Virus record (IMG/VR): IMGVR_UViG_3300026097_000876
Span: 186,001 to 250,000 of that record
Length of the DNA stretch: 64,000 nt
Direction: 5' to 3' (one strand)
Notes under the pieces: model-generated
Seen by the model: the letters and a program-made list of their open reading frames with translations, nothing else
Database searches by the model: none
What the model was told of the DNA's origin: nothing
Part shown: positions 1 through 64,000 of the stretch, in pieces
How the letters are laid out: each line of letters opens with the position of its first letter
Numbering within the stretch: the first letter of the stretch is position 1
Translations under genes and position numbers: made by a program

Positions 1-381
1 CGGAGGAAAATTTAATTTTACTCTCGTATCAGCAACAGTCTTAGGATTTTTCTTGCGTCCTGGCTCTTCTGGAATGTGATCAAACGTCATAATTCGAAAG
101 ATAAGTTCGTCTTTCGAAATCTTTTTGTAATCAACTTCGTACTCGGCAAGTTTTACTTTCAGACCTTCGGCTTTTGCAGCTTCAAACCGTTGTTGTTGTA
201 GCCTTTTAGCTTTGTTACGTTTTGCTTCTGCAATAGTTCTAACGTTAATTTTTTCAACATCTGGTAAAATAATATCGTACTGATGATACTCTTTATCGAT
301 ATAACTACAAAACGTATTTTTTGATCTGTGTATTTCTTTTAATATATCTTTATTATTAAGATAGTTAACTCTTTTAGTCAT
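1..381 (-). CDS. Putative phage late-transcription sigma factor (T4 gp55-like), 5' part only; runs off the window
   Basis: Not in the ORF track. Manual translation from ATG at 381 gives MTKRVNYLNNKDILKEIHRSKNTFCSY..., open to position 1. The NY(L/V)NNK-x-L start resembles gp55-like sigma factors. GGAG RBS upstream. Confidence 0.7.
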   Translation of the reverse strand, partial: MTKRVNYLNNKDILKEIHRSKNTFCSYIDKEYHQYDIILPDVEKINVRTIAEAKRNKAKRLQQQRFEAAKAEGLKVKLAEYEVDYKKISKDELIFRIMTFDHIPEEPGRKKNPKTVADTRVKLNFPP

Positions 382-403
382 GATTTCTCCAGGTTATATC
401 CAT

Positions 404-432
404 ATTATAAACTATGCACATAACTTTGTCAA
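404..432 (-). promoter_or_regulatory. Sigma70-type promoter for the sigma factor gene
   Basis: Minus strand reads TTGACA-17 bp-TATAAT (perfect consensus), just upstream of the ATG at 381. Confidence 0.85.
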
Positions 433-439
433 CTAAATA
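433..439 (+). promoter_or_regulatory. Putative late promoter (T4-like TAAATA core) for the baseplate operon
   Basis: CTAAATAatgtata upstream of AGGAG and ATG 462; the same motif recurs before other structural genes. Confidence 0.55.
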
Positions 440-461
440 ATGTATAGGAGACAACATAGCT

Positions 462-1349
462 ATGGCAAAAAATTGGAACAATGGTCGCATTGTAGCAGAC
501 AAAGTTGTACGAGCAACAGGTGCAGCTGGACAAAGTATAGCCGCAGGCGGCATTCCTGATATAGCGTCCAACATTCCAAAAAATGTAAAAGACATTGGAC
601 AGAAAGTGTTCAGTGGAATAGAAGGAGCATCTGGAAATTTTATGAGCGCACTTCGCGGAAAAAATTTACCAGGGCAAATAACTTCCGGTCCAACAGCAAC
701 AGCTTCTTTTTCTTCAGCAAATGTAGAAGAAAAAGACTGGCGTGTTTCGTTAAGTTTGCCAGCGGGTGTTGTTGCATATAATGAATCTGAACTTTTAGAA
801 CCTCTTAAGAGTACAGGCAATCGAATGGTTTTCCCCTTCACTCCAACAATCATTATTCAGCATAGTGCAAATTATAATTCTTCTGCACCGATACATAATA
901 ATTATCCTTTTTTCTCTTATCAAAACTCACAAGTGAACGAATTAGTTATTACAGGACAATTTTTTGTACAAAACTCGTTAGAAGCAAAATATTGGACATC
1001 GTGCTTACATTATTTAAGATCAGTAACTAAAATGGATTTTGGCGAAGGCAGTAATCCAGGTGCTCCGCCGCCTATTGTAAAACTAAATGGTTACGGAGAC
1101 TATGTGTTTAATAATGTTCCTGTAATAATTACAACATTTACTGTAGATATGCCTAACGAAGTAGATTATATTGCAACCGGAATAAATTCAGAAACTGGTA
1201 ATCCTGCAGACAGTAGAAACATAAGCTGGGCTCCTGCAGAATCGCAATTTAGTGTTAGCGTCCAGCCAATTTATAGCAGAAGTAAACAAACAGTATTCAA
1301 CTACGATAACTTTATTAAAGGCAATGATATCGGCCAAGGATATATTTAA
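462..1349 (+). CDS. Baseplate / tail-tube-initiator-like structural protein (gp48/gp54-like)
   Basis: 295 aa; FPFTPTI and PPPIVKLNGYGDYVFNNVPV motifs seen in tube-like baseplate proteins; first gene of the baseplate cluster. Confidence 0.55.
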   Translation: MAKNWNNGRIVADKVVRATGAAGQSIAAGGIPDIASNIPKNVKDIGQKVFSGIEGASGNFMSALRGKNLPGQITSGPTATASFSSANVEEKDWRVSLSLPAGVVAYNESELLEPLKSTGNRMVFPFTPTIIIQHSANYNSSAPIHNNYPFFSYQNSQVNELVITGQFFVQNSLEAKYWTSCLHYLRSVTKMDFGEGSNPGAPPPIVKLNGYGDYVFNNVPVIITTFTVDMPNEVDYIATGINSETGNPADSRNISWAPAESQFSVSVQPIYSRSKQTVFNYDNFIKGNDIGQGYI

Positions 1350-1639
1350 TGGCAAACGGACCCTACGATAAAACTAAACTTGATAGTAATGGATCACTAG
1401 GATATTTTAGAATACGTCCAGTACCAGCATACACTGATGACCCATTATATACTGTAGAACCTCAATACACCCATAGACCAGATCTTTTAGCATATGACCT
1501 ATATGGCGATCAAAGTCTTTGGTGGGTATTTGCACAAAGAAATTTAAATGTAATTGAAGATCCAATATATGATTTAGTTCCAGGAAAACAAATTTATCTT
1601 CCCAATGCCGAACGAATCAAACAAGATTTAGGAGAATAA
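1349..1639 (+). CDS. Baseplate wedge protein, T4 gp53-like (LysM-like)
   Basis: 96 aa; HRPDLLAYDLYGDQSLWWVFAQRN motif. Confidence 0.8.
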   Translation: MANGPYDKTKLDSNGSLGYFRIRPVPAYTDDPLYTVEPQYTHRPDLLAYDLYGDQSLWWVFAQRNLNVIEDPIYDLVPGKQIYLPNAERIKQDLGE

Positions 1640-1641
1640 CT

Positions 1642-4485
1642 GTGCCATATGTTTTTCCGTTAGGCACTGCATTAAAAAAAGATCCAGTAACTGGCAAGTT
1701 GTTAGGAGGAAAATATATACCTCCTAGTGACGAGGATGAAACATCTGAAGTTGAAGGCGATCCTGAAGCTGCAAAAGCTGTATTAAATGGATTAGGACTG
1801 CCTTGGATGTCTACAATGATAGATCAAGCCCAAGCCGGACAAAATCCTTTAAGTTCTAATGTATCTATTCTTGCAGAAAACTCTGTTGTAGATACATTGT
1901 CTACAGCAACTATCGGATCTGCTTCGAACATTATTACCTCTGACGACGCAGGACTTATAACAGAAAGAGAAACAACGGCACTACCACTAACTAACGAATT
2001 AGAAGATTTTGCATCTGTAAATTGTATTTTTGGACTAGGATGTTTAAGTCCAGAAGAATTAAATTTTCCCGACGAAACATATCGCAAGACAGGCATACGT
2101 TCAGGACAAATTGTATTACGATCAGGTCAAACACCGCAAGGAAAACCAAGAACATTTGCTGAAAAAGAATATAACCTTGATGCAGGTTATTTTATTAACA
2201 ATGTTGAAATACAGACAGTTATTGCACCAAATCCTAAAAGCAGAGCAACTAATTTTCATCAAATATCTTTTGAAGTAACTGAACCTTATAGCATGGGACA
2301 GTTGTTACAAACTATGCAAATATGTTCTAAGAATGCCGGGTATTCAAACTATTTAGAGTCGCCGTGGCTATTACAACTAGATTTTGTAGGGCAACTACAG
2401 ACAGCAACTGGTAATACTGAAATACCTAATATGCTAACTAGCACTACAAAAAAACTTCCTTTAAAACTTGTTTCAGTAAATTTTAACGTAGACACTAATG
2501 GCAGTCACTATAGTTTTATTTGCAGCGCATTTAATGACGAAGCATTTTCAGATACAAATCAGTCACTACCAGTAGATATTACTCTTTCGGGTAGATCATT
2601 ACAAGAAGCTGTACAGACTGGTTTTAATAGTTTGTCTAGTCACCTTAATACTCATTTGTTAAATCGAAAAAAAGAAACAAAAGAAAAGGTAGAAGTAGAT
2701 GAATATATTTTTGCATTTCCGTCTGATACTTCTAGCGTAGGATTGCAGAGAGCTTTTAAAACAGCAAGTATAGAAAACACAGCAACCAGTGGTGATTTAC
2801 AATTTAAAGAATTTGACGATTCTGCTATCGAATATGCATTCAAGAGTAGAGGCGGCTTTGATGATTATGTACAAGACAATAGTGATTTTGGCGCAAGGGT
2901 TATCGAACAAAAAAGAGATTATGTTGAAAATAGATTAGGGTATTCTGTAAAAAGGGGAAAACTTAGTGAAAGTATTAAAAAAGCAATTGCTTCTCCAACA
3001 GTAACACCTAACAAAATTGGTAGTTCTAAAATACTTCCGAACGATCCCCTTTCTCCAGGTAATTTAAATTTTGGATTAAGTCAATTTTCTTGGAATCCTG
3101 ACAACGGACTATTAGAAAGAGGCGGAACTGTTATTAATCCAGAAGTAAGAACAATTACATTTAAGGCTGGTACTAAAATACAAAAAATCTTAGAAGAACT
3201 TGTTCTTTTGAGCGATTTTGGAAAAAAATTAACTAAAAACGGAGTTCCAGATAAAAACGGATTCGTTGATTGGTTTAGAATTGAATCAAGCGTTTATCTT
3301 ATTAATGATAAAAAAGCAGAAGCAGTAATGGGTAGACTTCCTAGGATTTATTTGTACAAAGTAGTTCCGTATAAAGTACATAAAAGTCAGTTTATGATGC
3401 CAAATGATCCGCCACCGGGCTATGATAATTTAGTATCACAGGCAGTCAAAGAATACAATTATATGTACACTGGCAAAAATACAGATATCATTAACTTTGA
3501 TATTAAATTTGATAATGCATTTTATGCTGCTGTTTCTACAGATAGAGGAAATCGTTCTGGAAATAACGATCCTTCCGAACAAGGAAATACAGATGTAGAG
3601 GAAGGTGTTGAAGTAACGGGCAATGCAGCAGGTTATCAAGGTGATGGATTAACATCTGCTAATGTTAATAGAAGCATTGGCACTGAAACAGCTGCTGCTA
3701 TGCAAGAAGACAGCGAACTACAAATTGCCAGACAGTTTAACGAAGCAATTGTAAATTCAGACGGAGATTTAGTTAGCATTGAAATGGAAATTTTAGGCGA
3801 TCCGTATTACATTGCTGATAGTGGAGTAGGTAACTATAATGCAGAAGCTACAAATTATACTAATCTTAATATCGATGGAACAATAAATCACCAATCAAGT
3901 GAAGTTGATATTTTAATTAATTTCAGAACACCTGTTGACATTGATCCCGAAACTGGTGCATATTTAATGGACGGACCAGGAATAGGTGTAAAAGATTTTA
4001 GTGGACTATATAAAGTTAATACAGTAATTAATCAGTTTAGAGATAATCTTTTTACTCAAACTTTGCAATGTGTTAGAAGAAGAAATTACCAGTTGAAAGA
4101 CGCAGAAGCAGAAGTGCAAGATGCACTATACGAGCAAAAACGTAGATACGAAAAACGAGTTGAAGAAGCTAGGGAAACTGGCGATCAAGACCAAATTGAT
4201 TTTGCAATTGCAGACAAAAATGCTGATGGTAAACTACAAGTTTGGGAGACTCAACAAAATCCTAATGCTACTGATTTAGCCACTGGAAAAAGAGGTAAGT
4301 CGGTGCAACCTACTACAGAAGAATCTGAAACTAATGCACCTGCTGGCAACACAACCCCTGTGCCTACAGAACAAACTACAACTCCTGCTACTACAACTCC
4401 GCCACCGTCGAGAACAGGCGGTACCGGGTCCGGAAATAACGATCCATACTATAATTACGGAGTAAGAAGAAGAAATGACCAATAA
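1642..4485 (+). CDS. Baseplate hub protein (gp27/GpD-like, putative)
   Basis: 947 aa between the gp53-like and gp5-like genes; C-terminal EILGDPYY...FSGLYKVNTVINQF...FTQTL hub-like signature; Pro/Thr-rich tail. Confidence 0.55.
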   Translation: MPYVFPLGTALKKDPVTGKLLGGKYIPPSDEDETSEVEGDPEAAKAVLNGLGLPWMSTMIDQAQAGQNPLSSNVSILAENSVVDTLSTATIGSASNIITSDDAGLITERETTALPLTNELEDFASVNCIFGLGCLSPEELNFPDETYRKTGIRSGQIVLRSGQTPQGKPRTFAEKEYNLDAGYFINNVEIQTVIAPNPKSRATNFHQISFEVTEPYSMGQLLQTMQICSKNAGYSNYLESPWLLQLDFVGQLQTATGNTEIPNMLTSTTKKLPLKLVSVNFNVDTNGSHYSFICSAFNDEAFSDTNQSLPVDITLSGRSLQEAVQTGFNSLSSHLNTHLLNRKKETKEKVEVDEYIFAFPSDTSSVGLQRAFKTASIENTATSGDLQFKEFDDSAIEYAFKSRGGFDDYVQDNSDFGARVIEQKRDYVENRLGYSVKRGKLSESIKKAIASPTVTPNKIGSSKILPNDPLSPGNLNFGLSQFSWNPDNGLLERGGTVINPEVRTITFKAGTKIQKILEELVLLSDFGKKLTKNGVPDKNGFVDWFRIESSVYLINDKKAEAVMGRLPRIYLYKVVPYKVHKSQFMMPNDPPPGYDNLVSQAVKEYNYMYTGKNTDIINFDIKFDNAFYAAVSTDRGNRSGNNDPSEQGNTDVEEGVEVTGNAAGYQGDGLTSANVNRSIGTETAAAMQEDSELQIARQFNEAIVNSDGDLVSIEMEILGDPYYIADSGVGNYNAEATNYTNLNIDGTINHQSSEVDILINFRTPVDIDPETGAYLMDGPGIGVKDFSGLYKVNTVINQFRDNLFTQTLQCVRRRNYQLKDAEAEVQDALYEQKRRYEKRVEEARETGDQDQIDFAIADKNADGKLQVWETQQNPNATDLATGKRGKSVQPTTEESETNAPAGNTTPVPTEQTTTPATTTPPPSRTGGTGSGNNDPYYNYGVRRRNDQ

Positions 4486-6970
4486 TAGCAAAGACAAAAG
4501 ATCTAGCGGTGCTGCCGCTATTCCAATGCCACCGGGCCCTTATATTGCCAAGGTTGTAAGTCATCTTGATCCAAGACGTACTGGTGCGTTGAAAGTAGAG
4601 CTTTTAAAAAATGCTACAGCCGGCAATGATGCAGGTTTTGAACCAGGACAACTCTTTACAGTAAGATACTGTATGCCGTTTTATGGAGTTACTGATGTTT
4701 CAAGCAACAGAGCTGATAATCAATATAGTAGTACTCAACAGAGTTATGGATTTTGGGCCGTGCCGCCTGACCCGGGCACAAAAGTACTTGTAATATTTGC
4801 AGAAAATCAATCAAATCAAGGATTTTGGATTGGATGCATACCAGACGAATATATGAATCATATGGTGCCAGGAGGATATGCGGCAGCTAAAAGTAACCGA
4901 GTTATCCAAGAAGGTTTAATTGAAGATTATAAAAACAAACCTTTACCTACTGGAGAATATAATAAAGCATCTAATACTAATAAAGGAAATGACCCTGATA
5001 AGTTTTTAAAACCTCACAATCCTTTAATGGTGCAAACATTGGCTTCACAAGGGTTATTAGACGACACTATTAGAGGGCTTACTAGTAGTAGTGCTAGAAG
5101 AGATATACCTAATACAGTATATGGATGGAACACACCAGGTCCGTTGGATAAAAGAGACGGAGCACCTAAGGGAAAATACGGAACAAAAAATGATCAAGTT
5201 GATTATTTTAGAAGTAGACTAGGCGGATCGTCATTTGTAATGGACGACGGAGATCCGACTATACTTAGGTCAGGACTAGCTTCAGATCAAGGACCGGTAT
5301 ACTACGATATAAGCAAAGTTCCTAGTGCTACAAATAGTTCAAATCCGACTCTATTGTTTAATGAACATGTTAGACTTAGGACAAGAACTGGTCATCAAAT
5401 ACTTTTACATAATACAGAAGATTTAATTTATATCGGAAATGCTAGAGGTAGTACTTGGGTAGAATTAACTTCAAACGGTAAAATAGACATCTATGCAGAT
5501 GATAGTATTAGTATTAGAAGTGGCAACGATATTAATTTACATGCCGACAGAGATTTCAATTGGAGTGCCGGCAGAGATGTTAATATCAACGGCGGACGAG
5601 ATATAAAAGTTACCGCATCTAATAACATGGACACTAAAGTAGGTGTTGATGCAAAACTAGATGTTGGAACCAACTATGATCAGTTTGTTGGTGCGAATCA
5701 ACAAGTGTTTGTAGGTGCCGAAGGACATTTGAATGTTGCTGGAGCACATAGCATTACTAGCCAAACAACGTTAGATATACTAACAGGCGGCTCTAGGAAA
5801 GATAAACAAGCAACACTTGATGTCTCTACTACAGGCGCAAATAAATTTACAGCTGGCAACAACACTGAAATTTTGAGCGGTGGCGAACATAGAGAAACAG
5901 CACCTAATATACATATGAACACAAGCGGCAACGCTGCATCAAATGCAGAGGAAGCAGAGTCTGCTAGTATAGCAGAAGTTGCATTACCTGCACTATTTCC
6001 TCGACGAGTACCTAAAAGAGAACCTTGGCTAGAACATGAAAATTTAAATCCCTTGGCGCATACTCCGTCAGAAACACAAGCAATTACAAGTCCACCAGAG
6101 GCTGTAAGAATTGTTAATACAGTTATTAATAGTTCTAGTGATCAAGGCCAATATACTGGATTATCTGGACCTGTACAAGCCAATACATCTGGACCACAAA
6201 CAGTTGTTCCAGGTGCAACAGGCCCTTCCGACGGAAATCAACCTGCGGCTCCTGTTCCTGTTAATGATATGCAAAGATTTTTCTTAAATGAACTCATTGT
6301 TAAATTGGGATTAGATCCGTCAACTTGTTTGAATAGTGCTACAGCGTCACCTACTCCAGGTAACGCAGAAGCATTAGCAATGGCAATGGCACAACCTCAA
6401 GCAGAATGCGGATTTAAACCACGTAGTGAAAATATGAATTATTCTGCATCTAGACTGAGGGCTGTTTATCCTAGCAGAGTAAAATCAGATGCGTTCGCTC
6501 AGCAATTGGTAGCAGCAGGACCTGCTGCTATCGGTAATACTTTATACGGAAATAGATACGGTAATGCTCAAGACGAAGGTTACAAATATAGAGGTAGAGG
6601 ATTAATTCAATTAACATTTAAATCTAATTACGAAACATACGGAAAATTAGCAGGAGTTGATGTTGTTAATAATCCTGAAATGGCTAACGATCCTGAAGTA
6701 GCTACAAAACTAGCTGTAGCTTATATTAATAGTAAAAGTGTCACTTGGTCAAGTCCTAGTTTTTCAAGTTTAGGAGAAGAATTTCGCAAAGCTGTAGGTT
6801 ATGCTAATCAAGGTGGCAAAGAAACATCTCGCAGAATAGGTATTGCTCGAGGATTCTATCAAAAAATTATTAATGGTGAATTAACACCATTATCGTCTTT
6901 AACTAAAACAGAATATCCAGGTACAGGTCAAACAACAATTATCGAAGAACCTCCAACAGGTCCGTTTTAG
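4475..6970 (+). CDS. Baseplate central spike (gp5/VgrG-like) fused to a GH19 lysozyme/chitinase-like domain
   Basis: N-terminal OB-fold motif (DPRRTGALKV...PPDPGTKVLVIF...GFWIGC), RLRTRTGHQILLHNTE, beta-helix repeats, C-terminal AQPQAECG...ENMNYS...YRGRGLIQLT GH19 motif. Confidence 0.85.
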   Translation: MTNNSKDKRSSGAAAIPMPPGPYIAKVVSHLDPRRTGALKVELLKNATAGNDAGFEPGQLFTVRYCMPFYGVTDVSSNRADNQYSSTQQSYGFWAVPPDPGTKVLVIFAENQSNQGFWIGCIPDEYMNHMVPGGYAAAKSNRVIQEGLIEDYKNKPLPTGEYNKASNTNKGNDPDKFLKPHNPLMVQTLASQGLLDDTIRGLTSSSARRDIPNTVYGWNTPGPLDKRDGAPKGKYGTKNDQVDYFRSRLGGSSFVMDDGDPTILRSGLASDQGPVYYDISKVPSATNSSNPTLLFNEHVRLRTRTGHQILLHNTEDLIYIGNARGSTWVELTSNGKIDIYADDSISIRSGNDINLHADRDFNWSAGRDVNINGGRDIKVTASNNMDTKVGVDAKLDVGTNYDQFVGANQQVFVGAEGHLNVAGAHSITSQTTLDILTGGSRKDKQATLDVSTTGANKFTAGNNTEILSGGEHRETAPNIHMNTSGNAASNAEEAESASIAEVALPALFPRRVPKREPWLEHENLNPLAHTPSETQAITSPPEAVRIVNTVINSSSDQGQYTGLSGPVQANTSGPQTVVPGATGPSDGNQPAAPVPVNDMQRFFLNELIVKLGLDPSTCLNSATASPTPGNAEALAMAMAQPQAECGFKPRSENMNYSASRLRAVYPSRVKSDAFAQQLVAAGPAAIGNTLYGNRYGNAQDEGYKYRGRGLIQLTFKSNYETYGKLAGVDVVNNPEMANDPEVATKLAVAYINSKSVTWSSPSFSSLGEEFRKAVGYANQGGKETSRRIGIARGFYQKIINGELTPLSSLTKTEYPGTGQTTIIEEPPTGPF

Positions 6971-7001
6971 TATTAAAGTTTTTGCAGGCAGATAACATAA
7001 G

Positions 7002-7008
7002 ATAAATA
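7002..7008 (+). promoter_or_regulatory. Putative late promoter ATAAATA
   Basis: ATAAATAttagtATG directly before the gp25-like gene. Confidence 0.5.
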
Positions 7009-7013
7009 TTAGT

Positions 7014-7445
7014 ATGGTAGACTTATATAAAGAAATTAAAATTAGAGGTCCAAAAGTACCTAAACCTCCTGTAAAACAAAAAGCCTACAGGGGATTTAGT
7101 ACTGTAAATGTTGAAAATACGTCTTTTCAGCAATACGATTTGAGTTTGATCAAACAAGATTTAATCAATCATTTTAATATTAGGCAAGGCGAAAAATTGT
7201 CTAATCCTGCATTTGGATGTATTATTTGGGATGCTTTATATGAGCCGTTAACAGAAGAATTAAAAGAAGCAATTGCTACTAACGTAACGAATATTGTAAA
7301 TTATGATCCTAGAACTAGCGCAACAGAAATACAAATTACTGAATATGAACAAGGACTTCAAATCGAGTGCACAATAACTTATTTAGATTACAACATTAGC
7401 GAAAATTTGCAACTACAGTTCGACAAATCCATTGGATTATCGTGA
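7014..7445 (+). CDS. Baseplate wedge protein, T4 gp25-like
   Basis: 143 aa; LIKQDLINHFNIRQGEKLSNPAFGCIIWDALYEP is typical of the gp25/GPW family. Confidence 0.85.
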   Translation: MVDLYKEIKIRGPKVPKPPVKQKAYRGFSTVNVENTSFQQYDLSLIKQDLINHFNIRQGEKLSNPAFGCIIWDALYEPLTEELKEAIATNVTNIVNYDPRTSATEIQITEYEQGLQIECTITYLDYNISENLQLQFDKSIGLS

Positions 7446-7475
7446 CATAATTAACTGTTACTATAACTCAATATA

Positions 7476-7482
7476 ATAAATA
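7476..7482 (+). promoter_or_regulatory. Putative late promoter ATAAATA
   Basis: ATAAATActgtata before GAGG RBS and ATG 7506. Confidence 0.6.
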
Positions 7483-7505
7483 CTGTATAGTAAAGAGGAT
7501 CGCCG

Positions 7506-10500
7506 ATGTCATCCACAGATAGACAAAATAGACTGCTGCTAGCAGAAGATTGGAAAAAAGTATATCAAAGCTATCGAAATGCAGAGTTCCGTAGTTACGA
7601 CTTTGACACTTTAAGAAGAGCAATGATTAACTACCTCCGTCAGAACTATCCGGAGGATTTTAACGATTATATTGATACATCGGAATATCTTGCACTTATT
7701 GACATGATTGCCTTCTTAGGGCAAAATATTAGTTATCGTGTTGATCTTAACTCTCGAGAAAACTTTTTAGAACTTGCTGAACGTCGAGAAAGTGTGTTAA
7801 GACTTGCTCGAATGCTGTCTTACAATCCAAAAAGAAATCAGTCAGCTAATGGATTATTAAAATTTGAAACTATTTCAACTACTGAAAGTGTTGTAGATAG
7901 CAACGGATTTAATCTTGCAGATCAAACAATTATATGGAATGATCCTAGTAACTCAAATTGGGCAGAACAATTTAGACGAGTACTAAATTCTGCACTACCT
8001 AACAACAATACTATTGGTAAGCCGGCAAAGAGTGCTTCTGTTAACAGTGTATTGACACAGCAATACAGATTAAAAAGCTCCAATACAGATGTACCAATTT
8101 TTAACTTTAACAAGTCAGTAAACGGACTACCTACACAATTTGAAATTGTATCAACTGATATTGATGTTAATCGGTCAGCCATTACTGAAGAGAATCCTGT
8201 ACCAGGAAACAGTCTTGCATTTTTATATAGAGAAGATGGCAGAGGAAATGCAAGTGCTAACACTGGATATTTTGTACATTTTAGACAAGGAACATTAAAT
8301 AGTTCTCAATTTAATGTTGACAATCCTAGTTCTAATCAAAGAATATCTATTGAAACAGAAAATATTAATGATTCAGATGTTTGGTTATACGCACTAAACG
8401 AATCAGGACAAGAAGATTCGCTATGGACAAAGGTTAGCTCAACTGAAGGCAACAATGCAATTTATAATAGTATTGCTAAAGGAGTTAGAAACTACTACGT
8501 TGTCCAAACAAGACAAAATGATGAAATTACTTTAGTATTTGCTGACGGCACGTTTGGTAATGTGCCTAATGGAAATTTTAGAGTTTATTATAGAACTAGT
8601 GCTAATCGTTCTTTAAGAGTCAAACCTTCAGAACTAACAAACATTACGTTTTCAGTAAATTATATTTCTGCTGCTGGCACGTCAGAAACATTAACTATAG
8701 GTGTTGAGCTAAAAGAACAAGTTACTAATGCTACTACTAGTGAAACTACTCCAAGCATTAGAAACAATGCTCCGCAAACATATTATACGCAGAACAGAAT
8801 GATTACTGGCGAGGATTATAATATTATTCCTCTCACAACTAATCAAGAGATTGTTAAAGTAAAATCTGTTAATAGAACTACTAGCGGTATTAGTAGATAT
8901 TTTGATTTAAAAGATGTAACTGGAAAATATTCTAGTACTAATTTGTATGGTAACGACGGTGTAATCTATAATCAATTTTACGAAAATAAACAAACATTTA
9001 CATTTGCTACACAAACAGATATTGAAGGAACAATAGAAAATACAGTATTACCTATTATTCAAAATCGAGCCGTAAGCAACTTCTATTTTGCAAACTATGC
9101 AAAAATTATTGTAAGCGATCTAAATGCAACATGGACACAATCAACCAAGGGTACTAATACCAGTACAGGATTTTTGAAAAATCTAAATGACATTCCTTAT
9201 GAAACAGGAACATTTACAGGCGGTTCGTTAAAATTCTTAGAACCGGACGCCTTATTAAAATTTGTTCCTCCTGCAGGATTTTATTTTATTAATGATGGAG
9301 AATTAACTTCTGACGCTACGGCTAAAGGTGCAAGCACTTACAAGTGGGTTAAAGTTATTAGCGTAAACGGCGCCGGCACAACGGTTGATAGTGTAACAGG
9401 CGAAGGTCCGATTGTGTTCAATGAAATTTTACCTGCAAACAGTGTTCTCGAAGAAGTAAAACCAAAACTCGTAAAAGACATTTCAGCAGATGTTAGAGCA
9501 CAAATTATCGACCAAGTATTTGCATACAAAACATTTGGTTTGCGTTATGATCAAACACAGCGACAGTGGCGAGTAATTATTAATGAAAACTTAAATGTTA
9601 ACGATGTGTTTAGTAACGGTAAAACTGGCGATGTTACAAATAACCAATTAGATGCTAGTTGGATTTTATTATTTCAAACAAATGGTGAACAGTACACAAT
9701 AACTAATAGAGGGTTAAGATATGTTTTTGAAAGTGACAAAGAATTAAGTTTTTATTTCGATAACCAAAATAAAATTTATGACTCGTCAACAGGACAACTT
9801 GTAAAAGACAAAATTGGAGTTTTAAATTTTAATACCAAACCTGATAGTCTTGAATCATTTAATAATGATATTAATTGGGAAATCGTTGACGTATATAGAA
9901 ATCCAGACGGATACATTAATAGTAAAAAAATTGAAGTTAGTTTCTTTGATCTTAATGACGACGGTAGTGTAGACGATCCTGATATTTTTGACGTTATTGT
10001 TGCACCGCTTGTAAACGAAAATACAAAATACGTTTTTTTAAAGAGAGAGCAGAGCGATCAAGGATTTACAAAATATAATTATTACAGCGCCGGAGATACT
10101 ATAAACGTTGTAGACAGAGAAATAGAAATTGGTGCATACAGTCAGTATGATGACGGGCAAGTCTTTTACATTAAAGAAAACGAAAACTTTAAAGTTTTAA
10201 ACAACAGTCTGTTAACTTTAACATCTGACTATCAAGCATATATTGGCCGATCAAATTTAAGATTCCAATATGTACATAGCGCAGATGAAAGCAATAGAAT
10301 CGACGCTAGTGCAAGTAATATTATTGATGTATACATGTTAACAAGGTCTTATGATATTGAATATAGAAAATATCTTGCTGGCACACTAGCTACTAGACCG
10401 TTACCTCCGAGTAACGATGAGTTGTTTCAAAACTACGGTGCAACAATTAATCAATTTAAATCTATAAGTGACGAAGTAATTTATCATCCAGTAACTTATA

Positions 10501-11045
10501 AATCATTATTTGGCAAGCACTCTCAAGAGAATCTACAAGCAACATTCAAAATTGTAAAAAATACAAACGAAGTTATTAATGATAATGAACTTAAGACAAG
10601 AGTTATTAGTGCAATTAATCAATTCTTTTCATTACAAAACTGGGACTTTGGCGATACTTTCCATTTTTCAGAACTAGTTGCATATGTAATGAATCAAGCG
10701 GCGCCTGATATTTCTAATTTATTACTAGTTCCTAAACAAACAACACAAGCATTTGGTAGTTTGTACGAAATCAAAGCAGAAAATAATGAAATTTTTATTA
10801 ACGATGCAACAGTTGACGATGTTGAAATTATTGATGCAGTCACAGCGTCAAGAATCCAAGCTTCAGGAAATGTAGTTACCGATACGAGTACAAATAATAC
10901 AGGCATTCAAAGTCAGGCATTGTCTGCAACAGGCACAAGTACAAGTACAAGTACAAGCACAAGTACAAGTACAACAAATAGTTCTAGTAGTTCTAGTTCA
11001 AGCGGATCTAGCGGTTCGGGTAGTAGTGGAGGATATAGTTACTAA
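7506..11045 (+). CDS. Baseplate wedge protein, T4 gp6-like
   Basis: 1179 aa; YDFDTLR...DFNDYI...LIDMIAF, FLELAERRESVLRLARMLSYNP, QNRMITGEDY motifs; Ser/Thr/Gly low-complexity C-terminus. Confidence 0.85.
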   Translation: MSSTDRQNRLLLAEDWKKVYQSYRNAEFRSYDFDTLRRAMINYLRQNYPEDFNDYIDTSEYLALIDMIAFLGQNISYRVDLNSRENFLELAERRESVLRLARMLSYNPKRNQSANGLLKFETISTTESVVDSNGFNLADQTIIWNDPSNSNWAEQFRRVLNSALPNNNTIGKPAKSASVNSVLTQQYRLKSSNTDVPIFNFNKSVNGLPTQFEIVSTDIDVNRSAITEENPVPGNSLAFLYREDGRGNASANTGYFVHFRQGTLNSSQFNVDNPSSNQRISIETENINDSDVWLYALNESGQEDSLWTKVSSTEGNNAIYNSIAKGVRNYYVVQTRQNDEITLVFADGTFGNVPNGNFRVYYRTSANRSLRVKPSELTNITFSVNYISAAGTSETLTIGVELKEQVTNATTSETTPSIRNNAPQTYYTQNRMITGEDYNIIPLTTNQEIVKVKSVNRTTSGISRYFDLKDVTGKYSSTNLYGNDGVIYNQFYENKQTFTFATQTDIEGTIENTVLPIIQNRAVSNFYFANYAKIIVSDLNATWTQSTKGTNTSTGFLKNLNDIPYETGTFTGGSLKFLEPDALLKFVPPAGFYFINDGELTSDATAKGASTYKWVKVISVNGAGTTVDSVTGEGPIVFNEILPANSVLEEVKPKLVKDISADVRAQIIDQVFAYKTFGLRYDQTQRQWRVIINENLNVNDVFSNGKTGDVTNNQLDASWILLFQTNGEQYTITNRGLRYVFESDKELSFYFDNQNKIYDSSTGQLVKDKIGVLNFNTKPDSLESFNNDINWEIVDVYRNPDGYINSKKIEVSFFDLNDDGSVDDPDIFDVIVAPLVNENTKYVFLKREQSDQGFTKYNYYSAGDTINVVDREIEIGAYSQYDDGQVFYIKENENFKVLNNSLLTLTSDYQAYIGRSNLRFQYVHSADESNRIDASASNIIDVYMLTRSYDIEYRKYLAGTLATRPLPPSNDELFQNYGATINQFKSISDEVIYHPVTYKSLFGKHSQENLQATFKIVKNTNEVINDNELKTRVISAINQFFSLQNWDFGDTFHFSELVAYVMNQAAPDISNLLLVPKQTTQAFGSLYEIKAENNEIFINDATVDDVEIIDAVTASRIQASGNVVTDTSTNNTGIQSQALSATGTSTSTSTSTSTSTTNSSSSSSSSGSSGSGSSGGYSY
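10935..10970 (+). repeat. Hexamer tandem repeat (ACAAGT)x6, one copy ACAAGC, encoding (TS)6
   Basis: Read directly from the sequence; followed by Ser/Gly-rich codons to the stop. Confidence 0.9.
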
Positions 11046-14000
11046 TGGCTCAAGATGAAAACGGAATTCCAGTTGGCGACGATAACATCAAAAGAAAAAC
11101 CGCTGATTTCTTACCTCGTTATTTTAGAACAGTAGCAAACAAAAAGTTTCTAAGCAGCACTATTGATCAAATGATGCAACCCGGAGTTGTAGAAAAAGTT
11201 GACGGATTTATTGGTAGAAAAGATGCAAAAGCATGGTCTAGCTCAGACAATTATGTTTCTGATGTAAGTGCTGACAGAGAAAATTATCAGTTAGAACCTG
11301 TAGCAGTAGTTGAAGACACCCTTGGCAATACTATTTTGCATAGAGATTATCGCGACTATATGAACAGTGCAAAAATTAGAAATGCACAAGTTGGTAATCA
11401 TAGTTTAACCAATAGTCAAGAATTTTATTCTTGGGATCCGCACATTAACTGGGACAAATTTACAAACTTTAGAGAGTATTATTGGCTACCACAAGGTCCT
11501 GATTCTATTCCAGTATTTGGCGCAGCTAGGGACATTAAAAGTACTTATAATGTAAATTCTTTAGATAATGTAGATAACTTTGCATATTCTTTTAATACCA
11601 CTAATCCTACCGCTAACCCTACGCTAACGTTGTATAGAGGCCAAACATATGTTTTTGATCTCAACACAGTAGATATGCCTTTTACTATTAGAACTTCTAG
11701 AAGTTTAAGTAACGATACAAACTTATATAATACAGGTGTTAGTGAACAAAAAGTAGAAACAGGAACAGTTACGTTTGAAGTAGATTTAGAAGCACCTGAT
11801 TACCTTTATTATATCAACAATAATGATATCGAAGCTTCTGGATTAATTATAATTAAAGACATTAGAGACAACACACAGTTAGATGTAGGATCTGATATTG
11901 TTGGTAAAAAAACATATACTATGCAAAATGGTTACGAAATGACCAATGGCATGAAAGTAAAATTCTACGGAGAAATTACACCTGCTGAATACGCAATAGG
12001 AAATTGGTATGTTGAAGGTGTAGGCGAAAGTATTCGTCTTGTATCTGAAGACGATGTTCTTATAACTGCAGATTATTTGTTAGATAATGCAACAGAATTT
12101 GATGAGCAAGGATTTTCTACTTTGCCCTTTGACAACGCTACATCTTATGCTAGCGAAAAAGATTATATTGTAATTAATCGTGCTTCGCCAGATAACAATC
12201 AATGGTCGAGATATAATAGATGGACACATAGATCTGTTATTGAAACTACTGCTACTATTAATAACGTTCCAGTAATGTTAGATCAAACGTTTCGTGCTGT
12301 ACGACCGATTATCGAATTTGAAGCAGGATTAAAATTATATAATAGTGGAACTTTCGCAAAACAATCTGTTGATCTAGTAGACACTAGGACTACAGACGTA
12401 TTCAGTCAAATTGAAGGACAAGTTGGTTATTTTGTTGACGGTGTTGAATTAGTGTCAGGAATGCGTGTATTGTTTACAGCAGATCCGGATAGTTTAGTAT
12501 CTGGTAAAATTTATGAAGTAAACTTTATCTCGCACAATGGTAGCACACAAATTACTCTTGTGGAAACTACAGACACAGCTCCTTTAGAAAACGAAACTGT
12601 ACTTGTCAAGGCTGGAACAAACTTCAAAGGTAAAATGTTCTATTATGACGGAACAGACTGGAAACAATCTCAAGATAAAACAGGAGTAAATCAACAACCG
12701 TTATTTGATTTATATAATGATGAAGGAACCGCATTATCAGATTTAGACGGTAGTTCGTTCGTTGGTAACAAATTGTTTAGTTATAAAGTAGGCAACGGAT
12801 CGAATGATACTGAATTAGGATTTCCTTTATCTTATAGAACAATTGAAAATAGCGGCGATATTGTTTTTGATTTTAATTTACTAGCCGATACATACACATA
12901 CGATCAATTAACTGACGTAATTACATCAAGTACTGATACGGCTGTTCTAAGAAAGTATACATCAAGATCCTCATTTAATAGTGTGTCTGGATGGACTACA
13001 GCGAGTAAAAAATCAGAGCAATGGGTTGTGCAACAGCCAGAAGTAAAAACTAGAACAAATAACTTTAAAATCGATGTTTATGATCGTAGCGGAGACTTAA
13101 CAGATCTAGCTATCAAAGTTTATGTAAACAACACTCGTTACACAGAAAATGATCAGTATACTATTGTTAAAGTAAACGGTTTTGCATACGTAACGTTTTC
13201 TAACAACTTAACTTCTGGTGATAAACTTGTAATTAAAACAAATACTAGTGCAACTAAAAATGAAAAAGGTTTCTACGAGTTTCCTATCAACTTTGAAAAA
13301 AATCCTCAAAATGAAAATGTTACAACATTTACTTTAGGAGAAGTTTTAGATCATGTTAGTAGTATTGTTGACAACAACGACGAAGTCACTGGAACATTCC
13401 CAGGAGTAGGAAACTTAAGAGACGTTGGACAACTTTCAAAATACGGATTAAAATTTGTAAAACATAGTGGACCGATAAACCTTGCATTGTATAACCTGAC
13501 AAATAAAGATTACGACGCAATCGGAGCTATTCGCTATGCAGGACTTGAATATATAAAATTTAAAAGAGAATTCTTAAGAATAGCTAATGAACTAGGTTTC
13601 GACGGAGTAGACAAAGTACACGTTGACAAAATTCTTACCACATTAAATAGCACAAAAACAAATCAAGATTCATTTTATTTTAGCGATATGGTTCCTTATG
13701 GCAATGATTCGCTAACTACGCACAATATTGACGACCCATCAGAAACTATTTTTTCGTTAACAAGAGGCATCGATTTTACTACTCTTAATGAATATGCAGT
13801 ACTACCTTATCTAAACAATAAGTTGCTAACTAAGGATAAAGACTATTCAATTAGCACATCAGGATTCTTAACACTAGAAATACCAGTTAAGGCAAATGAT
13901 GTATTGGATGTTTATGAATTTGAATCTACTGATGGCTGTTGGATCCCTCCAACTCCTACTAAACTAGGACTGTATCCGAAATATAGACCTGAAGCATATT

Positions 14001-17000
14001 TAGATGACACATACATTTATGTTACACCAGAGTCTACGGGTCCTTATAAGATATACGGAAGAGACGAAACAACTACTGATACATCTTATAAAAATAAATT
14101 AGGTTGGTTTTATCCATTATACACTTCAGAAGAAGATGCACAAAATGCAGATAGAGCAAATGGTGGCACCGGTATGGCACATGATCATGTGTTTGCTGGA
14201 TATAACAAAATCTTCTATATGCCTAACTCTGCAATGAATCATGCAACTGCTGATGACAATCGTTTTGAAGAATGGCCTGCAGCACAACCTATAATCCAAG
14301 GACACGACGGATCTCGTTGGAGATGTTTCGGAGACTATAGAGATCATTTATTATTAGATTTAGAAAGACGAATCTATAATAATATTAAACAACCGTATAA
14401 CGAAACAATTTTAGATATTGCTGACTTTGTTGAAACTAAAGGACGTCAAACACAATTCGGACGTTACAAAGTTACAAAAACAATGATTTCAGATTTTAAT
14501 CGTTGGAGTGAAACTGTAGGAAATCCAGACTACTCTACAAATACTTACTTTGATAGAACTAATGGGTTTACGTTTAATTACAGCAAATTTGCAGATCCGA
14601 ATAATAATTCGTTACCTGGATTTTGGAGAGCTGTTTATAAAGATTTTTATAATACTGATAGACCGCATAGTCACCCTTGGGAAATTTTAGGATTAACTGA
14701 AAAACCAGACTGGTGGGAAGAAGTGTACGGCGAAGCACCATACACTCGCAATAACTTAATTCTATGGGAAGATTTGTCAAAAGGTATAGTAAAAGAACCT
14801 GGTAAGAAAATTGTTTATAGAAACAAATTTAAAAACAGTTTAATTTACACTTATATTCCGGTCGACGATCAAGGAAACTTGCTAGATCCAGCTAATTGTG
14901 GATTAGCCAAAGACGGTATTGATTCTACTTATTCAGAACCATTTGTATTTGGCGACGAAGGTCCTGTTGAAACAGCATGGCGTCGAAGCTCTCATTATCC
15001 GTTTTCTTTAATTACAGCGTGGGCATTACATCAGCCTGCTCAGTTTTTTGGATTAGCTTTTGATAGAAGCAGAATTGCTAGAAATAGTGCAGGTCAGTTA
15101 GTTTACACCGATACTTCAAAAACAATTGAACTAGATCAGTTAAAATTTCCAAACAGCTCGACTGATAGTAGTAGAGTGCTTACAGCAGGAATTGTAAACT
15201 ATATACAAGGATATCTTGCGCAAAATCAAACAGTACAATTTTCTCAATATCAAACAGAAATAAAAAGTTTGCAAAATAAAATTGGCGCAAAACTTGGAGG
15301 ATTTACACAGAAGGATAAGTTTAAATTAATCCTTGATTCTAGAACTCCTACTAATGAAGGAAATATATTCGTCCCAGAAGAAAACTATAAAATTAACCTA
15401 GTAAAAAGTGTACCAATTAATGTGTATACATATAGCGGGGTAATTATCGAAATAGTGCCGTCTGGGTATATTATTAGAGGATACGATAAAGAGAACCCAT
15501 ATTTCAAAACGTATAGTACTATTAAGAAGAATGCAGATCCTCTTATTTCAGTTGGCGGAACAAGCGAATCATTTTTAGCCTGGACATCAAGAAAATTTTA
15601 TGAAGTTGGACAAATTGTTGAACTTAATGAAGTATATTATAGAGTTAAAGTTTCCCATACTAGTGGAGATAACTTTAATTTAGATAACTTCCAAAAATTA
15701 GCCGAACTTCCTGAAGAAGGCGGAGCTAAGGCATTTTTCAGAAAAAACTTTGATCGCACTGAAGTAATTGAAATTCCATATGGAACACTGTATAGAGAAA
15801 TACAAGACGTTGTTGACTTTATTTTAGGTTATGAACAATACTTAATTAGTGTAGGATTTACGTTTGATAGCTTTAACCAAGACCTAGAAGAAGTAGAAAA
15901 TTGGTCATTATCTGCTAAAGAATATATGTTTTGGACGACGCAAAACTGGGAATCAGGCACAGTATTAACATTAAGTCCAAGTGCTAGACAAGTTAACTTT
16001 GAAGAAGAATATGTTGTAGCAGATGACATCTATAATAATTTTTACGATTACAGTTTATTAAAATCAGACGGTAAAAGATTATTAGCCGATTTTGCAACTA
16101 CTGAACGAGATAATACAAATTCTTTTGGAATCTATGTTAAAAATACTGAAGATGGTATTTACAATTTAAAGGTTCCGGTTGTCCAACACGAACACGTTAT
16201 TATTTTAGATAACAGAACAGTATTTGGTGATGTAATCTACAACAGACCTCAAGGATACCGTCAAGAAAGAATTAAAGTAAAGGGTTATAGATCAGACGAT
16301 TGGAACGGATCTTATAATATTCCTGGATTTATCTTTGACGATGCTACTGTAAACGAGTGGCAATCTTATCAAGATTATTCCATAGGTTCTTTGATTAAAC
16401 ACAAGCAATATTATTATGTAGCAAAAGCAAATATAACAGGTACAGAGTTTTTTGAAGATACTAATTATGTTAGATTAAATGAAAAACCTGAGCAAGCTCT
16501 ATTGCCAAACTGGGATTATAAAGCTAAACAGTTTTTAGATTTTTATGATTTAGACAGCGACAATTTTGATACAGAGCAACAAAGACTAGCACAACATCTA
16601 ATTGGATATCAGAACCGAACATATTTAGAAAACATTATTAATGATGATGTGTCTCAATTTAAGTTTTTCCAAGGGGCTATTCAAGACAAAGGTACAAAAA
16701 ATGTTCTTACAAAGTTGTTTGATAAATTAGGAAGTGCAAGTAAAGACAGTTTAGAATTTTACGAAGAATGGGCTGTGCGTGTAGGACGCTACGGAGCAAC
16801 TACAGGCGATGATCAATTTGAAGTATTATTAGATGAAGAAAAATATAGATTGAGCCCACAGCCTGTAGAACTTGTTGAAGTAGTAGATCCTCAAGATACT
16901 TCTTTAGTTTATAGATTAGATCGAAACAATATTCTTGTTAAGTCTCAAAATTATGATCATAAGCCGTTTCCGGTTAAATATTTCAACGATAATAACAGTT

Positions 17001-20000
17001 ACACCAAAACAGCAGGATATGTAAATAGTTCTGATGTAAGCATGTCGTTGCTAAATTATGATGAAATTTTAGATAAAACATTAAGCGAAATCCCAGGAAA
17101 TAGCTATCTATGGGTAGCTCTTCAAAAAAATCAACAAACTTGGGCTGTTTATAAACACACACAAACTGAATTTAAAATCACAAGTATATCTGATAGCAAT
17201 AATACTACGTTTGATATTACATTAAATCGAGCTCCTAATTTTGAAATAGGAGACATTATTGGAGTAAACGACGTTAATGATGATGTAGATAAATTTTATA
17301 AAATTTCTAATATTTCTTTAAACGTTGTTTCGTTATTAACAACTGACAGTATTACAGCAGACGATGAGATTTCTGGATATATCACAGAGTTTAAGAACAC
17401 ACGGTTAGCAAGGTTGTCAGAAGCTAATTCCTTAATTGATAGTGCAAAACGTTTTGATATCGATAACAATAGTGTTGCATCTGACATTATTTGGGTTGAC
17501 GATGACGATACTGGAAAATGGATTGTACTAGAAAATAATCAAGTATTTGAATTAAAGCCAGACATTAAAAATACACTCGCTGGACTTTTTGATTCTACGC
17601 AAAAAGACTTTGGATCTAATATCTCAGTTTCAAATGATAACAATTTAATTGCAATTTCTGCTCCTAAAGACCTAAACGGAAGTGTATACATTTATCAAAG
17701 ACCAAGCGACAACACAGATTTCGGATATTTACAGCAAATTGACGAGCAAACACTAATATCTGATCAGCAAGGAGGATTCGGCTCAAGTGTTGCAATGAGT
17801 CCAGATAAAAAATATCTTGCAATCGGATCACCAAATGCTTCTAATGTAAAGACAAAATTTAAAGGTGATTATAGAAGTAGTAACGCATATGTTGCAAATG
17901 ATATAGTTCTACACGATACTCAGCTATGGAAGGCTAAACGTACAATTGAAAGTGAATTATCTCGCATATTTGACACACATGCATCTAATCAACAAAGTAT
18001 TGAAGACGACTATGATTCTACTGATCAGTCTTATCCAGAAATTCCTTTTATGATTCGAGGAGATTATTCTTTAGGAGCTGATGAATCAACTGATCATATT
18101 TTGATCAGAGCAGAAACTGACCAATGGGAAGGAACAAAAGCCGGAGATCGATTGTTCTTAAAGTGGAACAAATATACTACAACTAATAAGTTAGGTACAC
18201 AGCCTTTTAATAATGACAGTGTACTAACAGAAACATTTATAAACGGCGAACATACAATTGTAAATAAAGTTTCGGCAATATGTCACGTACAGAGTACCTT
18301 GCTAGTACCAGAGGTAGGTAGCGAAATTACAACAGATGTTGGTAAAGCAACCGTAGTATATAGAAAAGTAAACGACGAAAATCAAATGACACTTTATTTG
18401 TCTAATATCAATGGCCAAATTGGAGACGTTGGAACATTTTTGCAAAATGGTGTTACTGTAGGTGATTATGAGCTAGTACTACCTATTAGAGATGACTATC
18501 ATAGCGGATGGTGGTATATCAATGTAGGATCAACGTTTACATCATCCAATCTTACTGAAACTAATGCAAATCTTGTAGTACAGACAATTAAGTTAGAAAA
18601 TGATTTTTCTACACCTACTCCGTATTTTACAAATATTTTAGATGTTGTACAAAATAGAGATCAAACTAAGCCTACGCAACCGTCATACCTGGGTGTATTA
18701 TCACATACTCAAGGACAAACACTAATAGATATTATCGATTCAAGGTGGTACTTTAGAACAGAATTAACACATGGAAGTAATGTTCAAGTGGGTGACAATG
18801 CTAATTTTTGGTTGAATAGCATAAAGGTAAATGATTTAGTTCAAGATCCGTCTGCAATTAATTTAAGTTTTGATTATCTAAACAACACACAACATACAGT
18901 AGATGATATTTGGGACGGCTGGACAGAAGTTAGATTAACAAATTTTGATCTTAATGGAGATCCGTTTTTACCACTTGTTGGAGACACACTATCTGATACA
19001 GCTACTGGAGAAACAGCTGAAATTGCATTTATTGAAAGAGCATTTGGTACAGCAAAAATATATCTAAAAAATAGATCAGGAGCATGGGCGTTAGGCAGCG
19101 ACTTTGGAGAACCTAGTAATGCTACGTTTATCCAAAACGATTCTACACTAAGGACTATTGGTCCTATTAATTCTACGCATATGCAAAATAGTATTTCCGG
19201 ACCAATTATTGTTATAGATAAAGCTGAAAATATTGCAATACCTTCTACAAATTATATACAAGATTTAGAATACTGGCACTACAGTGTTAGTGCTGTCCAA
19301 GGAATAATTGATTCTACTACTCCCCCTTCGAGTATTAATCTAGACTGGACTCGAGTATTTAATATTCCAGCATCACCCGAAGGAACTCAGTCAGGATTAA
19401 CTAACGAAGGTATGTTTGCAATATACGAATTTAGTGGATCAACGTATCAATTAATTAATTACTTTACGGTACCTAACAGTGCTTCTTATAGGCAACTTGG
19501 TACTAATATGATGTTTTCTCAAACAAATGACAATTATAGATTATTTGTACATGCATCCGGTAATAACACAGAACTTAACCAAGGTAGAATTTATTATTTT
19601 GATAAGTCAGACACAGAAAACTGGTCAATCGGTACAGAGCCTAATTATAGAGGATTGTATAGAACATCTGGAACATATTTTGAAGGAGAATATACAAAAT
19701 TTGGCGACACAGTTTATGAAGCAAAAACTAATTTAATTCCTGGAATATTTAATCCTTCTCAATGGACGGAAATAGGATCAGGAATTGATTTATTAGGATA
19801 TGTTCCAAACGACACTAATTTTTCAATATCAGAAAGTACACTTTCGCAAGATATGCTGGAAGAATTCGGATCGGTGTTTGACGTTAGCAATGACGGAAAT
19901 GTATTAATCGCCGCAGCCAGATACACTAATACTCAAGATAGTAGTGTTCCTAATATTAAAATTGTTGTTTACAGAAAAATAAATGACCAATATGTTTATA

Positions 20001-23000
20001 GTCAATTATTAGAACCATCTGATTTAACTGAAAACTTTGGTGAAGATATTGCTATTTCAAATGACGGTAAAAAAATTGCTGTCGGTGCGTCATATAACAG
20101 TAATGTTAGTAGTGCTAACGGAGCCGTTTATATTTACATGCAACACGGCGACAGCTTTGTTTATAATCAAACAATTAGACCTAAGGATGTTTCGCCAAAT
20201 ACCCGATTTGGCGCTAGATTAGACTTTGATGGCAACACTTTAGCTGTGACAGCCAAAGGAGGCGACATTGTTATAGCTACTTTAGTAGATAGCGGATCAA
20301 CAACGTTTGACAATAATAATACAGAATTTACTACTGTTGATAATAATAGTGGATTAGTTAGTGTATACGAAACAGTAAATGATACATTATTGTACGGACA
20401 AGATTTTAGTTACGACCGAGATACTGAAGATTTTGGAAATGTTATTAAAGTAAAAAATAATCACGTGTATATCGGATTACCAACACAAGCTGTTAGTACA
20501 AATAATATTGTAGACAGAGGCGTTGTTTCTGAATTTAGAAAACCAGCAAATTCTACTACTTGGAGCATAACACGAAGCCCAGTACTACCTGCAGACCTAA
20601 GCAAATTTAAAGGTGTATTTTTATACAATAAAAATGATAACAGCTTAGTGTCGTATGTCGACTATATTGATCCGATCCAAGGAAAAATCGCCGGGCCAGC
20701 TGAACAAGAAATTAGTTTTAAAACTAGTTATGATCCTGCTAGGTATTCTAACAGTACAACTACTTCTGTAGTTTCAAATACCTTAGACTTTACAAGCGAT
20801 AAATGGATCGGTAAACTTTGGTGGGATATCGGAAGTGCTAGATTTATCAATCACCACCAAGGCGATATTATTCAGTCAACTGCAAACTTTAATAAATTAT
20901 TCCCTGGTACACAAGTAGATGTTTATGAATGGGTAGAAACTACCCTTACTCCGTCCGAATGGGACGAGCAAAGCGGAACCGAATCGGGCCTAACTAACGG
21001 TATTAGTGGTACTACAAAGTACGGAAATACAGCATACTCTGTCAGAAGAAGATACAACTCTGCCTCGCAAACATTTACAAACTATTATTATTACTGGGTA
21101 AGAAACAAACAAACCTTACCAAATATAGATTCTAATAGAGTTACAACAGCATTTGATGTAGCAAGGTATATTAGCGATCCTGCTGGAATTAATCACAAGT
21201 TTGTTGCAATTTTAGGTGATAACAGATTTAGCATTTACAATTGCGAATCTCTTATACAAGACAAAGATATTGCAATTAGCTTCAATTGGTGGACTATTGA
21301 AAACCAACAACAAAATGTTCATAATGAGTATCAACTTATTAGTGACGGATTATCTACAAGCACTCCAAATAACGAAATTGAACAAAAATGGTTTGATAGC
21401 TTAGTTGGATTTGATACAAATGATAGACCTGTTCCGGATATCAACCTTCCAATGAAACAACGATATGGTTCTTTAAACGAACCGCGACAAAGTTGGTTTA
21501 TTAATAAAACAGAAGCAAGAAAACAGTTTATTGAAAGAACTAACAAGGTTTTATCACAAAACTTAATTGTTGATGATTTTGATCTGTCAGGATTAACAGA
21601 ATTTGATCCATTGCCGACAGTTGCTACAGGCATATTTGATACTACTTCTGATAGTTTTGCAGAACTTTCGTTTGTTAGTATTGCAAGAGTAAAACCTGCT
21701 ACACTTACTTTAGAAATTGAAAACGGTGTTATTATTAATGTTCTTATTACAGATCCAGGCGAAGGATATATTAATTCTCCAACTTATGTAATTAGTGATA
21801 GTCAAGGCACTGAAGGAGAGTTAGAATTTACATTAGACTCTAATGGTAAAATTAATAACGTTAATATTATTAACGGAGGTAAGAATTATTCTCAAAATGC
21901 AAGAATTAGTATTAGAAAATTTGCTGTCCTAGTAAAAAATGACGAAAACATTAATGGTAAATGGAGTGTATTCCAGTGGGACGGAAGTGAGTGGTTAAGA
22001 ACACTTACACAAAGCTATGATGTAAACCTTTATTGGAAATACATTGACTGGTACCAAACCGGGTATAATCAGTTTACATTAATAAATCATTTAATCAATA
22101 GCAGCTACGAGTTATTTGGTCTTGACGATCAAATCGGCGAAGTTGTTAAGATTAAATCTATTGGAACTGGCGGTTGGCTGTTATTAAGAAAAGTTGATAA
22201 CCAAGATGTTACTGATTACAGTATTAACTACCAAACTATCGGTAGAGAAAACGGCACCATAGAATTTTTAGATAGCTTGTATGATGTTAATAGTGAAAAT
22301 ATTGCATTCGATGGTGCAAACTATGATAAGATTTTTTATGATACAGAGCCAGTTGAAGAATTTAGAAAAATAATTTCAATTATTAAAAATAATATATTTG
22401 TTGATCAATTGCAGCTGCATTGGAACGAATTATTCTTTGCTGGGCTTAGATATGTGTTTACAGAACAGCCAAATGTCGACTGGGCGTTTAAAACAAGTTT
22501 TGTAAAAGCAAAACATAATATTGGTGAACTGGCGCAAAAAATTACATTCCAAAACGATAGTCTTCCCAGCTATCAAGACTATGTTGAAGAAATGAAACCG
22601 TATAAAACTAAGATTAGAGAATATTTAAGTTCGTACGAAAAAATCGATCCTGCCAATAATGTAGTAACTGATTTCGATCTTCCGCCAGTATACGATGAAC
22701 TTGAAGGAAAAATTGTTCCGCAAAGTGTACAAATTATAAACGACGAAGTTGTTTCAGGAACATCAGACTTAACAGTTTATCCTGCAAAACACTGGTTGGA
22801 CAATGTAGGATTTGAAATTACAAAGATTAATATTGCATCAGCAGGCAATGGATACGTAGAAGCCCCAATTATTAATATTACCGGCGGCGGCGGATCCGGC
22901 GCAACAGCAAAAGCCTTTATTGGTAATGGACAAGTTGTGTCAATAGAAGTTACAAATCCTGGACAAGGTTATCTGTCCCAACCTACAATTGAAGTAATTG

Positions 23001-26000
23001 GGTCAATTGAAGAAGGTGGCTCAGTAGCAAGACTAAGCCCTGTGTTTGGAAACGGAAAAGTTAAATCTGCACACCTTAGATGCAAATTTGATCGAGTAAC
23101 GGGCACATACTTATTCCAAACATTAGAAGAAACAGAAACATTTACATCGTCAATAGATCAATTGTTTATTGATCTTAAATGGCCTATGGAATTAAAATCT
23201 ACTAATATTACTGTTACAGTTGACGGACTTGAATCTTTAAGAAGTGAATATACATTTGAGAATGTAGAAGATACTTCTAAAGGTTACACTCGATACTACG
23301 GTAGAATTAATTTTACAAATGCATTAAGTTTAGGCAGATCAGTTTCTATAAAGTATAATAAAGCACCAGATCTGTTACAAGCACAAGATAGAATTAATCT
23401 TTATTATAATCCTTCAACAGGAATGTTTGGTAATGAGTTAGGACAATTATTAGACGGAATAGACTACGGCGGAGTAGAAGTTACTAGCTTTGATTTCGGT
23501 GCAGGTTCTGGATGGGATTCAGACTCGTGGTTTACAAGTACCTATGATACATTTGATACTACTTACGAAGATGAAATATTCCAGTTAGATGGTAGTACAG
23601 AAGTATTTGCGTTAAGTCGGCCATTAGAAGACGGGGTTGAATATAATATCTATCTAAATGGTGTAAAAATTGATGATCCAAATTTTGGAGATGACGATAG
23701 CTCCCTAGTTACAAATGAAAATGCTGTTATAAGAAGTATTACCGGAGACGGAGTAACTACTACGGTTACTATTTTAAATGATGTACAACGTTTTAAAGCT
23801 AATGACGTAGTTGTTATTAGAAAGAATACATCCGACGGGTCATTTTTACCAGATCCGAGATCTTATGACACTGTATTAAGCGGCGGAAATTTACAATTTT
23901 CTACAGCAAAAGGTATTAATCCAGAAGAAATAATTATCGACGGCGATGGATTTGTTACACCTACAACGTCTAAAGGTCCTGAAGAGCAAGTACCTGGGCA
24001 GGTTTTAGATACAGTTGATATTAAAGTATTCCATAGGCCTGAAGAGGGAGGTAGCACTCTTTCAAGCAATACTTACAGAGCAAACGGTACCCGGGATACG
24101 TTTGCATTCGGAATTCAGCCACAAAACAAAGAAGGTTTAATTGTAAAACTTGACGAAAACATTCAACGTCAATCCTTATACACTGTCGATTACAAAAATA
24201 AGACTGTTAAATTTAACACAGTCCCTTCTATTAACGCAACAATTAATATTGTTTCAATTAGTGGTAATGGTAAAAATGTATTAGAACAAAGTGAAACAAT
24301 CGGCGACGGATCTTCTATATCCTATGTTACAAAAGCAAGATATACTAGTACGCTTGATTACTATGCTACAGTAAACGGAGTTGCTGTTGAATCGGTTCTA
24401 GTATCAAGTGACGACGGAAGTACTGAAGATTCTAATCCAAAAGCTACTATACTTTTTGGTAGTCCTCCGCCCGATAATAGCGTTATTAGTTATGCAATTT
24501 ACAGTGCTGTAGATTCTTTTAGTAAAATTGAAACTACAGAATTTATAGGTGACGGAAGCACAAAAACATTCGACTTAGAAACAACACCATACAGTGCTCT
24601 TCCAAACAGTCACAATGTAATTGTTAAACAAGGAAATAGAATACTAAATCCTGGGTTTAATCAACAATACAATATTACAGCATCTCAAAGAGAATATTTC
24701 TTAGAAATTTGGCAATCGCCAATTGGAAGTTTTGATACTTCTGATGTACTTGTATTGATTAACGGTGTAGAACAAACTATTGCTGTAGACTATAATATCC
24801 GTCCTGCAAATAGTAGTATTATTCTTGAGCCTGGCATTGGCGCAGACGGTGATATTTTGGAAGTGTATTTAAGAACCGACGGAGACTATGCGTTTGGTAG
24901 TATACAGATTGTTAATAATCAAAATACTTGGATAGACAGCGGGTCAACTCTGCAGTTAGACTCGGCTCCTCCTGAAGGAGAAATATTAACAGTTTATACG
25001 TTTAACAAACACGACGATATGGACTTTGAAAGAATTAACTATGATGTTGTTGCTAGAACAACTCTTGTGGTTGGTTCTGAAGACGACATACAATACAATC
25101 ACATAAAAGGTGGTTTAGTTAAATTAAGATATGCAGCTGTTGATGCACAATATGTATGGTTAACAGTAAATGGGTTATTACAAACTCCGAGCGTTGATTA
25201 CATTCTAACTGACGATAAACAGTACTTAAGATATAAAGGTAGTTTTGCAGATAATGATGTTGTTGAATTAATTCAATTTAGCTCATTAGGCCCACTAACA
25301 CCTAAGTTTGGATTTAGTCAGTTTAAAGATATATTGAATAGAAATATATATAAACGTTTAGGAGATGTTGCACCATTAAAACTTGCTCGTGATTTAAATA
25401 CATTTGATAAAGAAATAATATTAGAAGACGCTTCTACAATAAGTGCTCCAGACAAAAATAGTAAAGTTCCAGGAATTATTTTTATTAACGGAGAACGTAT
25501 TGAGTATTTGATCAAACAAGAAAATACACTAAGGCAAATCCAGCGAGGCACATTAGGAACTGGAGTTCCGCAAACACACTTGTCAGGTAGCGATGTTTAT
25601 AATGCTGCAAGTACACAAACAGCACCGTATGCAGATAATACTATCGTTGACGAAATCGACGGCGACGGTTCGACTTTTGTATTCGAATTAGGATTTACTC
25701 CAGCAAGTGTAAATGAGTTTGAAGTATTTGTTGCAGGTAGAAGATTGCGTAAAAATGAAATTCAAGTATTTGATGCTACTTTAGATCAAGACTCTCCCGA
25801 AGGGGATGTTACTGCACCTGCTGAGTTTAGTGTTGATGGAATAACACCATTTGTAACTTTGTTAAATAAGCCAGCAGACGGTACAAAAATAAAAATTGTT
25901 AGAAGACAAGGAACCTTGTGGACAGATCCAGGAACACCGCTTAATAATTCAGAAAGTTTAGTTGCACGTTTCTTTAAAGCCGAAAAGGTGGAGCTACCCA

Positions 26001-26005
26001 AATAA
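11045..26005 (+). CDS. Giant virion structural protein (baseplate/wedge-associated, 4986 aa)
   Basis: Uninterrupted 15 kb ORF coupled to the gp6-like gene. Contains FG-x-S-V-A beta-propeller-like repeats, (I/V)T(N/D)PG-x-GY-xx-P repeats, GDGST repeats and CBM-like W/Y motifs. Confidence 0.75.
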   Translation: MAQDENGIPVGDDNIKRKTADFLPRYFRTVANKKFLSSTIDQMMQPGVVEKVDGFIGRKDAKAWSSSDNYVSDVSADRENYQLEPVAVVEDTLGNTILHRDYRDYMNSAKIRNAQVGNHSLTNSQEFYSWDPHINWDKFTNFREYYWLPQGPDSIPVFGAARDIKSTYNVNSLDNVDNFAYSFNTTNPTANPTLTLYRGQTYVFDLNTVDMPFTIRTSRSLSNDTNLYNTGVSEQKVETGTVTFEVDLEAPDYLYYINNNDIEASGLIIIKDIRDNTQLDVGSDIVGKKTYTMQNGYEMTNGMKVKFYGEITPAEYAIGNWYVEGVGESIRLVSEDDVLITADYLLDNATEFDEQGFSTLPFDNATSYASEKDYIVINRASPDNNQWSRYNRWTHRSVIETTATINNVPVMLDQTFRAVRPIIEFEAGLKLYNSGTFAKQSVDLVDTRTTDVFSQIEGQVGYFVDGVELVSGMRVLFTADPDSLVSGKIYEVNFISHNGSTQITLVETTDTAPLENETVLVKAGTNFKGKMFYYDGTDWKQSQDKTGVNQQPLFDLYNDEGTALSDLDGSSFVGNKLFSYKVGNGSNDTELGFPLSYRTIENSGDIVFDFNLLADTYTYDQLTDVITSSTDTAVLRKYTSRSSFNSVSGWTTASKKSEQWVVQQPEVKTRTNNFKIDVYDRSGDLTDLAIKVYVNNTRYTENDQYTIVKVNGFAYVTFSNNLTSGDKLVIKTNTSATKNEKGFYEFPINFEKNPQNENVTTFTLGEVLDHVSSIVDNNDEVTGTFPGVGNLRDVGQLSKYGLKFVKHSGPINLALYNLTNKDYDAIGAIRYAGLEYIKFKREFLRIANELGFDGVDKVHVDKILTTLNSTKTNQDSFYFSDMVPYGNDSLTTHNIDDPSETIFSLTRGIDFTTLNEYAVLPYLNNKLLTKDKDYSISTSGFLTLEIPVKANDVLDVYEFESTDGCWIPPTPTKLGLYPKYRPEAYLDDTYIYVTPESTGPYKIYGRDETTTDTSYKNKLGWFYPLYTSEEDAQNADRANGGTGMAHDHVFAGYNKIFYMPNSAMNHATADDNRFEEWPAAQPIIQGHDGSRWRCFGDYRDHLLLDLERRIYNNIKQPYNETILDIADFVETKGRQTQFGRYKVTKTMISDFNRWSETVGNPDYSTNTYFDRTNGFTFNYSKFADPNNNSLPGFWRAVYKDFYNTDRPHSHPWEILGLTEKPDWWEEVYGEAPYTRNNLILWEDLSKGIVKEPGKKIVYRNKFKNSLIYTYIPVDDQGNLLDPANCGLAKDGIDSTYSEPFVFGDEGPVETAWRRSSHYPFSLITAWALHQPAQFFGLAFDRSRIARNSAGQLVYTDTSKTIELDQLKFPNSSTDSSRVLTAGIVNYIQGYLAQNQTVQFSQYQTEIKSLQNKIGAKLGGFTQKDKFKLILDSRTPTNEGNIFVPEENYKINLVKSVPINVYTYSGVIIEIVPSGYIIRGYDKENPYFKTYSTIKKNADPLISVGGTSESFLAWTSRKFYEVGQIVELNEVYYRVKVSHTSGDNFNLDNFQKLAELPEEGGAKAFFRKNFDRTEVIEIPYGTLYREIQDVVDFILGYEQYLISVGFTFDSFNQDLEEVENWSLSAKEYMFWTTQNWESGTVLTLSPSARQVNFEEEYVVADDIYNNFYDYSLLKSDGKRLLADFATTERDNTNSFGIYVKNTEDGIYNLKVPVVQHEHVIILDNRTVFGDVIYNRPQGYRQERIKVKGYRSDDWNGSYNIPGFIFDDATVNEWQSYQDYSIGSLIKHKQYYYVAKANITGTEFFEDTNYVRLNEKPEQALLPNWDYKAKQFLDFYDLDSDNFDTEQQRLAQHLIGYQNRTYLENIINDDVSQFKFFQGAIQDKGTKNVLTKLFDKLGSASKDSLEFYEEWAVRVGRYGATTGDDQFEVLLDEEKYRLSPQPVELVEVVDPQDTSLVYRLDRNNILVKSQNYDHKPFPVKYFNDNNSYTKTAGYVNSSDVSMSLLNYDEILDKTLSEIPGNSYLWVALQKNQQTWAVYKHTQTEFKITSISDSNNTTFDITLNRAPNFEIGDIIGVNDVNDDVDKFYKISNISLNVVSLLTTDSITADDEISGYITEFKNTRLARLSEANSLIDSAKRFDIDNNSVASDIIWVDDDDTGKWIVLENNQVFELKPDIKNTLAGLFDSTQKDFGSNISVSNDNNLIAISAPKDLNGSVYIYQRPSDNTDFGYLQQIDEQTLISDQQGGFGSSVAMSPDKKYLAIGSPNASNVKTKFKGDYRSSNAYVANDIVLHDTQLWKAKRTIESELSRIFDTHASNQQSIEDDYDSTDQSYPEIPFMIRGDYSLGADESTDHILIRAETDQWEGTKAGDRLFLKWNKYTTTNKLGTQPFNNDSVLTETFINGEHTIVNKVSAICHVQSTLLVPEVGSEITTDVGKATVVYRKVNDENQMTLYLSNINGQIGDVGTFLQNGVTVGDYELVLPIRDDYHSGWWYINVGSTFTSSNLTETNANLVVQTIKLENDFSTPTPYFTNILDVVQNRDQTKPTQPSYLGVLSHTQGQTLIDIIDSRWYFRTELTHGSNVQVGDNANFWLNSIKVNDLVQDPSAINLSFDYLNNTQHTVDDIWDGWTEVRLTNFDLNGDPFLPLVGDTLSDTATGETAEIAFIERAFGTAKIYLKNRSGAWALGSDFGEPSNATFIQNDSTLRTIGPINSTHMQNSISGPIIVIDKAENIAIPSTNYIQDLEYWHYSVSAVQGIIDSTTPPSSINLDWTRVFNIPASPEGTQSGLTNEGMFAIYEFSGSTYQLINYFTVPNSASYRQLGTNMMFSQTNDNYRLFVHASGNNTELNQGRIYYFDKSDTENWSIGTEPNYRGLYRTSGTYFEGEYTKFGDTVYEAKTNLIPGIFNPSQWTEIGSGIDLLGYVPNDTNFSISESTLSQDMLEEFGSVFDVSNDGNVLIAAARYTNTQDSSVPNIKIVVYRKINDQYVYSQLLEPSDLTENFGEDIAISNDGKKIAVGASYNSNVSSANGAVYIYMQHGDSFVYNQTIRPKDVSPNTRFGARLDFDGNTLAVTAKGGDIVIATLVDSGSTTFDNNNTEFTTVDNNSGLVSVYETVNDTLLYGQDFSYDRDTEDFGNVIKVKNNHVYIGLPTQAVSTNNIVDRGVVSEFRKPANSTTWSITRSPVLPADLSKFKGVFLYNKNDNSLVSYVDYIDPIQGKIAGPAEQEISFKTSYDPARYSNSTTTSVVSNTLDFTSDKWIGKLWWDIGSARFINHHQGDIIQSTANFNKLFPGTQVDVYEWVETTLTPSEWDEQSGTESGLTNGISGTTKYGNTAYSVRRRYNSASQTFTNYYYYWVRNKQTLPNIDSNRVTTAFDVARYISDPAGINHKFVAILGDNRFSIYNCESLIQDKDIAISFNWWTIENQQQNVHNEYQLISDGLSTSTPNNEIEQKWFDSLVGFDTNDRPVPDINLPMKQRYGSLNEPRQSWFINKTEARKQFIERTNKVLSQNLIVDDFDLSGLTEFDPLPTVATGIFDTTSDSFAELSFVSIARVKPATLTLEIENGVIINVLITDPGEGYINSPTYVISDSQGTEGELEFTLDSNGKINNVNIINGGKNYSQNARISIRKFAVLVKNDENINGKWSVFQWDGSEWLRTLTQSYDVNLYWKYIDWYQTGYNQFTLINHLINSSYELFGLDDQIGEVVKIKSIGTGGWLLLRKVDNQDVTDYSINYQTIGRENGTIEFLDSLYDVNSENIAFDGANYDKIFYDTEPVEEFRKIISIIKNNIFVDQLQLHWNELFFAGLRYVFTEQPNVDWAFKTSFVKAKHNIGELAQKITFQNDSLPSYQDYVEEMKPYKTKIREYLSSYEKIDPANNVVTDFDLPPVYDELEGKIVPQSVQIINDEVVSGTSDLTVYPAKHWLDNVGFEITKINIASAGNGYVEAPIINITGGGGSGATAKAFIGNGQVVSIEVTNPGQGYLSQPTIEVIGSIEEGGSVARLSPVFGNGKVKSAHLRCKFDRVTGTYLFQTLEETETFTSSIDQLFIDLKWPMELKSTNITVTVDGLESLRSEYTFENVEDTSKGYTRYYGRINFTNALSLGRSVSIKYNKAPDLLQAQDRINLYYNPSTGMFGNELGQLLDGIDYGGVEVTSFDFGAGSGWDSDSWFTSTYDTFDTTYEDEIFQLDGSTEVFALSRPLEDGVEYNIYLNGVKIDDPNFGDDDSSLVTNENAVIRSITGDGVTTTVTILNDVQRFKANDVVVIRKNTSDGSFLPDPRSYDTVLSGGNLQFSTAKGINPEEIIIDGDGFVTPTTSKGPEEQVPGQVLDTVDIKVFHRPEEGGSTLSSNTYRANGTRDTFAFGIQPQNKEGLIVKLDENIQRQSLYTVDYKNKTVKFNTVPSINATINIVSISGNGKNVLEQSETIGDGSSISYVTKARYTSTLDYYATVNGVAVESVLVSSDDGSTEDSNPKATILFGSPPPDNSVISYAIYSAVDSFSKIETTEFIGDGSTKTFDLETTPYSALPNSHNVIVKQGNRILNPGFNQQYNITASQREYFLEIWQSPIGSFDTSDVLVLINGVEQTIAVDYNIRPANSSIILEPGIGADGDILEVYLRTDGDYAFGSIQIVNNQNTWIDSGSTLQLDSAPPEGEILTVYTFNKHDDMDFERINYDVVARTTLVVGSEDDIQYNHIKGGLVKLRYAAVDAQYVWLTVNGLLQTPSVDYILTDDKQYLRYKGSFADNDVVELIQFSSLGPLTPKFGFSQFKDILNRNIYKRLGDVAPLKLARDLNTFDKEIILEDASTISAPDKNSKVPGIIFINGERIEYLIKQENTLRQIQRGTLGTGVPQTHLSGSDVYNAASTQTAPYADNTIVDEIDGDGSTFVFELGFTPASVNEFEVFVAGRRLRKNEIQVFDATLDQDSPEGDVTAPAEFSVDGITPFVTLLNKPADGTKIKIVRRQGTLWTDPGTPLNNSESLVARFFKAEKVELPK

Positions 26006-26008
26006 ATA
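26002..26008 (+). promoter_or_regulatory. Putative late promoter ATAAATA
   Basis: ATAAATAcagtata overlapping the giant gene's stop, upstream of ATG 26026. Confidence 0.6.
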
Positions 26009-26025
26009 CAGTATAGGGAAAAGAT

Positions 26026-26637
26026 ATGATTGATACTATCAACGAACAAAATGGAGTAATGCTCCAAGGACATATTAAGATAACAGATCCGACATCGGGC
26101 GAAGTCTTAATTGATAAACGTAACGCTATTCATTACGAAAATATGAGTATTAGTCTTGCAGAAAGTTTAGCTAATGCAGGACAGGGATTTGTTTATGAAA
26201 TGGCATTTGGCAATGGTGGAACAAGCATCGATCCAACTGGTATTATTACATATCTTACTCCTAACAGTACAGGCACCAACGCAAGTTTGTATAATCAAAC
26301 TTTTATTAAAGTAGTAGATGACAGAAGTGTTAACAACACTGATCCTGCTAGAAATAAAATTGAATCAAGACACGTAAGTGGTACTAACTATACTGACATT
26401 GTTGTTACTTGCCTACTTGACTATGGTGAACCTAGCGGGCAAGATGCTGTTGATAATGCAACTAATGCTGATAGTTTGTATGTGTTTGACGAACTTGGTT
26501 TAGTTAGTTATTCACCGTCAGGGCAAGGCAGGCTTTTGACACATGTTATTTTTCACCCGGTGCAAAAATCATTGAATAGACTTATTCAAATTGATTACAC
26601 AGTTAGGGTACAAAGTTTATCGGGGTTTAATGAATAA
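26026..26637 (+). CDS. Conserved virion structural protein (baseplate/fibre attachment, putative)
   Basis: 203 aa; FDELGL...LLTHVIFHPVQKSLNRLIQIDYTVR resembles fibre-attachment (DUF3751-like) domains; structural context. Confidence 0.55.
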   Translation: MIDTINEQNGVMLQGHIKITDPTSGEVLIDKRNAIHYENMSISLAESLANAGQGFVYEMAFGNGGTSIDPTGIITYLTPNSTGTNASLYNQTFIKVVDDRSVNNTDPARNKIESRHVSGTNYTDIVVTCLLDYGEPSGQDAVDNATNADSLYVFDELGLVSYSPSGQGRLLTHVIFHPVQKSLNRLIQIDYTVRVQSLSGFNE

Positions 26638-28718
26638 TGGCATATACAATTAACTATTCCGACACGAACAAAGGTACTATTGCAATTGAAGATAGTACAA
26701 TTAATCAGCAAACTAGTTTAGATTTACCTGGACGTAATACAACTAGTTATGGATCTGTTATTGCAGAAAGTTTTTTAAAAGTTTTAGAAAATTTTGCAAA
26801 TGACACAGCACCTAGGAATCCGGTTCAAGGACAATTGTGGTATGATAGTTCGACTGGTATTAATACGTTAAAGTTATATGACGGAACAGGATGGGTCAGT
26901 GCTAGCGGATTAAAAAAGGGAAATACAGCTCCAGAAGTTGCAAATGCTCTTGCAGGAGATTTATGGAGCGATACTGATAATAATCAGCTATACATTTTTA
27001 CTGGAAGTGGATGGACACTTGTAGGACCTGAATATAGTGACGGTTTATTAACTGGCGCAAAGCCTGCTGTGGTAACAGGTAAAGATGATATCCTATATAC
27101 TATTCTACAAATAGAAGTAGGCGGATCACCAATTGCAATTTATAGCACTAAAACATTTCAACCAAAAAGCACTATTGCAGGATTTACAAGCATAAGACCG
27201 GGTCTTAACTTATCTAGTTTAAATATTGGCGGCTCGGGCATTAGTAAGTATTTTGGTACTAGCGAAAAAGCAGAAAGTTTAGTTGTAAATAACGAAGTAG
27301 TTATTGCAAGCAAGTTTTTAAGAAACGATGTAACAAGTACATCGAACGAACAAATTATTATTAGCAATAACAAAGGCATACAAGTTGGTCAGACAGCAAC
27401 TGTTACATTTGACGTTCAGGGAACATCTGGAGTCGTTACAAATTTAACATCAGGTGCACCTATTGACTTTAAAGTTAATAATTTAGGTGTACAAAAAAAT
27501 GTTATCAGAATTGACTCAACAGAAAAAGTTGGTATTAACACACTGTCTCCTGCAGAAGCATTAGACGTTAACGGCTCTATACAAACAAGCGATAATTTAA
27601 TTGTTCAAGGAACAACTGATAGCGCAAGCATTGGTACTGGATCAGTTAAAATTAGTGGCGGAGTTGGTATTGCTAAAAAACTATTCATCGGCACTGATCT
27701 AAATGTAGCCGGAACTAGCACAACAGGATCAATTTTACCTGCCGCAACCCAAACGTCATCGTTGGGATCAACTGAAAAACGTTGGTCTGCAGTTCATGCA
27801 GTTGAATTTAGAGGAAACTTAATTGGTAATATTACAGGTACAGTAACAGGTGGTGCCACAAACGCAAACAAATTAACTAGTGCTACAACATTTGAAATAA
27901 CAGGAGATGTTAGTTCTAATCAAATTACATTTGATGGACAAGTAGGCGGAACCTCAAAAACATTTTCCACAGAAATTAGCAACACATTTATTGCGGCAAA
28001 AACACCAGTAACTACGCCCAACGACGATGACGAAATTATTATTAATAGAATTTCAGGAGATGAAACTGGCGTATTTAAAATCTCTCAACAAGCATTAGTA
28101 AGTAGTGTTCCGGTTATTCCAATTGGTACAATTATTCCTTTTGCAGGCATTAATCTTCCAGGAGGTTGGTTGTTATGCGATGGCAGCGAAGTTAGGATTT
28201 CAGATTATTTAACACTGTATAATACTATCTTATACCAATTCAAAGACCAGAGTCAAGTAGCTTCAGGATTCTTTGGATTGCCAGATCTTAGAGGTAGATT
28301 CCCACTAGGTGCAGATAACATGGGCGGCACAAGTGCAAATCGTGTAACTGATGTTAACGCAGATACTGTTGGTCTTGCATCAGGTGTAGAAAGTAGATCA
28401 ATTGATGTTAGAAATCTACCAGAGCATGAACACGATCTAAGATCGCCAAAAGGCGCTCAGTTTTATGTTATTCTTGATGACAGTGGTGTACAACAAGATG
28501 CTGATACTATTCCATATGACGCTCCTACAGGTTCTCAAGCAGGACAAGCAAGAACTAGTTCAGGCGGCGTGTTGAACAGAAGAAATATTACTTATAATGC
28601 TGAAACAGGACTAGAAGAATTTCAAACATTTGATATTACAGAATTAGGGACACCGTTTAATGTATTAAACCCATTCTTAACAGTCAAATATATTATCTAT
28701 ACGGGAGTTGGGGGCTAA
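26637..28718 (+). CDS. Tail fibre protein with tail-collar domain
   Basis: 693 aa; shared N-terminal MAY.IN...ENFA...P..GQLWYD domain; collar motif IPIGTIIPFAG...GWLLCDG...LPDLRGRFPLG; NLPEHEH. Confidence 0.8.
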   Translation: MAYTINYSDTNKGTIAIEDSTINQQTSLDLPGRNTTSYGSVIAESFLKVLENFANDTAPRNPVQGQLWYDSSTGINTLKLYDGTGWVSASGLKKGNTAPEVANALAGDLWSDTDNNQLYIFTGSGWTLVGPEYSDGLLTGAKPAVVTGKDDILYTILQIEVGGSPIAIYSTKTFQPKSTIAGFTSIRPGLNLSSLNIGGSGISKYFGTSEKAESLVVNNEVVIASKFLRNDVTSTSNEQIIISNNKGIQVGQTATVTFDVQGTSGVVTNLTSGAPIDFKVNNLGVQKNVIRIDSTEKVGINTLSPAEALDVNGSIQTSDNLIVQGTTDSASIGTGSVKISGGVGIAKKLFIGTDLNVAGTSTTGSILPAATQTSSLGSTEKRWSAVHAVEFRGNLIGNITGTVTGGATNANKLTSATTFEITGDVSSNQITFDGQVGGTSKTFSTEISNTFIAAKTPVTTPNDDDEIIINRISGDETGVFKISQQALVSSVPVIPIGTIIPFAGINLPGGWLLCDGSEVRISDYLTLYNTILYQFKDQSQVASGFFGLPDLRGRFPLGADNMGGTSANRVTDVNADTVGLASGVESRSIDVRNLPEHEHDLRSPKGAQFYVILDDSGVQQDADTIPYDAPTGSQAGQARTSSGGVLNRRNITYNAETGLEEFQTFDITELGTPFNVLNPFLTVKYIIYTGVGG

Positions 28719-30550
28719 TGGCATATCAAATTAACAAAACAAGTGGCGCACTACTTGTTAACTTGGCAGATGGACAAATTGATGTAACATCATCAGATAT
28801 TACACTAATTGGTAGAGGATACTCGGGGTTTGGTGAAGCAGTTAACGAAAACTTCGTTAAGATGTTAGAAAATTTTGCAAGTCCATCTGCACCTACACAA
28901 CCGTTAGCTGGGCAACTATGGTGGGATACATCTGCATCTCGTTTAAAGGTTTATACAGGGACAAACTGGACAACTGGCGGCGGACCTATTGTACAATCAA
29001 CACAACCTGTTATGGTCGCCGGCGATCTTTGGATTAATAACGAAGCTAATCAACTTTATTTCTTTGACGGAACAGACTTAACACTAGCAGGCCCTGTATA
29101 TAATGCGTTCCAGGGAATATCAGGACCTGAAGTAATCACAGTACTTGACAATACAGGAACAAGCAGAACTATTGTTAAGTATTGGGTAGGCGGAACATTA
29201 GTAGGACTATGGAGTAAGATTGGCTTTACTCCGCAAAATATAGATACTATTCCAAACTTTAGTGGAGACGTTGTTAAAGGATTTAACGTTGTTGATGACG
29301 ACTTTATTTTTGCAGGCACAGCAAGTAGAACTGAAACACTTGTTGACTCTAATAATGTTGCAAGAACAGCAGCTCAGTTTTTAGCTAGTGATAGTGATGA
29401 TGCAACTTCGGGTGCGTTAACAGTTAGAAACAACAACGGTTTAACAATTGGATTAACAGACAATCACGTTACAAAGGTTACTAGCGTAGGAGTAGTTGCC
29501 GAAAACAACATTAGTAATCAAGACTTTATTGTTAGGATGACTAATTCGGGTGGTAAACAAGATGCAATAACTATTAAATCACAAACAAATCGAGTTGGAA
29601 TCTACAATGAATCTCCTGCATACACTCTTGATGTAGGCGGCGATGCTAGAATTGGCGGAGACTTAATAGTTGACGGTGATACAGTTTCGATTAATGTTAC
29701 TGAGTTAAATGTAGAAGATAAGAGCATTACACTTGCTAAGCCAAGCGATAGCACAGGACTTGGCGATACTGACGTCGACGAATCAGGAATTATAGTCGCC
29801 TCAGTAGACGGTGACAAAGAATTCCTCTGGAGAACATCGACTAGTTCTTGGACAACAAACCAAAGTATAAATTTAACAAATGGAGCAAAACTTAAATCCA
29901 ACGGAGTGGATCTAATTGACGGTACATCTGCACCAGGTATTACTTCATTAGGTAGTTTATCAAGTGCAACTATTGGTAATATGACATTTGACGGTGTTAG
30001 AATACAATCTAGTTCAACCGATCTTGATGGAAACGGATTTACTTTAAATATTGCTGGCCCTGTTAGTTTAACTACAACGCAGACTATTAAAAATGTTTCT
30101 GATCCTGTGGATCTCCAAGATGTTGCTACAAAAAATTATGTAGACAGTCAAATCAACTTAGAAGTTATTCCTTTAGCACTAGATATCACTGGACTAGGAA
30201 CAGGCGCAACATTGCAATCAAATATTGCAGTAATTCTTAATGATATAGCACCTACTAGTATTAAAGAAGACGGAACTGAAGCAAGAGTACACTGTACAAC
30301 TACTACTGGTGCTACAGCAACACTTACAGGAACTTCTTTGAATACAGCGTTTAACGAAAGTACAGCTATTGTACAGCAATTAGACGGAGGAGGAAATGAC
30401 GATGGATCAGTTGGTGTCATTCAAAGTGCTACATTTAACGATGCAACAGGTTCAATTTCTTCTACAGTATCAAGATCATTAAAATTATTTAGAGTGATTA
30501 GCGGATCATGGACTTATGTACAAGACCTAACTCCGGGCGTATTAGTATAA
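28718..30550 (+). CDS. Tail fibre-like structural protein (paralogue)
   Basis: 610 aa; same N-terminal domain; DPVDLQDVATKNYVD fibre motif. Confidence 0.7.
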   Translation: MAYQINKTSGALLVNLADGQIDVTSSDITLIGRGYSGFGEAVNENFVKMLENFASPSAPTQPLAGQLWWDTSASRLKVYTGTNWTTGGGPIVQSTQPVMVAGDLWINNEANQLYFFDGTDLTLAGPVYNAFQGISGPEVITVLDNTGTSRTIVKYWVGGTLVGLWSKIGFTPQNIDTIPNFSGDVVKGFNVVDDDFIFAGTASRTETLVDSNNVARTAAQFLASDSDDATSGALTVRNNNGLTIGLTDNHVTKVTSVGVVAENNISNQDFIVRMTNSGGKQDAITIKSQTNRVGIYNESPAYTLDVGGDARIGGDLIVDGDTVSINVTELNVEDKSITLAKPSDSTGLGDTDVDESGIIVASVDGDKEFLWRTSTSSWTTNQSINLTNGAKLKSNGVDLIDGTSAPGITSLGSLSSATIGNMTFDGVRIQSSSTDLDGNGFTLNIAGPVSLTTTQTIKNVSDPVDLQDVATKNYVDSQINLEVIPLALDITGLGTGATLQSNIAVILNDIAPTSIKEDGTEARVHCTTTTGATATLTGTSLNTAFNESTAIVQQLDGGGNDDGSVGVIQSATFNDATGSISSTVSRSLKLFRVISGSWTYVQDLTPGVLV

Positions 30551-30553
30551 ATA
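30546..30553 (+). promoter_or_regulatory. T4-type late promoter TATAAATA
   Basis: Exact TATAAATA upstream of ATG 30580. Confidence 0.7.
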
Positions 30554-30579
30554 CATGTAACACAATTAGGGGTTTATAA

Positions 30580-32070
30580 ATGGCGTATATAATTAATTTA
30601 ACAAATGGAGTACAGTTAGCCACTGTCGAAGATGGAACCATTGACCAGAGTACTACACTCAAATTAGTTGGTAAAAATTATGCCGGCTACGGTGAAATTC
30701 AAAATGAAAATTTTGTTCATTTAATGGAAAATTTTTCTAGTGCAAATTCACCAGCAAACCCATTATCAGGGCAAATTTGGTTTGATAGTGCTGTAAGAAA
30801 ATTAAAGTTTTACGACGGATCTAAATTTAGAACCACAGGCGGTGCCGAAGTTTCCACAACTCAACCAGTGGGATTAACAACAGGTGACTTTTGGTGGGAT
30901 AGCGACAACAGTCAACTATATGCCCAAAATGCTGATGGAGGATTTGTCCTAATTGGTCCTCAAAGTATTGGCGATACAGTCAGTGCAATGGTAACAGCAC
31001 AAGTAAGAGATAACGCTCAAAATAATAGAACAATTATTAAAGGTACAGTTGACGACGGTGTTGTTTTTATTGTTAGTAATGCAGAATTTACAATTGATCA
31101 AACAGACCCAGCTAACGTAATTACTGGTTTTGATGTTATACGTCAAGGTCTTACACTAAGAAATACAACAAGCGGCACAGATGGTGTAACATCAACTGCA
31201 CATCGATTCCACGGCACAGCTACTAATGCTGAACGCCTTGGCGGAGTATCAGCAGAAAACTTTGTACAAAATACTCCGGGGCAAGAAAGTTCCTTTGGTG
31301 ACATTGTTAGATTTGCTGATGTAGGACTTACAGTAGGCGCAGCAAACGACCTTGCAATTTATATTGATCAAGCCAATACCGGCGACGAAGGCGTGATTGA
31401 AAATACTACAGGTAAAAAGATTAGATTTAAAGTAAAATCTACGGGCGGAGTTACAACAGAACCATTGCATATTGCTGCAGAAGGAATTGTTCCTACAGCA
31501 ACAACAACATACGATATTGGTAATGCAAGTTTCAAATTTAGAAATATGTATGCTACGTCATTTAACGGTCTAGCAACAAATGCAACAAACTTACAAGTTG
31601 GCTCAAATTATAGAACCGGTGATGTGAATGCTACAAATAACACAGTAGCAGTTCGTGATTCTAGTGGTAATTTAGCAGCTAACGTATTTAATGGTATTTC
31701 GACTAGTGCTAGGTACGCTGACTTAGCAGAAAAATATACAACTGAAATCGATCATCCAGTAGGAACAATAATGGCTATTTGCGTTCACGAAGATCACGAA
31801 GCAGATATTGCAAATATAGGTGATGTAGTTGTTGGAGTAATCAGTGATAAACCTGCATATTTAATGAATGCAGAAGCTGAAGGACAAGCACTTGCCCTCA
31901 AAGGACGAGTGCCTGTAAGAACAGTAGGACCGGTCGTCAAAGGACAATCAATTTATGTTAGTCAAGACGGTATTGCTTCAGCAGAAGGCAACGGCGACCT
32001 AGTAGGAATTGCATTAGAATCAAATAATAACACTGCCGAAAAATTAATCGAGTGTGTATTAAAAGTATAA
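30580..32070 (+). CDS. Tail fibre-like protein with C-terminal chaperone/auto-cleavage-type domain
   Basis: 496 aa; same N-terminal domain; C-terminal ARYADLAEKY...GVISDKPAYLMN...ALKGRVPV motif typical of phage fibre C-termini. Confidence 0.7.
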   Translation: MAYIINLTNGVQLATVEDGTIDQSTTLKLVGKNYAGYGEIQNENFVHLMENFSSANSPANPLSGQIWFDSAVRKLKFYDGSKFRTTGGAEVSTTQPVGLTTGDFWWDSDNSQLYAQNADGGFVLIGPQSIGDTVSAMVTAQVRDNAQNNRTIIKGTVDDGVVFIVSNAEFTIDQTDPANVITGFDVIRQGLTLRNTTSGTDGVTSTAHRFHGTATNAERLGGVSAENFVQNTPGQESSFGDIVRFADVGLTVGAANDLAIYIDQANTGDEGVIENTTGKKIRFKVKSTGGVTTEPLHIAAEGIVPTATTTYDIGNASFKFRNMYATSFNGLATNATNLQVGSNYRTGDVNATNNTVAVRDSSGNLAANVFNGISTSARYADLAEKYTTEIDHPVGTIMAICVHEDHEADIANIGDVVVGVISDKPAYLMNAEAEGQALALKGRVPVRTVGPVVKGQSIYVSQDGIASAEGNGDLVGIALESNNNTAEKLIECVLKV

Positions 32071-32073
32071 ATA
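32066..32073 (+). promoter_or_regulatory. T4-type late promoter TATAAATA
   Basis: Exact TATAAATA upstream of GAGG RBS and ATG 32102. Confidence 0.7.
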
Positions 32074-32101
32074 TATACGTAGTTAAAGAGGAAGTATTAC
32101 T

Positions 32102-33016
32102 ATGGCAGTCGGCAACGATATTACCGCAGCGAGATATAACAACATACGTTCAAGAATAGCAGCCGTCCTTGGTTTAGGATCAGGCGATGAAGGATATGGT
32201 CAATCAGTAAAAAGTGAAACAATAGCAGTCGGTGCAACTGTTAGTGCTGTTGACATGGAAAATTTGTTTGATGATATGACTAAAATTAGATTGCATCAAA
32301 CAGGACTTGCACCTAGCGAAATTGCCAAGCCTTCGATAGGCGATACTGTAGAAGATTCTAATGTCACTTCGAAAGAAGGATACGTACAGTACGAAGATCT
32401 TAGTATTACTTGTCAAAGCGCAAGGCTAAATGCAGCTAGTAATCAGCTAGGATTGCAAGCAGGGACTTCTAGTGTTAGATCGGCCGCTTGGTCAACAGAT
32501 ATTAATCATTTATTTACTGTTACTTTTGGCGGATATAGTGTTACAAATGGCGATGGATCGACAACAACTGTCTCTGGAGCAGATCATATGCGTGTATTCT
32601 TTAATGCAGGCGGATCTATTAATATCAGCGGGTCAATTGGTAGCGGAAATTCTACAATTAATAATGACTGGCGTAACCTAATGTCAAGTGTAGGTACTGT
32701 AGTATTTGATAGAGATAATACTAGTAACGGATCAACAGGAACTAATTTTGGATATGCAAATCTACCTGGGTCGTACACAACTATCTTTAATAAAACAGCA
32801 ACAGCATATAGTGCTAACGATTATTTAATTGAAGCCTACAAAAGCGGTAATGTACTGTACTTTAGAGTAACATTTAATGAAGACAAAGGACCTAATCCAA
32901 ATTTTGACGAAGCGGTCACGGCTACAACTACAAGTACGGTTCAAATGAACAGGCCTAACAACAGTGCAAGTGTAGACATTACAGCGCCATCTTTTGCAAC
33001 AACTAATAACCTTTAA
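32102..33016 (+). CDS. Virion structural protein (putative)
   Basis: 304 aa, Ser/Thr/Gly-rich; GYGQ and RVFFNAGG motifs; late promoter upstream. Confidence 0.55.
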   Translation: MAVGNDITAARYNNIRSRIAAVLGLGSGDEGYGQSVKSETIAVGATVSAVDMENLFDDMTKIRLHQTGLAPSEIAKPSIGDTVEDSNVTSKEGYVQYEDLSITCQSARLNAASNQLGLQAGTSSVRSAAWSTDINHLFTVTFGGYSVTNGDGSTTTVSGADHMRVFFNAGGSINISGSIGSGNSTINNDWRNLMSSVGTVVFDRDNTSNGSTGTNFGYANLPGSYTTIFNKTATAYSANDYLIEAYKSGNVLYFRVTFNEDKGPNPNFDEAVTATTTSTVQMNRPNNSASVDITAPSFATTNNL

Positions 33017-33018
33017 AC

Positions 33019-33025
33019 GTAAATA
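33019..33025 (+). promoter_or_regulatory. Putative late promoter (GTAAATA) heading the glycosyltransferase/tailoring operon
   Basis: GTAAATAgttata before AGGAG and ATG 33053; matches the recurring motif imperfectly. Confidence 0.5.
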
Positions 33026-33052
33026 GTTATACTATAAACTAGGAGTATAACT

Positions 33053-33400
33053 ATGGATGACGCTCTAGAAAAGGCACTTGAATTCTCAAATTTTACAGCA
33101 ACCTTAAATAATCAAAAAAGAATACTTCATGAAAAATATACTGAAGAGCTTGGACTTTACTATTGCGGCGGTAAGTTTACAGTAACAAAAGAATTATTAA
33201 CGTTTTGTCATTTGCTTTTAAGTAAAGACATTTCAAAAACTGTAGTAATAGACGATAATAATTCTCCTATCCAAATTGATGACATTGATGATTTTATGAC
33301 AGTGTCATTACAACAATACGCAACTGCCGCTAACAAATATTTTGCGCATTATAAAGAACTTAGTACTAAACGGAGTGTTGAAGGTTTAGCAGATGTCTGA
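33053..33400 (+). CDS. Hypothetical protein (possible fibre assembly chaperone)
   Basis: 115 aa ORF with strong RBS; directly after the fibre genes. Confidence 0.5.
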   Translation: MDDALEKALEFSNFTATLNNQKRILHEKYTEELGLYYCGGKFTVTKELLTFCHLLLSKDISKTVVIDDNNSPIQIDDIDDFMTVSLQQYATAANKYFAHYKELSTKRSVEGLADV

Positions 33401-34220
33401 CGGAGTATTATGTTTTGCTCATAATAATGGATCTATTGACTATATAAAGCAAGCGGCGTTCTTGGCAAAAAGAGTAAAACAACATTTAGACATACCAGTG
33501 TCTGTTGTTACATCAACACCTGACAAAATTAATAAAAAACACAGTAAACTATTTGATAATATTATTTTTATTGATGATGACAATACAAATTCTAAAAGAT
33601 ATAATGACGGACAGAACACACATCAAAATCTTTATTTTAAAAACAACGGAAGAATAAACAGTTACGACCTTACTCCGTATGATAGAACACTAGTTTTAGA
33701 TACAGATTACATTATTTGTAATGATGTTTTTAAAAATGCATTTGGAAATGGTAAATTTCAAATATATAGAGATGGGGTTGATTTATGTAGCTGGCGAAAA
33801 CATGCAGAGTTTGATTATATTAACAATAAAGGCATTCCTTTCTATTGGGCAACTTGTTTCTATTTTGAAAAAGATCTAGAAAATAAGATATTTTTTGATA
33901 CTCTAAAACAATTACAATCAAATTGGAGCTACTATAGCACAGTTTATGATTTAGGAAGTCGTAATTTTAGAAATGATCATATTTTTAGTATGGGTATTCA
34001 TATCATGAATGGATTTTCAGATAGCCACTGGGCTAAGTTATTACCGGGTAAAATGTTTTACACACTAGATAGAGATAAATTATACAAACTAGACAATGAT
34101 AAATTAGTTTTTATGTTAGAAAAAGAAAGTCGAGTTAATGAATATGTTCTGTCTTCGACAGATCGATGTAATGTACATGTAATGAATAAATTTAGCTTGG
34201 AGCGTGTTTTAGATGTCTAA
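33393..34220 (+). CDS. Glycosyltransferase, GT-A fold (GT8-like)
   Basis: YDLTPYDRTLVLDTD (DxD) motif; N-terminal DYIKQAAFLAK. Confidence 0.7.
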   Translation: MSDGVLCFAHNNGSIDYIKQAAFLAKRVKQHLDIPVSVVTSTPDKINKKHSKLFDNIIFIDDDNTNSKRYNDGQNTHQNLYFKNNGRINSYDLTPYDRTLVLDTDYIICNDVFKNAFGNGKFQIYRDGVDLCSWRKHAEFDYINNKGIPFYWATCFYFEKDLENKIFFDTLKQLQSNWSYYSTVYDLGSRNFRNDHIFSMGIHIMNGFSDSHWAKLLPGKMFYTLDRDKLYKLDNDKLVFMLEKESRVNEYVLSSTDRCNVHVMNKFSLERVLDV

Positions 34221-35022
34221 AGGATACGTAATGATGGCTTCGGGTGCCGAATACGTTAAACAAGCATATTTGTGTGCTAAAAGTATTAGAGAAACTCAAA
34301 CCATCAATAATGTGTCATTGCTTACTAATGACACAGTGCCGCAAGAATATAAATCAGTATTCGACAAAATAATTGAAGTCCCTAACAGTCAAACAGATTT
34401 TTATCGTACAGACTTTCGCTGGAAAGTATTTCATATTACTCCGTATGACGAAACAATTGTATTAGACACTGATATGATATTTCTTACTGATGTTAGTCAT
34501 TGGTGGAATTATCTCAGAAAATACGATATCTGTTTTACAAAAAACACAAGAACATATCGTAATACTCTGATAACAAACAATTATTATAGAAAGGCATTTG
34601 AAGATAATTATCTTCCTAATATTTATTGTGCATTTCATTATTTTAAAAAAACTGACATAGCTTTAAATTATTACTTAAAGTTAAAACAAATTTGTAAAAA
34701 CTATAAAGAATTTTATAAAATCTATGTTCCGAAACAAACACCTAAACTAAGTAGTATGGACATTAATCATGCCATTACAGTATTGGATCAACAAATAGAA
34801 AATTATATTTTTGAACCTGCTAGTTTTGTACACATGAAAAGCAATGTACAAGATTGGAAAAACCCAACAGAAAATTGGACAGATACTATTCCTTTTTATT
34901 TTTCACAAGATTTTACTCTTAAAGTTGGAAATTATTTACAACACGGAATCTTTCATTATACCGAAAACAGTTTTTGCAACACTATAATACAACAACTAGG
35001 AAAACAAAATGAAGTATATTGA
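34213..35022 (+). CDS. Glycosyltransferase, GT-A fold (GT8-like), paralogue
   Basis: FHITPYDETIVLDTD (DxD), FVHMK, FHY motifs. Confidence 0.7.
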   Translation: MSKGYVMMASGAEYVKQAYLCAKSIRETQTINNVSLLTNDTVPQEYKSVFDKIIEVPNSQTDFYRTDFRWKVFHITPYDETIVLDTDMIFLTDVSHWWNYLRKYDICFTKNTRTYRNTLITNNYYRKAFEDNYLPNIYCAFHYFKKTDIALNYYLKLKQICKNYKEFYKIYVPKQTPKLSSMDINHAITVLDQQIENYIFEPASFVHMKSNVQDWKNPTENWTDTIPFYFSQDFTLKVGNYLQHGIFHYTENSFCNTIIQQLGKQNEVY

Positions 35023-35527
35023 AGTACCTACTCCACAATATGTTTGTTATAATAAAAATACTGGAGAAATTTTTAGCATTGGACCTAGCATTGACGATGA
35101 ATATTCTTATATTGAAATTGCAGAAGAGCAATCTCAATTATTTAAAAATTTTACAGAAAGAATGGTTGAATGGAAAGTACTGTATAATAAAAGATCTAAA
35201 AAATTTGAACTTCGTAAAGATATAGAAAAAACAGAAAACGAATTTCCTCTTAAAAAAATTACAAAAGCAGTAGATGAATACGCCGATGTTGAATTAATAA
35301 TTGACAAACTAAAAAACTTGTGTTACATTAATATTAATGATCTTCCTGTTAACATAGACAAAGAAATAGAGTTTTTTATAACTAAAGAAAACGATCCACA
35401 TTTTTTGTATCAATCTTTAAAGTTTAATTTAGGAAGTGCTGATAAAATACATATTGAGATAGCACATACATACAGTGTATATTCTAATAATATGTTTGTA
35501 GAGTGTGCTGTAAAGGAGATAGTTTGA
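35009..35527 (+). CDS. Hypothetical protein
   Basis: 172 aa ORF translationally coupled to both neighbours. Confidence 0.6.
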   Translation: MKYIEVPTPQYVCYNKNTGEIFSIGPSIDDEYSYIEIAEEQSQLFKNFTERMVEWKVLYNKRSKKFELRKDIEKTENEFPLKKITKAVDEYADVELIIDKLKNLCYININDLPVNIDKEIEFFITKENDPHFLYQSLKFNLGSADKIHIEIAHTYSVYSNNMFVECAVKEIV

Positions 35528-36426
35528 AATTAAAAATTGCAGAACAAGACATTATCTATTTGTCGTACGACGAACCAAATGCAGAAAAAAATTATGCAGA
35601 CTTGTTATCTAAGGTTCCGTGGGCAAAACGAATTCACGGAGTCAAAGGTTCAGATGCGGCACATAAAGCCTGTGCAGAAATTAGCGAAACTGACAGATTT
35701 ATTACTGTAGACGGTGATAATATTGTTGATCAAAAATTTTTAGATCAAGTCATTGATTTAGATCAACATACTGATTTAAAGAAAAGTGTTATTAGCTGGT
35801 GCGGGCGTAATGTTATTAATGGACTTGTATACGGCAACGGTGGACTTAAATGTTGGCCTAAAGATTATGTTTTAAATATGCGTACACACGAAGCAGCAGA
35901 TCCTAACGATATTAATGCACAAGTTGAATTTTGTTGGGATGCAGAATACATTCAAATGTCTGACTGTTATAGCACAGTACACAACAATGCAAGTCCAAAA
36001 CAAGCGTGGCGAGCAGGTTTTCGTGAAGGTGTAAAACTTGCATTAGACCGAGGCGTAAAAGTAGACAAAGAATTATTTTTACAAAGCCATGAAAAAAATT
36101 TACATATGTTATATATTTGGCTTATGGTAGGATATGATGTTCCGAACGGGCATTTTTCAGTGTATGGTGCCAGAGAAGGACTTATGATGACTATGCTAAG
36201 TGATTGGGATTATGTTCAGGTCCGTGACTTTGATTATTTAGATAGTCATTGGGAGGGTATTAGTAGCATGCCTATGGATGTTCTTTATAGTGAAATTAAT
36301 AATAACGGATTTATGTTAAGAGATGAGTTAGGTATTCCGATTGCACCTGAACCATTATCAGAAGATCAGAGTGAATTTTTTAAAGCAGTTCACCACAGCT
36401 TCGGAAGAGGTAAACATCTTAAATGA
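35524..36426 (+). CDS. Glycosyltransferase-like protein (GT-A, DxD)
   Basis: Start reassigned to TTG 35524 after AAGGAG. Motifs LSYDEPNA, RIHGVKGSDAAH, FITVDGD, AWRAGFREGVKL. Confidence 0.65.
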   Translation: MKLKIAEQDIIYLSYDEPNAEKNYADLLSKVPWAKRIHGVKGSDAAHKACAEISETDRFITVDGDNIVDQKFLDQVIDLDQHTDLKKSVISWCGRNVINGLVYGNGGLKCWPKDYVLNMRTHEAADPNDINAQVEFCWDAEYIQMSDCYSTVHNNASPKQAWRAGFREGVKLALDRGVKVDKELFLQSHEKNLHMLYIWLMVGYDVPNGHFSVYGAREGLMMTMLSDWDYVQVRDFDYLDSHWEGISSMPMDVLYSEINNNGFMLRDELGIPIAPEPLSEDQSEFFKAVHHSFGRGKHLK

Positions 36427-37757
36427 ATAAAAATGAAGTAAAACAAAAATTAGATTCGGTTGGTTGCGGATTTTGTCTAGCTAAATGGACGCAAGTTACA
36501 ATTCATCTTGGATCCGGAATCAATCATAGTTGTCATCATGTCAGAGCACATGCAATTCCATTAAAAGATCTTGCTGACAATCCTAATGTTTTACACAACA
36601 CAGGATTCAAAAAGAATACCAGAAAGCAAATGCTAAACAACGAACGTCCTGATGAATGTGACTATTGTTGGAGAATCGAAGATAATACAGATAAACTTAG
36701 TGACAGAGTATTAAAAAGTGCAGATTCCTGGTCTTGGCCTGAATACGATATAATTAGTAAATCTTCAGGAGACGAGGATGTTTATCCTAAATATGTAGAA
36801 GTCAGTTTTAGTAATGTGTGTAATTTTAAATGTGGGTATTGCGGACCTGCATTTAGCAGCAAGTGGGCTGAAGAAATTAATCAACATGGTCCGTACACAT
36901 TTGATAAAACTAATTGGAAATATAATTTGATTGACGAATATCAACAACAAATTCCTACTAGAGAACATAATCCTTATATTGAAGCATTTTGGAAATGGTT
37001 TCCGGAAGCTGTTGAACACATGCATACCTTTCGAATTACAGGTGGAGAACCATTACTAAGTAAACATACTGACAAAGTTTTACAACATTTATTAGAAAAC
37101 CCCCAACCAGAATTAGAATTTAGTATTAATACTAATGCATGTCCCCCGAATAATTTGTGGAAAGAATTTACTAAAAAAATAAAAGTTTTAGAAGAAAAAA
37201 ACTGTATTAAAAGATTTGTATTATTTGTAAGTGCAGAAGCCAAAGGAAAACAACAAGAATATAACAGACACGGAATGAATTGGCAATTGTTTGTAGATAA
37301 TGTAGAATACTTTCTTGAAAATACTAATGGGCGGCTTAGTTTTATGAGTGCATTTAATATTTTAAGTGTACCAACATTTTTGCCTTTTTTAAAATATGTA
37401 TCTAGTCTCAAAGGAAGATTTGATAATGATGTAAATATTGATATTCCATATGTAAGAAATCCTCATTTTCTAGATTGTATGATTGCAACTGAAGAACTTG
37501 TACAAACATATTTACATCCTTGTCTTAAATTTATGCAAGAAAAAAACTTTGAAGCGTTTGAGATACAAAAATTTGAAAGAATTCTCGAAGATTTAGATGG
37601 TCGTTTTAAAAATCCAGATAAATTTAAACAAATATCAAATGAAGGACGAAGAATGTTTTACGACTGGATTAGAGAACACGATAAGCGTCGAGGAACAAAT
37701 TTTGAAAAAACTTTTCCAGAACTGATAACATTTTATAGAGATTGCTTGTATGTATGA
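36423..37757 (+). CDS. Radical SAM protein with N-terminal Twitch/SPASM-like domain
   Basis: CNFKCGYC motif and TGGEP; N-terminal CLAKW...SCHH...ECDYCW auxiliary cysteines. Confidence 0.85.
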   Translation: MNKNEVKQKLDSVGCGFCLAKWTQVTIHLGSGINHSCHHVRAHAIPLKDLADNPNVLHNTGFKKNTRKQMLNNERPDECDYCWRIEDNTDKLSDRVLKSADSWSWPEYDIISKSSGDEDVYPKYVEVSFSNVCNFKCGYCGPAFSSKWAEEINQHGPYTFDKTNWKYNLIDEYQQQIPTREHNPYIEAFWKWFPEAVEHMHTFRITGGEPLLSKHTDKVLQHLLENPQPELEFSINTNACPPNNLWKEFTKKIKVLEEKNCIKRFVLFVSAEAKGKQQEYNRHGMNWQLFVDNVEYFLENTNGRLSFMSAFNILSVPTFLPFLKYVSSLKGRFDNDVNIDIPYVRNPHFLDCMIATEELVQTYLHPCLKFMQEKNFEAFEIQKFERILEDLDGRFKNPDKFKQISNEGRRMFYDWIREHDKRRGTNFEKTFPELITFYRDCLYV

Positions 37758-38433
37758 TATTGTGTTTATAAGTTATCATGAATCTAATGCAGAACAAAAC
37801 TTTGATAAATTGCATCAAAGATTTAACAATATAGGCGTTTTTGGAGATAGAATAAAACGGGTATCTAATGTTAAGGGAATACATAATGCACATATCGAAG
37901 CTGCTAAGATAGTTAATACAAACTATTTTTATGTAGTCGATGGAGATGCTGATATTGTAAGTGACTTTAAATTTGATTATGAAACTATTGATAGTGATGT
38001 AGTACATGTATATTCCAGTATTAATCCTATTAATAATCTTGAATACGGCTACGGTGGAGTAAAATTACTACCAACACAACTTACTAAAAATATAGATACT
38101 ACTACACACGATATGACCACAAGTATATCAAAAAAATTTAAAGTTTTAGATGAAATATCAAATATTACAGCATTTAATACAGATGAATTTAGCACTTGGC
38201 GTTCGGCATTTAGAGAATGTGCAAAATTATCGAGTAGAACAATACAAGGACAAATCGATGAAGAAACCGAACAAAGACTCAAAATTTGGACAACCGTGGG
38301 ACACGATAGAGACTTCGGTGAACATGCCATTAACGGTGCTAGGGCCGGTATGGAGTTTGGCCTTTCTAACCAGTCTGATATATCATTAATAAACGATTTT
38401 GATTGGCTAAAAGAGCAATTCAATAATGATTAA
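37750..38433 (+). CDS. Glycosyltransferase-like protein, paralogue of 35524
   Basis: ISYHESNA, VKGIHNAH, VVDGDAD, YGYGGVKL, WRSAFRECAKL. Confidence 0.65.
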   Translation: MYDIVFISYHESNAEQNFDKLHQRFNNIGVFGDRIKRVSNVKGIHNAHIEAAKIVNTNYFYVVDGDADIVSDFKFDYETIDSDVVHVYSSINPINNLEYGYGGVKLLPTQLTKNIDTTTHDMTTSISKKFKVLDEISNITAFNTDEFSTWRSAFRECAKLSSRTIQGQIDEETEQRLKIWTTVGHDRDFGEHAINGARAGMEFGLSNQSDISLINDFDWLKEQFNND

Positions 38434-39277
38434 TATCGTTGTTACAAGTAAACCAGTAGATGGACTTCTTTATTATAGTTACGAATACTGTGATATGCTT
38501 AACAAAGCAGGCTATCCTGCTAAGGTTGTTATTATATGTCACCAAAAATTTAGTGTACTAGATTATATGGAAGTCCTAACCACCAAATACACATATGTAG
38601 ATAATGTTGTGTATAACAATTTAAATGTAGGCAATGACGATGTAACACTTGTTATGGGCAGGAGTATGATTACACTGTCTTGGATCAATTACAACGATTA
38701 TACAGAAGAACAAAAACAAACACTGCATAGTGTATTTGCTAATAAAGTAATAAGTGTGTATTCAGAAAATCATCCTGCACAATATCCGCAGGCAGTAGAG
38801 TTTTATAGCCCTAAACAAATTGTAGACCTATGCGACACTGAAGTGTATCCTAATGGCGTAGGAGAACACTTTGAAAAAACAATTAATTTTAGTATATATA
38901 AACCGCACACAGACAACATACAATTTAAACATTTATTTCTAGGAACAAACGACAAATACTACGCAACAGTAGAAAAGGTAATTGACCAATTTCCTGATCA
39001 CGGGATCTTGACATATGACGAAAAGTATGTTAATATTAAAAATAATAACGTATTTGCACCTGTAGGAAATCTAATGGGCATGTTCGAAACATATGTTTAC
39101 ACAAAAGAAACATTTGATCCGGCTCCTAGAATCTTTCAAGAGTGCAAATATTATGGAAAGGATGTGATTTACTTGAGAGACAAAAACATACAAGACGGCG
39201 GCAGTGTGTACTGGAAACGAGATCTAAAAGAACCAGATGTAACAGCAATCATAAATGCTATAAAGGAATTTAAATGA
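38426..39277 (+). CDS. Hypothetical protein (possibly GT-B-like)
   Basis: 283 aa; DPAPRIFQECKYYGK weakly resembles GT-B C-terminal motifs. Confidence 0.45.
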   Translation: MINIVVTSKPVDGLLYYSYEYCDMLNKAGYPAKVVIICHQKFSVLDYMEVLTTKYTYVDNVVYNNLNVGNDDVTLVMGRSMITLSWINYNDYTEEQKQTLHSVFANKVISVYSENHPAQYPQAVEFYSPKQIVDLCDTEVYPNGVGEHFEKTINFSIYKPHTDNIQFKHLFLGTNDKYYATVEKVIDQFPDHGILTYDEKYVNIKNNNVFAPVGNLMGMFETYVYTKETFDPAPRIFQECKYYGKDVIYLRDKNIQDGGSVYWKRDLKEPDVTAIINAIKEFK

Positions 39278-39633
39278 AAATTGATCCAAAATGTCTAAAA
39301 TTTAATACCCCAAAAAATAAAGGTGCGGCATATACTTCTGATGGATTTATGCTGCCCTGCTGTTGGATAGACGATCCGCCAGTTTATAGATATCTTGTAG
39401 AAATGGGTATGAAAGATCCGGAATTAGCATTAGAAAATAACGATTGCTTAGAAGACATTTTTACATCAGATCAATGGGAGAACTTCTTCCAAAAATTATA
39501 CGATGATCCTGATCGGTGTTCATATATGTGTAAGAAAAAATGCGGCGTTGAACTTACCGACGGCGAAACTGAAATTCGTAAAGTAGAAGAAAGACTAGAG
39601 GTTTTAAAACAAAGTGAAGGAAAGAATTACTGA
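39274..39633 (+). CDS. Stand-alone Twitch/SPASM-like Fe-S protein
   Basis: PKC...GFMLPCCW...CSYMCKKKC cysteine pattern; no radical SAM core. Confidence 0.65.
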   Translation: MKIDPKCLKFNTPKNKGAAYTSDGFMLPCCWIDDPPVYRYLVEMGMKDPELALENNDCLEDIFTSDQWENFFQKLYDDPDRCSYMCKKKCGVELTDGETEIRKVEERLEVLKQSEGKNY

Positions 39634-40357
39634 TACCTATGTAAAATATCAGAAAAATTGCAGGATTAATGTCGATACCTCGCATCGTTGTCCCTTTCGG
39701 TGCCCTCAGTGCGTGAGACAAAAGACAATAAGCCAAGATATGATACGTAGAAGTTTTGATTTGGAAGAACATAACTTTCAAAAAATATTAGATTATTACG
39801 ATAATGGTCCTACATTTTGTGGACAAATTTCTGACCCTATCTATCATCCTAGATTTTTAAATTTTTTAAAAATGTGCAATGGACGAAATAGAGCTGTTCG
39901 TATTGCCACAGTAGGTAGTGGTAAAAGCGACGAGTGGTGGGACGAGGCTTATAGCTATGGTCTTGGAGAAAATCAGTGGACTTTCGGAGTAGACGGTATA
40001 GACGAAAAGAGCGAACTGTATCGCGTTGGTAGTAATTTCAAAGATCAATGGCGTCGAATGCAACAGGGTAGAGATCTAGGACATGTAATTGTTTGGCAGT
40101 ATATTATATTTGGTTATAATGAACACGAAATAGATCAGGCAGTAGAAATTGCAAAGAAAGAAGATTTTACTCTGCTTTTTGTTAACACAAACAGGGGATT
40201 TAATCCAGAAAGTGATACCCTGAGAAAGAATGTTAATTTTAAAATAAACAGTCCCGATCCAAAGCATCTTACTGATCGTCTTAAGAAAGAATGGTATGCT
40301 CATACCACAGATGTATTTCAGGCCTGGCGTGATCTTCCTCCTTGGAGTCCGAAATGA
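39614..40357 (+). CDS. Radical SAM protein (core only)
   Basis: CPFRCPQC; FCGQISDPIYHP; FGVDG; WQYIIFGYNEH. Confidence 0.85.
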   Translation: MKERITDTYVKYQKNCRINVDTSHRCPFRCPQCVRQKTISQDMIRRSFDLEEHNFQKILDYYDNGPTFCGQISDPIYHPRFLNFLKMCNGRNRAVRIATVGSGKSDEWWDEAYSYGLGENQWTFGVDGIDEKSELYRVGSNFKDQWRRMQQGRDLGHVIVWQYIIFGYNEHEIDQAVEIAKKEDFTLLFVNTNRGFNPESDTLRKNVNFKINSPDPKHLTDRLKKEWYAHTTDVFQAWRDLPPWSPK

Positions 40358-40923
40358 AAAGTAAAAAGAATAGCCTAGTTAAATGTGAGCATTATCCAAC
40401 ATTATTTTATGATACGCAATCTGATACTTTTGTAAAGTATTATAGTGATCGAGCTCCTTTTGAAAAATGGTGGAGTGTTTATAGAGAGTATCAAAATTTT
40501 GAACATAGAACTGTGCAGGTTTTAGACGTAAATTTCAAAAAGAAATACTTTGTAATGGAGTCAATAAAAGGTATTAATCTTGAGCACGAGATGATTAAAC
40601 TAGATTTTGAGGATACAAAGAAAGTTCTGACACAGACTTTAGAAATTTTTAGTAATAAATTTAGTTTTGCATGCGAAGCTATGCATGACACAGAGATATT
40701 TTTCCATAAAGACTTTCGAACTGAAAATCTCATGTTTGACGAAAATAAAAATGTGAGACTAGTAGACCCTGATAGTTTCAGTGTTTTGCCACTTGATAGA
40801 ATGAATAATTTATTGTTTTTTGGAAGGTACATGGATACTCTTACATCCATTCGAGAACGCCTTAGTTTTGCAGAGCTTACCGAAGAGCAAAAATATCGAT
40901 TAGGAAGAGGATATTTATACTAA
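40354..40923 (+). CDS. Small protein-kinase-fold phosphotransferase (Kdo/RIO/APH-like)
   Basis: FVMESIKG, HKDFRTENLMFD (HxDxxxxN catalytic loop), VRLVDPD; ATG start at 40354 preferred. Confidence 0.65.
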   Translation: MKSKKNSLVKCEHYPTLFYDTQSDTFVKYYSDRAPFEKWWSVYREYQNFEHRTVQVLDVNFKKKYFVMESIKGINLEHEMIKLDFEDTKKVLTQTLEIFSNKFSFACEAMHDTEIFFHKDFRTENLMFDENKNVRLVDPDSFSVLPLDRMNNLLFFGRYMDTLTSIRERLSFAELTEEQKYRLGRGYLY

Positions 40924-41996
40924 TGATTTCTTATGACGGCTGGGATAAGGAGTATCAAGAAAATCGAGAAGAATACTTGGAAGTGTTTGATCGTTTTATG
41001 AGTCAAATGAATTACGAAAATAATGAAGACTGGGAGCGTAGTTTTGCAGAACGTGTAGGTCGTAAACATTGTGTTAGTGTTGCTAGTGCCACAGATGCAC
41101 TACACTTTACGCTATTAGCACACGGTATTGGTACAGACGACGAAGTACTAGTAACAGACTTTAGTTGGATTAGTAGTTCAGCTTGCGTAAGTATGGTAGG
41201 TGCCACTCCAGTATTTTGCGACATTGACTTAGATACATATCATATGAGCTTAGACAGCATACAGCGCATGTACAGCAGTAAGACTAAGGCAATTGTATAT
41301 GTACACCTATTTGGTAACATGACTGACACAAGCGCAATACAAGCGTTCTGTGCAGAAAAAAATATACTGTTTATCGAAGATGCTGCACAGAGTTTAGGTA
41401 GTAGTCTCAACGGTGTTAGAGCAGGCACTATTGGCGATTGCAGTGTGTACAGTTTTAACTCAAACAAAGTTATTGCAGGCATCAACGGCGGCGGCGTTGT
41501 GTTAACCGACAACGAAGATATTGCAAAACGTGTAAAGCAGATTCGCAGACACGGCAAAGACAAAACATTCGACACGCTAGGCTACAACAGTCGCATGTAT
41601 GTGCTTAATGCAGAAATTATTAATCTGCGATTACAACGTGCAGAAGAAAATCAATCAAAGCGTCAAGATATTGCAAAACGTTACAACGAAGCATTTGCAG
41701 AGTTGTCTGTAGTAACACAAGCAATGTCAAACGGATTAAATCACAACTATCACAAATACGTAGTAAGATTCAAAGACAAGGACACTAGAAAGCGTGTTAA
41801 AGACGCCTTAAATGCTAGTATACACTACGAGACTCCGTTGAGTGCTAACGGTATGTACGACACACTACAGTGCAGGAGAGACGCTTGTACAGCGTCTGTG
41901 ACGGCATCTAATACTGTTTTATCGTTGCCGATACACGCTTGGTTAACTGAGGATGAAATAAGTAATATTATCAAACTAGTTAAGGATAACATATGA
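40923..41996 (+). CDS. DegT/DnrJ/EryC1/StrS family PLP-dependent aminotransferase
   Basis: SATDAL, GATPVFCDID, VHLFG, IEDAAQS, SFNSNK (PLP lysine), GGGVV, GYNSRM, LSLPIH. Confidence 0.93.
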   Translation: MISYDGWDKEYQENREEYLEVFDRFMSQMNYENNEDWERSFAERVGRKHCVSVASATDALHFTLLAHGIGTDDEVLVTDFSWISSSACVSMVGATPVFCDIDLDTYHMSLDSIQRMYSSKTKAIVYVHLFGNMTDTSAIQAFCAEKNILFIEDAAQSLGSSLNGVRAGTIGDCSVYSFNSNKVIAGINGGGVVLTDNEDIAKRVKQIRRHGKDKTFDTLGYNSRMYVLNAEIINLRLQRAEENQSKRQDIAKRYNEAFAELSVVTQAMSNGLNHNYHKYVVRFKDKDTRKRVKDALNASIHYETPLSANGMYDTLQCRRDACTASVTASNTVLSLPIHAWLTEDEISNIIKLVKDNI

Positions 41997-42712
41997 TAGA
42001 AGAATTATTTGGTAAAAGAAAACATGTTGTACATTATGATACAGAAATTATTCCTACACGATCCGAAGTAGAAGAAATACTAAGAGTAGGGTATTCTCTA
42101 GCAACATCCAAACAGAAGGCTTATGCCTATAAGTTTTGGATATTAGGACCAAATAAAGAACGCAGTCACATGTTATGGGAAATGGCTGAAGGTAGGAAAA
42201 TTGATGTGGATTACGAAGCATACGGTACTACTACAAAAGATAAAAAATATGTTGCTAATCCCGCTTTGTTCCATCTAAAAAGTTCTCCGTGGACTTTTTT
42301 GGTTACTCCGAGAACTTCGTCCCCTAATCCGCATTTTAAGTATGCATTTGAAACTGCTGGCAGTAAATGGCAGTTAGAAGACAGGGACTTTGTTAATACA
42401 AAAAACAGAGAATCAAATGCCATAGATGTAGGAATGGTGGCAAAAACAATCAGCGGAGCCGCATTTGAAAAAGGTTGGGATGTATCATACAATATCTGTT
42501 TTGAAAACGACAAAACAAAATGGCCAAAGTGTCTTCCATTCATTAGTGACCATGCTACAGGTTTTAGGCCTGTAATGATGATGACCTTAGGAAAAGGAAA
42601 AAAATATTATTATGAAAGATTGATTAGTGACGGCACAATCGCAAATGATCCTAAATATAATGCAGATCCTCCTTTTGAAACTATTTTCGAATTTTTTGAC
42701 GAGAACAAATGA
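41993..42712 (+). CDS. Nitroreductase-fold protein 1
   Basis: KRKHVVHYD, ATSKQKAYAYKFWILGP, IDVGM, MTLGKG. Confidence 0.65.
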   Translation: MIEELFGKRKHVVHYDTEIIPTRSEVEEILRVGYSLATSKQKAYAYKFWILGPNKERSHMLWEMAEGRKIDVDYEAYGTTTKDKKYVANPALFHLKSSPWTFLVTPRTSSPNPHFKYAFETAGSKWQLEDRDFVNTKNRESNAIDVGMVAKTISGAAFEKGWDVSYNICFENDKTKWPKCLPFISDHATGFRPVMMMTLGKGKKYYYERLISDGTIANDPKYNADPPFETIFEFFDENK

Positions 42713-43398
42713 TGGAAAATTATAAGTATGTTTTAGAGTATGATAATTCTGCATTTATTGATCCTACTCATATTGATAATGCATTAGAATATGCTTGGAA
42801 GGTAACTCCGTCAAAACAAAATTTTATGCCTTATAAGGTGCATGTTCTCTCACCCGAAGCTGAAGGGCATAAACAAATTTTATACAACAAAGCACTCATT
42901 CAACAAGCGCGAGGATCAGGAATTAAGATAAAAAATTCTAAAGCCTTGCAAAAATATGATCAGCGATTAAAGAATGATGACATGCAACCTTTTTTTCGTA
43001 ATTTAAAAACAGCTCCGTATGTTTTTATATTTGCACAGCGGGTTGAAGACGAACCTAATCCATTCCAGCAACATAATATCAATTATGGATTAACATATTG
43101 TCAAACAGAGAATAGCGACCCCGGACATGCACACGGTAAAGATATTGCAAGAATTGAAATAGGCATGTTCAGTGCAAATCTTGCATCGCATTTGTTAACT
43201 AATAAGATAGATGTTTCTTTTACACAGTGTTTTCCTGGTGAGCTTGACACTTGGACTGAAAAAGAATTTAAATTTTTAAAAGATGACGTTCTTTTAATTA
43301 TGACGGCAGGCAAAGGCAAAATATATAGAAGAGATCTTAAATCACAAGAAAAAGATCTAAAACCAAATTTTAAAAGAATAGTAAACAAGGAAGTATAA
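42709..43398 (+). CDS. Nitroreductase-fold protein 2
   Basis: AWKVTPSKQNFMPYKVHVL, TAPYVFIF, IEIGMFSANL, MTAGKG. Confidence 0.7.
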   Translation: MMENYKYVLEYDNSAFIDPTHIDNALEYAWKVTPSKQNFMPYKVHVLSPEAEGHKQILYNKALIQQARGSGIKIKNSKALQKYDQRLKNDDMQPFFRNLKTAPYVFIFAQRVEDEPNPFQQHNINYGLTYCQTENSDPGHAHGKDIARIEIGMFSANLASHLLTNKIDVSFTQCFPGELDTWTEKEFKFLKDDVLLIMTAGKGKIYRRDLKSQEKDLKPNFKRIVNKEV

Positions 43399-44078
43399 TG
43401 ATTAAAAAGATTTTAGACAAATGGAAATATGTTCTTGCATTCGATACTGAACACAGAACAGACAAAACTGTTATTAAAGACATAATGCATACAGCTTGGC
43501 AGACAACGCCGAGCAAAAACAGTTTCATGCCTTATAGAGTTCATGTATTTGGCCCAGGAGAAGAAAAGTCAAAAAGAATAATATATGAAACAAGTGCCGC
43601 AAAAGAGAAAAATTCAAACAGCAGAAATTCGAACCCCGATCAATGGGAAGTTAATTCAAATAAAGCAAGTTTATTAACAGCTGAATATATCCTGGTATTC
43701 ACTCCGAGAGCAGAAGATAATCCTAGTCCTTGGCAAATTCATCTACACAACGGCGGGTGCTACATGGATGCATGGTACGAAGACAAATTAAAAAAATATA
43801 GGGCAACAATTTTAGTAGAAGTTGGGTTATTTGCACAAGCAGTCTCTACATTGTGTTTAGAACAAGGTCTGCATACTAACTACATTTCATCATTTGAATC
43901 AGATTTAGAATACTGGAAAGATCTTGACTTTATAAAGCATCCACCTTGTCTAATTATGGGAATAGGTAAGGCTAAGTATTTTCGTAGAGAATGGATGAAA
44001 AAAATCGGATGGGACGAAGGTGATCATAAACCGAGCTTCAGCAGTGTAGTTAATTTCCATGGAATTGATACCGAATGA
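43398..44078 (+). CDS. Nitroreductase-fold protein 3
   Basis: AWQTTPSKNSFMPYRVHVFGP, VEVGLFAQAV...GLHTNYI, MGIGK. Confidence 0.7.
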   Translation: MIKKILDKWKYVLAFDTEHRTDKTVIKDIMHTAWQTTPSKNSFMPYRVHVFGPGEEKSKRIIYETSAAKEKNSNSRNSNPDQWEVNSNKASLLTAEYILVFTPRAEDNPSPWQIHLHNGGCYMDAWYEDKLKKYRATILVEVGLFAQAVSTLCLEQGLHTNYISSFESDLEYWKDLDFIKHPPCLIMGIGKAKYFRREWMKKIGWDEGDHKPSFSSVVNFHGIDTE

Positions 44079-44713
44079 TGTCAACCGATCAAATGGAAAA
44101 TAATTTTTTTAACCGAACTGAAGTAAATGTGGATATTGCATATAGATGTGCTCTTGACTGTCCGAGATGTCAACGTTGGAGGGTCTATAGAAAGCATAAC
44201 AAGAAAGTTCCAGGTTATGACATGACCATGACTGAGTTTAAAAGAATTGTCTCACACTTTACTGAAGTTAGTTTTTGCGGACAGTATTCTGATCCAATTC
44301 ATCATCCGAAATTTATTGATTTTCTAAAACTATGCAAGGATAAAGGTATAAAAGCATCTGTGCATAATGCATCATCTGCTAAATCAGAAGATTGGTATAT
44401 TCAAGCATTTAAAGCAAATCCCAATGCTCAATGGTTTTTTGGAATAGACGGGTTGCCTCATCAGAGCCATCAGTATAGAATTAATCAAGATGGCGTAAAA
44501 CTTTATAATATTATGCTAGAAGCAAAAAAGTATTTAAAAACAAAACCAATATGGCAGTACATCATTTTTAATTACAATGAAAATCATGTCGAAGAAGCTA
44601 AAAAAATGGCTGACGACGACGACGTCTATTTTATGTTAGTAAGATCTTCTAGGTGGGACCGAGACGATCCATTAATGCCTACTCTTAAAGAATATAAGTT
44701 AAATAGATTATGA
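44075..44713 (+). CDS. Radical SAM protein (core only), paralogue of 39614
   Basis: CALDCPRC; FCGQYSDPIHHP; FGIDG; WQYIIFNYNENH. Confidence 0.85.
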   Translation: MMSTDQMENNFFNRTEVNVDIAYRCALDCPRCQRWRVYRKHNKKVPGYDMTMTEFKRIVSHFTEVSFCGQYSDPIHHPKFIDFLKLCKDKGIKASVHNASSAKSEDWYIQAFKANPNAQWFFGIDGLPHQSHQYRINQDGVKLYNIMLEAKKYLKTKPIWQYIIFNYNENHVEEAKKMADDDDVYFMLVRSSRWDRDDPLMPTLKEYKLNRL

Positions 44714-45045
44714 CTGTAGAATTAAAACCAAAATGTTTTGAAGATCAGCAGATGGCTGTAACTAATAGAGGTCATTTAATACCTTGTTGTTATTGCGATA
44801 CTCAGCATACTATGAATGATTTAGAATTTCAAAAACTATTGAAAGTTAGCAAAATAAGCGACTATAACAGTATAGAAGAAATTTTGAATACAAACGAATG
44901 GAAAGAGTTTTATAAAAATCTGCAACAAAATATTGGGCCTCGTGCTTGTCAGACTGTCTGTGCTAAAAATAAAAAAGACCCGTTAAATATTAAAGAAATA
45001 GAAGACGGTCGAACAGGAAAAATTATACATACTAGAATTGCATAG
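44710..45045 (+). CDS. Stand-alone Twitch/SPASM-like Fe-S protein, paralogue of 39274
   Basis: PKC...GHLIPCCYCD...ACQTVC. Confidence 0.65.
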   Translation: MTVELKPKCFEDQQMAVTNRGHLIPCCYCDTQHTMNDLEFQKLLKVSKISDYNSIEEILNTNEWKEFYKNLQQNIGPRACQTVCAKNKKDPLNIKEIEDGRTGKIIHTRIA

Positions 45046-45064
45046 CAACATATGGAAGATTAAA

Positions 45065-45736
45065 ATGTTAGAAGAGTTAATGCTGAAAAGGCAACAAGTA
45101 AGATTTTTTGATAGAGAAAACTATCCTAGCGAAAAAATAATTTACTCAATCTTAGAAAAAACTTATCAAATAGTTCCATCTAAACAAAATTTAGTGCCTT
45201 ACAAAGTCCATGTGTTAGGTCCAAGCATGGAAGAACATAAAAGAGAGTTATATCTTTTATCTTCTAAACAACAGCTAGGTGACAAGTTAAATTATAACGA
45301 ACTTGCCAAACGTAATAGCGGAAATACACAGTTGTTGGCTCCTTATGTTCTACTTTTTGAAAAAAGATTACCAGAACCTAACGATTTTGTAAAAAAAGAA
45401 ATGCTCCTAGGACATAAATTTAATGAATGTTTGCCCGAACAACAAAGAAATCAAAGGATAGCTACAGCTATCGAGGTGGGTATGTTTACAGCAATGCTAT
45501 CTGGGTTTTGTATGGAGGAAGATATTTCTCTAAGTTATATAGGATGCCTTCCTGGAAACCCAGAAACCTACAAAAATAATCCTTCTGTCAATTTTGATTT
45601 TATCGAACAACACATTTTTTTAGGGATAGGCATAGGTTACCAAGACTATTCTATCGAAGAAAATCTTAGATTATCTCGTTTACAAAATTGTGGAGAGATA
45701 AAACCTAAAAGTGATAATGTAATTGTTAAACATTAA
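45065..45736 (+). CDS. Nitroreductase-fold protein 4
   Basis: KRQQVRFFD, VPSKQNLVPYKVHVLGP, IEVGMF, GIGIGY; ATG 45065 preferred over TTG 45038. Confidence 0.7.
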   Translation: MLEELMLKRQQVRFFDRENYPSEKIIYSILEKTYQIVPSKQNLVPYKVHVLGPSMEEHKRELYLLSSKQQLGDKLNYNELAKRNSGNTQLLAPYVLLFEKRLPEPNDFVKKEMLLGHKFNECLPEQQRNQRIATAIEVGMFTAMLSGFCMEEDISLSYIGCLPGNPETYKNNPSVNFDFIEQHIFLGIGIGYQDYSIEENLRLSRLQNCGEIKPKSDNVIVKH

Positions 45737-45741
45737 TGGTG

Positions 45742-45770
45742 TTGACAATTCATATTAATTAGTGTATAAT
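45742..45770 (+). promoter_or_regulatory. Sigma70-type promoter
   Basis: TTGACA-17 bp-TATAAT, perfect consensus, upstream of AGGA and ATG 45799. Confidence 0.85.
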
Positions 45771-45798
45771 ATAAGAAAATAAGTATAGGAAAATAAAA

Positions 45799-46635
45799 AT
45801 GTTTCTAACCCTTGAAGATTTAAAAGGTTCAGAATATCGTACAGTAGACTTTTATATGACAAAAAGTTGTAATAAGAGTTGCCATTATTGTACTGCATGG
45901 ACTCTTGAAATGCGTAATCTTGATGTTGACATGGATTTTTTGCGTACTATTTTAGAAGGTCTTGCTCCTTATAAAACACGTATTTGTTTGCTCGGCGGTG
46001 AACCTGGACTTGTTAAGAACTTAAGAGAAGTTATTGCCGAAATTAAAAAGTATCCCAATCTAGTAGTACAGGTACTTTCTAACAGTCTTATACGTAAATT
46101 TTATCCAGAAGTATTAGAAGATCCTGAGATTATTTACATCGAACATTTAGTGTTGGACTTTTACGAAGATCGAATTGAAAAGTTAGGTAACTATGATTTC
46201 TTTGAACCTAATGATCTAAACAATTATAATCTTATAATTGAAACACCTGGATACTTTGATTACAGAGACAAACATGATTTGTCTTATCTTATGCACAAAA
46301 ATACAGAATTTAAAGAATATAATTCACGCTCTCCGGATTTCTTTTCAGATCATAAAATTGTACAAGCGCCAGAAATTGAAAGACGAGTATGTGCTAAGTT
46401 TCCGCAAGTTCCTGTGTTTGATTTTGAAATACAAAAAATTAGACATTGTAGCAGGAAAGTTATTAACGGTAGCCGTCAATTTGATGTTACTAAAGAAAAT
46501 ATTGAAAAGATGATGAACTACGAACTTTTTGAATTCGAAAACTATTGCAAAGGTTGTATGGATATTATTCCTCCGAGGCCAGTAGCACGTAGATTAGAAA
46601 TATTAGAAAAAATAGCATTAGAAGATATCACATGA
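45799..46635 (+). CDS. Radical SAM protein with C-terminal auxiliary cysteines
   Basis: CNKSCHYC, LGGEPG; C-terminal C...HC...CKGC. Confidence 0.85.
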   Translation: MFLTLEDLKGSEYRTVDFYMTKSCNKSCHYCTAWTLEMRNLDVDMDFLRTILEGLAPYKTRICLLGGEPGLVKNLREVIAEIKKYPNLVVQVLSNSLIRKFYPEVLEDPEIIYIEHLVLDFYEDRIEKLGNYDFFEPNDLNNYNLIIETPGYFDYRDKHDLSYLMHKNTEFKEYNSRSPDFFSDHKIVQAPEIERRVCAKFPQVPVFDFEIQKIRHCSRKVINGSRQFDVTKENIEKMMNYELFEFENYCKGCMDIIPPRPVARRLEILEKIALEDIT

Positions 46636-48095
46636 AGTTTTATGCAGTAGCCTTAAATATGCACGATCATAATACATATGACGGTGTAACACACTATCAA
46701 CTAGAAAGACACACCCGTGCTAAACATAATCTAAATTATAAAAATGTTCATGATCCAGAACCGAGTAAACGTTTTTTTGATAATTTTGTAAAGACTAATG
46801 ATAAAGTACTTTGCTTTACTGTTTCTAATCTAGGACAAGAATTTGTATTAGACCGGATTGAAAAAAAATTCGGAAAAGACTTTTTAAACTTCAGACCTAG
46901 CCATATCTGGGATTGTTATCATACCGATGATTTTTATTATATCGATCATCATCAAAGTCATGCTACCTATGCTCTTCTAAGTTCAGGATTTCCGGAAAGT
47001 GACATTCTTGCTATCGACGGCAGAGGTTGGCAATTTAATTGTATTTTTGTTAACAAAGAAGGAAGAATAAAAGATCTTACAGATGAATTATCTATTGGCG
47101 GACTTTGGAATAGGCTATCGCAAGATCTTGGTTTTGGATATTTAGGCGCAGGTAAAGTAATGGGTCTTGCTGGTTACGGTAAGTATGATCATAGGGTTCA
47201 CGCTATGTTAGAAGTATATCTCACTAATGATAATAACCTTCCTAACTGGTATAAAAAAATTATCGACAGCTGCAACAAAGAAGATATTGCTTTTACTCTA
47301 CAATATGTTACAGAAGAATTAATTAAAAAATATGTATATCCTCTCAAAACTAGTGACAATTTGTGTGTAGCAGGCGGAGTAGCATATAATGGCTACATGA
47401 ATGAGGAATTTACTAAACATTATAAAAACGTACATGTACCGCCTGCTGTTGGTGACGAAGGTCAGGCAATAGGTACTTACATGCATGCCGAATATGTAGT
47501 AAACGGAAATGTACACATTCCTTGTGTATACTCTGGTGTTGAACATAAGTACACACTACCAGATACATTTGAAGATTTGAATATCCCTAAACTGGCACAA
47601 CAAATAGCAGATGGCAAAATAGTAGGATGGTTCCAAGGAAAGAGTGAAAGTGGTAATAGAGCACTAGGCAATCGTAGTATACTTGCAGATCCACGCAATC
47701 CCGATATTAAAGATATTATTAACAGTAAGATTAAACTACGTGAAGACTTTAGACCGTTTGCTCCTAGCGTACTAGAAGAACATTATACAGAATATTTTGA
47801 TACTAATCAGCCATCGCCTTATATGAGCAGGATTGTAAAAGTTAAAGGTAACATCATACCGGGCGTAACTCACGTAGACAGTACAGCAAGGATTCAAACT
47901 GTTAATAAAACACAGAATCAAAAATTTTATGATTTAATTAACGAATTTTATAAAATTACAGGAGTTCCTATGTTACTTAACACAAGTTTTAACTGTCAAG
48001 AACCTATTGTAGAAACTCCGCACGAAGCATATGAAACTTATAACAAAACTTCTTTGGATATTCTTGTTATTAATGATAAAGTGATTGAAAAATGA
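46632..48095 (+). CDS. Carbamoyltransferase (NodU/CmcH/TobZ family)
   Basis: HHQSHA, IDGRG, GKVMGLAGYG, AGGVAYN, GDEGQAIG, RALGNRSILADP, REDFRPFAPS, HVDSTARIQTV, LLNTSFN. Confidence 0.95.
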   Translation: MKFYAVALNMHDHNTYDGVTHYQLERHTRAKHNLNYKNVHDPEPSKRFFDNFVKTNDKVLCFTVSNLGQEFVLDRIEKKFGKDFLNFRPSHIWDCYHTDDFYYIDHHQSHATYALLSSGFPESDILAIDGRGWQFNCIFVNKEGRIKDLTDELSIGGLWNRLSQDLGFGYLGAGKVMGLAGYGKYDHRVHAMLEVYLTNDNNLPNWYKKIIDSCNKEDIAFTLQYVTEELIKKYVYPLKTSDNLCVAGGVAYNGYMNEEFTKHYKNVHVPPAVGDEGQAIGTYMHAEYVVNGNVHIPCVYSGVEHKYTLPDTFEDLNIPKLAQQIADGKIVGWFQGKSESGNRALGNRSILADPRNPDIKDIINSKIKLREDFRPFAPSVLEEHYTEYFDTNQPSPYMSRIVKVKGNIIPGVTHVDSTARIQTVNKTQNQKFYDLINEFYKITGVPMLLNTSFNCQEPIVETPHEAYETYNKTSLDILVINDKVIEK

Positions 48096-48697
48096 TAGAC
48101 GAAATTATTTTTAGAAATGTACTAAAAGAAATTAAACAAAATTCAGAATATGCTGACGATATTATTGATTCATTCAGTGACAATCAGTTTATTGCTAAAC
48201 GCAAAGTTTTAGAATATGCTAATAGATTAAATATACTAGATAAAGATTCAGAAGTAATTATTTTTGGATCTTGGTACGGAAGTATTTTAATTCCTGGATT
48301 AGTTGATAAAGTAAAAAAAATTAGTTGTATTGATATTGACAAACGAGTTTTACAAACTGCAAAAAATAGATTCTTCAAAGATTATACCAATATAGATTAT
48401 ATTGCAGGCAACGTATTTGATTTAGATCTCAAAAGATATCACACGGCTAATCTTTTTATAAACACGTCGTGCGAACATATGCCGTCGATGAAGGAATTTT
48501 TATACTGGCCTGACCAAACCCATTTTGTCTTCACAAGTAATGATATGTTCAACATCGAAGGACACATAAATTGTGTAAACAGTTTAGATGAATTTAAAGA
48601 ACAATTGCCCGAACGTGCAGAAGTATTGTATGAAGAAGAAGTAGAGGATACCAGAGGCACACGTTATATACTAGTCGGAAAAATTAACGGTATTTAA
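48092..48697 (+). CDS. Class I SAM-dependent methyltransferase-like protein
   Basis: IFGSWYG glycine loop, CIDID, INTSCEHM. Confidence 0.65.
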   Translation: MIDEIIFRNVLKEIKQNSEYADDIIDSFSDNQFIAKRKVLEYANRLNILDKDSEVIIFGSWYGSILIPGLVDKVKKISCIDIDKRVLQTAKNRFFKDYTNIDYIAGNVFDLDLKRYHTANLFINTSCEHMPSMKEFLYWPDQTHFVFTSNDMFNIEGHINCVNSLDEFKEQLPERAEVLYEEEVEDTRGTRYILVGKINGI

Positions 48698-49931
48698 TTC
48701 GTATACTTCTTGTAAACTGATCTAATTTTTGATAAATTTCTTCTACAGTTTTGCCTAGTAGAATTAATTGTCCGTTTTGATGCCCTATACTTGCATTCCA
48801 ATTGTCTGGTATTACACTCTTAGAAGTTAGTGTGCTACTAAAATGATGTACACTTTCATCTGCCTCAGGCCAGTCGATACTTTCAATTGTTCCGGGTGCA
48901 AATCTAAATTGTTTTCCTAAAGAATAATTAAACTGCGTATCATGTTTTTGCGTAAAGTCTGAAATATAGTCTTTCGAATTTAGCTTAACTAATTCTCGAG
49001 TTACATTATAACCGTATATTTTATGAAAACTTGTTGCAGTATGACTACTACCAGGACGCAAATTAGTTTCAATTACGTTAATTACATTTAAATCTTTATC
49101 GTAAAAAAATTCTGTTCGTAGAGCACCGTTTTTGATTTCGAGAACATCTGTTAGTTGTTGTAAAATTGATAGTACTTCGTCTGTTAAGAATTTTGGATCA
49201 CTAGGGAACAATGCTTCTTCGTAATAGAAATAAGGTAATCTTTCTTGCTCTAATTTGCTTTTTTGATCTCTAGCATAATGTGTGTAAGGTTTAATTATAC
49301 CGTCTTGTACATAACAGTTTACACCACTAAAATAATCAGCATCTGTATATTGTTGAACTAGATAATAATCATATTTCTTATCTAAATTCCATCCATTTGA
49401 ACGATCTTGATCATCCATGAATGATTTTAATTCAGCTGCATTATGTATTTGTTTAATTCCGTTGCTTCCTGCCCCGTAGTTAGGTTTTACAATACAGGGA
49501 TACTCCAATGTTGATAAGTCTTTAATTTCGTCATATCGATAGGACCAGTCTGGTCTAGGCAAATTTTGATTTTCTAATAATTTATGCCATGCTTCTTTAC
49601 TTGCACAGTGTGTTGCAGCAACTTCTCCAATGCCCTTAAATCCCATACGAGTGTTTACACATGCCATAGCCATGCTAGCATCGTTAGTACATGGGTGTGT
49701 AACAGTCATACTAGCGCCACTAGTTTTTGCAAGATTTACTAATGCATCGATATCCATATAACTTATAATATGAAATTCGTCTATCATGTCTTTTACTGTG
49801 TCGTAATAGTATTTGCTAGTAATATCCATAGGATGTGTTGCTACTATTTTATATCCAAGTGCTTGTGCTTCTCGCATATAAAGATAACTATCATCAAAAA
49901 CACCAATGTGTAATGCTACTTTATCCGCCAT
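48684..49931 (-). CDS. ATP-grasp ligase
   Basis: YPCIVKPNYGAGSNGI, YLVQQY, TEFF...VIETNLRPG; C-terminal domain like L-amino-acid ligases. Confidence 0.85.
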   Translation of the reverse strand: MADKVALHIGVFDDSYLYMREAQALGYKIVATHPMDITSKYYYDTVKDMIDEFHIISYMDIDALVNLAKTSGASMTVTHPCTNDASMAMACVNTRMGFKGIGEVAATHCASKEAWHKLLENQNLPRPDWSYRYDEIKDLSTLEYPCIVKPNYGAGSNGIKQIHNAAELKSFMDDQDRSNGWNLDKKYDYYLVQQYTDADYFSGVNCYVQDGIIKPYTHYARDQKSKLEQERLPYFYYEEALFPSDPKFLTDEVLSILQQLTDVLEIKNGALRTEFFYDKDLNVINVIETNLRPGSSHTATSFHKIYGYNVTRELVKLNSKDYISDFTQKHDTQFNYSLGKQFRFAPGTIESIDWPEADESVHHFSSTLTSKSVIPDNWNASIGHQNGQLILLGKTVEEIYQKLDQFTRSIRIKYR

Positions 49932-51375
49932 AAATATCTCTTATATCTTTGCCTGTAATTTTTTTATATCGTTCTACTAGAAATGTTGGTGAGTCTAACG
50001 CAAATTTGTAACCTAAATCTCTGCAATGATTGCGTAATCTAAACCATCTTTCAATTCTTACTTTTTGTGTGTTATCACCGATTTCCCATGCTCCTACATC
50101 GTCATAGTCTACACCCATTTCTTGAAACTGATCGAATAGCGGCGTGCCTGGATAGATTCGCATAGTTGCTCCGAGACTGACTTGAAAAACTGTTCCATCT
50201 TTTGCATACTTGGCATTTCGAGTAAACATGTCCATAGTTTCTTGAAATTCTTCCTCGCCTTCGCCCGGGTATCCAATTAGCATCATCATTACAGTATCGA
50301 TGCCGTTTTTAGAACATTGTTCCAAAGTGTAGTCAATATCAACAGCTCTAGCACCCTTTTTCATTGCATTAAGAACTTTTTGACTGCCGCTCTCGATACC
50401 TAACAGCATTCTAGTACATCCGCTCTTTGATAACTTTTCGTATATTTCTGGACCTTGCGAATTAGGAGGTCTCACAATAAATTGTCCTCCCCATTTTACA
50501 CCATCTAAATTTTCTTCAATGAGTGTGTCCATCATTGCATCCATTTGGGGAATATTACCGTTTAGTAAACTATCTGTAAAATAAAACTCTTTTATTCCTG
50601 GATGCGTCTTAACTTGATGTATAATTTCTTTTGCAATAGTTACTCCGCTTTTACTAGTAAAAGATGGCCAGCGTTTGCCTACATCACAAAACTTACAACG
50701 TCTAATACACCCTCTACTTCCAGTTAAGTATAACAGATCTGTTCCTTTTGGATCTTCAAATGGATCTCTAAACAAATGACTATATTGTGACAAGTCATAA
50801 TCTGTATAATCAGCAAACGGAAGTGAATCTAACTCTTTCATCTGTATAGGAAACTTTCCGTTTATTCCTGGATAGTCTGTATTTCCGTTAAGCAGATGTA
50901 GTATAGGATTTTCTCCTTCTGCTTCCACATATGCATAAATTCTATCTTGTTTAAGATTAGTAGGCCCGTAATCAGGTGATGCACCCGGTCCTCCTAATAT
51001 AACTTTAACTTCGGGCAATCTAATAAGTATTTCGTCTAAGAACAAGTCACACATTACAAGTTGCCAATGACTTAATAATGTTATACCAACAAACTTTGGA
51101 TTATAACCTGCAATTTTCTCTACAGCCTGTTCTACTAACGGAACAAATATATGTTTAACTTTTTCAAAATATTTCTTGTTAATTAGTGTTTGGTCGTTGT
51201 CTAGCCAAAGATGAGCATATTCGTCTTTTACAATATTCCAAAATTCTACATTAAAGTCAATACATTTACTAGTATAACCATGTTCTTCGACAACTGCCTT
51301 TAGTGCTGCTGGCCCAATAAGAGGGCTTTGTACTTCAAATTTTGGAATACTAATAAAAACAATATCTTTATTCAT
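49921..51375 (-). CDS. B12-binding-domain radical SAM protein
   Basis: N-terminal cobalamin-binding-like domain (ILGGP, EAEGE), GSRGCIRRCKFC, FTDSLLNG, GIESGSQKVL, IGYPGE. Confidence 0.9.
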   Translation of the reverse strand: MNKDIVFISIPKFEVQSPLIGPAALKAVVEEHGYTSKCIDFNVEFWNIVKDEYAHLWLDNDQTLINKKYFEKVKHIFVPLVEQAVEKIAGYNPKFVGITLLSHWQLVMCDLFLDEILIRLPEVKVILGGPGASPDYGPTNLKQDRIYAYVEAEGENPILHLLNGNTDYPGINGKFPIQMKELDSLPFADYTDYDLSQYSHLFRDPFEDPKGTDLLYLTGSRGCIRRCKFCDVGKRWPSFTSKSGVTIAKEIIHQVKTHPGIKEFYFTDSLLNGNIPQMDAMMDTLIEENLDGVKWGGQFIVRPPNSQGPEIYEKLSKSGCTRMLLGIESGSQKVLNAMKKGARAVDIDYTLEQCSKNGIDTVMMMLIGYPGEGEEEFQETMDMFTRNAKYAKDGTVFQVSLGATMRIYPGTPLFDQFQEMGVDYDDVGAWEIGDNTQKVRIERWFRLRNHCRDLGYKFALDSPTFLVERYKKITGKDIRDIYGG

Positions 51376-52114
51376 AAGTTCGATTTACCCTTCCTAAGTA
51401 TATGAGAACAGCATATACTATAGTAGTTATCACACTTACTGATAAGACACTTGGACTAATGATGTCAGTAACATAACTCCACATAATAATTGGAAGAGTT
51501 TGAGTACTATGATCTAATAACAACAACGCTACAATAAACTCGTCAAAACTAGTAATAAACGCAAGAGAACATCCTGCAAGCAATCCGGGCAACATAACTG
51601 GAAGTTGTATATCTTTTAATATTTGAAAACTATTTGCACCGCATAGTCTAGCACTTTTTGCAATATTTTCATCATAGTTATTTAGACTACTTAGCGTCAT
51701 TAAAATTACATAAGGAACACATAAAACAGTATGTGCTATAATAAGATTGATAAAACTGTTAGTAAACCCTATATCATTAAAAAAGAAAATCCAGCCAAGG
51801 CCAATAATGATACTCGGTATTACAATAGGACTGATTATTACACTTAGAACTATTCCGTTTCTATATTGGTTCAACCACAACGCCGCAGGAACAGATAGTA
51901 GTATACAACTAATAACAGTATATGCTCCTACTTGAAAACTAGTTACAATACTTTTATACCACATAGGATCTGTAAATAATTGGTTATACCATTTCAAGCT
52001 GAACTCAAAATCAGAAATTTTAAAATAGTTTCCACCGTCAACGCTAAACAAAATAATAACCAACATAGGCATTAACAAATATAAGAACATGCCATAAGCA
52101 AATAATCTAAGCAC
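51368..52114 (-). CDS. potC: Polyamine ABC transporter permease (PotC-like)
   Basis: FSLKWY, EAA-like loop (KSARLCGAN), AFITSFDEF, TLPIIMW; GTG start at 52114 after AGGAG. Confidence 0.85.
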   Translation of the reverse strand: MLRLFAYGMFLYLLMPMLVIILFSVDGGNYFKISDFEFSLKWYNQLFTDPMWYKSIVTSFQVGAYTVISCILLSVPAALWLNQYRNGIVLSVIISPIVIPSIIIGLGWIFFFNDIGFTNSFINLIIAHTVLCVPYVILMTLSSLNNYDENIAKSARLCGANSFQILKDIQLPVMLPGLLAGCSLAFITSFDEFIVALLLLDHSTQTLPIIMWSYVTDIISPSVLSVSVITTIVYAVLIYLGRVNRTYE

Positions 52115-53093
52115 GGGCGTCTCCTTTAAAGTTAATACGATAATAAACATAAAACAACATTAAACTAGTTGATAGCATAATAACTGTTAGCGCACTTGCT
52201 AGGCCCCAGTTTAATGTATATTGAACTTGTCTAATTATTTGTTCTGTAACAAACAGGCCTTTACTTCCACCTAACAGACTTGGAGTAATATAGTATCCAG
52301 TAACACTCATAAATGTTAGTATGGTGCTGTTTGCAATACCTTTGATTGTTTGCGGCAAATACACATATCTAAATGTTTGAAATTTATTAGCACCTGAAAT
52401 TGTACTTACTTTAATTAAATCGTTATTAACATTTTTCATAGCAAGATATATAGGTAATACACTTAGTGGCAGTGCGATATATACACTGCCTATATAAATT
52501 GCTGTAATTGTATTCATAAGATCGAAAGGTTGTAACAATAATATCCAACTAACTGTACGACTTAAGAAGCTACTAAACAGCGGAATCAACACAACAAATA
52601 GTGCAATCTTAGCTGCTTTGCCTTTTAGTTTAGTAAGATAATATGCAAGAGGATACGCTACTACTAAGCAAATGGCTGTAATAATTGCACTAAGAAGATA
52701 TGTCCTTCCTATAACTTTTAAGTATAAGTCGTTAAATGCACGTTTAAAATTAGCAAATGTATAAGGCTTTACTTCTTGTTCTATTACACTCCAAAATGCA
52801 GGGTCTTGCCATCCAGGGTGTTCTAAACCTTTTCTAAACATACTTCGTGTTTTGTGATAGTGATGATTAAGGTAGGTGATAGATCTACGACTGTCCTCAC
52901 GGGCTAAGTCACTTTTTATAGCTTCAGTCCGGTCTCCGCCGTTAACTACGTAGTCGGTTATGTTTGGAAGATAACGTTCAACAGTTGTGTTGTAAACACT
53001 ATTTTTAAGAATTTCACCTAGTGGAAGGAGAAAGAACACTGCTAGAAAAAATACTAGCGGTATAATCTTTCCATGTTTCGCAAACAAATTCAT
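52107..53093 (-). CDS. potB: Polyamine ABC transporter permease (PotB-like)
   Basis: AYPLAY, RTVSWILLL, LPIY..., FRYVYLPQT, YITPSLLGG, NWGLASAL. Confidence 0.85.
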   Translation of the reverse strand: MNLFAKHGKIIPLVFFLAVFFLLPLGEILKNSVYNTTVERYLPNITDYVVNGGDRTEAIKSDLAREDSRRSITYLNHHYHKTRSMFRKGLEHPGWQDPAFWSVIEQEVKPYTFANFKRAFNDLYLKVIGRTYLLSAIITAICLVVAYPLAYYLTKLKGKAAKIALFVVLIPLFSSFLSRTVSWILLLQPFDLMNTITAIYIGSVYIALPLSVLPIYLAMKNVNNDLIKVSTISGANKFQTFRYVYLPQTIKGIANSTILTFMSVTGYYITPSLLGGSKGLFVTEQIIRQVQYTLNWGLASALTVIMLSTSLMLFYVYYRINFKGDARA

Positions 53094-53757
53094 TTACAAA
53101 ATCACTCCTAGGATTATCAAGAATTTCTGTAGGACTGCCTACTTGCTCTACTTTTCCTTGATTCATAATAACAATAGTGTCGCACATATTAAATGCTTCA
53201 GTGAAGTCGTGTGTGACGTACACTACTGTTGTATTTTTAAGTAGCTGTTTAATATCTTTTTGTAATTTAATTCTTAGCTTTAAGTCTAGCGATGCTAAAG
53301 GTTCGTCCATTAGTATAACATCTGGATTATATACTAATGCCCTTGCAATTGCAACTCGCTGTTGTTGCCCACCGCTTAATTGTTTAGGATATTTATCAGC
53401 ATGTTCTTCCATTCCTATAACATTTAAAATATTAGATACAGCGGATGTATTCTTGCCTTTTACTCTCAATGGATATGCTATATTTTCATAAGCAGTCATA
53501 TTAGGAAATAAACTAAAGTTTTGAAACACCATTCCTAGTGGTCTTTTATTACTACTTAGGCTAGTAATATCCAAACCGTTAACTATTACTTGTCCACAGT
53601 CTGGTGTTTCAAACCCTGTAATGCAATTAAGTAGGGTACTTTTGCCGCTGCCACTAGGTCCTAGAACAGCGACATTCGATCCAGAAGAAACATTAAAAGT
53701 TACATCATCGAGAACTTTATCTCGAAATGTTTTGCTAATGTTCTTTATTTCTAGCAT
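53014..53757 (-). CDS. potA: Polyamine ABC transporter ATPase (PotA-like, lacking C-terminal TOBE domain)
   Basis: Walker A GPSGSGKST, VFQNFSLFPNM, LSGGQQQRVAIARAL, DEP, YVTHD; only 247 aa. Confidence 0.9.
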   Translation of the reverse strand: MLEIKNISKTFRDKVLDDVTFNVSSGSNVAVLGPSGSGKSTLLNCITGFETPDCGQVIVNGLDITSLSSNKRPLGMVFQNFSLFPNMTAYENIAYPLRVKGKNTSAVSNILNVIGMEEHADKYPKQLSGGQQQRVAIARALVYNPDVILMDEPLASLDLKLRIKLQKDIKQLLKNTTVVYVTHDFTEAFNMCDTIVIMNQGKVEQVGSPTEILDNPRSDFVNEFVCETWKDYTASIFSSSVLSPSTR

Positions 53758-54842
53758 TAGTCTAAGAGCCAGGCTTCCCAGCGTTCATTGATGCGTTCGC
53801 CATTGTCAGCCCACCATGCGCCGTCACGTGGAATGCTACCAGTATAGTTATTAGGGTTAGTAACCATTTCGGCTTCCATGTCTGATCCAGTGTCTACCGA
53901 AGTCCAGTTGCCTGAATTTAAATCAATTGAACTCTTACGTGTAGGCGAGTAAGGAATAATACGACTAATTAGTGCTAGTGTTTCTGTACTAGTAGCATGT
54001 TGCAAAAACGCCTTTACTTCAGGAGTCATTTGTCCTTTTGCTACTACCCAAGGAGAAACTGTATAAATTTGTGCATCCCAAATTTGCTCAATGCTTTGTC
54101 CGTCTACGTTCTTGGCTTTCCAAAAACGTCCATTATAGCTTGCTAAAATTTGTACTTGTCCTGCACTCAATTGTTGAATACCAGCGGCTGCTTTGTCCCA
54201 CCATACAATATGATCTTTAATAGTATCTAACTTAGCAAATGCACGATCGAGTCCTTCGTCAGTTGCTAGTACATCACGTACAATGTTTCGATCCACTCCA
54301 TCGGCAATCAGTGCCCATTCTAAGTTATTGTAAGGACGGCGTTGTAATCCTCGCTTTCCTGGAAACTGTTCAACATCAAATACATCGTAAATTGTTTGTG
54401 GTGCGTTGTTAGCGTATGTTTCTGGATCGTATCCAAACTGAATACTGTATACTGCCTGTGGTGCCACACAATCTTTTAGCATACCAGGAAGAAAGTCCTC
54501 ACTAGGTAGTGTACCGTCTGGTGCAGGCAGCAACACATCGTCGTGATTAAAGTTTTCTACTAAACCGTCTTCGCATGCAATAGCAAGTGCTTCCTGAGGA
54601 ATATCAATTACATCATATGTAATGTTTCCTGTTTCAATTTGTGTACGCAATGCTGCTAGTGCAGAGTGTGCATTTTTGATAACGTTTACAGTTACATCTG
54701 GATTCTGCTCAATAAACGGATCAATTGCTGCTCTTTGTTGTGCTTCGCCCCATGCACCGCCATAATTTACAATATTTACAGTACTGTCAGCATATGCTGA
54801 ACTTGCAACAAGTGCTAGAACTGTCATAAAGGTATATTTCAT
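53757..54842 (-). CDS. potD: Polyamine ABC transporter substrate-binding protein (PotD/PotF family)
   Basis: Signal peptide (MKYTFMTVLALVASSAYA), YGGAW, FPGKRGL, LEWALIADGV, DRAFAKLDTIKDHIVWW, YNGR. Confidence 0.85.
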   Translation of the reverse strand: MKYTFMTVLALVASSAYADSTVNIVNYGGAWGEAQQRAAIDPFIEQNPDVTVNVIKNAHSALAALRTQIETGNITYDVIDIPQEALAIACEDGLVENFNHDDVLLPAPDGTLPSEDFLPGMLKDCVAPQAVYSIQFGYDPETYANNAPQTIYDVFDVEQFPGKRGLQRRPYNNLEWALIADGVDRNIVRDVLATDEGLDRAFAKLDTIKDHIVWWDKAAAGIQQLSAGQVQILASYNGRFWKAKNVDGQSIEQIWDAQIYTVSPWVVAKGQMTPEVKAFLQHATSTETLALISRIIPYSPTRKSSIDLNSGNWTSVDTGSDMEAEMVTNPNNYTGSIPRDGAWWADNGERINERWEAWLLD

Positions 54843-54916
54843 TTCATCTCCTGTAAGTCTTACTATAGTAATTATCTACGTATATAACTTAGATATTTAC
54901 TTCTGACATACTAATA

Positions 54917-54945
54917 ATAATACTACAATCAGCTCTAGTAGTCAA
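54917..54945 (-). promoter_or_regulatory. Sigma70-type promoter for the pot/B12-rSAM/ATP-grasp operon
   Basis: Minus strand TTGACT-17 bp-TATTAT; a GTAAATA late-like motif also lies at 54894-54900. Confidence 0.6.
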
Positions 54946-54973
54946 CTGTTTTATCGAGCATATATAATATACA

Positions 54974-55828
54974 ATGTCATATAAAGTAACACATAATCAC
55001 CATCTTAGCGTTCGCAAAACAACAGATTATATTGTAAAATTAGGTCGTTGTGAGAACATGCCTATGGATTTTAAATCTGAAGCATTACGAGCTGCTAAGT
55101 TAATAGCAAAAGAATCTAATAATATATGGATTAGTTACAGCGGCGGTATAGACAGTGAGTTTATTATTCAAGTGTTTCTTGAAGCAGGCATCCAATTTAG
55201 AGTTGCCACAATTGTTATGAAAGACGGATCTAACGATTACGATCTACAGCACAGTAGAAATTTTTGTAAACGTATGGGTATCAAGCTACACGAATTTGAA
55301 ATTGATTTAGAAGAGTTTTATAAAAATGATCTAGAAACATATGCTGTTGCAACTAATTGTATTAGTCCACAGTTTCCGGTGCATATGTGGTTATGGGATC
55401 AACTAGATGGATTTATAGTTGCAGGCCACGGTGATCCAATCTTTAAACGTAAAGATTCTAGATGGTATCTTCAAATTCAAAAAAAAGAAGACAGCGTATT
55501 TAGATATGCTCAGTGGAGAAATAGAAACATGGCTCCGGGATTTTACGTATATACTCCGGAACTTCTACTAAGTTTTATGCTAGAAAAAGAAGTAAGTAAT
55601 ATGTTTATTGCTCCTAAGTTAGCAGGGTTAAGAGATATTGCACAAGTCAAACATCTGGTTTATTCTAAATATTACGATATGGTCGAAAGAGAAAAAAGAA
55701 CTGGCTTTGAGTTAGTAGATAACTTAAACAATGAATATAAAATACATTTAGAAAATACAATACCCGGACATGGCGTATTTCTACAATCAGTAGAAGACCT
55801 ATTACATAGAATTTGGCCTAAACTATGA
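54974..55828 (+). CDS. PP-loop ATP pyrophosphatase (asparagine-synthetase-like synthetase domain, no glutaminase domain)
   Basis: ISYSGGIDSE PP-loop motif; 284 aa. Confidence 0.7.
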   Translation: MSYKVTHNHHLSVRKTTDYIVKLGRCENMPMDFKSEALRAAKLIAKESNNIWISYSGGIDSEFIIQVFLEAGIQFRVATIVMKDGSNDYDLQHSRNFCKRMGIKLHEFEIDLEEFYKNDLETYAVATNCISPQFPVHMWLWDQLDGFIVAGHGDPIFKRKDSRWYLQIQKKEDSVFRYAQWRNRNMAPGFYVYTPELLLSFMLEKEVSNMFIAPKLAGLRDIAQVKHLVYSKYYDMVEREKRTGFELVDNLNNEYKIHLENTIPGHGVFLQSVEDLLHRIWPKL

Positions 55829-56274
55829 TTATTAAACAAGTAGATTTTGAAACAGTGTTACCTGCGTGGGAAAACAATCTTTGGCCTAATCGCAAAGATC
55901 CTATTAAACCTACAAATAATATTTGTTATCTAGGTGGAAGAGATAAAGATATTAATAATCAAACACCTGTATTTTTTGCCGTGTACGATAATAAAACTAT
56001 AGTAGGTGTAAACAGCGGCTTTCCTACACTACACGGAGGATTTCGTAGTAGAGGTATTTGGGTTGATCCGGCATATAGAGAAAAAGGTGTTGGGGCAATG
56101 TTGCTAAATGCTGTAATTGATTATGCTCGAGAGAATGAATATTCTTATGCATGGAGTATGCCAAGACAAAGTGCTCTATCAGCATATACTAATGTAGGCT
56201 TTGAGCAAACAAGCGATTTTTTTGACGAAGGCGTAGAGTTTGGTCCTAACTGTTTTGTAAGGATTGATCTATGA
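55825..56274 (+). CDS. GNAT family N-acetyltransferase
   Basis: RGIWVDPAYREKGVGAMLL motif A; AYTNVGF. Confidence 0.88.
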   Translation: MIIKQVDFETVLPAWENNLWPNRKDPIKPTNNICYLGGRDKDINNQTPVFFAVYDNKTIVGVNSGFPTLHGGFRSRGIWVDPAYREKGVGAMLLNAVIDYARENEYSYAWSMPRQSALSAYTNVGFEQTSDFFDEGVEFGPNCFVRIDL

Positions 56275-57743
56275 CTGATGTAGTTTTAGTTACTTTACCT
56301 AAAATGGAAATTAGAGCACCCTTAATTGGCCCGGCTGCTCTTAAAAGTATATGCGAAGCAGATGGGTACTCTGTACATTGCGTTGACTTTAATATCGAAC
56401 TATATCATCAATTGCGAACACAAGTTCCTGAATGGTGGATTTATAATGATCAAACATTTATGCAAGACGATTTATTTGACGAAGCATGGACTACTATATT
56501 AGAACCTATAGTTCACAGCTGGTGTAAAAAACTACAAGACCTAAATCCTAAAGTAATTGGTGTTACAGTATTAAGCATGTGGACCGAACGTATCTGTAAT
56601 AAGTTTTTGCAAACACTAGAATTATATTGTCCAGATACCCGTGTAGTATTAGGGGGACCGGGAACACAGCCAGCATATGGTCCAAAGATGCTAGAAGCAA
56701 AAAAAATTGATGCATACATTACAGGCGAAGGCGAAGTTAGTTTTTTAGAATATCTTAGAGGCAACAAATATTATCCTGGAATAAATGGCAATCCTGCTGA
56801 ACAGATTGGAGATATGAATACATTACCGTTTCCTGACTATAGTGATTTTGATTTATCAAAATATAGCAGCACTTGGTGGGAACCTCACAAAGAGCCAACA
56901 GGGTGTAAATGGTTGTATATTACAGGCACTCGGGGGTGTATTAAGCGATGCACTTTTTGTAATGTAGGATCAATATGGCCAAAGTTTGTTAGCAAAACAG
57001 GTGAAACTATTGCTAAAGAAATAAAACATTATATGGATACTACAGGAGTAACTCACTATTATTTTACTGACAGTTTACTCAATGGTAATGTAAAGAATCT
57101 AGAAGAAATGGTAGACGCTATTATTTCTTTAGGTATTAAGCCTACTATAAAAGGACAATGGATTGCTCGTGGTAAAGATTTAATTAATAGTGAGCTATGG
57201 AAAAAGATGGGCAGAGCAGGTTTCAAACAACTCTTAGTGGGTATCGAAAGTGGAAGTTATAAAACACGCAACGAAATGAAAAAGGGTGTTAGAGAAGAAG
57301 ATATAGAATATACATTTGAACAAGCAAGCAAAAACAAAATTAGATGTATACCGTTGCTTATGGTAGGATATCCAACAGAGACAGCAGAAGATTTTGAGGA
57401 AAATATTAAATTTTGGACTAGGTATAAAAAATATAATGACAATGGTACTATTCTAAAACCTAGTGTGATGGCAACGAATATTTTACCAGACACTCCTCTA
57501 CATCATAAATTTACCGGAAACGGACTAGAGTATGACGATTTAGGTAACTGGGTATATAAAGACAACACTATGAAAGTTCGAATCGAACGCTGGTTTAGAT
57601 ATCGAGACGAGGCACATCGCTTAGGTTATGAACTTACTTTAGATACTCCTAAACATCTCATAAGAGAATACAAGCGTATTACTGGAATAGATCTTAGTGA
57701 AGAATACAAACTCAAAGATACAGAAGAAATATGGAATGATTGA
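56271..57743 (+). CDS. B12-binding-domain radical SAM protein, paralogue of 49921
   Basis: PLIGPAALK, GTRGCIKRCTFC, FTDSLLNGN, GIESGS, VGYPTET, KVRIERWFR shared with 49921. Confidence 0.9.
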   Translation: MTDVVLVTLPKMEIRAPLIGPAALKSICEADGYSVHCVDFNIELYHQLRTQVPEWWIYNDQTFMQDDLFDEAWTTILEPIVHSWCKKLQDLNPKVIGVTVLSMWTERICNKFLQTLELYCPDTRVVLGGPGTQPAYGPKMLEAKKIDAYITGEGEVSFLEYLRGNKYYPGINGNPAEQIGDMNTLPFPDYSDFDLSKYSSTWWEPHKEPTGCKWLYITGTRGCIKRCTFCNVGSIWPKFVSKTGETIAKEIKHYMDTTGVTHYYFTDSLLNGNVKNLEEMVDAIISLGIKPTIKGQWIARGKDLINSELWKKMGRAGFKQLLVGIESGSYKTRNEMKKGVREEDIEYTFEQASKNKIRCIPLLMVGYPTETAEDFEENIKFWTRYKKYNDNGTILKPSVMATNILPDTPLHHKFTGNGLEYDDLGNWVYKDNTMKVRIERWFRYRDEAHRLGYELTLDTPKHLIREYKRITGIDLSEEYKLKDTEEIWND

Positions 57744-57770
57744 TACATATTTAATAAAGGATTAAACAAT

Positions 57771-58373
57771 ATGATAAACACACTTTATAAAGTACCAATT
57801 TGGATACAAGACAATACATTGCCGCAAGATAAATTAGATATGCTAGAACAAGCATGCTACGACAAGTGTCAACCATTGTCAGATTATCCAGATGAATTTA
57901 ATCCTGATATTTTTAAATTTTCTCGTTCTAACAAAATAAATGTTCATACGGAGCCTGAATTTAAAGAAGTTACTAACTTAATGTTAACAGCCGCAAGAAA
58001 TATGATGTTAGAAATGAGTTACACACAAGAACAGGCTCAGCGTCTTAGAATTGTTAACAGCTGGTTTGCAATATATAAAAATAAAGATAATCTACCTATG
58101 CATACACACCGTGATAGTTTCTTTTCAGGAGCATATTATATTAAAGATGTTACAGATTGTAAATTACGATTTATTCATGACATCTATAGAAATACACCTT
58201 ACCCAGAAGATTTACATAATGAATGGGGCAAAAATGTTACAGACTTTGATTGTAAAGACGGACGAATTATTATATTTCCTAGTGACTGTATACACGGAAT
58301 TGATCAGCTTAATAGTAATAAGCCCGATAATGAACCTATTAAAGTTATGTTATCGTATAATTTTAATTTTTAA
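57771..58373 (+). CDS. 2OG-Fe(II) oxygenase-like protein (TIGR02466-like)
   Basis: NSWF...HTH...FSGAYY...GRIIIFPS..HG...LSYN pattern. Confidence 0.75.
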   Translation: MINTLYKVPIWIQDNTLPQDKLDMLEQACYDKCQPLSDYPDEFNPDIFKFSRSNKINVHTEPEFKEVTNLMLTAARNMMLEMSYTQEQAQRLRIVNSWFAIYKNKDNLPMHTHRDSFFSGAYYIKDVTDCKLRFIHDIYRNTPYPEDLHNEWGKNVTDFDCKDGRIIIFPSDCIHGIDQLNSNKPDNEPIKVMLSYNFNF

Positions 58374-58864
58374 ACACAGGCAACAATATGAATTCGATCC
58401 TCAAAACTTCCGTTTAATGCTAGGTGCTTTAATCTAGTATCTAACCAATATAAATGACCTACTGATTCCATTCTTAATATTTCTTCGTCTACTATAAACA
58501 TACAATTATTATTTGTAGTTACAGGAATATGCATTCGCGGGGTTGGATCTGTGTGATATGAATAACATTCTTTAGAGCGCAGTGTCATTACTCTAGTTCT
58601 ATATAAATTATTTTCTTTAATAATACTATTAATATATGGTATATCGTAGTAACATTCGGTAATATCTGTTTCTTCAAAATGTGTTTTAGCAGTTCTTTCT
58701 TTGTTTATAGGATCAAACACATCAAAATCACCTCTCCATGTTTGTAGATTATTGTTAGAATTTATAGCGTAGTTAATACTTTCTAATTCACTAATAATCT
58801 TTTCAACATCATATTTTTTGCCTGTTTTTATAAATTTATTCACGTACCTTTTCCCTTCGGACAT
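58370..58864 (-). CDS. Aspartyl/asparaginyl beta-hydroxylase-like 2OG-Fe(II) oxygenase
   Basis: RTRVM...YHTD...RMHIPV...HLALNGSFEDRIH (HxD...H triad). Confidence 0.7.
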   Translation of the reverse strand: MSEGKRYVNKFIKTGKKYDVEKIISELESINYAINSNNNLQTWRGDFDVFDPINKERTAKTHFEETDITECYYDIPYINSIIKENNLYRTRVMTLRSKECYSYHTDPTPRMHIPVTTNNNCMFIVDEEILRMESVGHLYWLDTRLKHLALNGSFEDRIHIVACV

Positions 58865-59292
58865 ACAGTTAATTCTTTTACTCTATACGGCTGGTCCAAT
58901 ACCCATTCAATTATACCTACTACATATTCTAAATCCATTTTAGGAGTGTCAATGTCTGCTACTCGTTCGGTATCAAAAAAACCAAAATTTAAACATGTAG
59001 TATCGTAATAATTATCAAAAAGTTGGCTGTTTGCATCACGCAGAGCTTTCTTTTCTACGCCATATCTATATGTTTTTTTTCCTGGATGATAAATCCAGTC
59101 ACTTGCTGAACTTCCTATATTAATTACTTTTTTGTTTTTTTCTATTGCTTTGTAGAGTAATTTTACTTGAGAAAATTCGTCATGCTTACAGTTAATAAAC
59201 ACATCGCATTCGTCTAACGATTCGCAATTGCCGTATTTTTCTTCAAGAACTTTTCCTAGACCTCGTCTTGTTCCTGTGATATAAAATTTCAT
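58840..59292 (-). CDS. Minimal short-chain dehydrogenase/reductase-like protein
   Basis: ITGTRRGLG Rossmann motif, INIGS, YGVEK (YxxxK); only 150 aa. Confidence 0.7.
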   Translation of the reverse strand: MKFYITGTRRGLGKVLEEKYGNCESLDECDVFINCKHDEFSQVKLLYKAIEKNKKVINIGSSASDWIYHPGKKTYRYGVEKKALRDANSQLFDNYYDTTCLNFGFFDTERVADIDTPKMDLEYVVGIIEWVLDQPYRVKELTVCPKGKGT

Positions 59293-59359
59293 TAGTAAGT
59301 TCCTTGGCTATAACACTATTATAAGTATATATACACTTATATTAGAAAGGACATATATT

Positions 59360-59713
59360 ATGGCATGGGGCTATCATTTATTAGTGGACTGTAAGCAAGG
59401 CGACATTCCTAGTATTACTAGCAAAGAAAATGTATCTACTTTTGTTAGGAAATTAGTAAAAGGAATTGACATGGTAGCATACGGTGATTTAATGATTGAA
59501 CGCTTTGCTACACATGATCCTGATAAAGCCGGTATTAGTTTTTGTCAAATGATTGAAACGTCAAACATTACAGGACATTTCGTCGAACTTAATGGAAACT
59601 TTTATATTGATGTTTTTAGTTGTAAACCTTATGATACTCATACAGTGCTGGATTTAATACAAGAATATTTTAATCCAGCATCTGTTAGCACAACTTTTAT
59701 TAATAGAGATTAA
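59360..59713 (+). CDS. speD: S-adenosylmethionine decarboxylase proenzyme-like (pyruvoyl-dependent)
   Basis: GYHLLVD, QMIETSNITGHF, YIDVFSCK motifs of class 1 AdoMetDC. Confidence 0.8.
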   Translation: MAWGYHLLVDCKQGDIPSITSKENVSTFVRKLVKGIDMVAYGDLMIERFATHDPDKAGISFCQMIETSNITGHFVELNGNFYIDVFSCKPYDTHTVLDLIQEYFNPASVSTTFINRD

Positions 59714-60705
59714 GCAACTAAGTTGACCCAAGCGCCGTTTTCGTAGCCTTGGAATTTATTGTCAGTTGTATTATAGATAACCATGCCATTGGCAGCAGTT
59801 AATGCATCTCTTTCAGTAGTAGTTAAGCTACCAAACTGTACAAATCCTGTAAAAGAACCGTTTCCTCTAATGTCTAGTTCATTTTGAGGAAAGTATGTAC
59901 CATAAGCAATACCTTCGTATGTAATTGTAGTAGTAGTTTCTTGTACCCAGTTACCTGGATTTCCAGTAGCAAAGTCGTTTTGTATAAACAAACCATATCT
60001 ACCACCGACAAGTTTTAATCCTTGTCCTTTTAGACCAGTAGTTGTTCTACCAGAAAAAATAACTTCCCCATATGACTGATCTAAGTCGCCCATGTTGTCA
60101 TACACAAGTTCTACTATAGCTCTATTACCATCCTCGCTGTAGAGTGTTTTACTTCCACTCATATTAGGAGCATGCAATGTACCGTTAATAGCATCTAATA
60201 AAAGACTAGAATCATCAGCAAACACACTACCTTCAATATCACCGACAACATTTCCAAAGTGAGATCCTGTCGTATTACCGATTACGCTACCAGTAACACT
60301 ACCAGTTACATCACCTATTAAGTCGCCTACAATATTACCAGAACTTATAACTGACGTAGTATTAACAGGCCCAAGTATTTGTCCATTGATTGCATCTACT
60401 AACAATGTAGAATCGTCAGCGTAAATATTACCACGTAAGTCTAGTGCAGGATTGTCAGTAGGAGCCCAATTTGAACCATTATAAACAAGGATTTGATCTT
60501 TCTGCGGTGCTAATGCTTGCACATTGCCTAAATCTTCTAAATCTTGCGTAGATACTGAAACTGGAACACCGCCTACTGTTGCTCCATCGCCTACAAAAAC
60601 TTCTTTAGAATCCGTAGTGTAAACGAGTTCACCTTCTGCAGGAGTAAATCCCGGACTGTCTTGTAATGCAGTCTTAGTTCCTCGTTTAATTCTTAACGTA
60701 CCCAT
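59710..60705 (-). CDS. Fibre-like virion protein with Mtd-N/hyaluronidase-type N-terminal domain
   Basis: LRIKRGT...GELVYTTDSKEVFVGDG; two G-x-(I/V)-(Y/F)ADDS-x-LL-x-DAING repeats; G-x-VTG repeats; C-terminal TTTERDAL...GMVIYNTT. Confidence 0.7.
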   Translation of the reverse strand: MGTLRIKRGTKTALQDSPGFTPAEGELVYTTDSKEVFVGDGATVGGVPVSVSTQDLEDLGNVQALAPQKDQILVYNGSNWAPTDNPALDLRGNIYADDSTLLVDAINGQILGPVNTTSVISSGNIVGDLIGDVTGSVTGSVIGNTTGSHFGNVVGDIEGSVFADDSSLLLDAINGTLHAPNMSGSKTLYSEDGNRAIVELVYDNMGDLDQSYGEVIFSGRTTTGLKGQGLKLVGGRYGLFIQNDFATGNPGNWVQETTTTITYEGIAYGTYFPQNELDIRGNGSFTGFVQFGSLTTTERDALTAANGMVIYNTTDNKFQGYENGAWVNLVA

Positions 60706-60732
60706 TTAATGCTCCTAAATCGTTGTTATATG

Positions 60733-60739
60733 TATTTAT
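60733..60739 (-). promoter_or_regulatory. Putative late promoter ATAAATA
   Basis: Minus strand ATAAATAcatata upstream of AGGAG and ATG 60705. Confidence 0.6.
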
Positions 60740-60755
60740 GCCATAATCAGAAATA

Positions 60756-61070
60756 TCATCTTCTTTTTTTAGTAGGATTTTTTAAAAAGGCTCTAGTTTT
60801 TTTAATAACATCTTTTTTAACTTTCTGCGTATTCAAACGAAAATCAACATGGAGAATTTCATCTCCATACTCATCAAATAACCCAGCTACAGTTTCGTCA
60901 AGATTTGCACCTGTTTCTTTTTTGGCATTACAATCTATTTCCCATACAGTACCTTCTTTAAATTCTATTCGAATCGTACTAAGATAGTTAATGGGAATAG
61001 TGTGTATATCAATGTCTTTAAAGACTTCGGGCCAATGTTTAATTACATCCTCAGGAAGTCTTTTATTCAC
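60756..61070 (-). CDS. Hypothetical phage protein
   Basis: 104 aa ORF coupled to the upstream gene. Confidence 0.6.
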   Translation of the reverse strand: MNKRLPEDVIKHWPEVFKDIDIHTIPINYLSTIRIEFKEGTVWEIDCNAKKETGANLDETVAGLFDEYGDEILHVDFRLNTQKVKKDVIKKTRAFLKNPTKKRR

Positions 61071-61707
61071 TTTTGACTTTCTTTTTTGTAGGGACTAATT
61101 CTTCTGCCTGCTTTCTTAACGCTTGTGCTTCTTTAAACAATCTGTCAGCTTGTGATCTATAACTTGCAGCTAAGTCGTCGTCTGAAAGAACTCCGTCTGT
61201 CGGCGCTTGTAAGTTTGCAGCTTGCGATTCTGCCACTACAGGAGAGGGTTTGCTAGGCATCTCATTAACAGATCCCGCTTCTTGAATAGTAGTACCTTCG
61301 GGAAGTTCGTTAGGATCCTTAAGTGCTAAGTCGGCTATTGTTACACCACGCTGGTCTGCAATAATTTTATTAAGTTCATCAAGACCGATACTAGTTGTTG
61401 TGTTAGGAGTCATTTCGATTTGACTCATTGGAATCTTTTGTAACTTTCCAGTTGCATGGAAACGTGCAAGCATATTAGCGCCATCACTTAATTGTGAGCG
61501 TGACATCACTTCTACAAACTCAAATGCACTCTGTCCTGCATTGCTTTCAACAGTTCTAATTACGGTATCATGATCAGAATCTGATAAACTAGCTGTGTCA
61601 ATTACAAGTGCGTTAGTTGGAGGATTTTCACCGGGGATAACTCGGTAAGCAACAATAACTTTACGTTGATTTGCTTTAAGTCTTCCTACATGTTTAATTT
61701 CGCTCAT
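61063..61707 (-). CDS. Hypothetical phage protein
   Basis: 214 aa ORF with GGAG RBS and coiled-coil-like C-terminus. Confidence 0.65.
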   Translation of the reverse strand: MSEIKHVGRLKANQRKVIVAYRVIPGENPPTNALVIDTASLSDSDHDTVIRTVESNAGQSAFEFVEVMSRSQLSDGANMLARFHATGKLQKIPMSQIEMTPNTTTSIGLDELNKIIADQRGVTIADLALKDPNELPEGTTIQEAGSVNEMPSKPSPVVAESQAANLQAPTDGVLSDDDLAASYRSQADRLFKEAQALRKQAEELVPTKKKVKSE

Positions 61708-61949
61708 TACTTGTCTCCTTGTGCCTCGTCGGCTTGGGCCTTAGCTTCTTCTTCCGCTTTTTGTACAGTCTGCAAGAAAGTATCAAGTTTGTTAAACGTT
61801 TTACCAACTGCTTCTAGCTCATTAGCTTTGAATGCACCCCGCTGAGATGCAACATCAATAATAGATCTTAATACACCAAGATCTTGTACAGTAAGCTCAA
61901 CTGCTGTTTGAGTTGTTTCTGCTTCCTGAGTTGCTGTTTCTGTAGACAT
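61707..61949 (-). CDS. Hypothetical phage protein
   Basis: 80 aa; AAGGAG RBS; TATAAATA on the minus strand at 61987-61994. Confidence 0.65.
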   Translation of the reverse strand: MSTETATQEAETTQTAVELTVQDLGVLRSIIDVASQRGAFKANELEAVGKTFNKLDTFLQTVQKAEEEAKAQADEAQGDK

Positions 61950-61985
61950 ATTAATACTCCTTCTAGTTATATATGTACTTAATAT

Positions 61986-62267
61986 TTATTTATATTTTAG
62001 GAAAGGACATGCAAGAACGAAATAGGAAAGCTCTTTTGGATCTTCAAATCCGACTCTTACAATGTTATCTATTTTATTTTCGCTAGTAACTCCTACGCTT
62101 TTACTAAGAAAATATCTTTTTTTAAGATTAGCTTCTATCCATTTTTCTAATGCTTTTTCTATATTATATGTGTAAGCTAAGTCAATAGTTTCAAGGTGGG
62201 GAGGCTGATGAGAAAGCCTCCTTATCTTAAATAAATTTTCTGGTGTAGTAGCAGACTTAATTGACAT
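61986..62267 (-). CDS. Hypothetical phage protein
   Basis: Start reassigned to ATG 62267 (MSIKSATT...), overlapping the VWA gene stop; the longer track ORF overlaps the VWA gene. Confidence 0.55.
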   Translation of the reverse strand: MSIKSATTPENLFKIRRLSHQPPHLETIDLAYTYNIEKALEKWIEANLKKRYFLSKSVGVTSENKIDNIVRVGFEDPKELSYFVLACPFLKYK

Positions 62268-63573
62268 GTTCGTCGTACAGTGCCGTTTGTCCAAATGGTG
62301 CCTGAATGTTCTTGTCGTGGTGAGAGTGAATAACAAATACTGTATCACAGTAGTCCTCGTCGCCCCAGCTGTTCCAAGCATAACCATCTGTAAACATAAT
62401 AAACTTCTTAGGAACAATGTTATTTTCTTTCATGTAATCCCAGTTACACATAAAGTCAGTACCACCGCCACCTACAATTTCGTAGTCTAGCAAGTCATCT
62501 CCTCCGTCTGCACTAAAGTCTTGCTCATTATATACCTTAGTGTCAAAACACCACAATTTAATATTGTAGTCTTTATACTCTTCCATAATACCTTTGATTT
62601 CGCTAAGAAAGTCCTGAGCTTGATCATTACCAATTGACCCGCTCATATCAAGAGATACAGCAATATCAATTGTCTCTGAGAAATTCATACCAGGTAGTAC
62701 TGCACCAGTATGCCAACCTTTACGTGACGGACGTTGAAACGTAAAGTCGTTTCGAATAGTGCTCTGGATTTGTTGACGTAACAGTTCACGCCAGTTCATC
62801 TTAGGCTCTGTAAGCTCTTTAATCATCCTAGCAACTTCGCCTGGAATATTTCCTGCTCCGGCACTTTGCGCTGCACTAAGCATGTTCTCTTTGATCTCGT
62901 CTTTGATCTGCTTCATTTCTTCTTCAGAGAACTTAGGCCTACGCTTGCTTACATCGTTGCCGTTACTGTCTTCGCCTTCTGCATCACCTTCACTGTCATT
63001 GTCGTCTTCGCCTTCACCGTCAAGGTGTTCATCTAGCATTTCGCCTAACTTTTCTAAGAACTCTTCGCCGTTTTTTTCAGCTTGCTCGAATAAGTCATCA
63101 TACACTTCTTCCGAACTCCAGCCGTCGTATTTAAAGTCTTGGAAACAGTCTACAATCTTAGGAGTTTCGCCGATGCGATCACGTACTAGAGTATTGTTTA
63201 CAATATAGTCAGCTGCAATATTATACAGCATGGGATTACGTTCTTCACGTCGCCCTAAGTGATCAAACACCATGTGTAGAATTTCGTGTGCAACAACAAA
63301 CTCGATCTCCTTGTTTGACATTGCATTAAAGAATTGTGTGTTATAATATAAGTTACGTCCGTCTACAGCGGCTGTCGGAAGCCAGTCATCAGCCGCTAGT
63401 ACACGCAATCGTGTTGCCATATTACCAAAGAATGGATGACGTAGTAGCAAGCCGACTCGTGCAATAATAATACGATCGTATACTTCTACACGCATTTTTT
63501 CTAATTCTTCTTGCGTGATATCCGGGTCGGGTGTCCAGTTTTTAAGTTTACTTGCTGTATCTTTAGCCGCCAT
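62257..63573 (-). CDS. VWA-like domain / putative metallopeptidase (DUF2201-type)
   Basis: TAAVDG, HEILH (HExxH), acidic linker, DMSGS MIDAS motif, GGGGTDF, FTDG. Confidence 0.85.
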   Translation of the reverse strand: MAAKDTASKLKNWTPDPDITQEELEKMRVEVYDRIIIARVGLLLRHPFFGNMATRLRVLAADDWLPTAAVDGRNLYYNTQFFNAMSNKEIEFVVAHEILHMVFDHLGRREERNPMLYNIAADYIVNNTLVRDRIGETPKIVDCFQDFKYDGWSSEEVYDDLFEQAEKNGEEFLEKLGEMLDEHLDGEGEDDNDSEGDAEGEDSNGNDVSKRRPKFSEEEMKQIKDEIKENMLSAAQSAGAGNIPGEVARMIKELTEPKMNWRELLRQQIQSTIRNDFTFQRPSRKGWHTGAVLPGMNFSETIDIAVSLDMSGSIGNDQAQDFLSEIKGIMEEYKDYNIKLWCFDTKVYNEQDFSADGGDDLLDYEIVGGGGTDFMCNWDYMKENNIVPKKFIMFTDGYAWNSWGDEDYCDTVFVIHSHHDKNIQAPFGQTALYDEHVN

Positions 63574-63605
63574 ATTGCACCTTATTTGTTAATTTCTATA
63601 GTATA

Positions 63606-63634
63606 ACTATAACAGTATTTACAGAGTAAGTCAA
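63606..63634 (-). promoter_or_regulatory. Sigma70-type promoter for the VWA gene
   Basis: Minus strand TTGACT-17 bp-TATAGT with TGn extended -10. Confidence 0.65.
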
Positions 63635-63639
63635 GAGAT

Positions 63640-63660
63640 TAAGGGGCATTATGCCCCTTA
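63640..63660. terminator. Perfect inverted repeat just after the AAA gene stop (putative terminator)
   Basis: TAAGGGGCAT-T-ATGCCCCTTA; only a weak U-tract follows. Confidence 0.55.
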
Positions 63661-63661
63661 G

Positions 63662-64000
63662 TTATGCACTTTGTGCTGCTTGGATATACTTGCCAAACCG
63701 CTCGTGGAATTCATCAAAACATTCAATGGAGTCCGGATCAATAGGCAATGAGTATTGCGTAAGAGCAAGTTTAATGCCCATCACTACAAGCTCTGTATCA
63801 AAATTGTCCATAGCAAAACGCAAGAAGTTATTTACTTTGTTATCAAACTTCTTGTCATCTTTATCACAAGCATCTTTTAACTCGTAGCATAGCGATACTG
63901 TCAACGAGTACAATGCACTAATTTCTTTAGTCTTAATATCTTTGACTTTGCCGTTTAAAATATCTGTTGGATTAGGGAGTTTGCTAGCAACTTTTCGATG
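63662..64000 (-). CDS. C-terminal part of a MoxR/AAA+-type ATPase (partial, starts beyond the window)
   Basis: Frame open to the window end (HRKVASKLPNPTDILNGKV...LYSLTVSLCYEL...). The AAA call rests on the usual pairing with DUF2201/VWA genes; Walker motifs are not in the window. Confidence 0.55.
   Translation of the reverse strand, partial: HRKVASKLPNPTDILNGKVKDIKTKEISALYSLTVSLCYELKDACDKDDKKFDNKVNNFLRFAMDNFDTELVVMGIKLALTQYSLPIDPDSIECFDEFHERFGKYIQAAQSA

What the first reader, a model, noticed from the sequence alone, without database searches (positions are those of the whole stretch)
41993..45736. Four divergent nitroreductase-fold paralogues interleaved with split radical SAM genes
Seen: a shared (T/V)PSK(Q/N)xxxPY(K/R)VHV(L/F)GP and (I/V)E(V/I)G(M/L)F pattern in four genes, three of them tandem. 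The N-terminal Arg-rich FMN-phosphate motif (R-x-S-x-R) is best kept in copy 4 (KRQQVR) and eroded in copies 2 and 3 (NYKYVL, KWKYVL). Known: this fold includes flavin reductases, BluB, azole oxidases and hetero-oligomeric cyclodipeptide oxidases. Inference: a hetero-oligomeric flavoenzyme, or dedicated electron donors for the neighbouring Fe-S enzymes.
Basis: partly seen in the sequence, partly recalled or inferred. Interest (0 to 1): 0.65.

Follow-up and report, generated by a model that had tools for sequence, protein, structure and literature searches.

The report
Phage-only nitroreductase-fold genes beside radical-SAM cassettes
Four old, divergent copies of a virus-only branch of the nitroreductase flavoprotein family sit among split radical-SAM genes in the tail-fibre island of a marine T4-like phage; they are real and uncharacterised, probably helper redox proteins for the phage's iron enzymes, but that function is inferred and untested.

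Summary
Four co-directional ORFs (41993-42712, 42709-43398, 43398-44078, 45038-45736) are mutually homologous at 23-33% identity (blastp E 1e-11 to 1e-32). A split radical-SAM core and twitch pair lies between copies 3 and 4.

A 100-sequence family profile hits only nitroreductase-superfamily structures (3gag, E 6e-8). The AlphaFold model of copy 3 (pLDDT 93.6) matches only that fold (Z 15-17), with no preference for a known subgroup.

The copies are not recent tandem duplicates. Each has its own orthologues in other phage contigs, and loci carry one to four copies.

No member was found outside phage or uncultured (mostly marine) metagenome sequence. One cultured phage, Pelagibacter phage Mosig, has one.

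Of 100 distinct family genes, 88 lie within two genes of a radical-SAM or twitch gene (69), a ribonucleotide reductase gene (19) or an IscA-type Fe-S carrier (6). Only 49% of related radical-SAM loci carry one.

Best reading, confidence about 0.36: facultative, probably homodimeric NAD(P)H/flavin reductase modules serving phage iron enzymes. The main rival is pathway-tailoring oxidoreductases. An obligate hetero-oligomer is disfavoured because the copy combinations vary between loci. Flavin binding is untested, and the canonical FMN-phosphate motif is altered.

The parts
41993..42712 (+). NR1, 239 aa. Clade A of the viral nitroreductase-fold family.
   Evidence: Pfam PF00881 E 2e-3, below threshold. 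Blastp to NR2-4 gives E 1e-11 to 1e-12. Orthologues at 66-77% identity occur in L007-L014, L030 and L049. It has R-x-H-x-V in place of R-x-S-x-R and lacks the C-terminal Lys before the conserved Pro.
42709..43398 (+). NR2, 229 aa. Clade C.
   Evidence: No Pfam hit. Blastp to NR3 gives E 1e-32. It has its own 7-member orthologue clade with 99% support. The first Arg of the N-terminal motif is Tyr; the C-terminal K-P is kept. It overlaps NR1 by 4 nt.
43398..44078 (+). NR3, 226 aa. Clade C.
   Evidence: Pfam PF00881 E 1.3e-5, above threshold. AF2 model pLDDT 93.6, pTM 0.89. Foldseek and VIA match only nitroreductase-superfamily chains: 3gbh E 1.9e-10, Z 17.1. The nearest orthologue is L055:3581-4252 at 51%.
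44075..44713 (+). rsB, 212 aa. Radical-SAM core half of a split enzyme, with CxxxCxxC at C25/C29/C32.
   Evidence: Pfam Radical_SAM E 1.3e-3; PHROG 21308 E 8e-13; NCBIfam W_rSAM_matur E 5e-8. It is a paralogue of rsA, E 2e-34. A naturally fused core+twitch form exists at L015:7916-8890.
44710..45045 (+). twB, 111 aa. Cys-rich twitch/SPASM half of the split radical-SAM enzyme.
   Evidence: Pfam SPASM E 3.3e-5, above threshold. NCBIfam N_Twi_rSAM positions 11-73, E 4e-4. A twitch ORF is adjacent to the core in 75 of 77 independently fetched loci.
45038..45736 (+). NR4, 232 aa from the TTG start; more likely 223 aa from the ATG at 45065. Clade B, on a long branch.
   Evidence: No Pfam hit. Blastp to NR3 gives E 6e-22. 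It keeps R-x-Q-x-R and the C-terminal K-P, so it is the most canonical FMN-phosphate site of the four. Start codon context.
45742..45770 (+). Perfect sigma-70 consensus (TTGACA, 17 nt, TATAAT) in the only real gap of the gene row, between NR4 and rsC.
   Evidence: The only 12-of-12 site in 33-49 kb. This is a consensus match only; function is not shown.
45799..46635 (+). rsC, 278 aa. Radical-SAM enzyme with four further conserved C-terminal Cys residues. It is the conserved 'core' radical-SAM gene of the cluster.
   Evidence: Pfam Radical_SAM E 2e-7. C24/C28/C31 and C198/C217/C250/C253 are invariant in 31 sequences. It is next to an NR gene in most loci.
46632..48697 (+). NodU/CmcH-type carbamoyltransferase (46632-48095) and a methyltransferase-like gene (48092-48697).
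   Evidence: Pfam Carbam_trans_C E 7e-67 and Carbam_trans_N E 3e-20; Methyltransf_25 E 5e-3 is weak. The pair is conserved in the cluster across loci.
40342..41996 (+). Kinase-like gene (40342-40923) and a DegT/DnrJ/EryC1 sugar aminotransferase gene (40923-41996), directly upstream of NR1.
   Evidence: Pfam DegT E 1.7e-86. Pkinase E 3e-5 is below threshold.
39274..40357 (+). Second split radical-SAM enzyme, in the opposite gene order: twitch half twA (39274-39633), then core rsA (39614-40357).
   Evidence: Pfam Radical_SAM E 5e-6; PHROG 21308 E 3e-18. twA versus twB gives E 5e-5 and rsA versus rsB gives E 2e-34. Both gene orders are common: 25 twitch-first and 21 core-first.
36423..37757 (+). 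Unsplit radical-SAM enzyme with an N-terminal twitch domain, 444 aa.
   Evidence: NCBIfam NF033640 N_Twi_rSAM, E 2.6e-92, 310 bits against a cut-off of 170.

Best explanation
The four genes encode four anciently diverged members of a branch of the nitroreductase (NTR) flavoprotein superfamily that has so far been found only in viruses and metagenomes. Copy 1 belongs to clade A, copies 2 and 3 to clade C, and copy 4 to clade B. They sit in the host-recognition (tail-fibre) island of a T4-like marine myovirus whose nearest cultured relative is Pelagibacter phage Mosig.

They are optional components of the mobile radical-SAM cassettes of that island. Those cassettes consist of split or unsplit twitch-type radical-SAM enzymes joined to a conserved set of DegT aminotransferase, radical-SAM, carbamoyltransferase and methyltransferase genes.

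Shown here: the homology, the fold, the age of the paralogues, the virus-and-metagenome-only distribution, and the gene neighbourhoods.

Inferred: each is most likely a dimeric NAD(P)H-dependent flavin oxidoreductase that supplies reducing equivalents to the phage's iron-dependent enzymes, either as reduced flavin or by direct contact. Candidate uses are reduction of the [4Fe-4S] clusters of the neighbouring radical-SAM enzymes and, in other phages, assembly or repair of the di-iron centre of RNR beta. That role would resemble Fre in E. coli RNR activation or the NTR-fold flavin reductases that feed luciferase. The proteins probably act as separate homodimers, possibly each specialised for its own partner, rather than as one obligatory hetero-oligomer.
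For: Fold and family:
- Profile A2 versus PDB gives 18 hits, all nitroreductase-superfamily chains, best E 6e-8 and full length.
- The AF2 model has pLDDT 93.6. Foldseek probability is 1.00 and VIA Z is 15-17.
- Residues matching the canonical flavin-contacting P-S-x-x-N motif are kept: S39 is invariant and K40 nearly so. R104, N110, E141, G143 and G190 are also conserved across 100 sequences.

Old paralogues: each copy has its own orthologue clade.

Distribution:
- 195 relatives in IMG/VR.
- 499 clusters at E<=1e-3 among 1.84 billion representatives.
- The nearest ESM-Atlas clusters by sequence features are 100% viral.
- No match in a motif scan of GTDB species genomes.
- Mosig is the only one of 50,697 phage records with a member.

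Association with iron enzymes in separate settings:
- 88 of 100 distinct NR genes lie within two non-NR genes of a radical-SAM/twitch gene (69), an RNR gene (19) or an IscA gene (6).
- The order nrdA-NR-nrdB-NR occurs in 11 loci and nrdA-nrdB-NR in about 9 more, roughly 20 in all.
- A compact NR-IscA-NR-rSAM-twitch module is inserted in a baseplate region. Related modules occur in L032-L036.

This phage:
- In the 261.8-kb contig carrying the same island, all six radical-SAM genes and all four NR genes lie within 21 kb.
- No flavodoxin, 2Fe-2S ferredoxin or IscA gene was found in that contig.

Fusions: some family members are fused to a phycobiliprotein-like, tetrapyrrole-binding-type domain. 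That fits a reductase module paired with a cofactor-binding partner.
Against: - The NTR fold normally performs two-electron hydride chemistry. For NfsA no FMN semiquinone is formed (abstract of PMC11049802, listed). Direct one-electron delivery to a [4Fe-4S] cluster would therefore be unusual.
- The canonical FMN-phosphate motif R-x-S-x-R is altered in the whole family. The Ser is His, Gln or Tyr. The first Arg is lost in NR2 and NR3. The C-terminal Lys is lost in NR1. The equivalent NfsB residues K205 and R207 contact the FMN phosphate (PMC10051150). Flavin binding is therefore not assured.
- Only 38 of 77 loci fetched through the radical-SAM core have an NR gene within 6 kb.
- NR and radical-SAM copy numbers do not scale together (rho 0.20, p 0.13).
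- Four deeply divergent paralogues kept side by side fit substrate-specific enzymes at least as well as generic reductases.
- The neighbourhood statistics come from loci selected for carrying an NR gene, and there is no background rate for comparison.
- No expression data exist.
Confidence: 0.36

Rival explanations
1. Pathway-tailoring oxidoreductases. Each paralogue would be a flavin-dependent dehydrogenase or reductase acting on a different intermediate of the island's product, which is an amino-, carbamoyl- and methyl-decorated sugar, nucleoside or peptide. Each would work in sequence with a radical-SAM step, much as SagB/McbC, AlbA, BluB, IYD or the enone reductase CLA-ER use this fold on specific substrates.
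For: - The genes sit directly inside a biosynthetic-looking row: DegT (E 2e-86), carbamoyltransferase (E 7e-67), methyltransferase-like, kinase-like, and an ATP-grasp gene on the opposite strand.
- The paralogues are deeply divergent (23-33% identity), with clade-specific conserved residues. That is what substrate-specialised enzymes look like.
- Presence and number vary between loci, as tailoring steps do.
- Structural neighbours include substrate-specific members: CLA-ER Z 16.5, IYD 15.6, AlbA 15.3, BluB 15.2.
Against: - Members of the same clades also flank nrdA/nrdB in about 20 loci where no such pathway is present.
- Members also occur in a minimal NR-IscA-NR-rSAM-twitch module outside the DegT cluster.
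- No structural or sequence preference for any substrate-specific subgroup was seen.
Confidence: 0.3
2. A hetero-oligomeric flavoenzyme. Two or more of the paralogues would assemble into mixed dimers or larger assemblies whose non-equivalent interface sites divide the work, for example one site that binds flavin and one degenerate site.
For: - Start/stop overlaps link NR1-NR2 (4 nt), NR2-NR3 (1 nt) and NR3-rsB (4 nt), which suggests coupled translation.
- NTR active sites are built from both subunits of a dimer (PMC8668982).
- The copies have lost different parts of the FMN-phosphate site. NR2 and NR3 lack the first Arg, and NR1 lacks the C-terminal Lys.
- Clade A is usually accompanied by a clade B or C gene.
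Against: - No fixed pairing exists. The combinations seen are A+C+B, A+B, B+C, C+C, A+A, and single copies in apparently complete clusters (L017, L057, L076, L078) and in RNR-linked loci such as L060.
- The known hetero-oligomeric case, AlbA/AlbB, pairs an NTR subunit with a different small protein rather than with a paralogue (my own knowledge; the 8uc3 entry title is).
- Heterodimers were not tested computationally here.
Confidence: 0.15
3. Flavin-free derivatives of the fold. The proteins would have lost FMN binding and would serve as scaffolds, substrate carriers or recognition subunits for the radical-SAM enzymes, or would bind another cofactor such as a deazaflavin or a tetrapyrrole.
For: - The canonical Ser of R-x-S-x-R is absent from all 100 sequences, and the flanking Arg residues are lost in several clades.
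- Pfam fails on two of the four copies.
- Some relatives are fused to a phycobiliprotein-like domain.
- The same phage contig encodes heme oxygenase and a bilin reductase.
Against: - The residues that match the canonical ribityl/isoalloxazine-contacting motif (P-S-K-Q/N-N) are the best conserved positions of the family, together with R104, N110, E141 and G143. This argues for a retained ligand site of the flavin type.
- Lys and His residues at the altered positions could still bind a phosphate.
Confidence: 0.1

Closest known systems
NfsB / FRase I / Frp-type NAD(P)H:flavin oxidoreductases and 'hub' nitroreductases (for example 3gbh, 3gag, 3ge6, 1nox, 1vfr)
   Same: They share the alpha+beta fold over the whole length (Z 15-17, TM 0.6-0.74). 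They share the P-S-x-x-N-x-x-P-(W/Y) motif, the helix motif (D/E)-x-G and the C-terminal G...(K/R)-P. Length is about 200-240 aa. Some of these enzymes supply reduced flavin to partner enzymes (my own knowledge).
   Different: Sequence identity is only 10-19%. The R-x-S-x-R phosphate motif is changed to R-x-H/Q/Y-x-hydrophobic (Arg only in clade B). The family is known only from viruses and metagenomes. It occurs in arrays of 1-4 paralogues next to radical-SAM, RNR and IscA genes.
Cyclodipeptide oxidase AlbA/AlbB (8uc3, 9exv) and SagB/McbC azoline dehydrogenases
   Same: They have the same fold (AlbA Z 15.3). They are encoded in natural-product clusters and act with partner proteins.
   Different: AlbA's partner is a small unrelated subunit, not a paralogue. 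No YcaO, cyclodehydratase or cyclodipeptide synthase gene was found among the cluster genes scanned. No preferential similarity was seen.
Fre with YfaE (E. coli RNR cofactor maintenance), and flavodoxin with flavodoxin reductase (radical-SAM activation)
   Same: They are the functional analogy for the proposed role: NAD(P)H-driven reduction of an iron cofactor of RNR beta or of a radical-SAM cluster. Relatives of the window's genes flank nrdA and nrdB.
   Different: They have different folds (FNR-like, ferredoxin, flavodoxin). The analogy rests on gene neighbourhood alone.
'Radical SAM gene cassettes' of the pelagimyophage host recognition cluster (Zaragoza-Solas et al. 2020, PMC7029224)
   Same: They share the genomic setting: a hypervariable island with tail fibres, glycosyltransferase-like genes and variable radical-SAM cassettes in T4-like SAR11 phages. 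The Mosig phage has a syntenic cluster.
   Different: The paper does not mention nitroreductase-like genes, the split twitch architecture or the RNR/IscA association (0 occurrences of 'nitroreductase').
NCBIfam NF033640 radical-SAM proteins with an N-terminal twitch domain
   Same: The 444-aa gene at 36423-37757 is a member (310 bits against a cut-off of 170). The split pairs match parts of the same model.
   Different: The split pairs are two separate genes, in both orders, and score far below the family cut-off.

Membership tests
Nitroreductase (NTR) superfamily, Pfam PF00881 | The NTR alpha+beta fold | tested here: met
   The NR3 model has pLDDT 93.6. All top Foldseek hits are NTR proteins (probability 1.00, E to 2e-10), and VIA Z reaches 17.1 over 186 residues. 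NR1, NR2 and NR4 are homologous to NR3 at E 2e-12 to 1e-32.
Nitroreductase (NTR) superfamily, Pfam PF00881 | Score above the Pfam gathering threshold (23.5 bits) | tested here: inconclusive
   NR3 scores 25.9 bits and passes. NR1 scores 18.7 bits and fails. NR2 and NR4 give no hit. The 100-sequence family profile does reach NTR structures at E 6e-8.
Nitroreductase (NTR) superfamily, Pfam PF00881 | N-terminal R-x-S-x-R FMN-phosphate motif | tested here: not met
   The Ser position is His (clades A and C), Gln (clade B) or Tyr (NR2, NR3). The first Arg is lost in NR2 and NR3. The last Arg is kept only in clade B, which includes NR4.
Nitroreductase (NTR) superfamily, Pfam PF00881 | P-S-x-x-N flavin-contacting motif from the partner subunit, and the C-terminal (K/R)-P phosphate contact | tested here: met
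   S39 is invariant and K40 is at least 90% conserved. The Asn is kept in clades B and C. K211-P212 is kept in NR2-4 but not in NR1. The role of the equivalent NfsB residues K205/R207 is taken from PMC10051150.
Nitroreductase (NTR) superfamily, Pfam PF00881 | Homodimer with two FMN at the subunit interface | not testable with these tools
   No dimer model or flavin assay was possible.
Hetero-oligomeric NTR enzymes (cyclodipeptide oxidase type) | A fixed, co-inherited pair of subunits | tested here: not met
   Clade combinations vary between loci and single-copy loci exist.
Dedicated reductase partner of radical-SAM enzymes (functional class, not a sequence family) | Consistent co-location with radical-SAM genes | tested here: inconclusive
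   69 of 100 distinct NR genes lie within two genes of a radical-SAM/twitch gene. Only 38 of 77 radical-SAM-centred loci hold an NR gene within 6 kb.
Dedicated reductase partner of radical-SAM enzymes (functional class, not a sequence family) | Physical or electron-transfer interaction with the radical-SAM protein | tested here: inconclusive
   Complex prediction on NR4x2+FMN+rsC gave ipSAE 0.00 with the verdict 'no answer'. The tool states this is not evidence either way.
Subgroup-specific NTR enzymes (BluB, IYD, SagB/McbC, FbiB C-terminal domain) | Preferential sequence or structural similarity to one subgroup | tested here: not met
   Z scores of 15-17 are spread evenly over many subgroups. 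Profile hits are mostly uncharacterised structural-genomics entries. Subgroup signature residues were not checked one by one.

The most novel reading that the evidence does not exclude
Marine T4-like phages may carry a virus-specific family of nitroreductase-fold reductases that act as portable 'cofactor-activation' modules. These would keep phage-encoded metallo- and tetrapyrrole-dependent enzymes reduced inside streamlined, reductant-poor hosts such as SAR11. The targets would be radical-SAM [4Fe-4S] clusters, the di-iron centre of RNR beta, and a fused phycobiliprotein-like domain. The modules would stand in for flavodoxin or ferredoxin, with separate paralogues dedicated to separate partners.
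Probability: 0.2. Interest if true: 0.75.

Novelty: new variant of a known kind. Interest (0 to 1): 0.5.

Why it matters
T4-like phages of SAR11 and their relatives are among the most abundant viruses in the ocean. Their tail-fibre island is the least understood part of their genomes.

This island holds six radical-SAM genes in 21 kb. Radical-SAM enzymes need a low-potential reductant, and no ferredoxin or flavodoxin gene was found in the 262-kb contig. If the nitroreductase-fold family supplies that reductant, it would be a new way for a virus to make oxygen- and iron-sensitive chemistry work in a minimal host. It would also extend the nitroreductase superfamily to a role in cofactor activation.

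If the proteins are instead tailoring enzymes, they mark an unknown and widespread viral natural-product or glycan pathway.

Either way, the family is a defined, uncharacterised and experimentally tractable target. It comprises about 270 clusters (50% identity) at E<=1e-10 and was found only in viruses and metagenomes. Its link to RNR and IscA genes gives direct assays.

Tried and rejected
- Complex prediction with two copies of NR4, FMN and rsC as partner gave ipSAE 0.00 and the verdict 'no answer'. It is not evidence either way.
- The search for related loci with the 100-sequence alignment on genome contigs failed because no block was conserved enough.
- The same scan with the four-copy alignment found 15 pattern matches, and none encodes a relative. 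This is a motif scan, not an exhaustive search.
- PHROGs gave nothing for any NR copy. NCBIfam gave nothing for the NR copies.
- The word-index protein search returned only 28 unnamed metagenome proteins.
- NR versus radical-SAM copy number per locus showed no significant correlation (rho 0.20, p 0.13). Many loci are truncated, so this is weak.
- Sequencing runs: only one DNA run holds the stretch. It is probably the source sample and is oddly labelled 'soil metagenome'. No RNA run holds it, so read laying was not used and expression is unknown.
- Four literature searches found no paper on such nitroreductase-like genes in pelagiphages, with radical-SAM and carbamoyltransferase genes in phages, with twitch-domain radical-SAM enzymes, or as an uncharacterised subgroup of the superfamily.
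- Recent tandem duplication was considered and rejected, because each copy has separate orthologues.
- Frameshift artefacts as the cause of the split radical-SAM genes were considered and rejected. There are 46 split pairs in both gene orders, and a twitch ORF is adjacent in 75 of 77 further loci.
- No alternative genetic code was needed.

Full report
**Setting**

The window is 64 kb of a 71,988-base IMG/VR virus record, with about 34% G+C. A 261.8-kb viral contig (L006/G001) carries the same island. All 25 predicted proteins compared between the window and the 20.7 kb fetched from that contig are 100% identical.

The upstream part of the window encodes structural genes:
- a gp5-like protein with a lysozyme-type domain;
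- a 4,986-aa ORF with an FG-GAP repeat;
- a tail-collar fibre and three further fibre-like ORFs.

The nearest record among 50,697 phage genomes is Pelagibacter phage Mosig, family Kyanoviridae. It has a syntenic gene set (nitroreductase-domain, radical-SAM, aminotransferase, carbamoyltransferase and methyltransferase genes) next to its tail fibres.

This region matches the 'host recognition cluster' described for pelagimyophages. That hypervariable island holds tail fibres, glycosyltransferases and variable 'radical SAM cassettes' (PMC7029224). The paper does not mention nitroreductase-like genes.

**Observation**

From 33.4 to 48.7 kb, co-directional genes abut or overlap. In order they are:
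- two putative glycosyltransferase-like ORFs and several unknown ORFs;
- a radical-SAM gene with an N-terminal twitch domain (NF033640, E 3e-92);
- a split twitch + radical-SAM pair;
- a kinase-like gene;
- a DegT aminotransferase gene;
- NR1, NR2 and NR3;
- a split radical-SAM core + twitch pair;
- NR4;
- a third small radical-SAM gene (rsC);
- a carbamoyltransferase gene and a methyltransferase-like gene.

The four NR proteins are homologous in every pairing (E 1e-11 to 1e-32, 23-33% identity). They are the only family members in the record and in the 262-kb contig.

Only one split radical-SAM pair is truly interleaved with the NR genes.

The gene split is real. Across related loci there are 46 split pairs in both gene orders, mostly overlapping, and one natural fusion at L015:7916-8890. 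A twitch ORF is adjacent to the core in 75 of 77 further loci fetched independently.

**Fold**

Pfam alone is marginal. A profile of 100 family sequences, however, matches 18 PDB sequences, all of them nitroreductase-superfamily chains. The best is 3gag at E 6e-8 over the full length.

The AlphaFold model of NR3 is confident (pLDDT 93.6, pTM 0.89). It matches only that fold: Foldseek probability 1.00, and VIA Z 17.1 to 3gbh. Z values of 15-16.5 go to CLA-ER, NfsA/B, NOX, IYD, FbiB-C, AlbA and BluB. There is no preference for a known subgroup.

**A distinct clade found only in viruses and metagenomes**

- IMG/VR holds at least 195 relatives.
- An exhaustive HMMER search of 1.84 billion representatives finds only 499 clusters at E<=1e-3, 272 at E<=1e-10 and 121 at E<=1e-30. 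The profile therefore does not reach the bulk of cellular nitroreductases.
- The nearest ESM-Atlas clusters by sequence features are 100% viral.
- The word-index search returned only unnamed metagenome proteins.
- A motif scan of GTDB species genomes found no relative.
- Among cultured phages, only Mosig has a member.

**Old paralogues, variable number**

In 79 related loci the family occurs once (28 loci), twice (39) or three times (12). Four copies occur only in this island, that is, in the window and its identical copy L006.

A maximum-likelihood tree separates three groups:
- clade A, containing NR1, with 100% support;
- a looser clade B, containing NR4 on a long branch;
- clade C, in which NR2 and NR3 each have their own orthologue group.

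The four copies are therefore not a recent tandem amplification. Combinations differ between loci (A+C+B, A+B, B+C, C+C, A+A, single copies). This argues against one obligatory hetero-oligomer.

**Cofactor site**

Positions were aligned to canonical enzymes through the profile.
- The partner-subunit motif P-S-x-x-N is the best conserved feature. S39 is invariant and K40 is at least 90% conserved.
- R104, N110, E141, G143 and G190 are also conserved.
- The N-terminal R-x-S-x-R motif is changed family-wide. The Ser is His in clades A and C and Gln in clade B. The last Arg survives only in clade B. NR2 and NR3 have also lost the first Arg.
- The C-terminal Lys-Pro corresponds to the K205/R207 region that contacts the FMN phosphate in NfsB (PMC10051150). 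It is kept in NR2-4 and lost in NR1 and much of clade A.

A flavin-type site is thus probably retained, but with a remodelled phosphate pocket. Binding was not tested.

**Neighbourhoods**

Of 100 distinct family genes, 88 lie within two non-family genes of a radical-SAM or twitch gene (69), a class I RNR gene (19) or an IscA/HesB Fe-S carrier gene (6). Three settings recur:
1. The cluster of DegT, radical-SAM, carbamoyltransferase and methyltransferase genes.
2. The order nrdA-NR(A)-nrdB-NR(C) or nrdA-nrdB-NR(C), in about 20 loci.
3. A compact NR-IscA-NR-rSAM-twitch module, once inserted in a T4-like baseplate region.

The common denominator is an iron cofactor that must be assembled or reduced, not a shared small-molecule pathway.

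In the 262-kb contig, all six radical-SAM genes lie within 21 kb together with the four NR genes. Two of these are B12-binding types at window 49921-51375 (-) and 56271-57743 (+). No flavodoxin, 2Fe-2S ferredoxin or IscA gene was detected in that contig.

Several points count against a tight coupling:
- Only 38 of 77 loci fetched through the radical-SAM core carry an NR gene within 6 kb.
- Copy numbers do not scale.
- The one complex prediction gave no answer.
- NTR enzymes are typically two-electron catalysts (abstract of PMC11049802, listed).

**Verdict**

The observation and the fold assignment are confirmed. The 'hetero-oligomer' reading is disfavoured.

The 'electron donor' reading is the best available unifying explanation, but it rests on neighbourhood alone (confidence about 0.36). 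The close rival is that these are substrate-specific tailoring oxidoreductases of an unknown viral pathway (about 0.30).

The finding is a new variant of a known kind: an uncharacterised branch of a well-known superfamily, known only from viruses and metagenomes, with an altered cofactor motif and an unusual association with radical-SAM, RNR and IscA genes.

**Side finding**

Longer members of the same family (350-430 aa) carry an N-terminal domain of about 125 aa.
- Its profile hits mainly phycocyanin and allophycocyanin chains, including the 24 best matches. The alignment falls on the bilin-attachment K-C-A-R-D motif, whose Cys and Arg are invariant in the 10-sequence alignment.
- Its AlphaFold model (pLDDT 92.5) matches only phycobiliproteins in the listed Foldseek hits, at TM 0.59-0.76 and weak E-values of about 1e-2.
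- One such gene sits directly upstream of an NR gene and an rsC-like radical-SAM gene.
- The window has no such domain.
- The 262-kb contig encodes heme oxygenase and a ferredoxin-dependent bilin reductase. The purpose of bilin synthesis in phages of non-phototrophic hosts is an open question (PMC11480375).

Noticed in passing
Proteins P0037, P0053, P0066, P0071, P0074, P0076, P0082, P0166, P0172, P0173 (alignment A5); locus L089:810-1862: Long members of the same viral NR family carry an N-terminal domain of about 125 aa that looks like a phycobiliprotein. The PDB profile hits are mainly phycocyanin/allophycocyanin chains, including the 24 best, aligned on the bilin-binding K-C-A-R-D motif, whose Cys and Arg are invariant in the 10-sequence alignment. 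The AF2 model has pLDDT 92.5, and all listed Foldseek hits are phycobiliproteins at TM 0.59-0.76 (E about 1e-2). In L089 the fusion gene sits upstream of an NR gene and an rsC-like radical-SAM gene. I found no description of a globin-like bilin-binding domain fused to a nitroreductase-fold domain in the papers searched.
   Followed up: partly
G001 (261.8-kb contig with the same island): 19015-19566 (-) and 19715-20275 (-): The phage carrying this island also encodes a ferredoxin-dependent bilin reductase (PF05996, E 1e-17) next to a heme oxygenase (PF01126, E 2e-19). No ferredoxin or flavodoxin gene was found in the contig.
   Followed up: partly
L031, L037-L046, L048, L052, L060-L063, L075, L077, L081, L084 (for example L044:3533-8873): In about 20 other phage loci, family members flank the class I ribonucleotide reductase genes (nrdA-NR-nrdB-NR or nrdA-nrdB-NR). 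In about 14 of these loci a conserved ORF of about 185 aa follows.
   Followed up: partly
L044:8319-8873, L060:10654-11202, L029:1676-2287 (family 'c8', 33 ORFs): A conserved 184-203-aa protein lies within two genes of an NR gene in 29 loci, usually directly downstream, in both the RNR and radical-SAM settings. It often overlaps the NR stop codon. Its motifs (D-F-E-G-H-P near the N terminus, G-G-T-N-T-S-G-C-V, M-C-A-D-Y) recall isochorismatase/cysteine-hydrolase enzymes. That resemblance is from memory only. Pfam and PHROGs give no hit, and it is absent from the window.
   Followed up: partly
L032-L036, L047; L087:8001-10782; L088: A compact module of NR, IscA/HesB Fe-S carrier (PF01521, E 1e-15), usually a second NR, radical-SAM core and twitch half. 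In L087 it is inserted between T4-like baseplate genes and followed by a cytidylyltransferase gene.
   Followed up: partly
window 49921-51375 (-) and 56271-57743 (+): Two cobalamin-binding (class B) radical-SAM genes (B12-binding plus Radical_SAM domains). They bring the island's total to six radical-SAM genes, in a phage whose nearest cultured relative infects SAR11.
   Followed up: no
window 51368-54842 (-): A complete phage-borne ABC importer: solute-binding protein (SBP_bac_8, E 3e-39), ATPase and two permeases. An ATP-grasp gene lies next to it at 48684-49931 (-).
   Followed up: no
window 45742-45770 (+): A perfect TTGACA-17-TATAAT consensus lies in the 62-nt gap between NR4 and rsC. It is the only 12-of-12 site in 16 kb. 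It suggests that rsC, the carbamoyltransferase gene and the methyltransferase gene can be transcribed separately from the NR block.
   Followed up: no
window 11045-26005 (+): A single 4,986-aa ORF with one FG-GAP repeat hit. It lies upstream of the tail fibres, where pelagimyophages are reported to carry VrlC. Homology to VrlC was not tested.
   Followed up: no
L025:1292-4128: A natural fusion (945 aa) of a radical-SAM enzyme of the N-terminal twitch type with the carbamoyltransferase. It suggests that the two act on the same substrate.
   Followed up: no
L057:174-1235, L076:7073-7981, L080:12287-13210 (family 'bigNR', 27 ORFs); Mosig_00093 may belong (membership not tested): A second, longer (300-353 aa) and very divergent nitroreductase-like family (Pfam E 1e-4). 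It often sits directly after the small NR genes and before rsC, so many loci carry four NR-type genes in a row. It is absent from the window.
   Followed up: no
window 59710-60705 (-) and 62257-63573 (-): A protein with an Mtd_N (major tropism determinant N-terminal) domain, and a DUF2201 metallopeptidase/VWA-like protein. No diversity-generating retroelement was looked for.
   Followed up: no
G000 and G001 record summaries: CheckV completeness is given as 14% for the 72-kb record and 73% for the 262-kb contig. Both imply a genome far larger than the 141-kb Mosig genome. A jumbo relative or an assembly artefact could explain this, and neither was examined. The only sequencing run holding the stretch is labelled 'soil metagenome'.
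   Followed up: no
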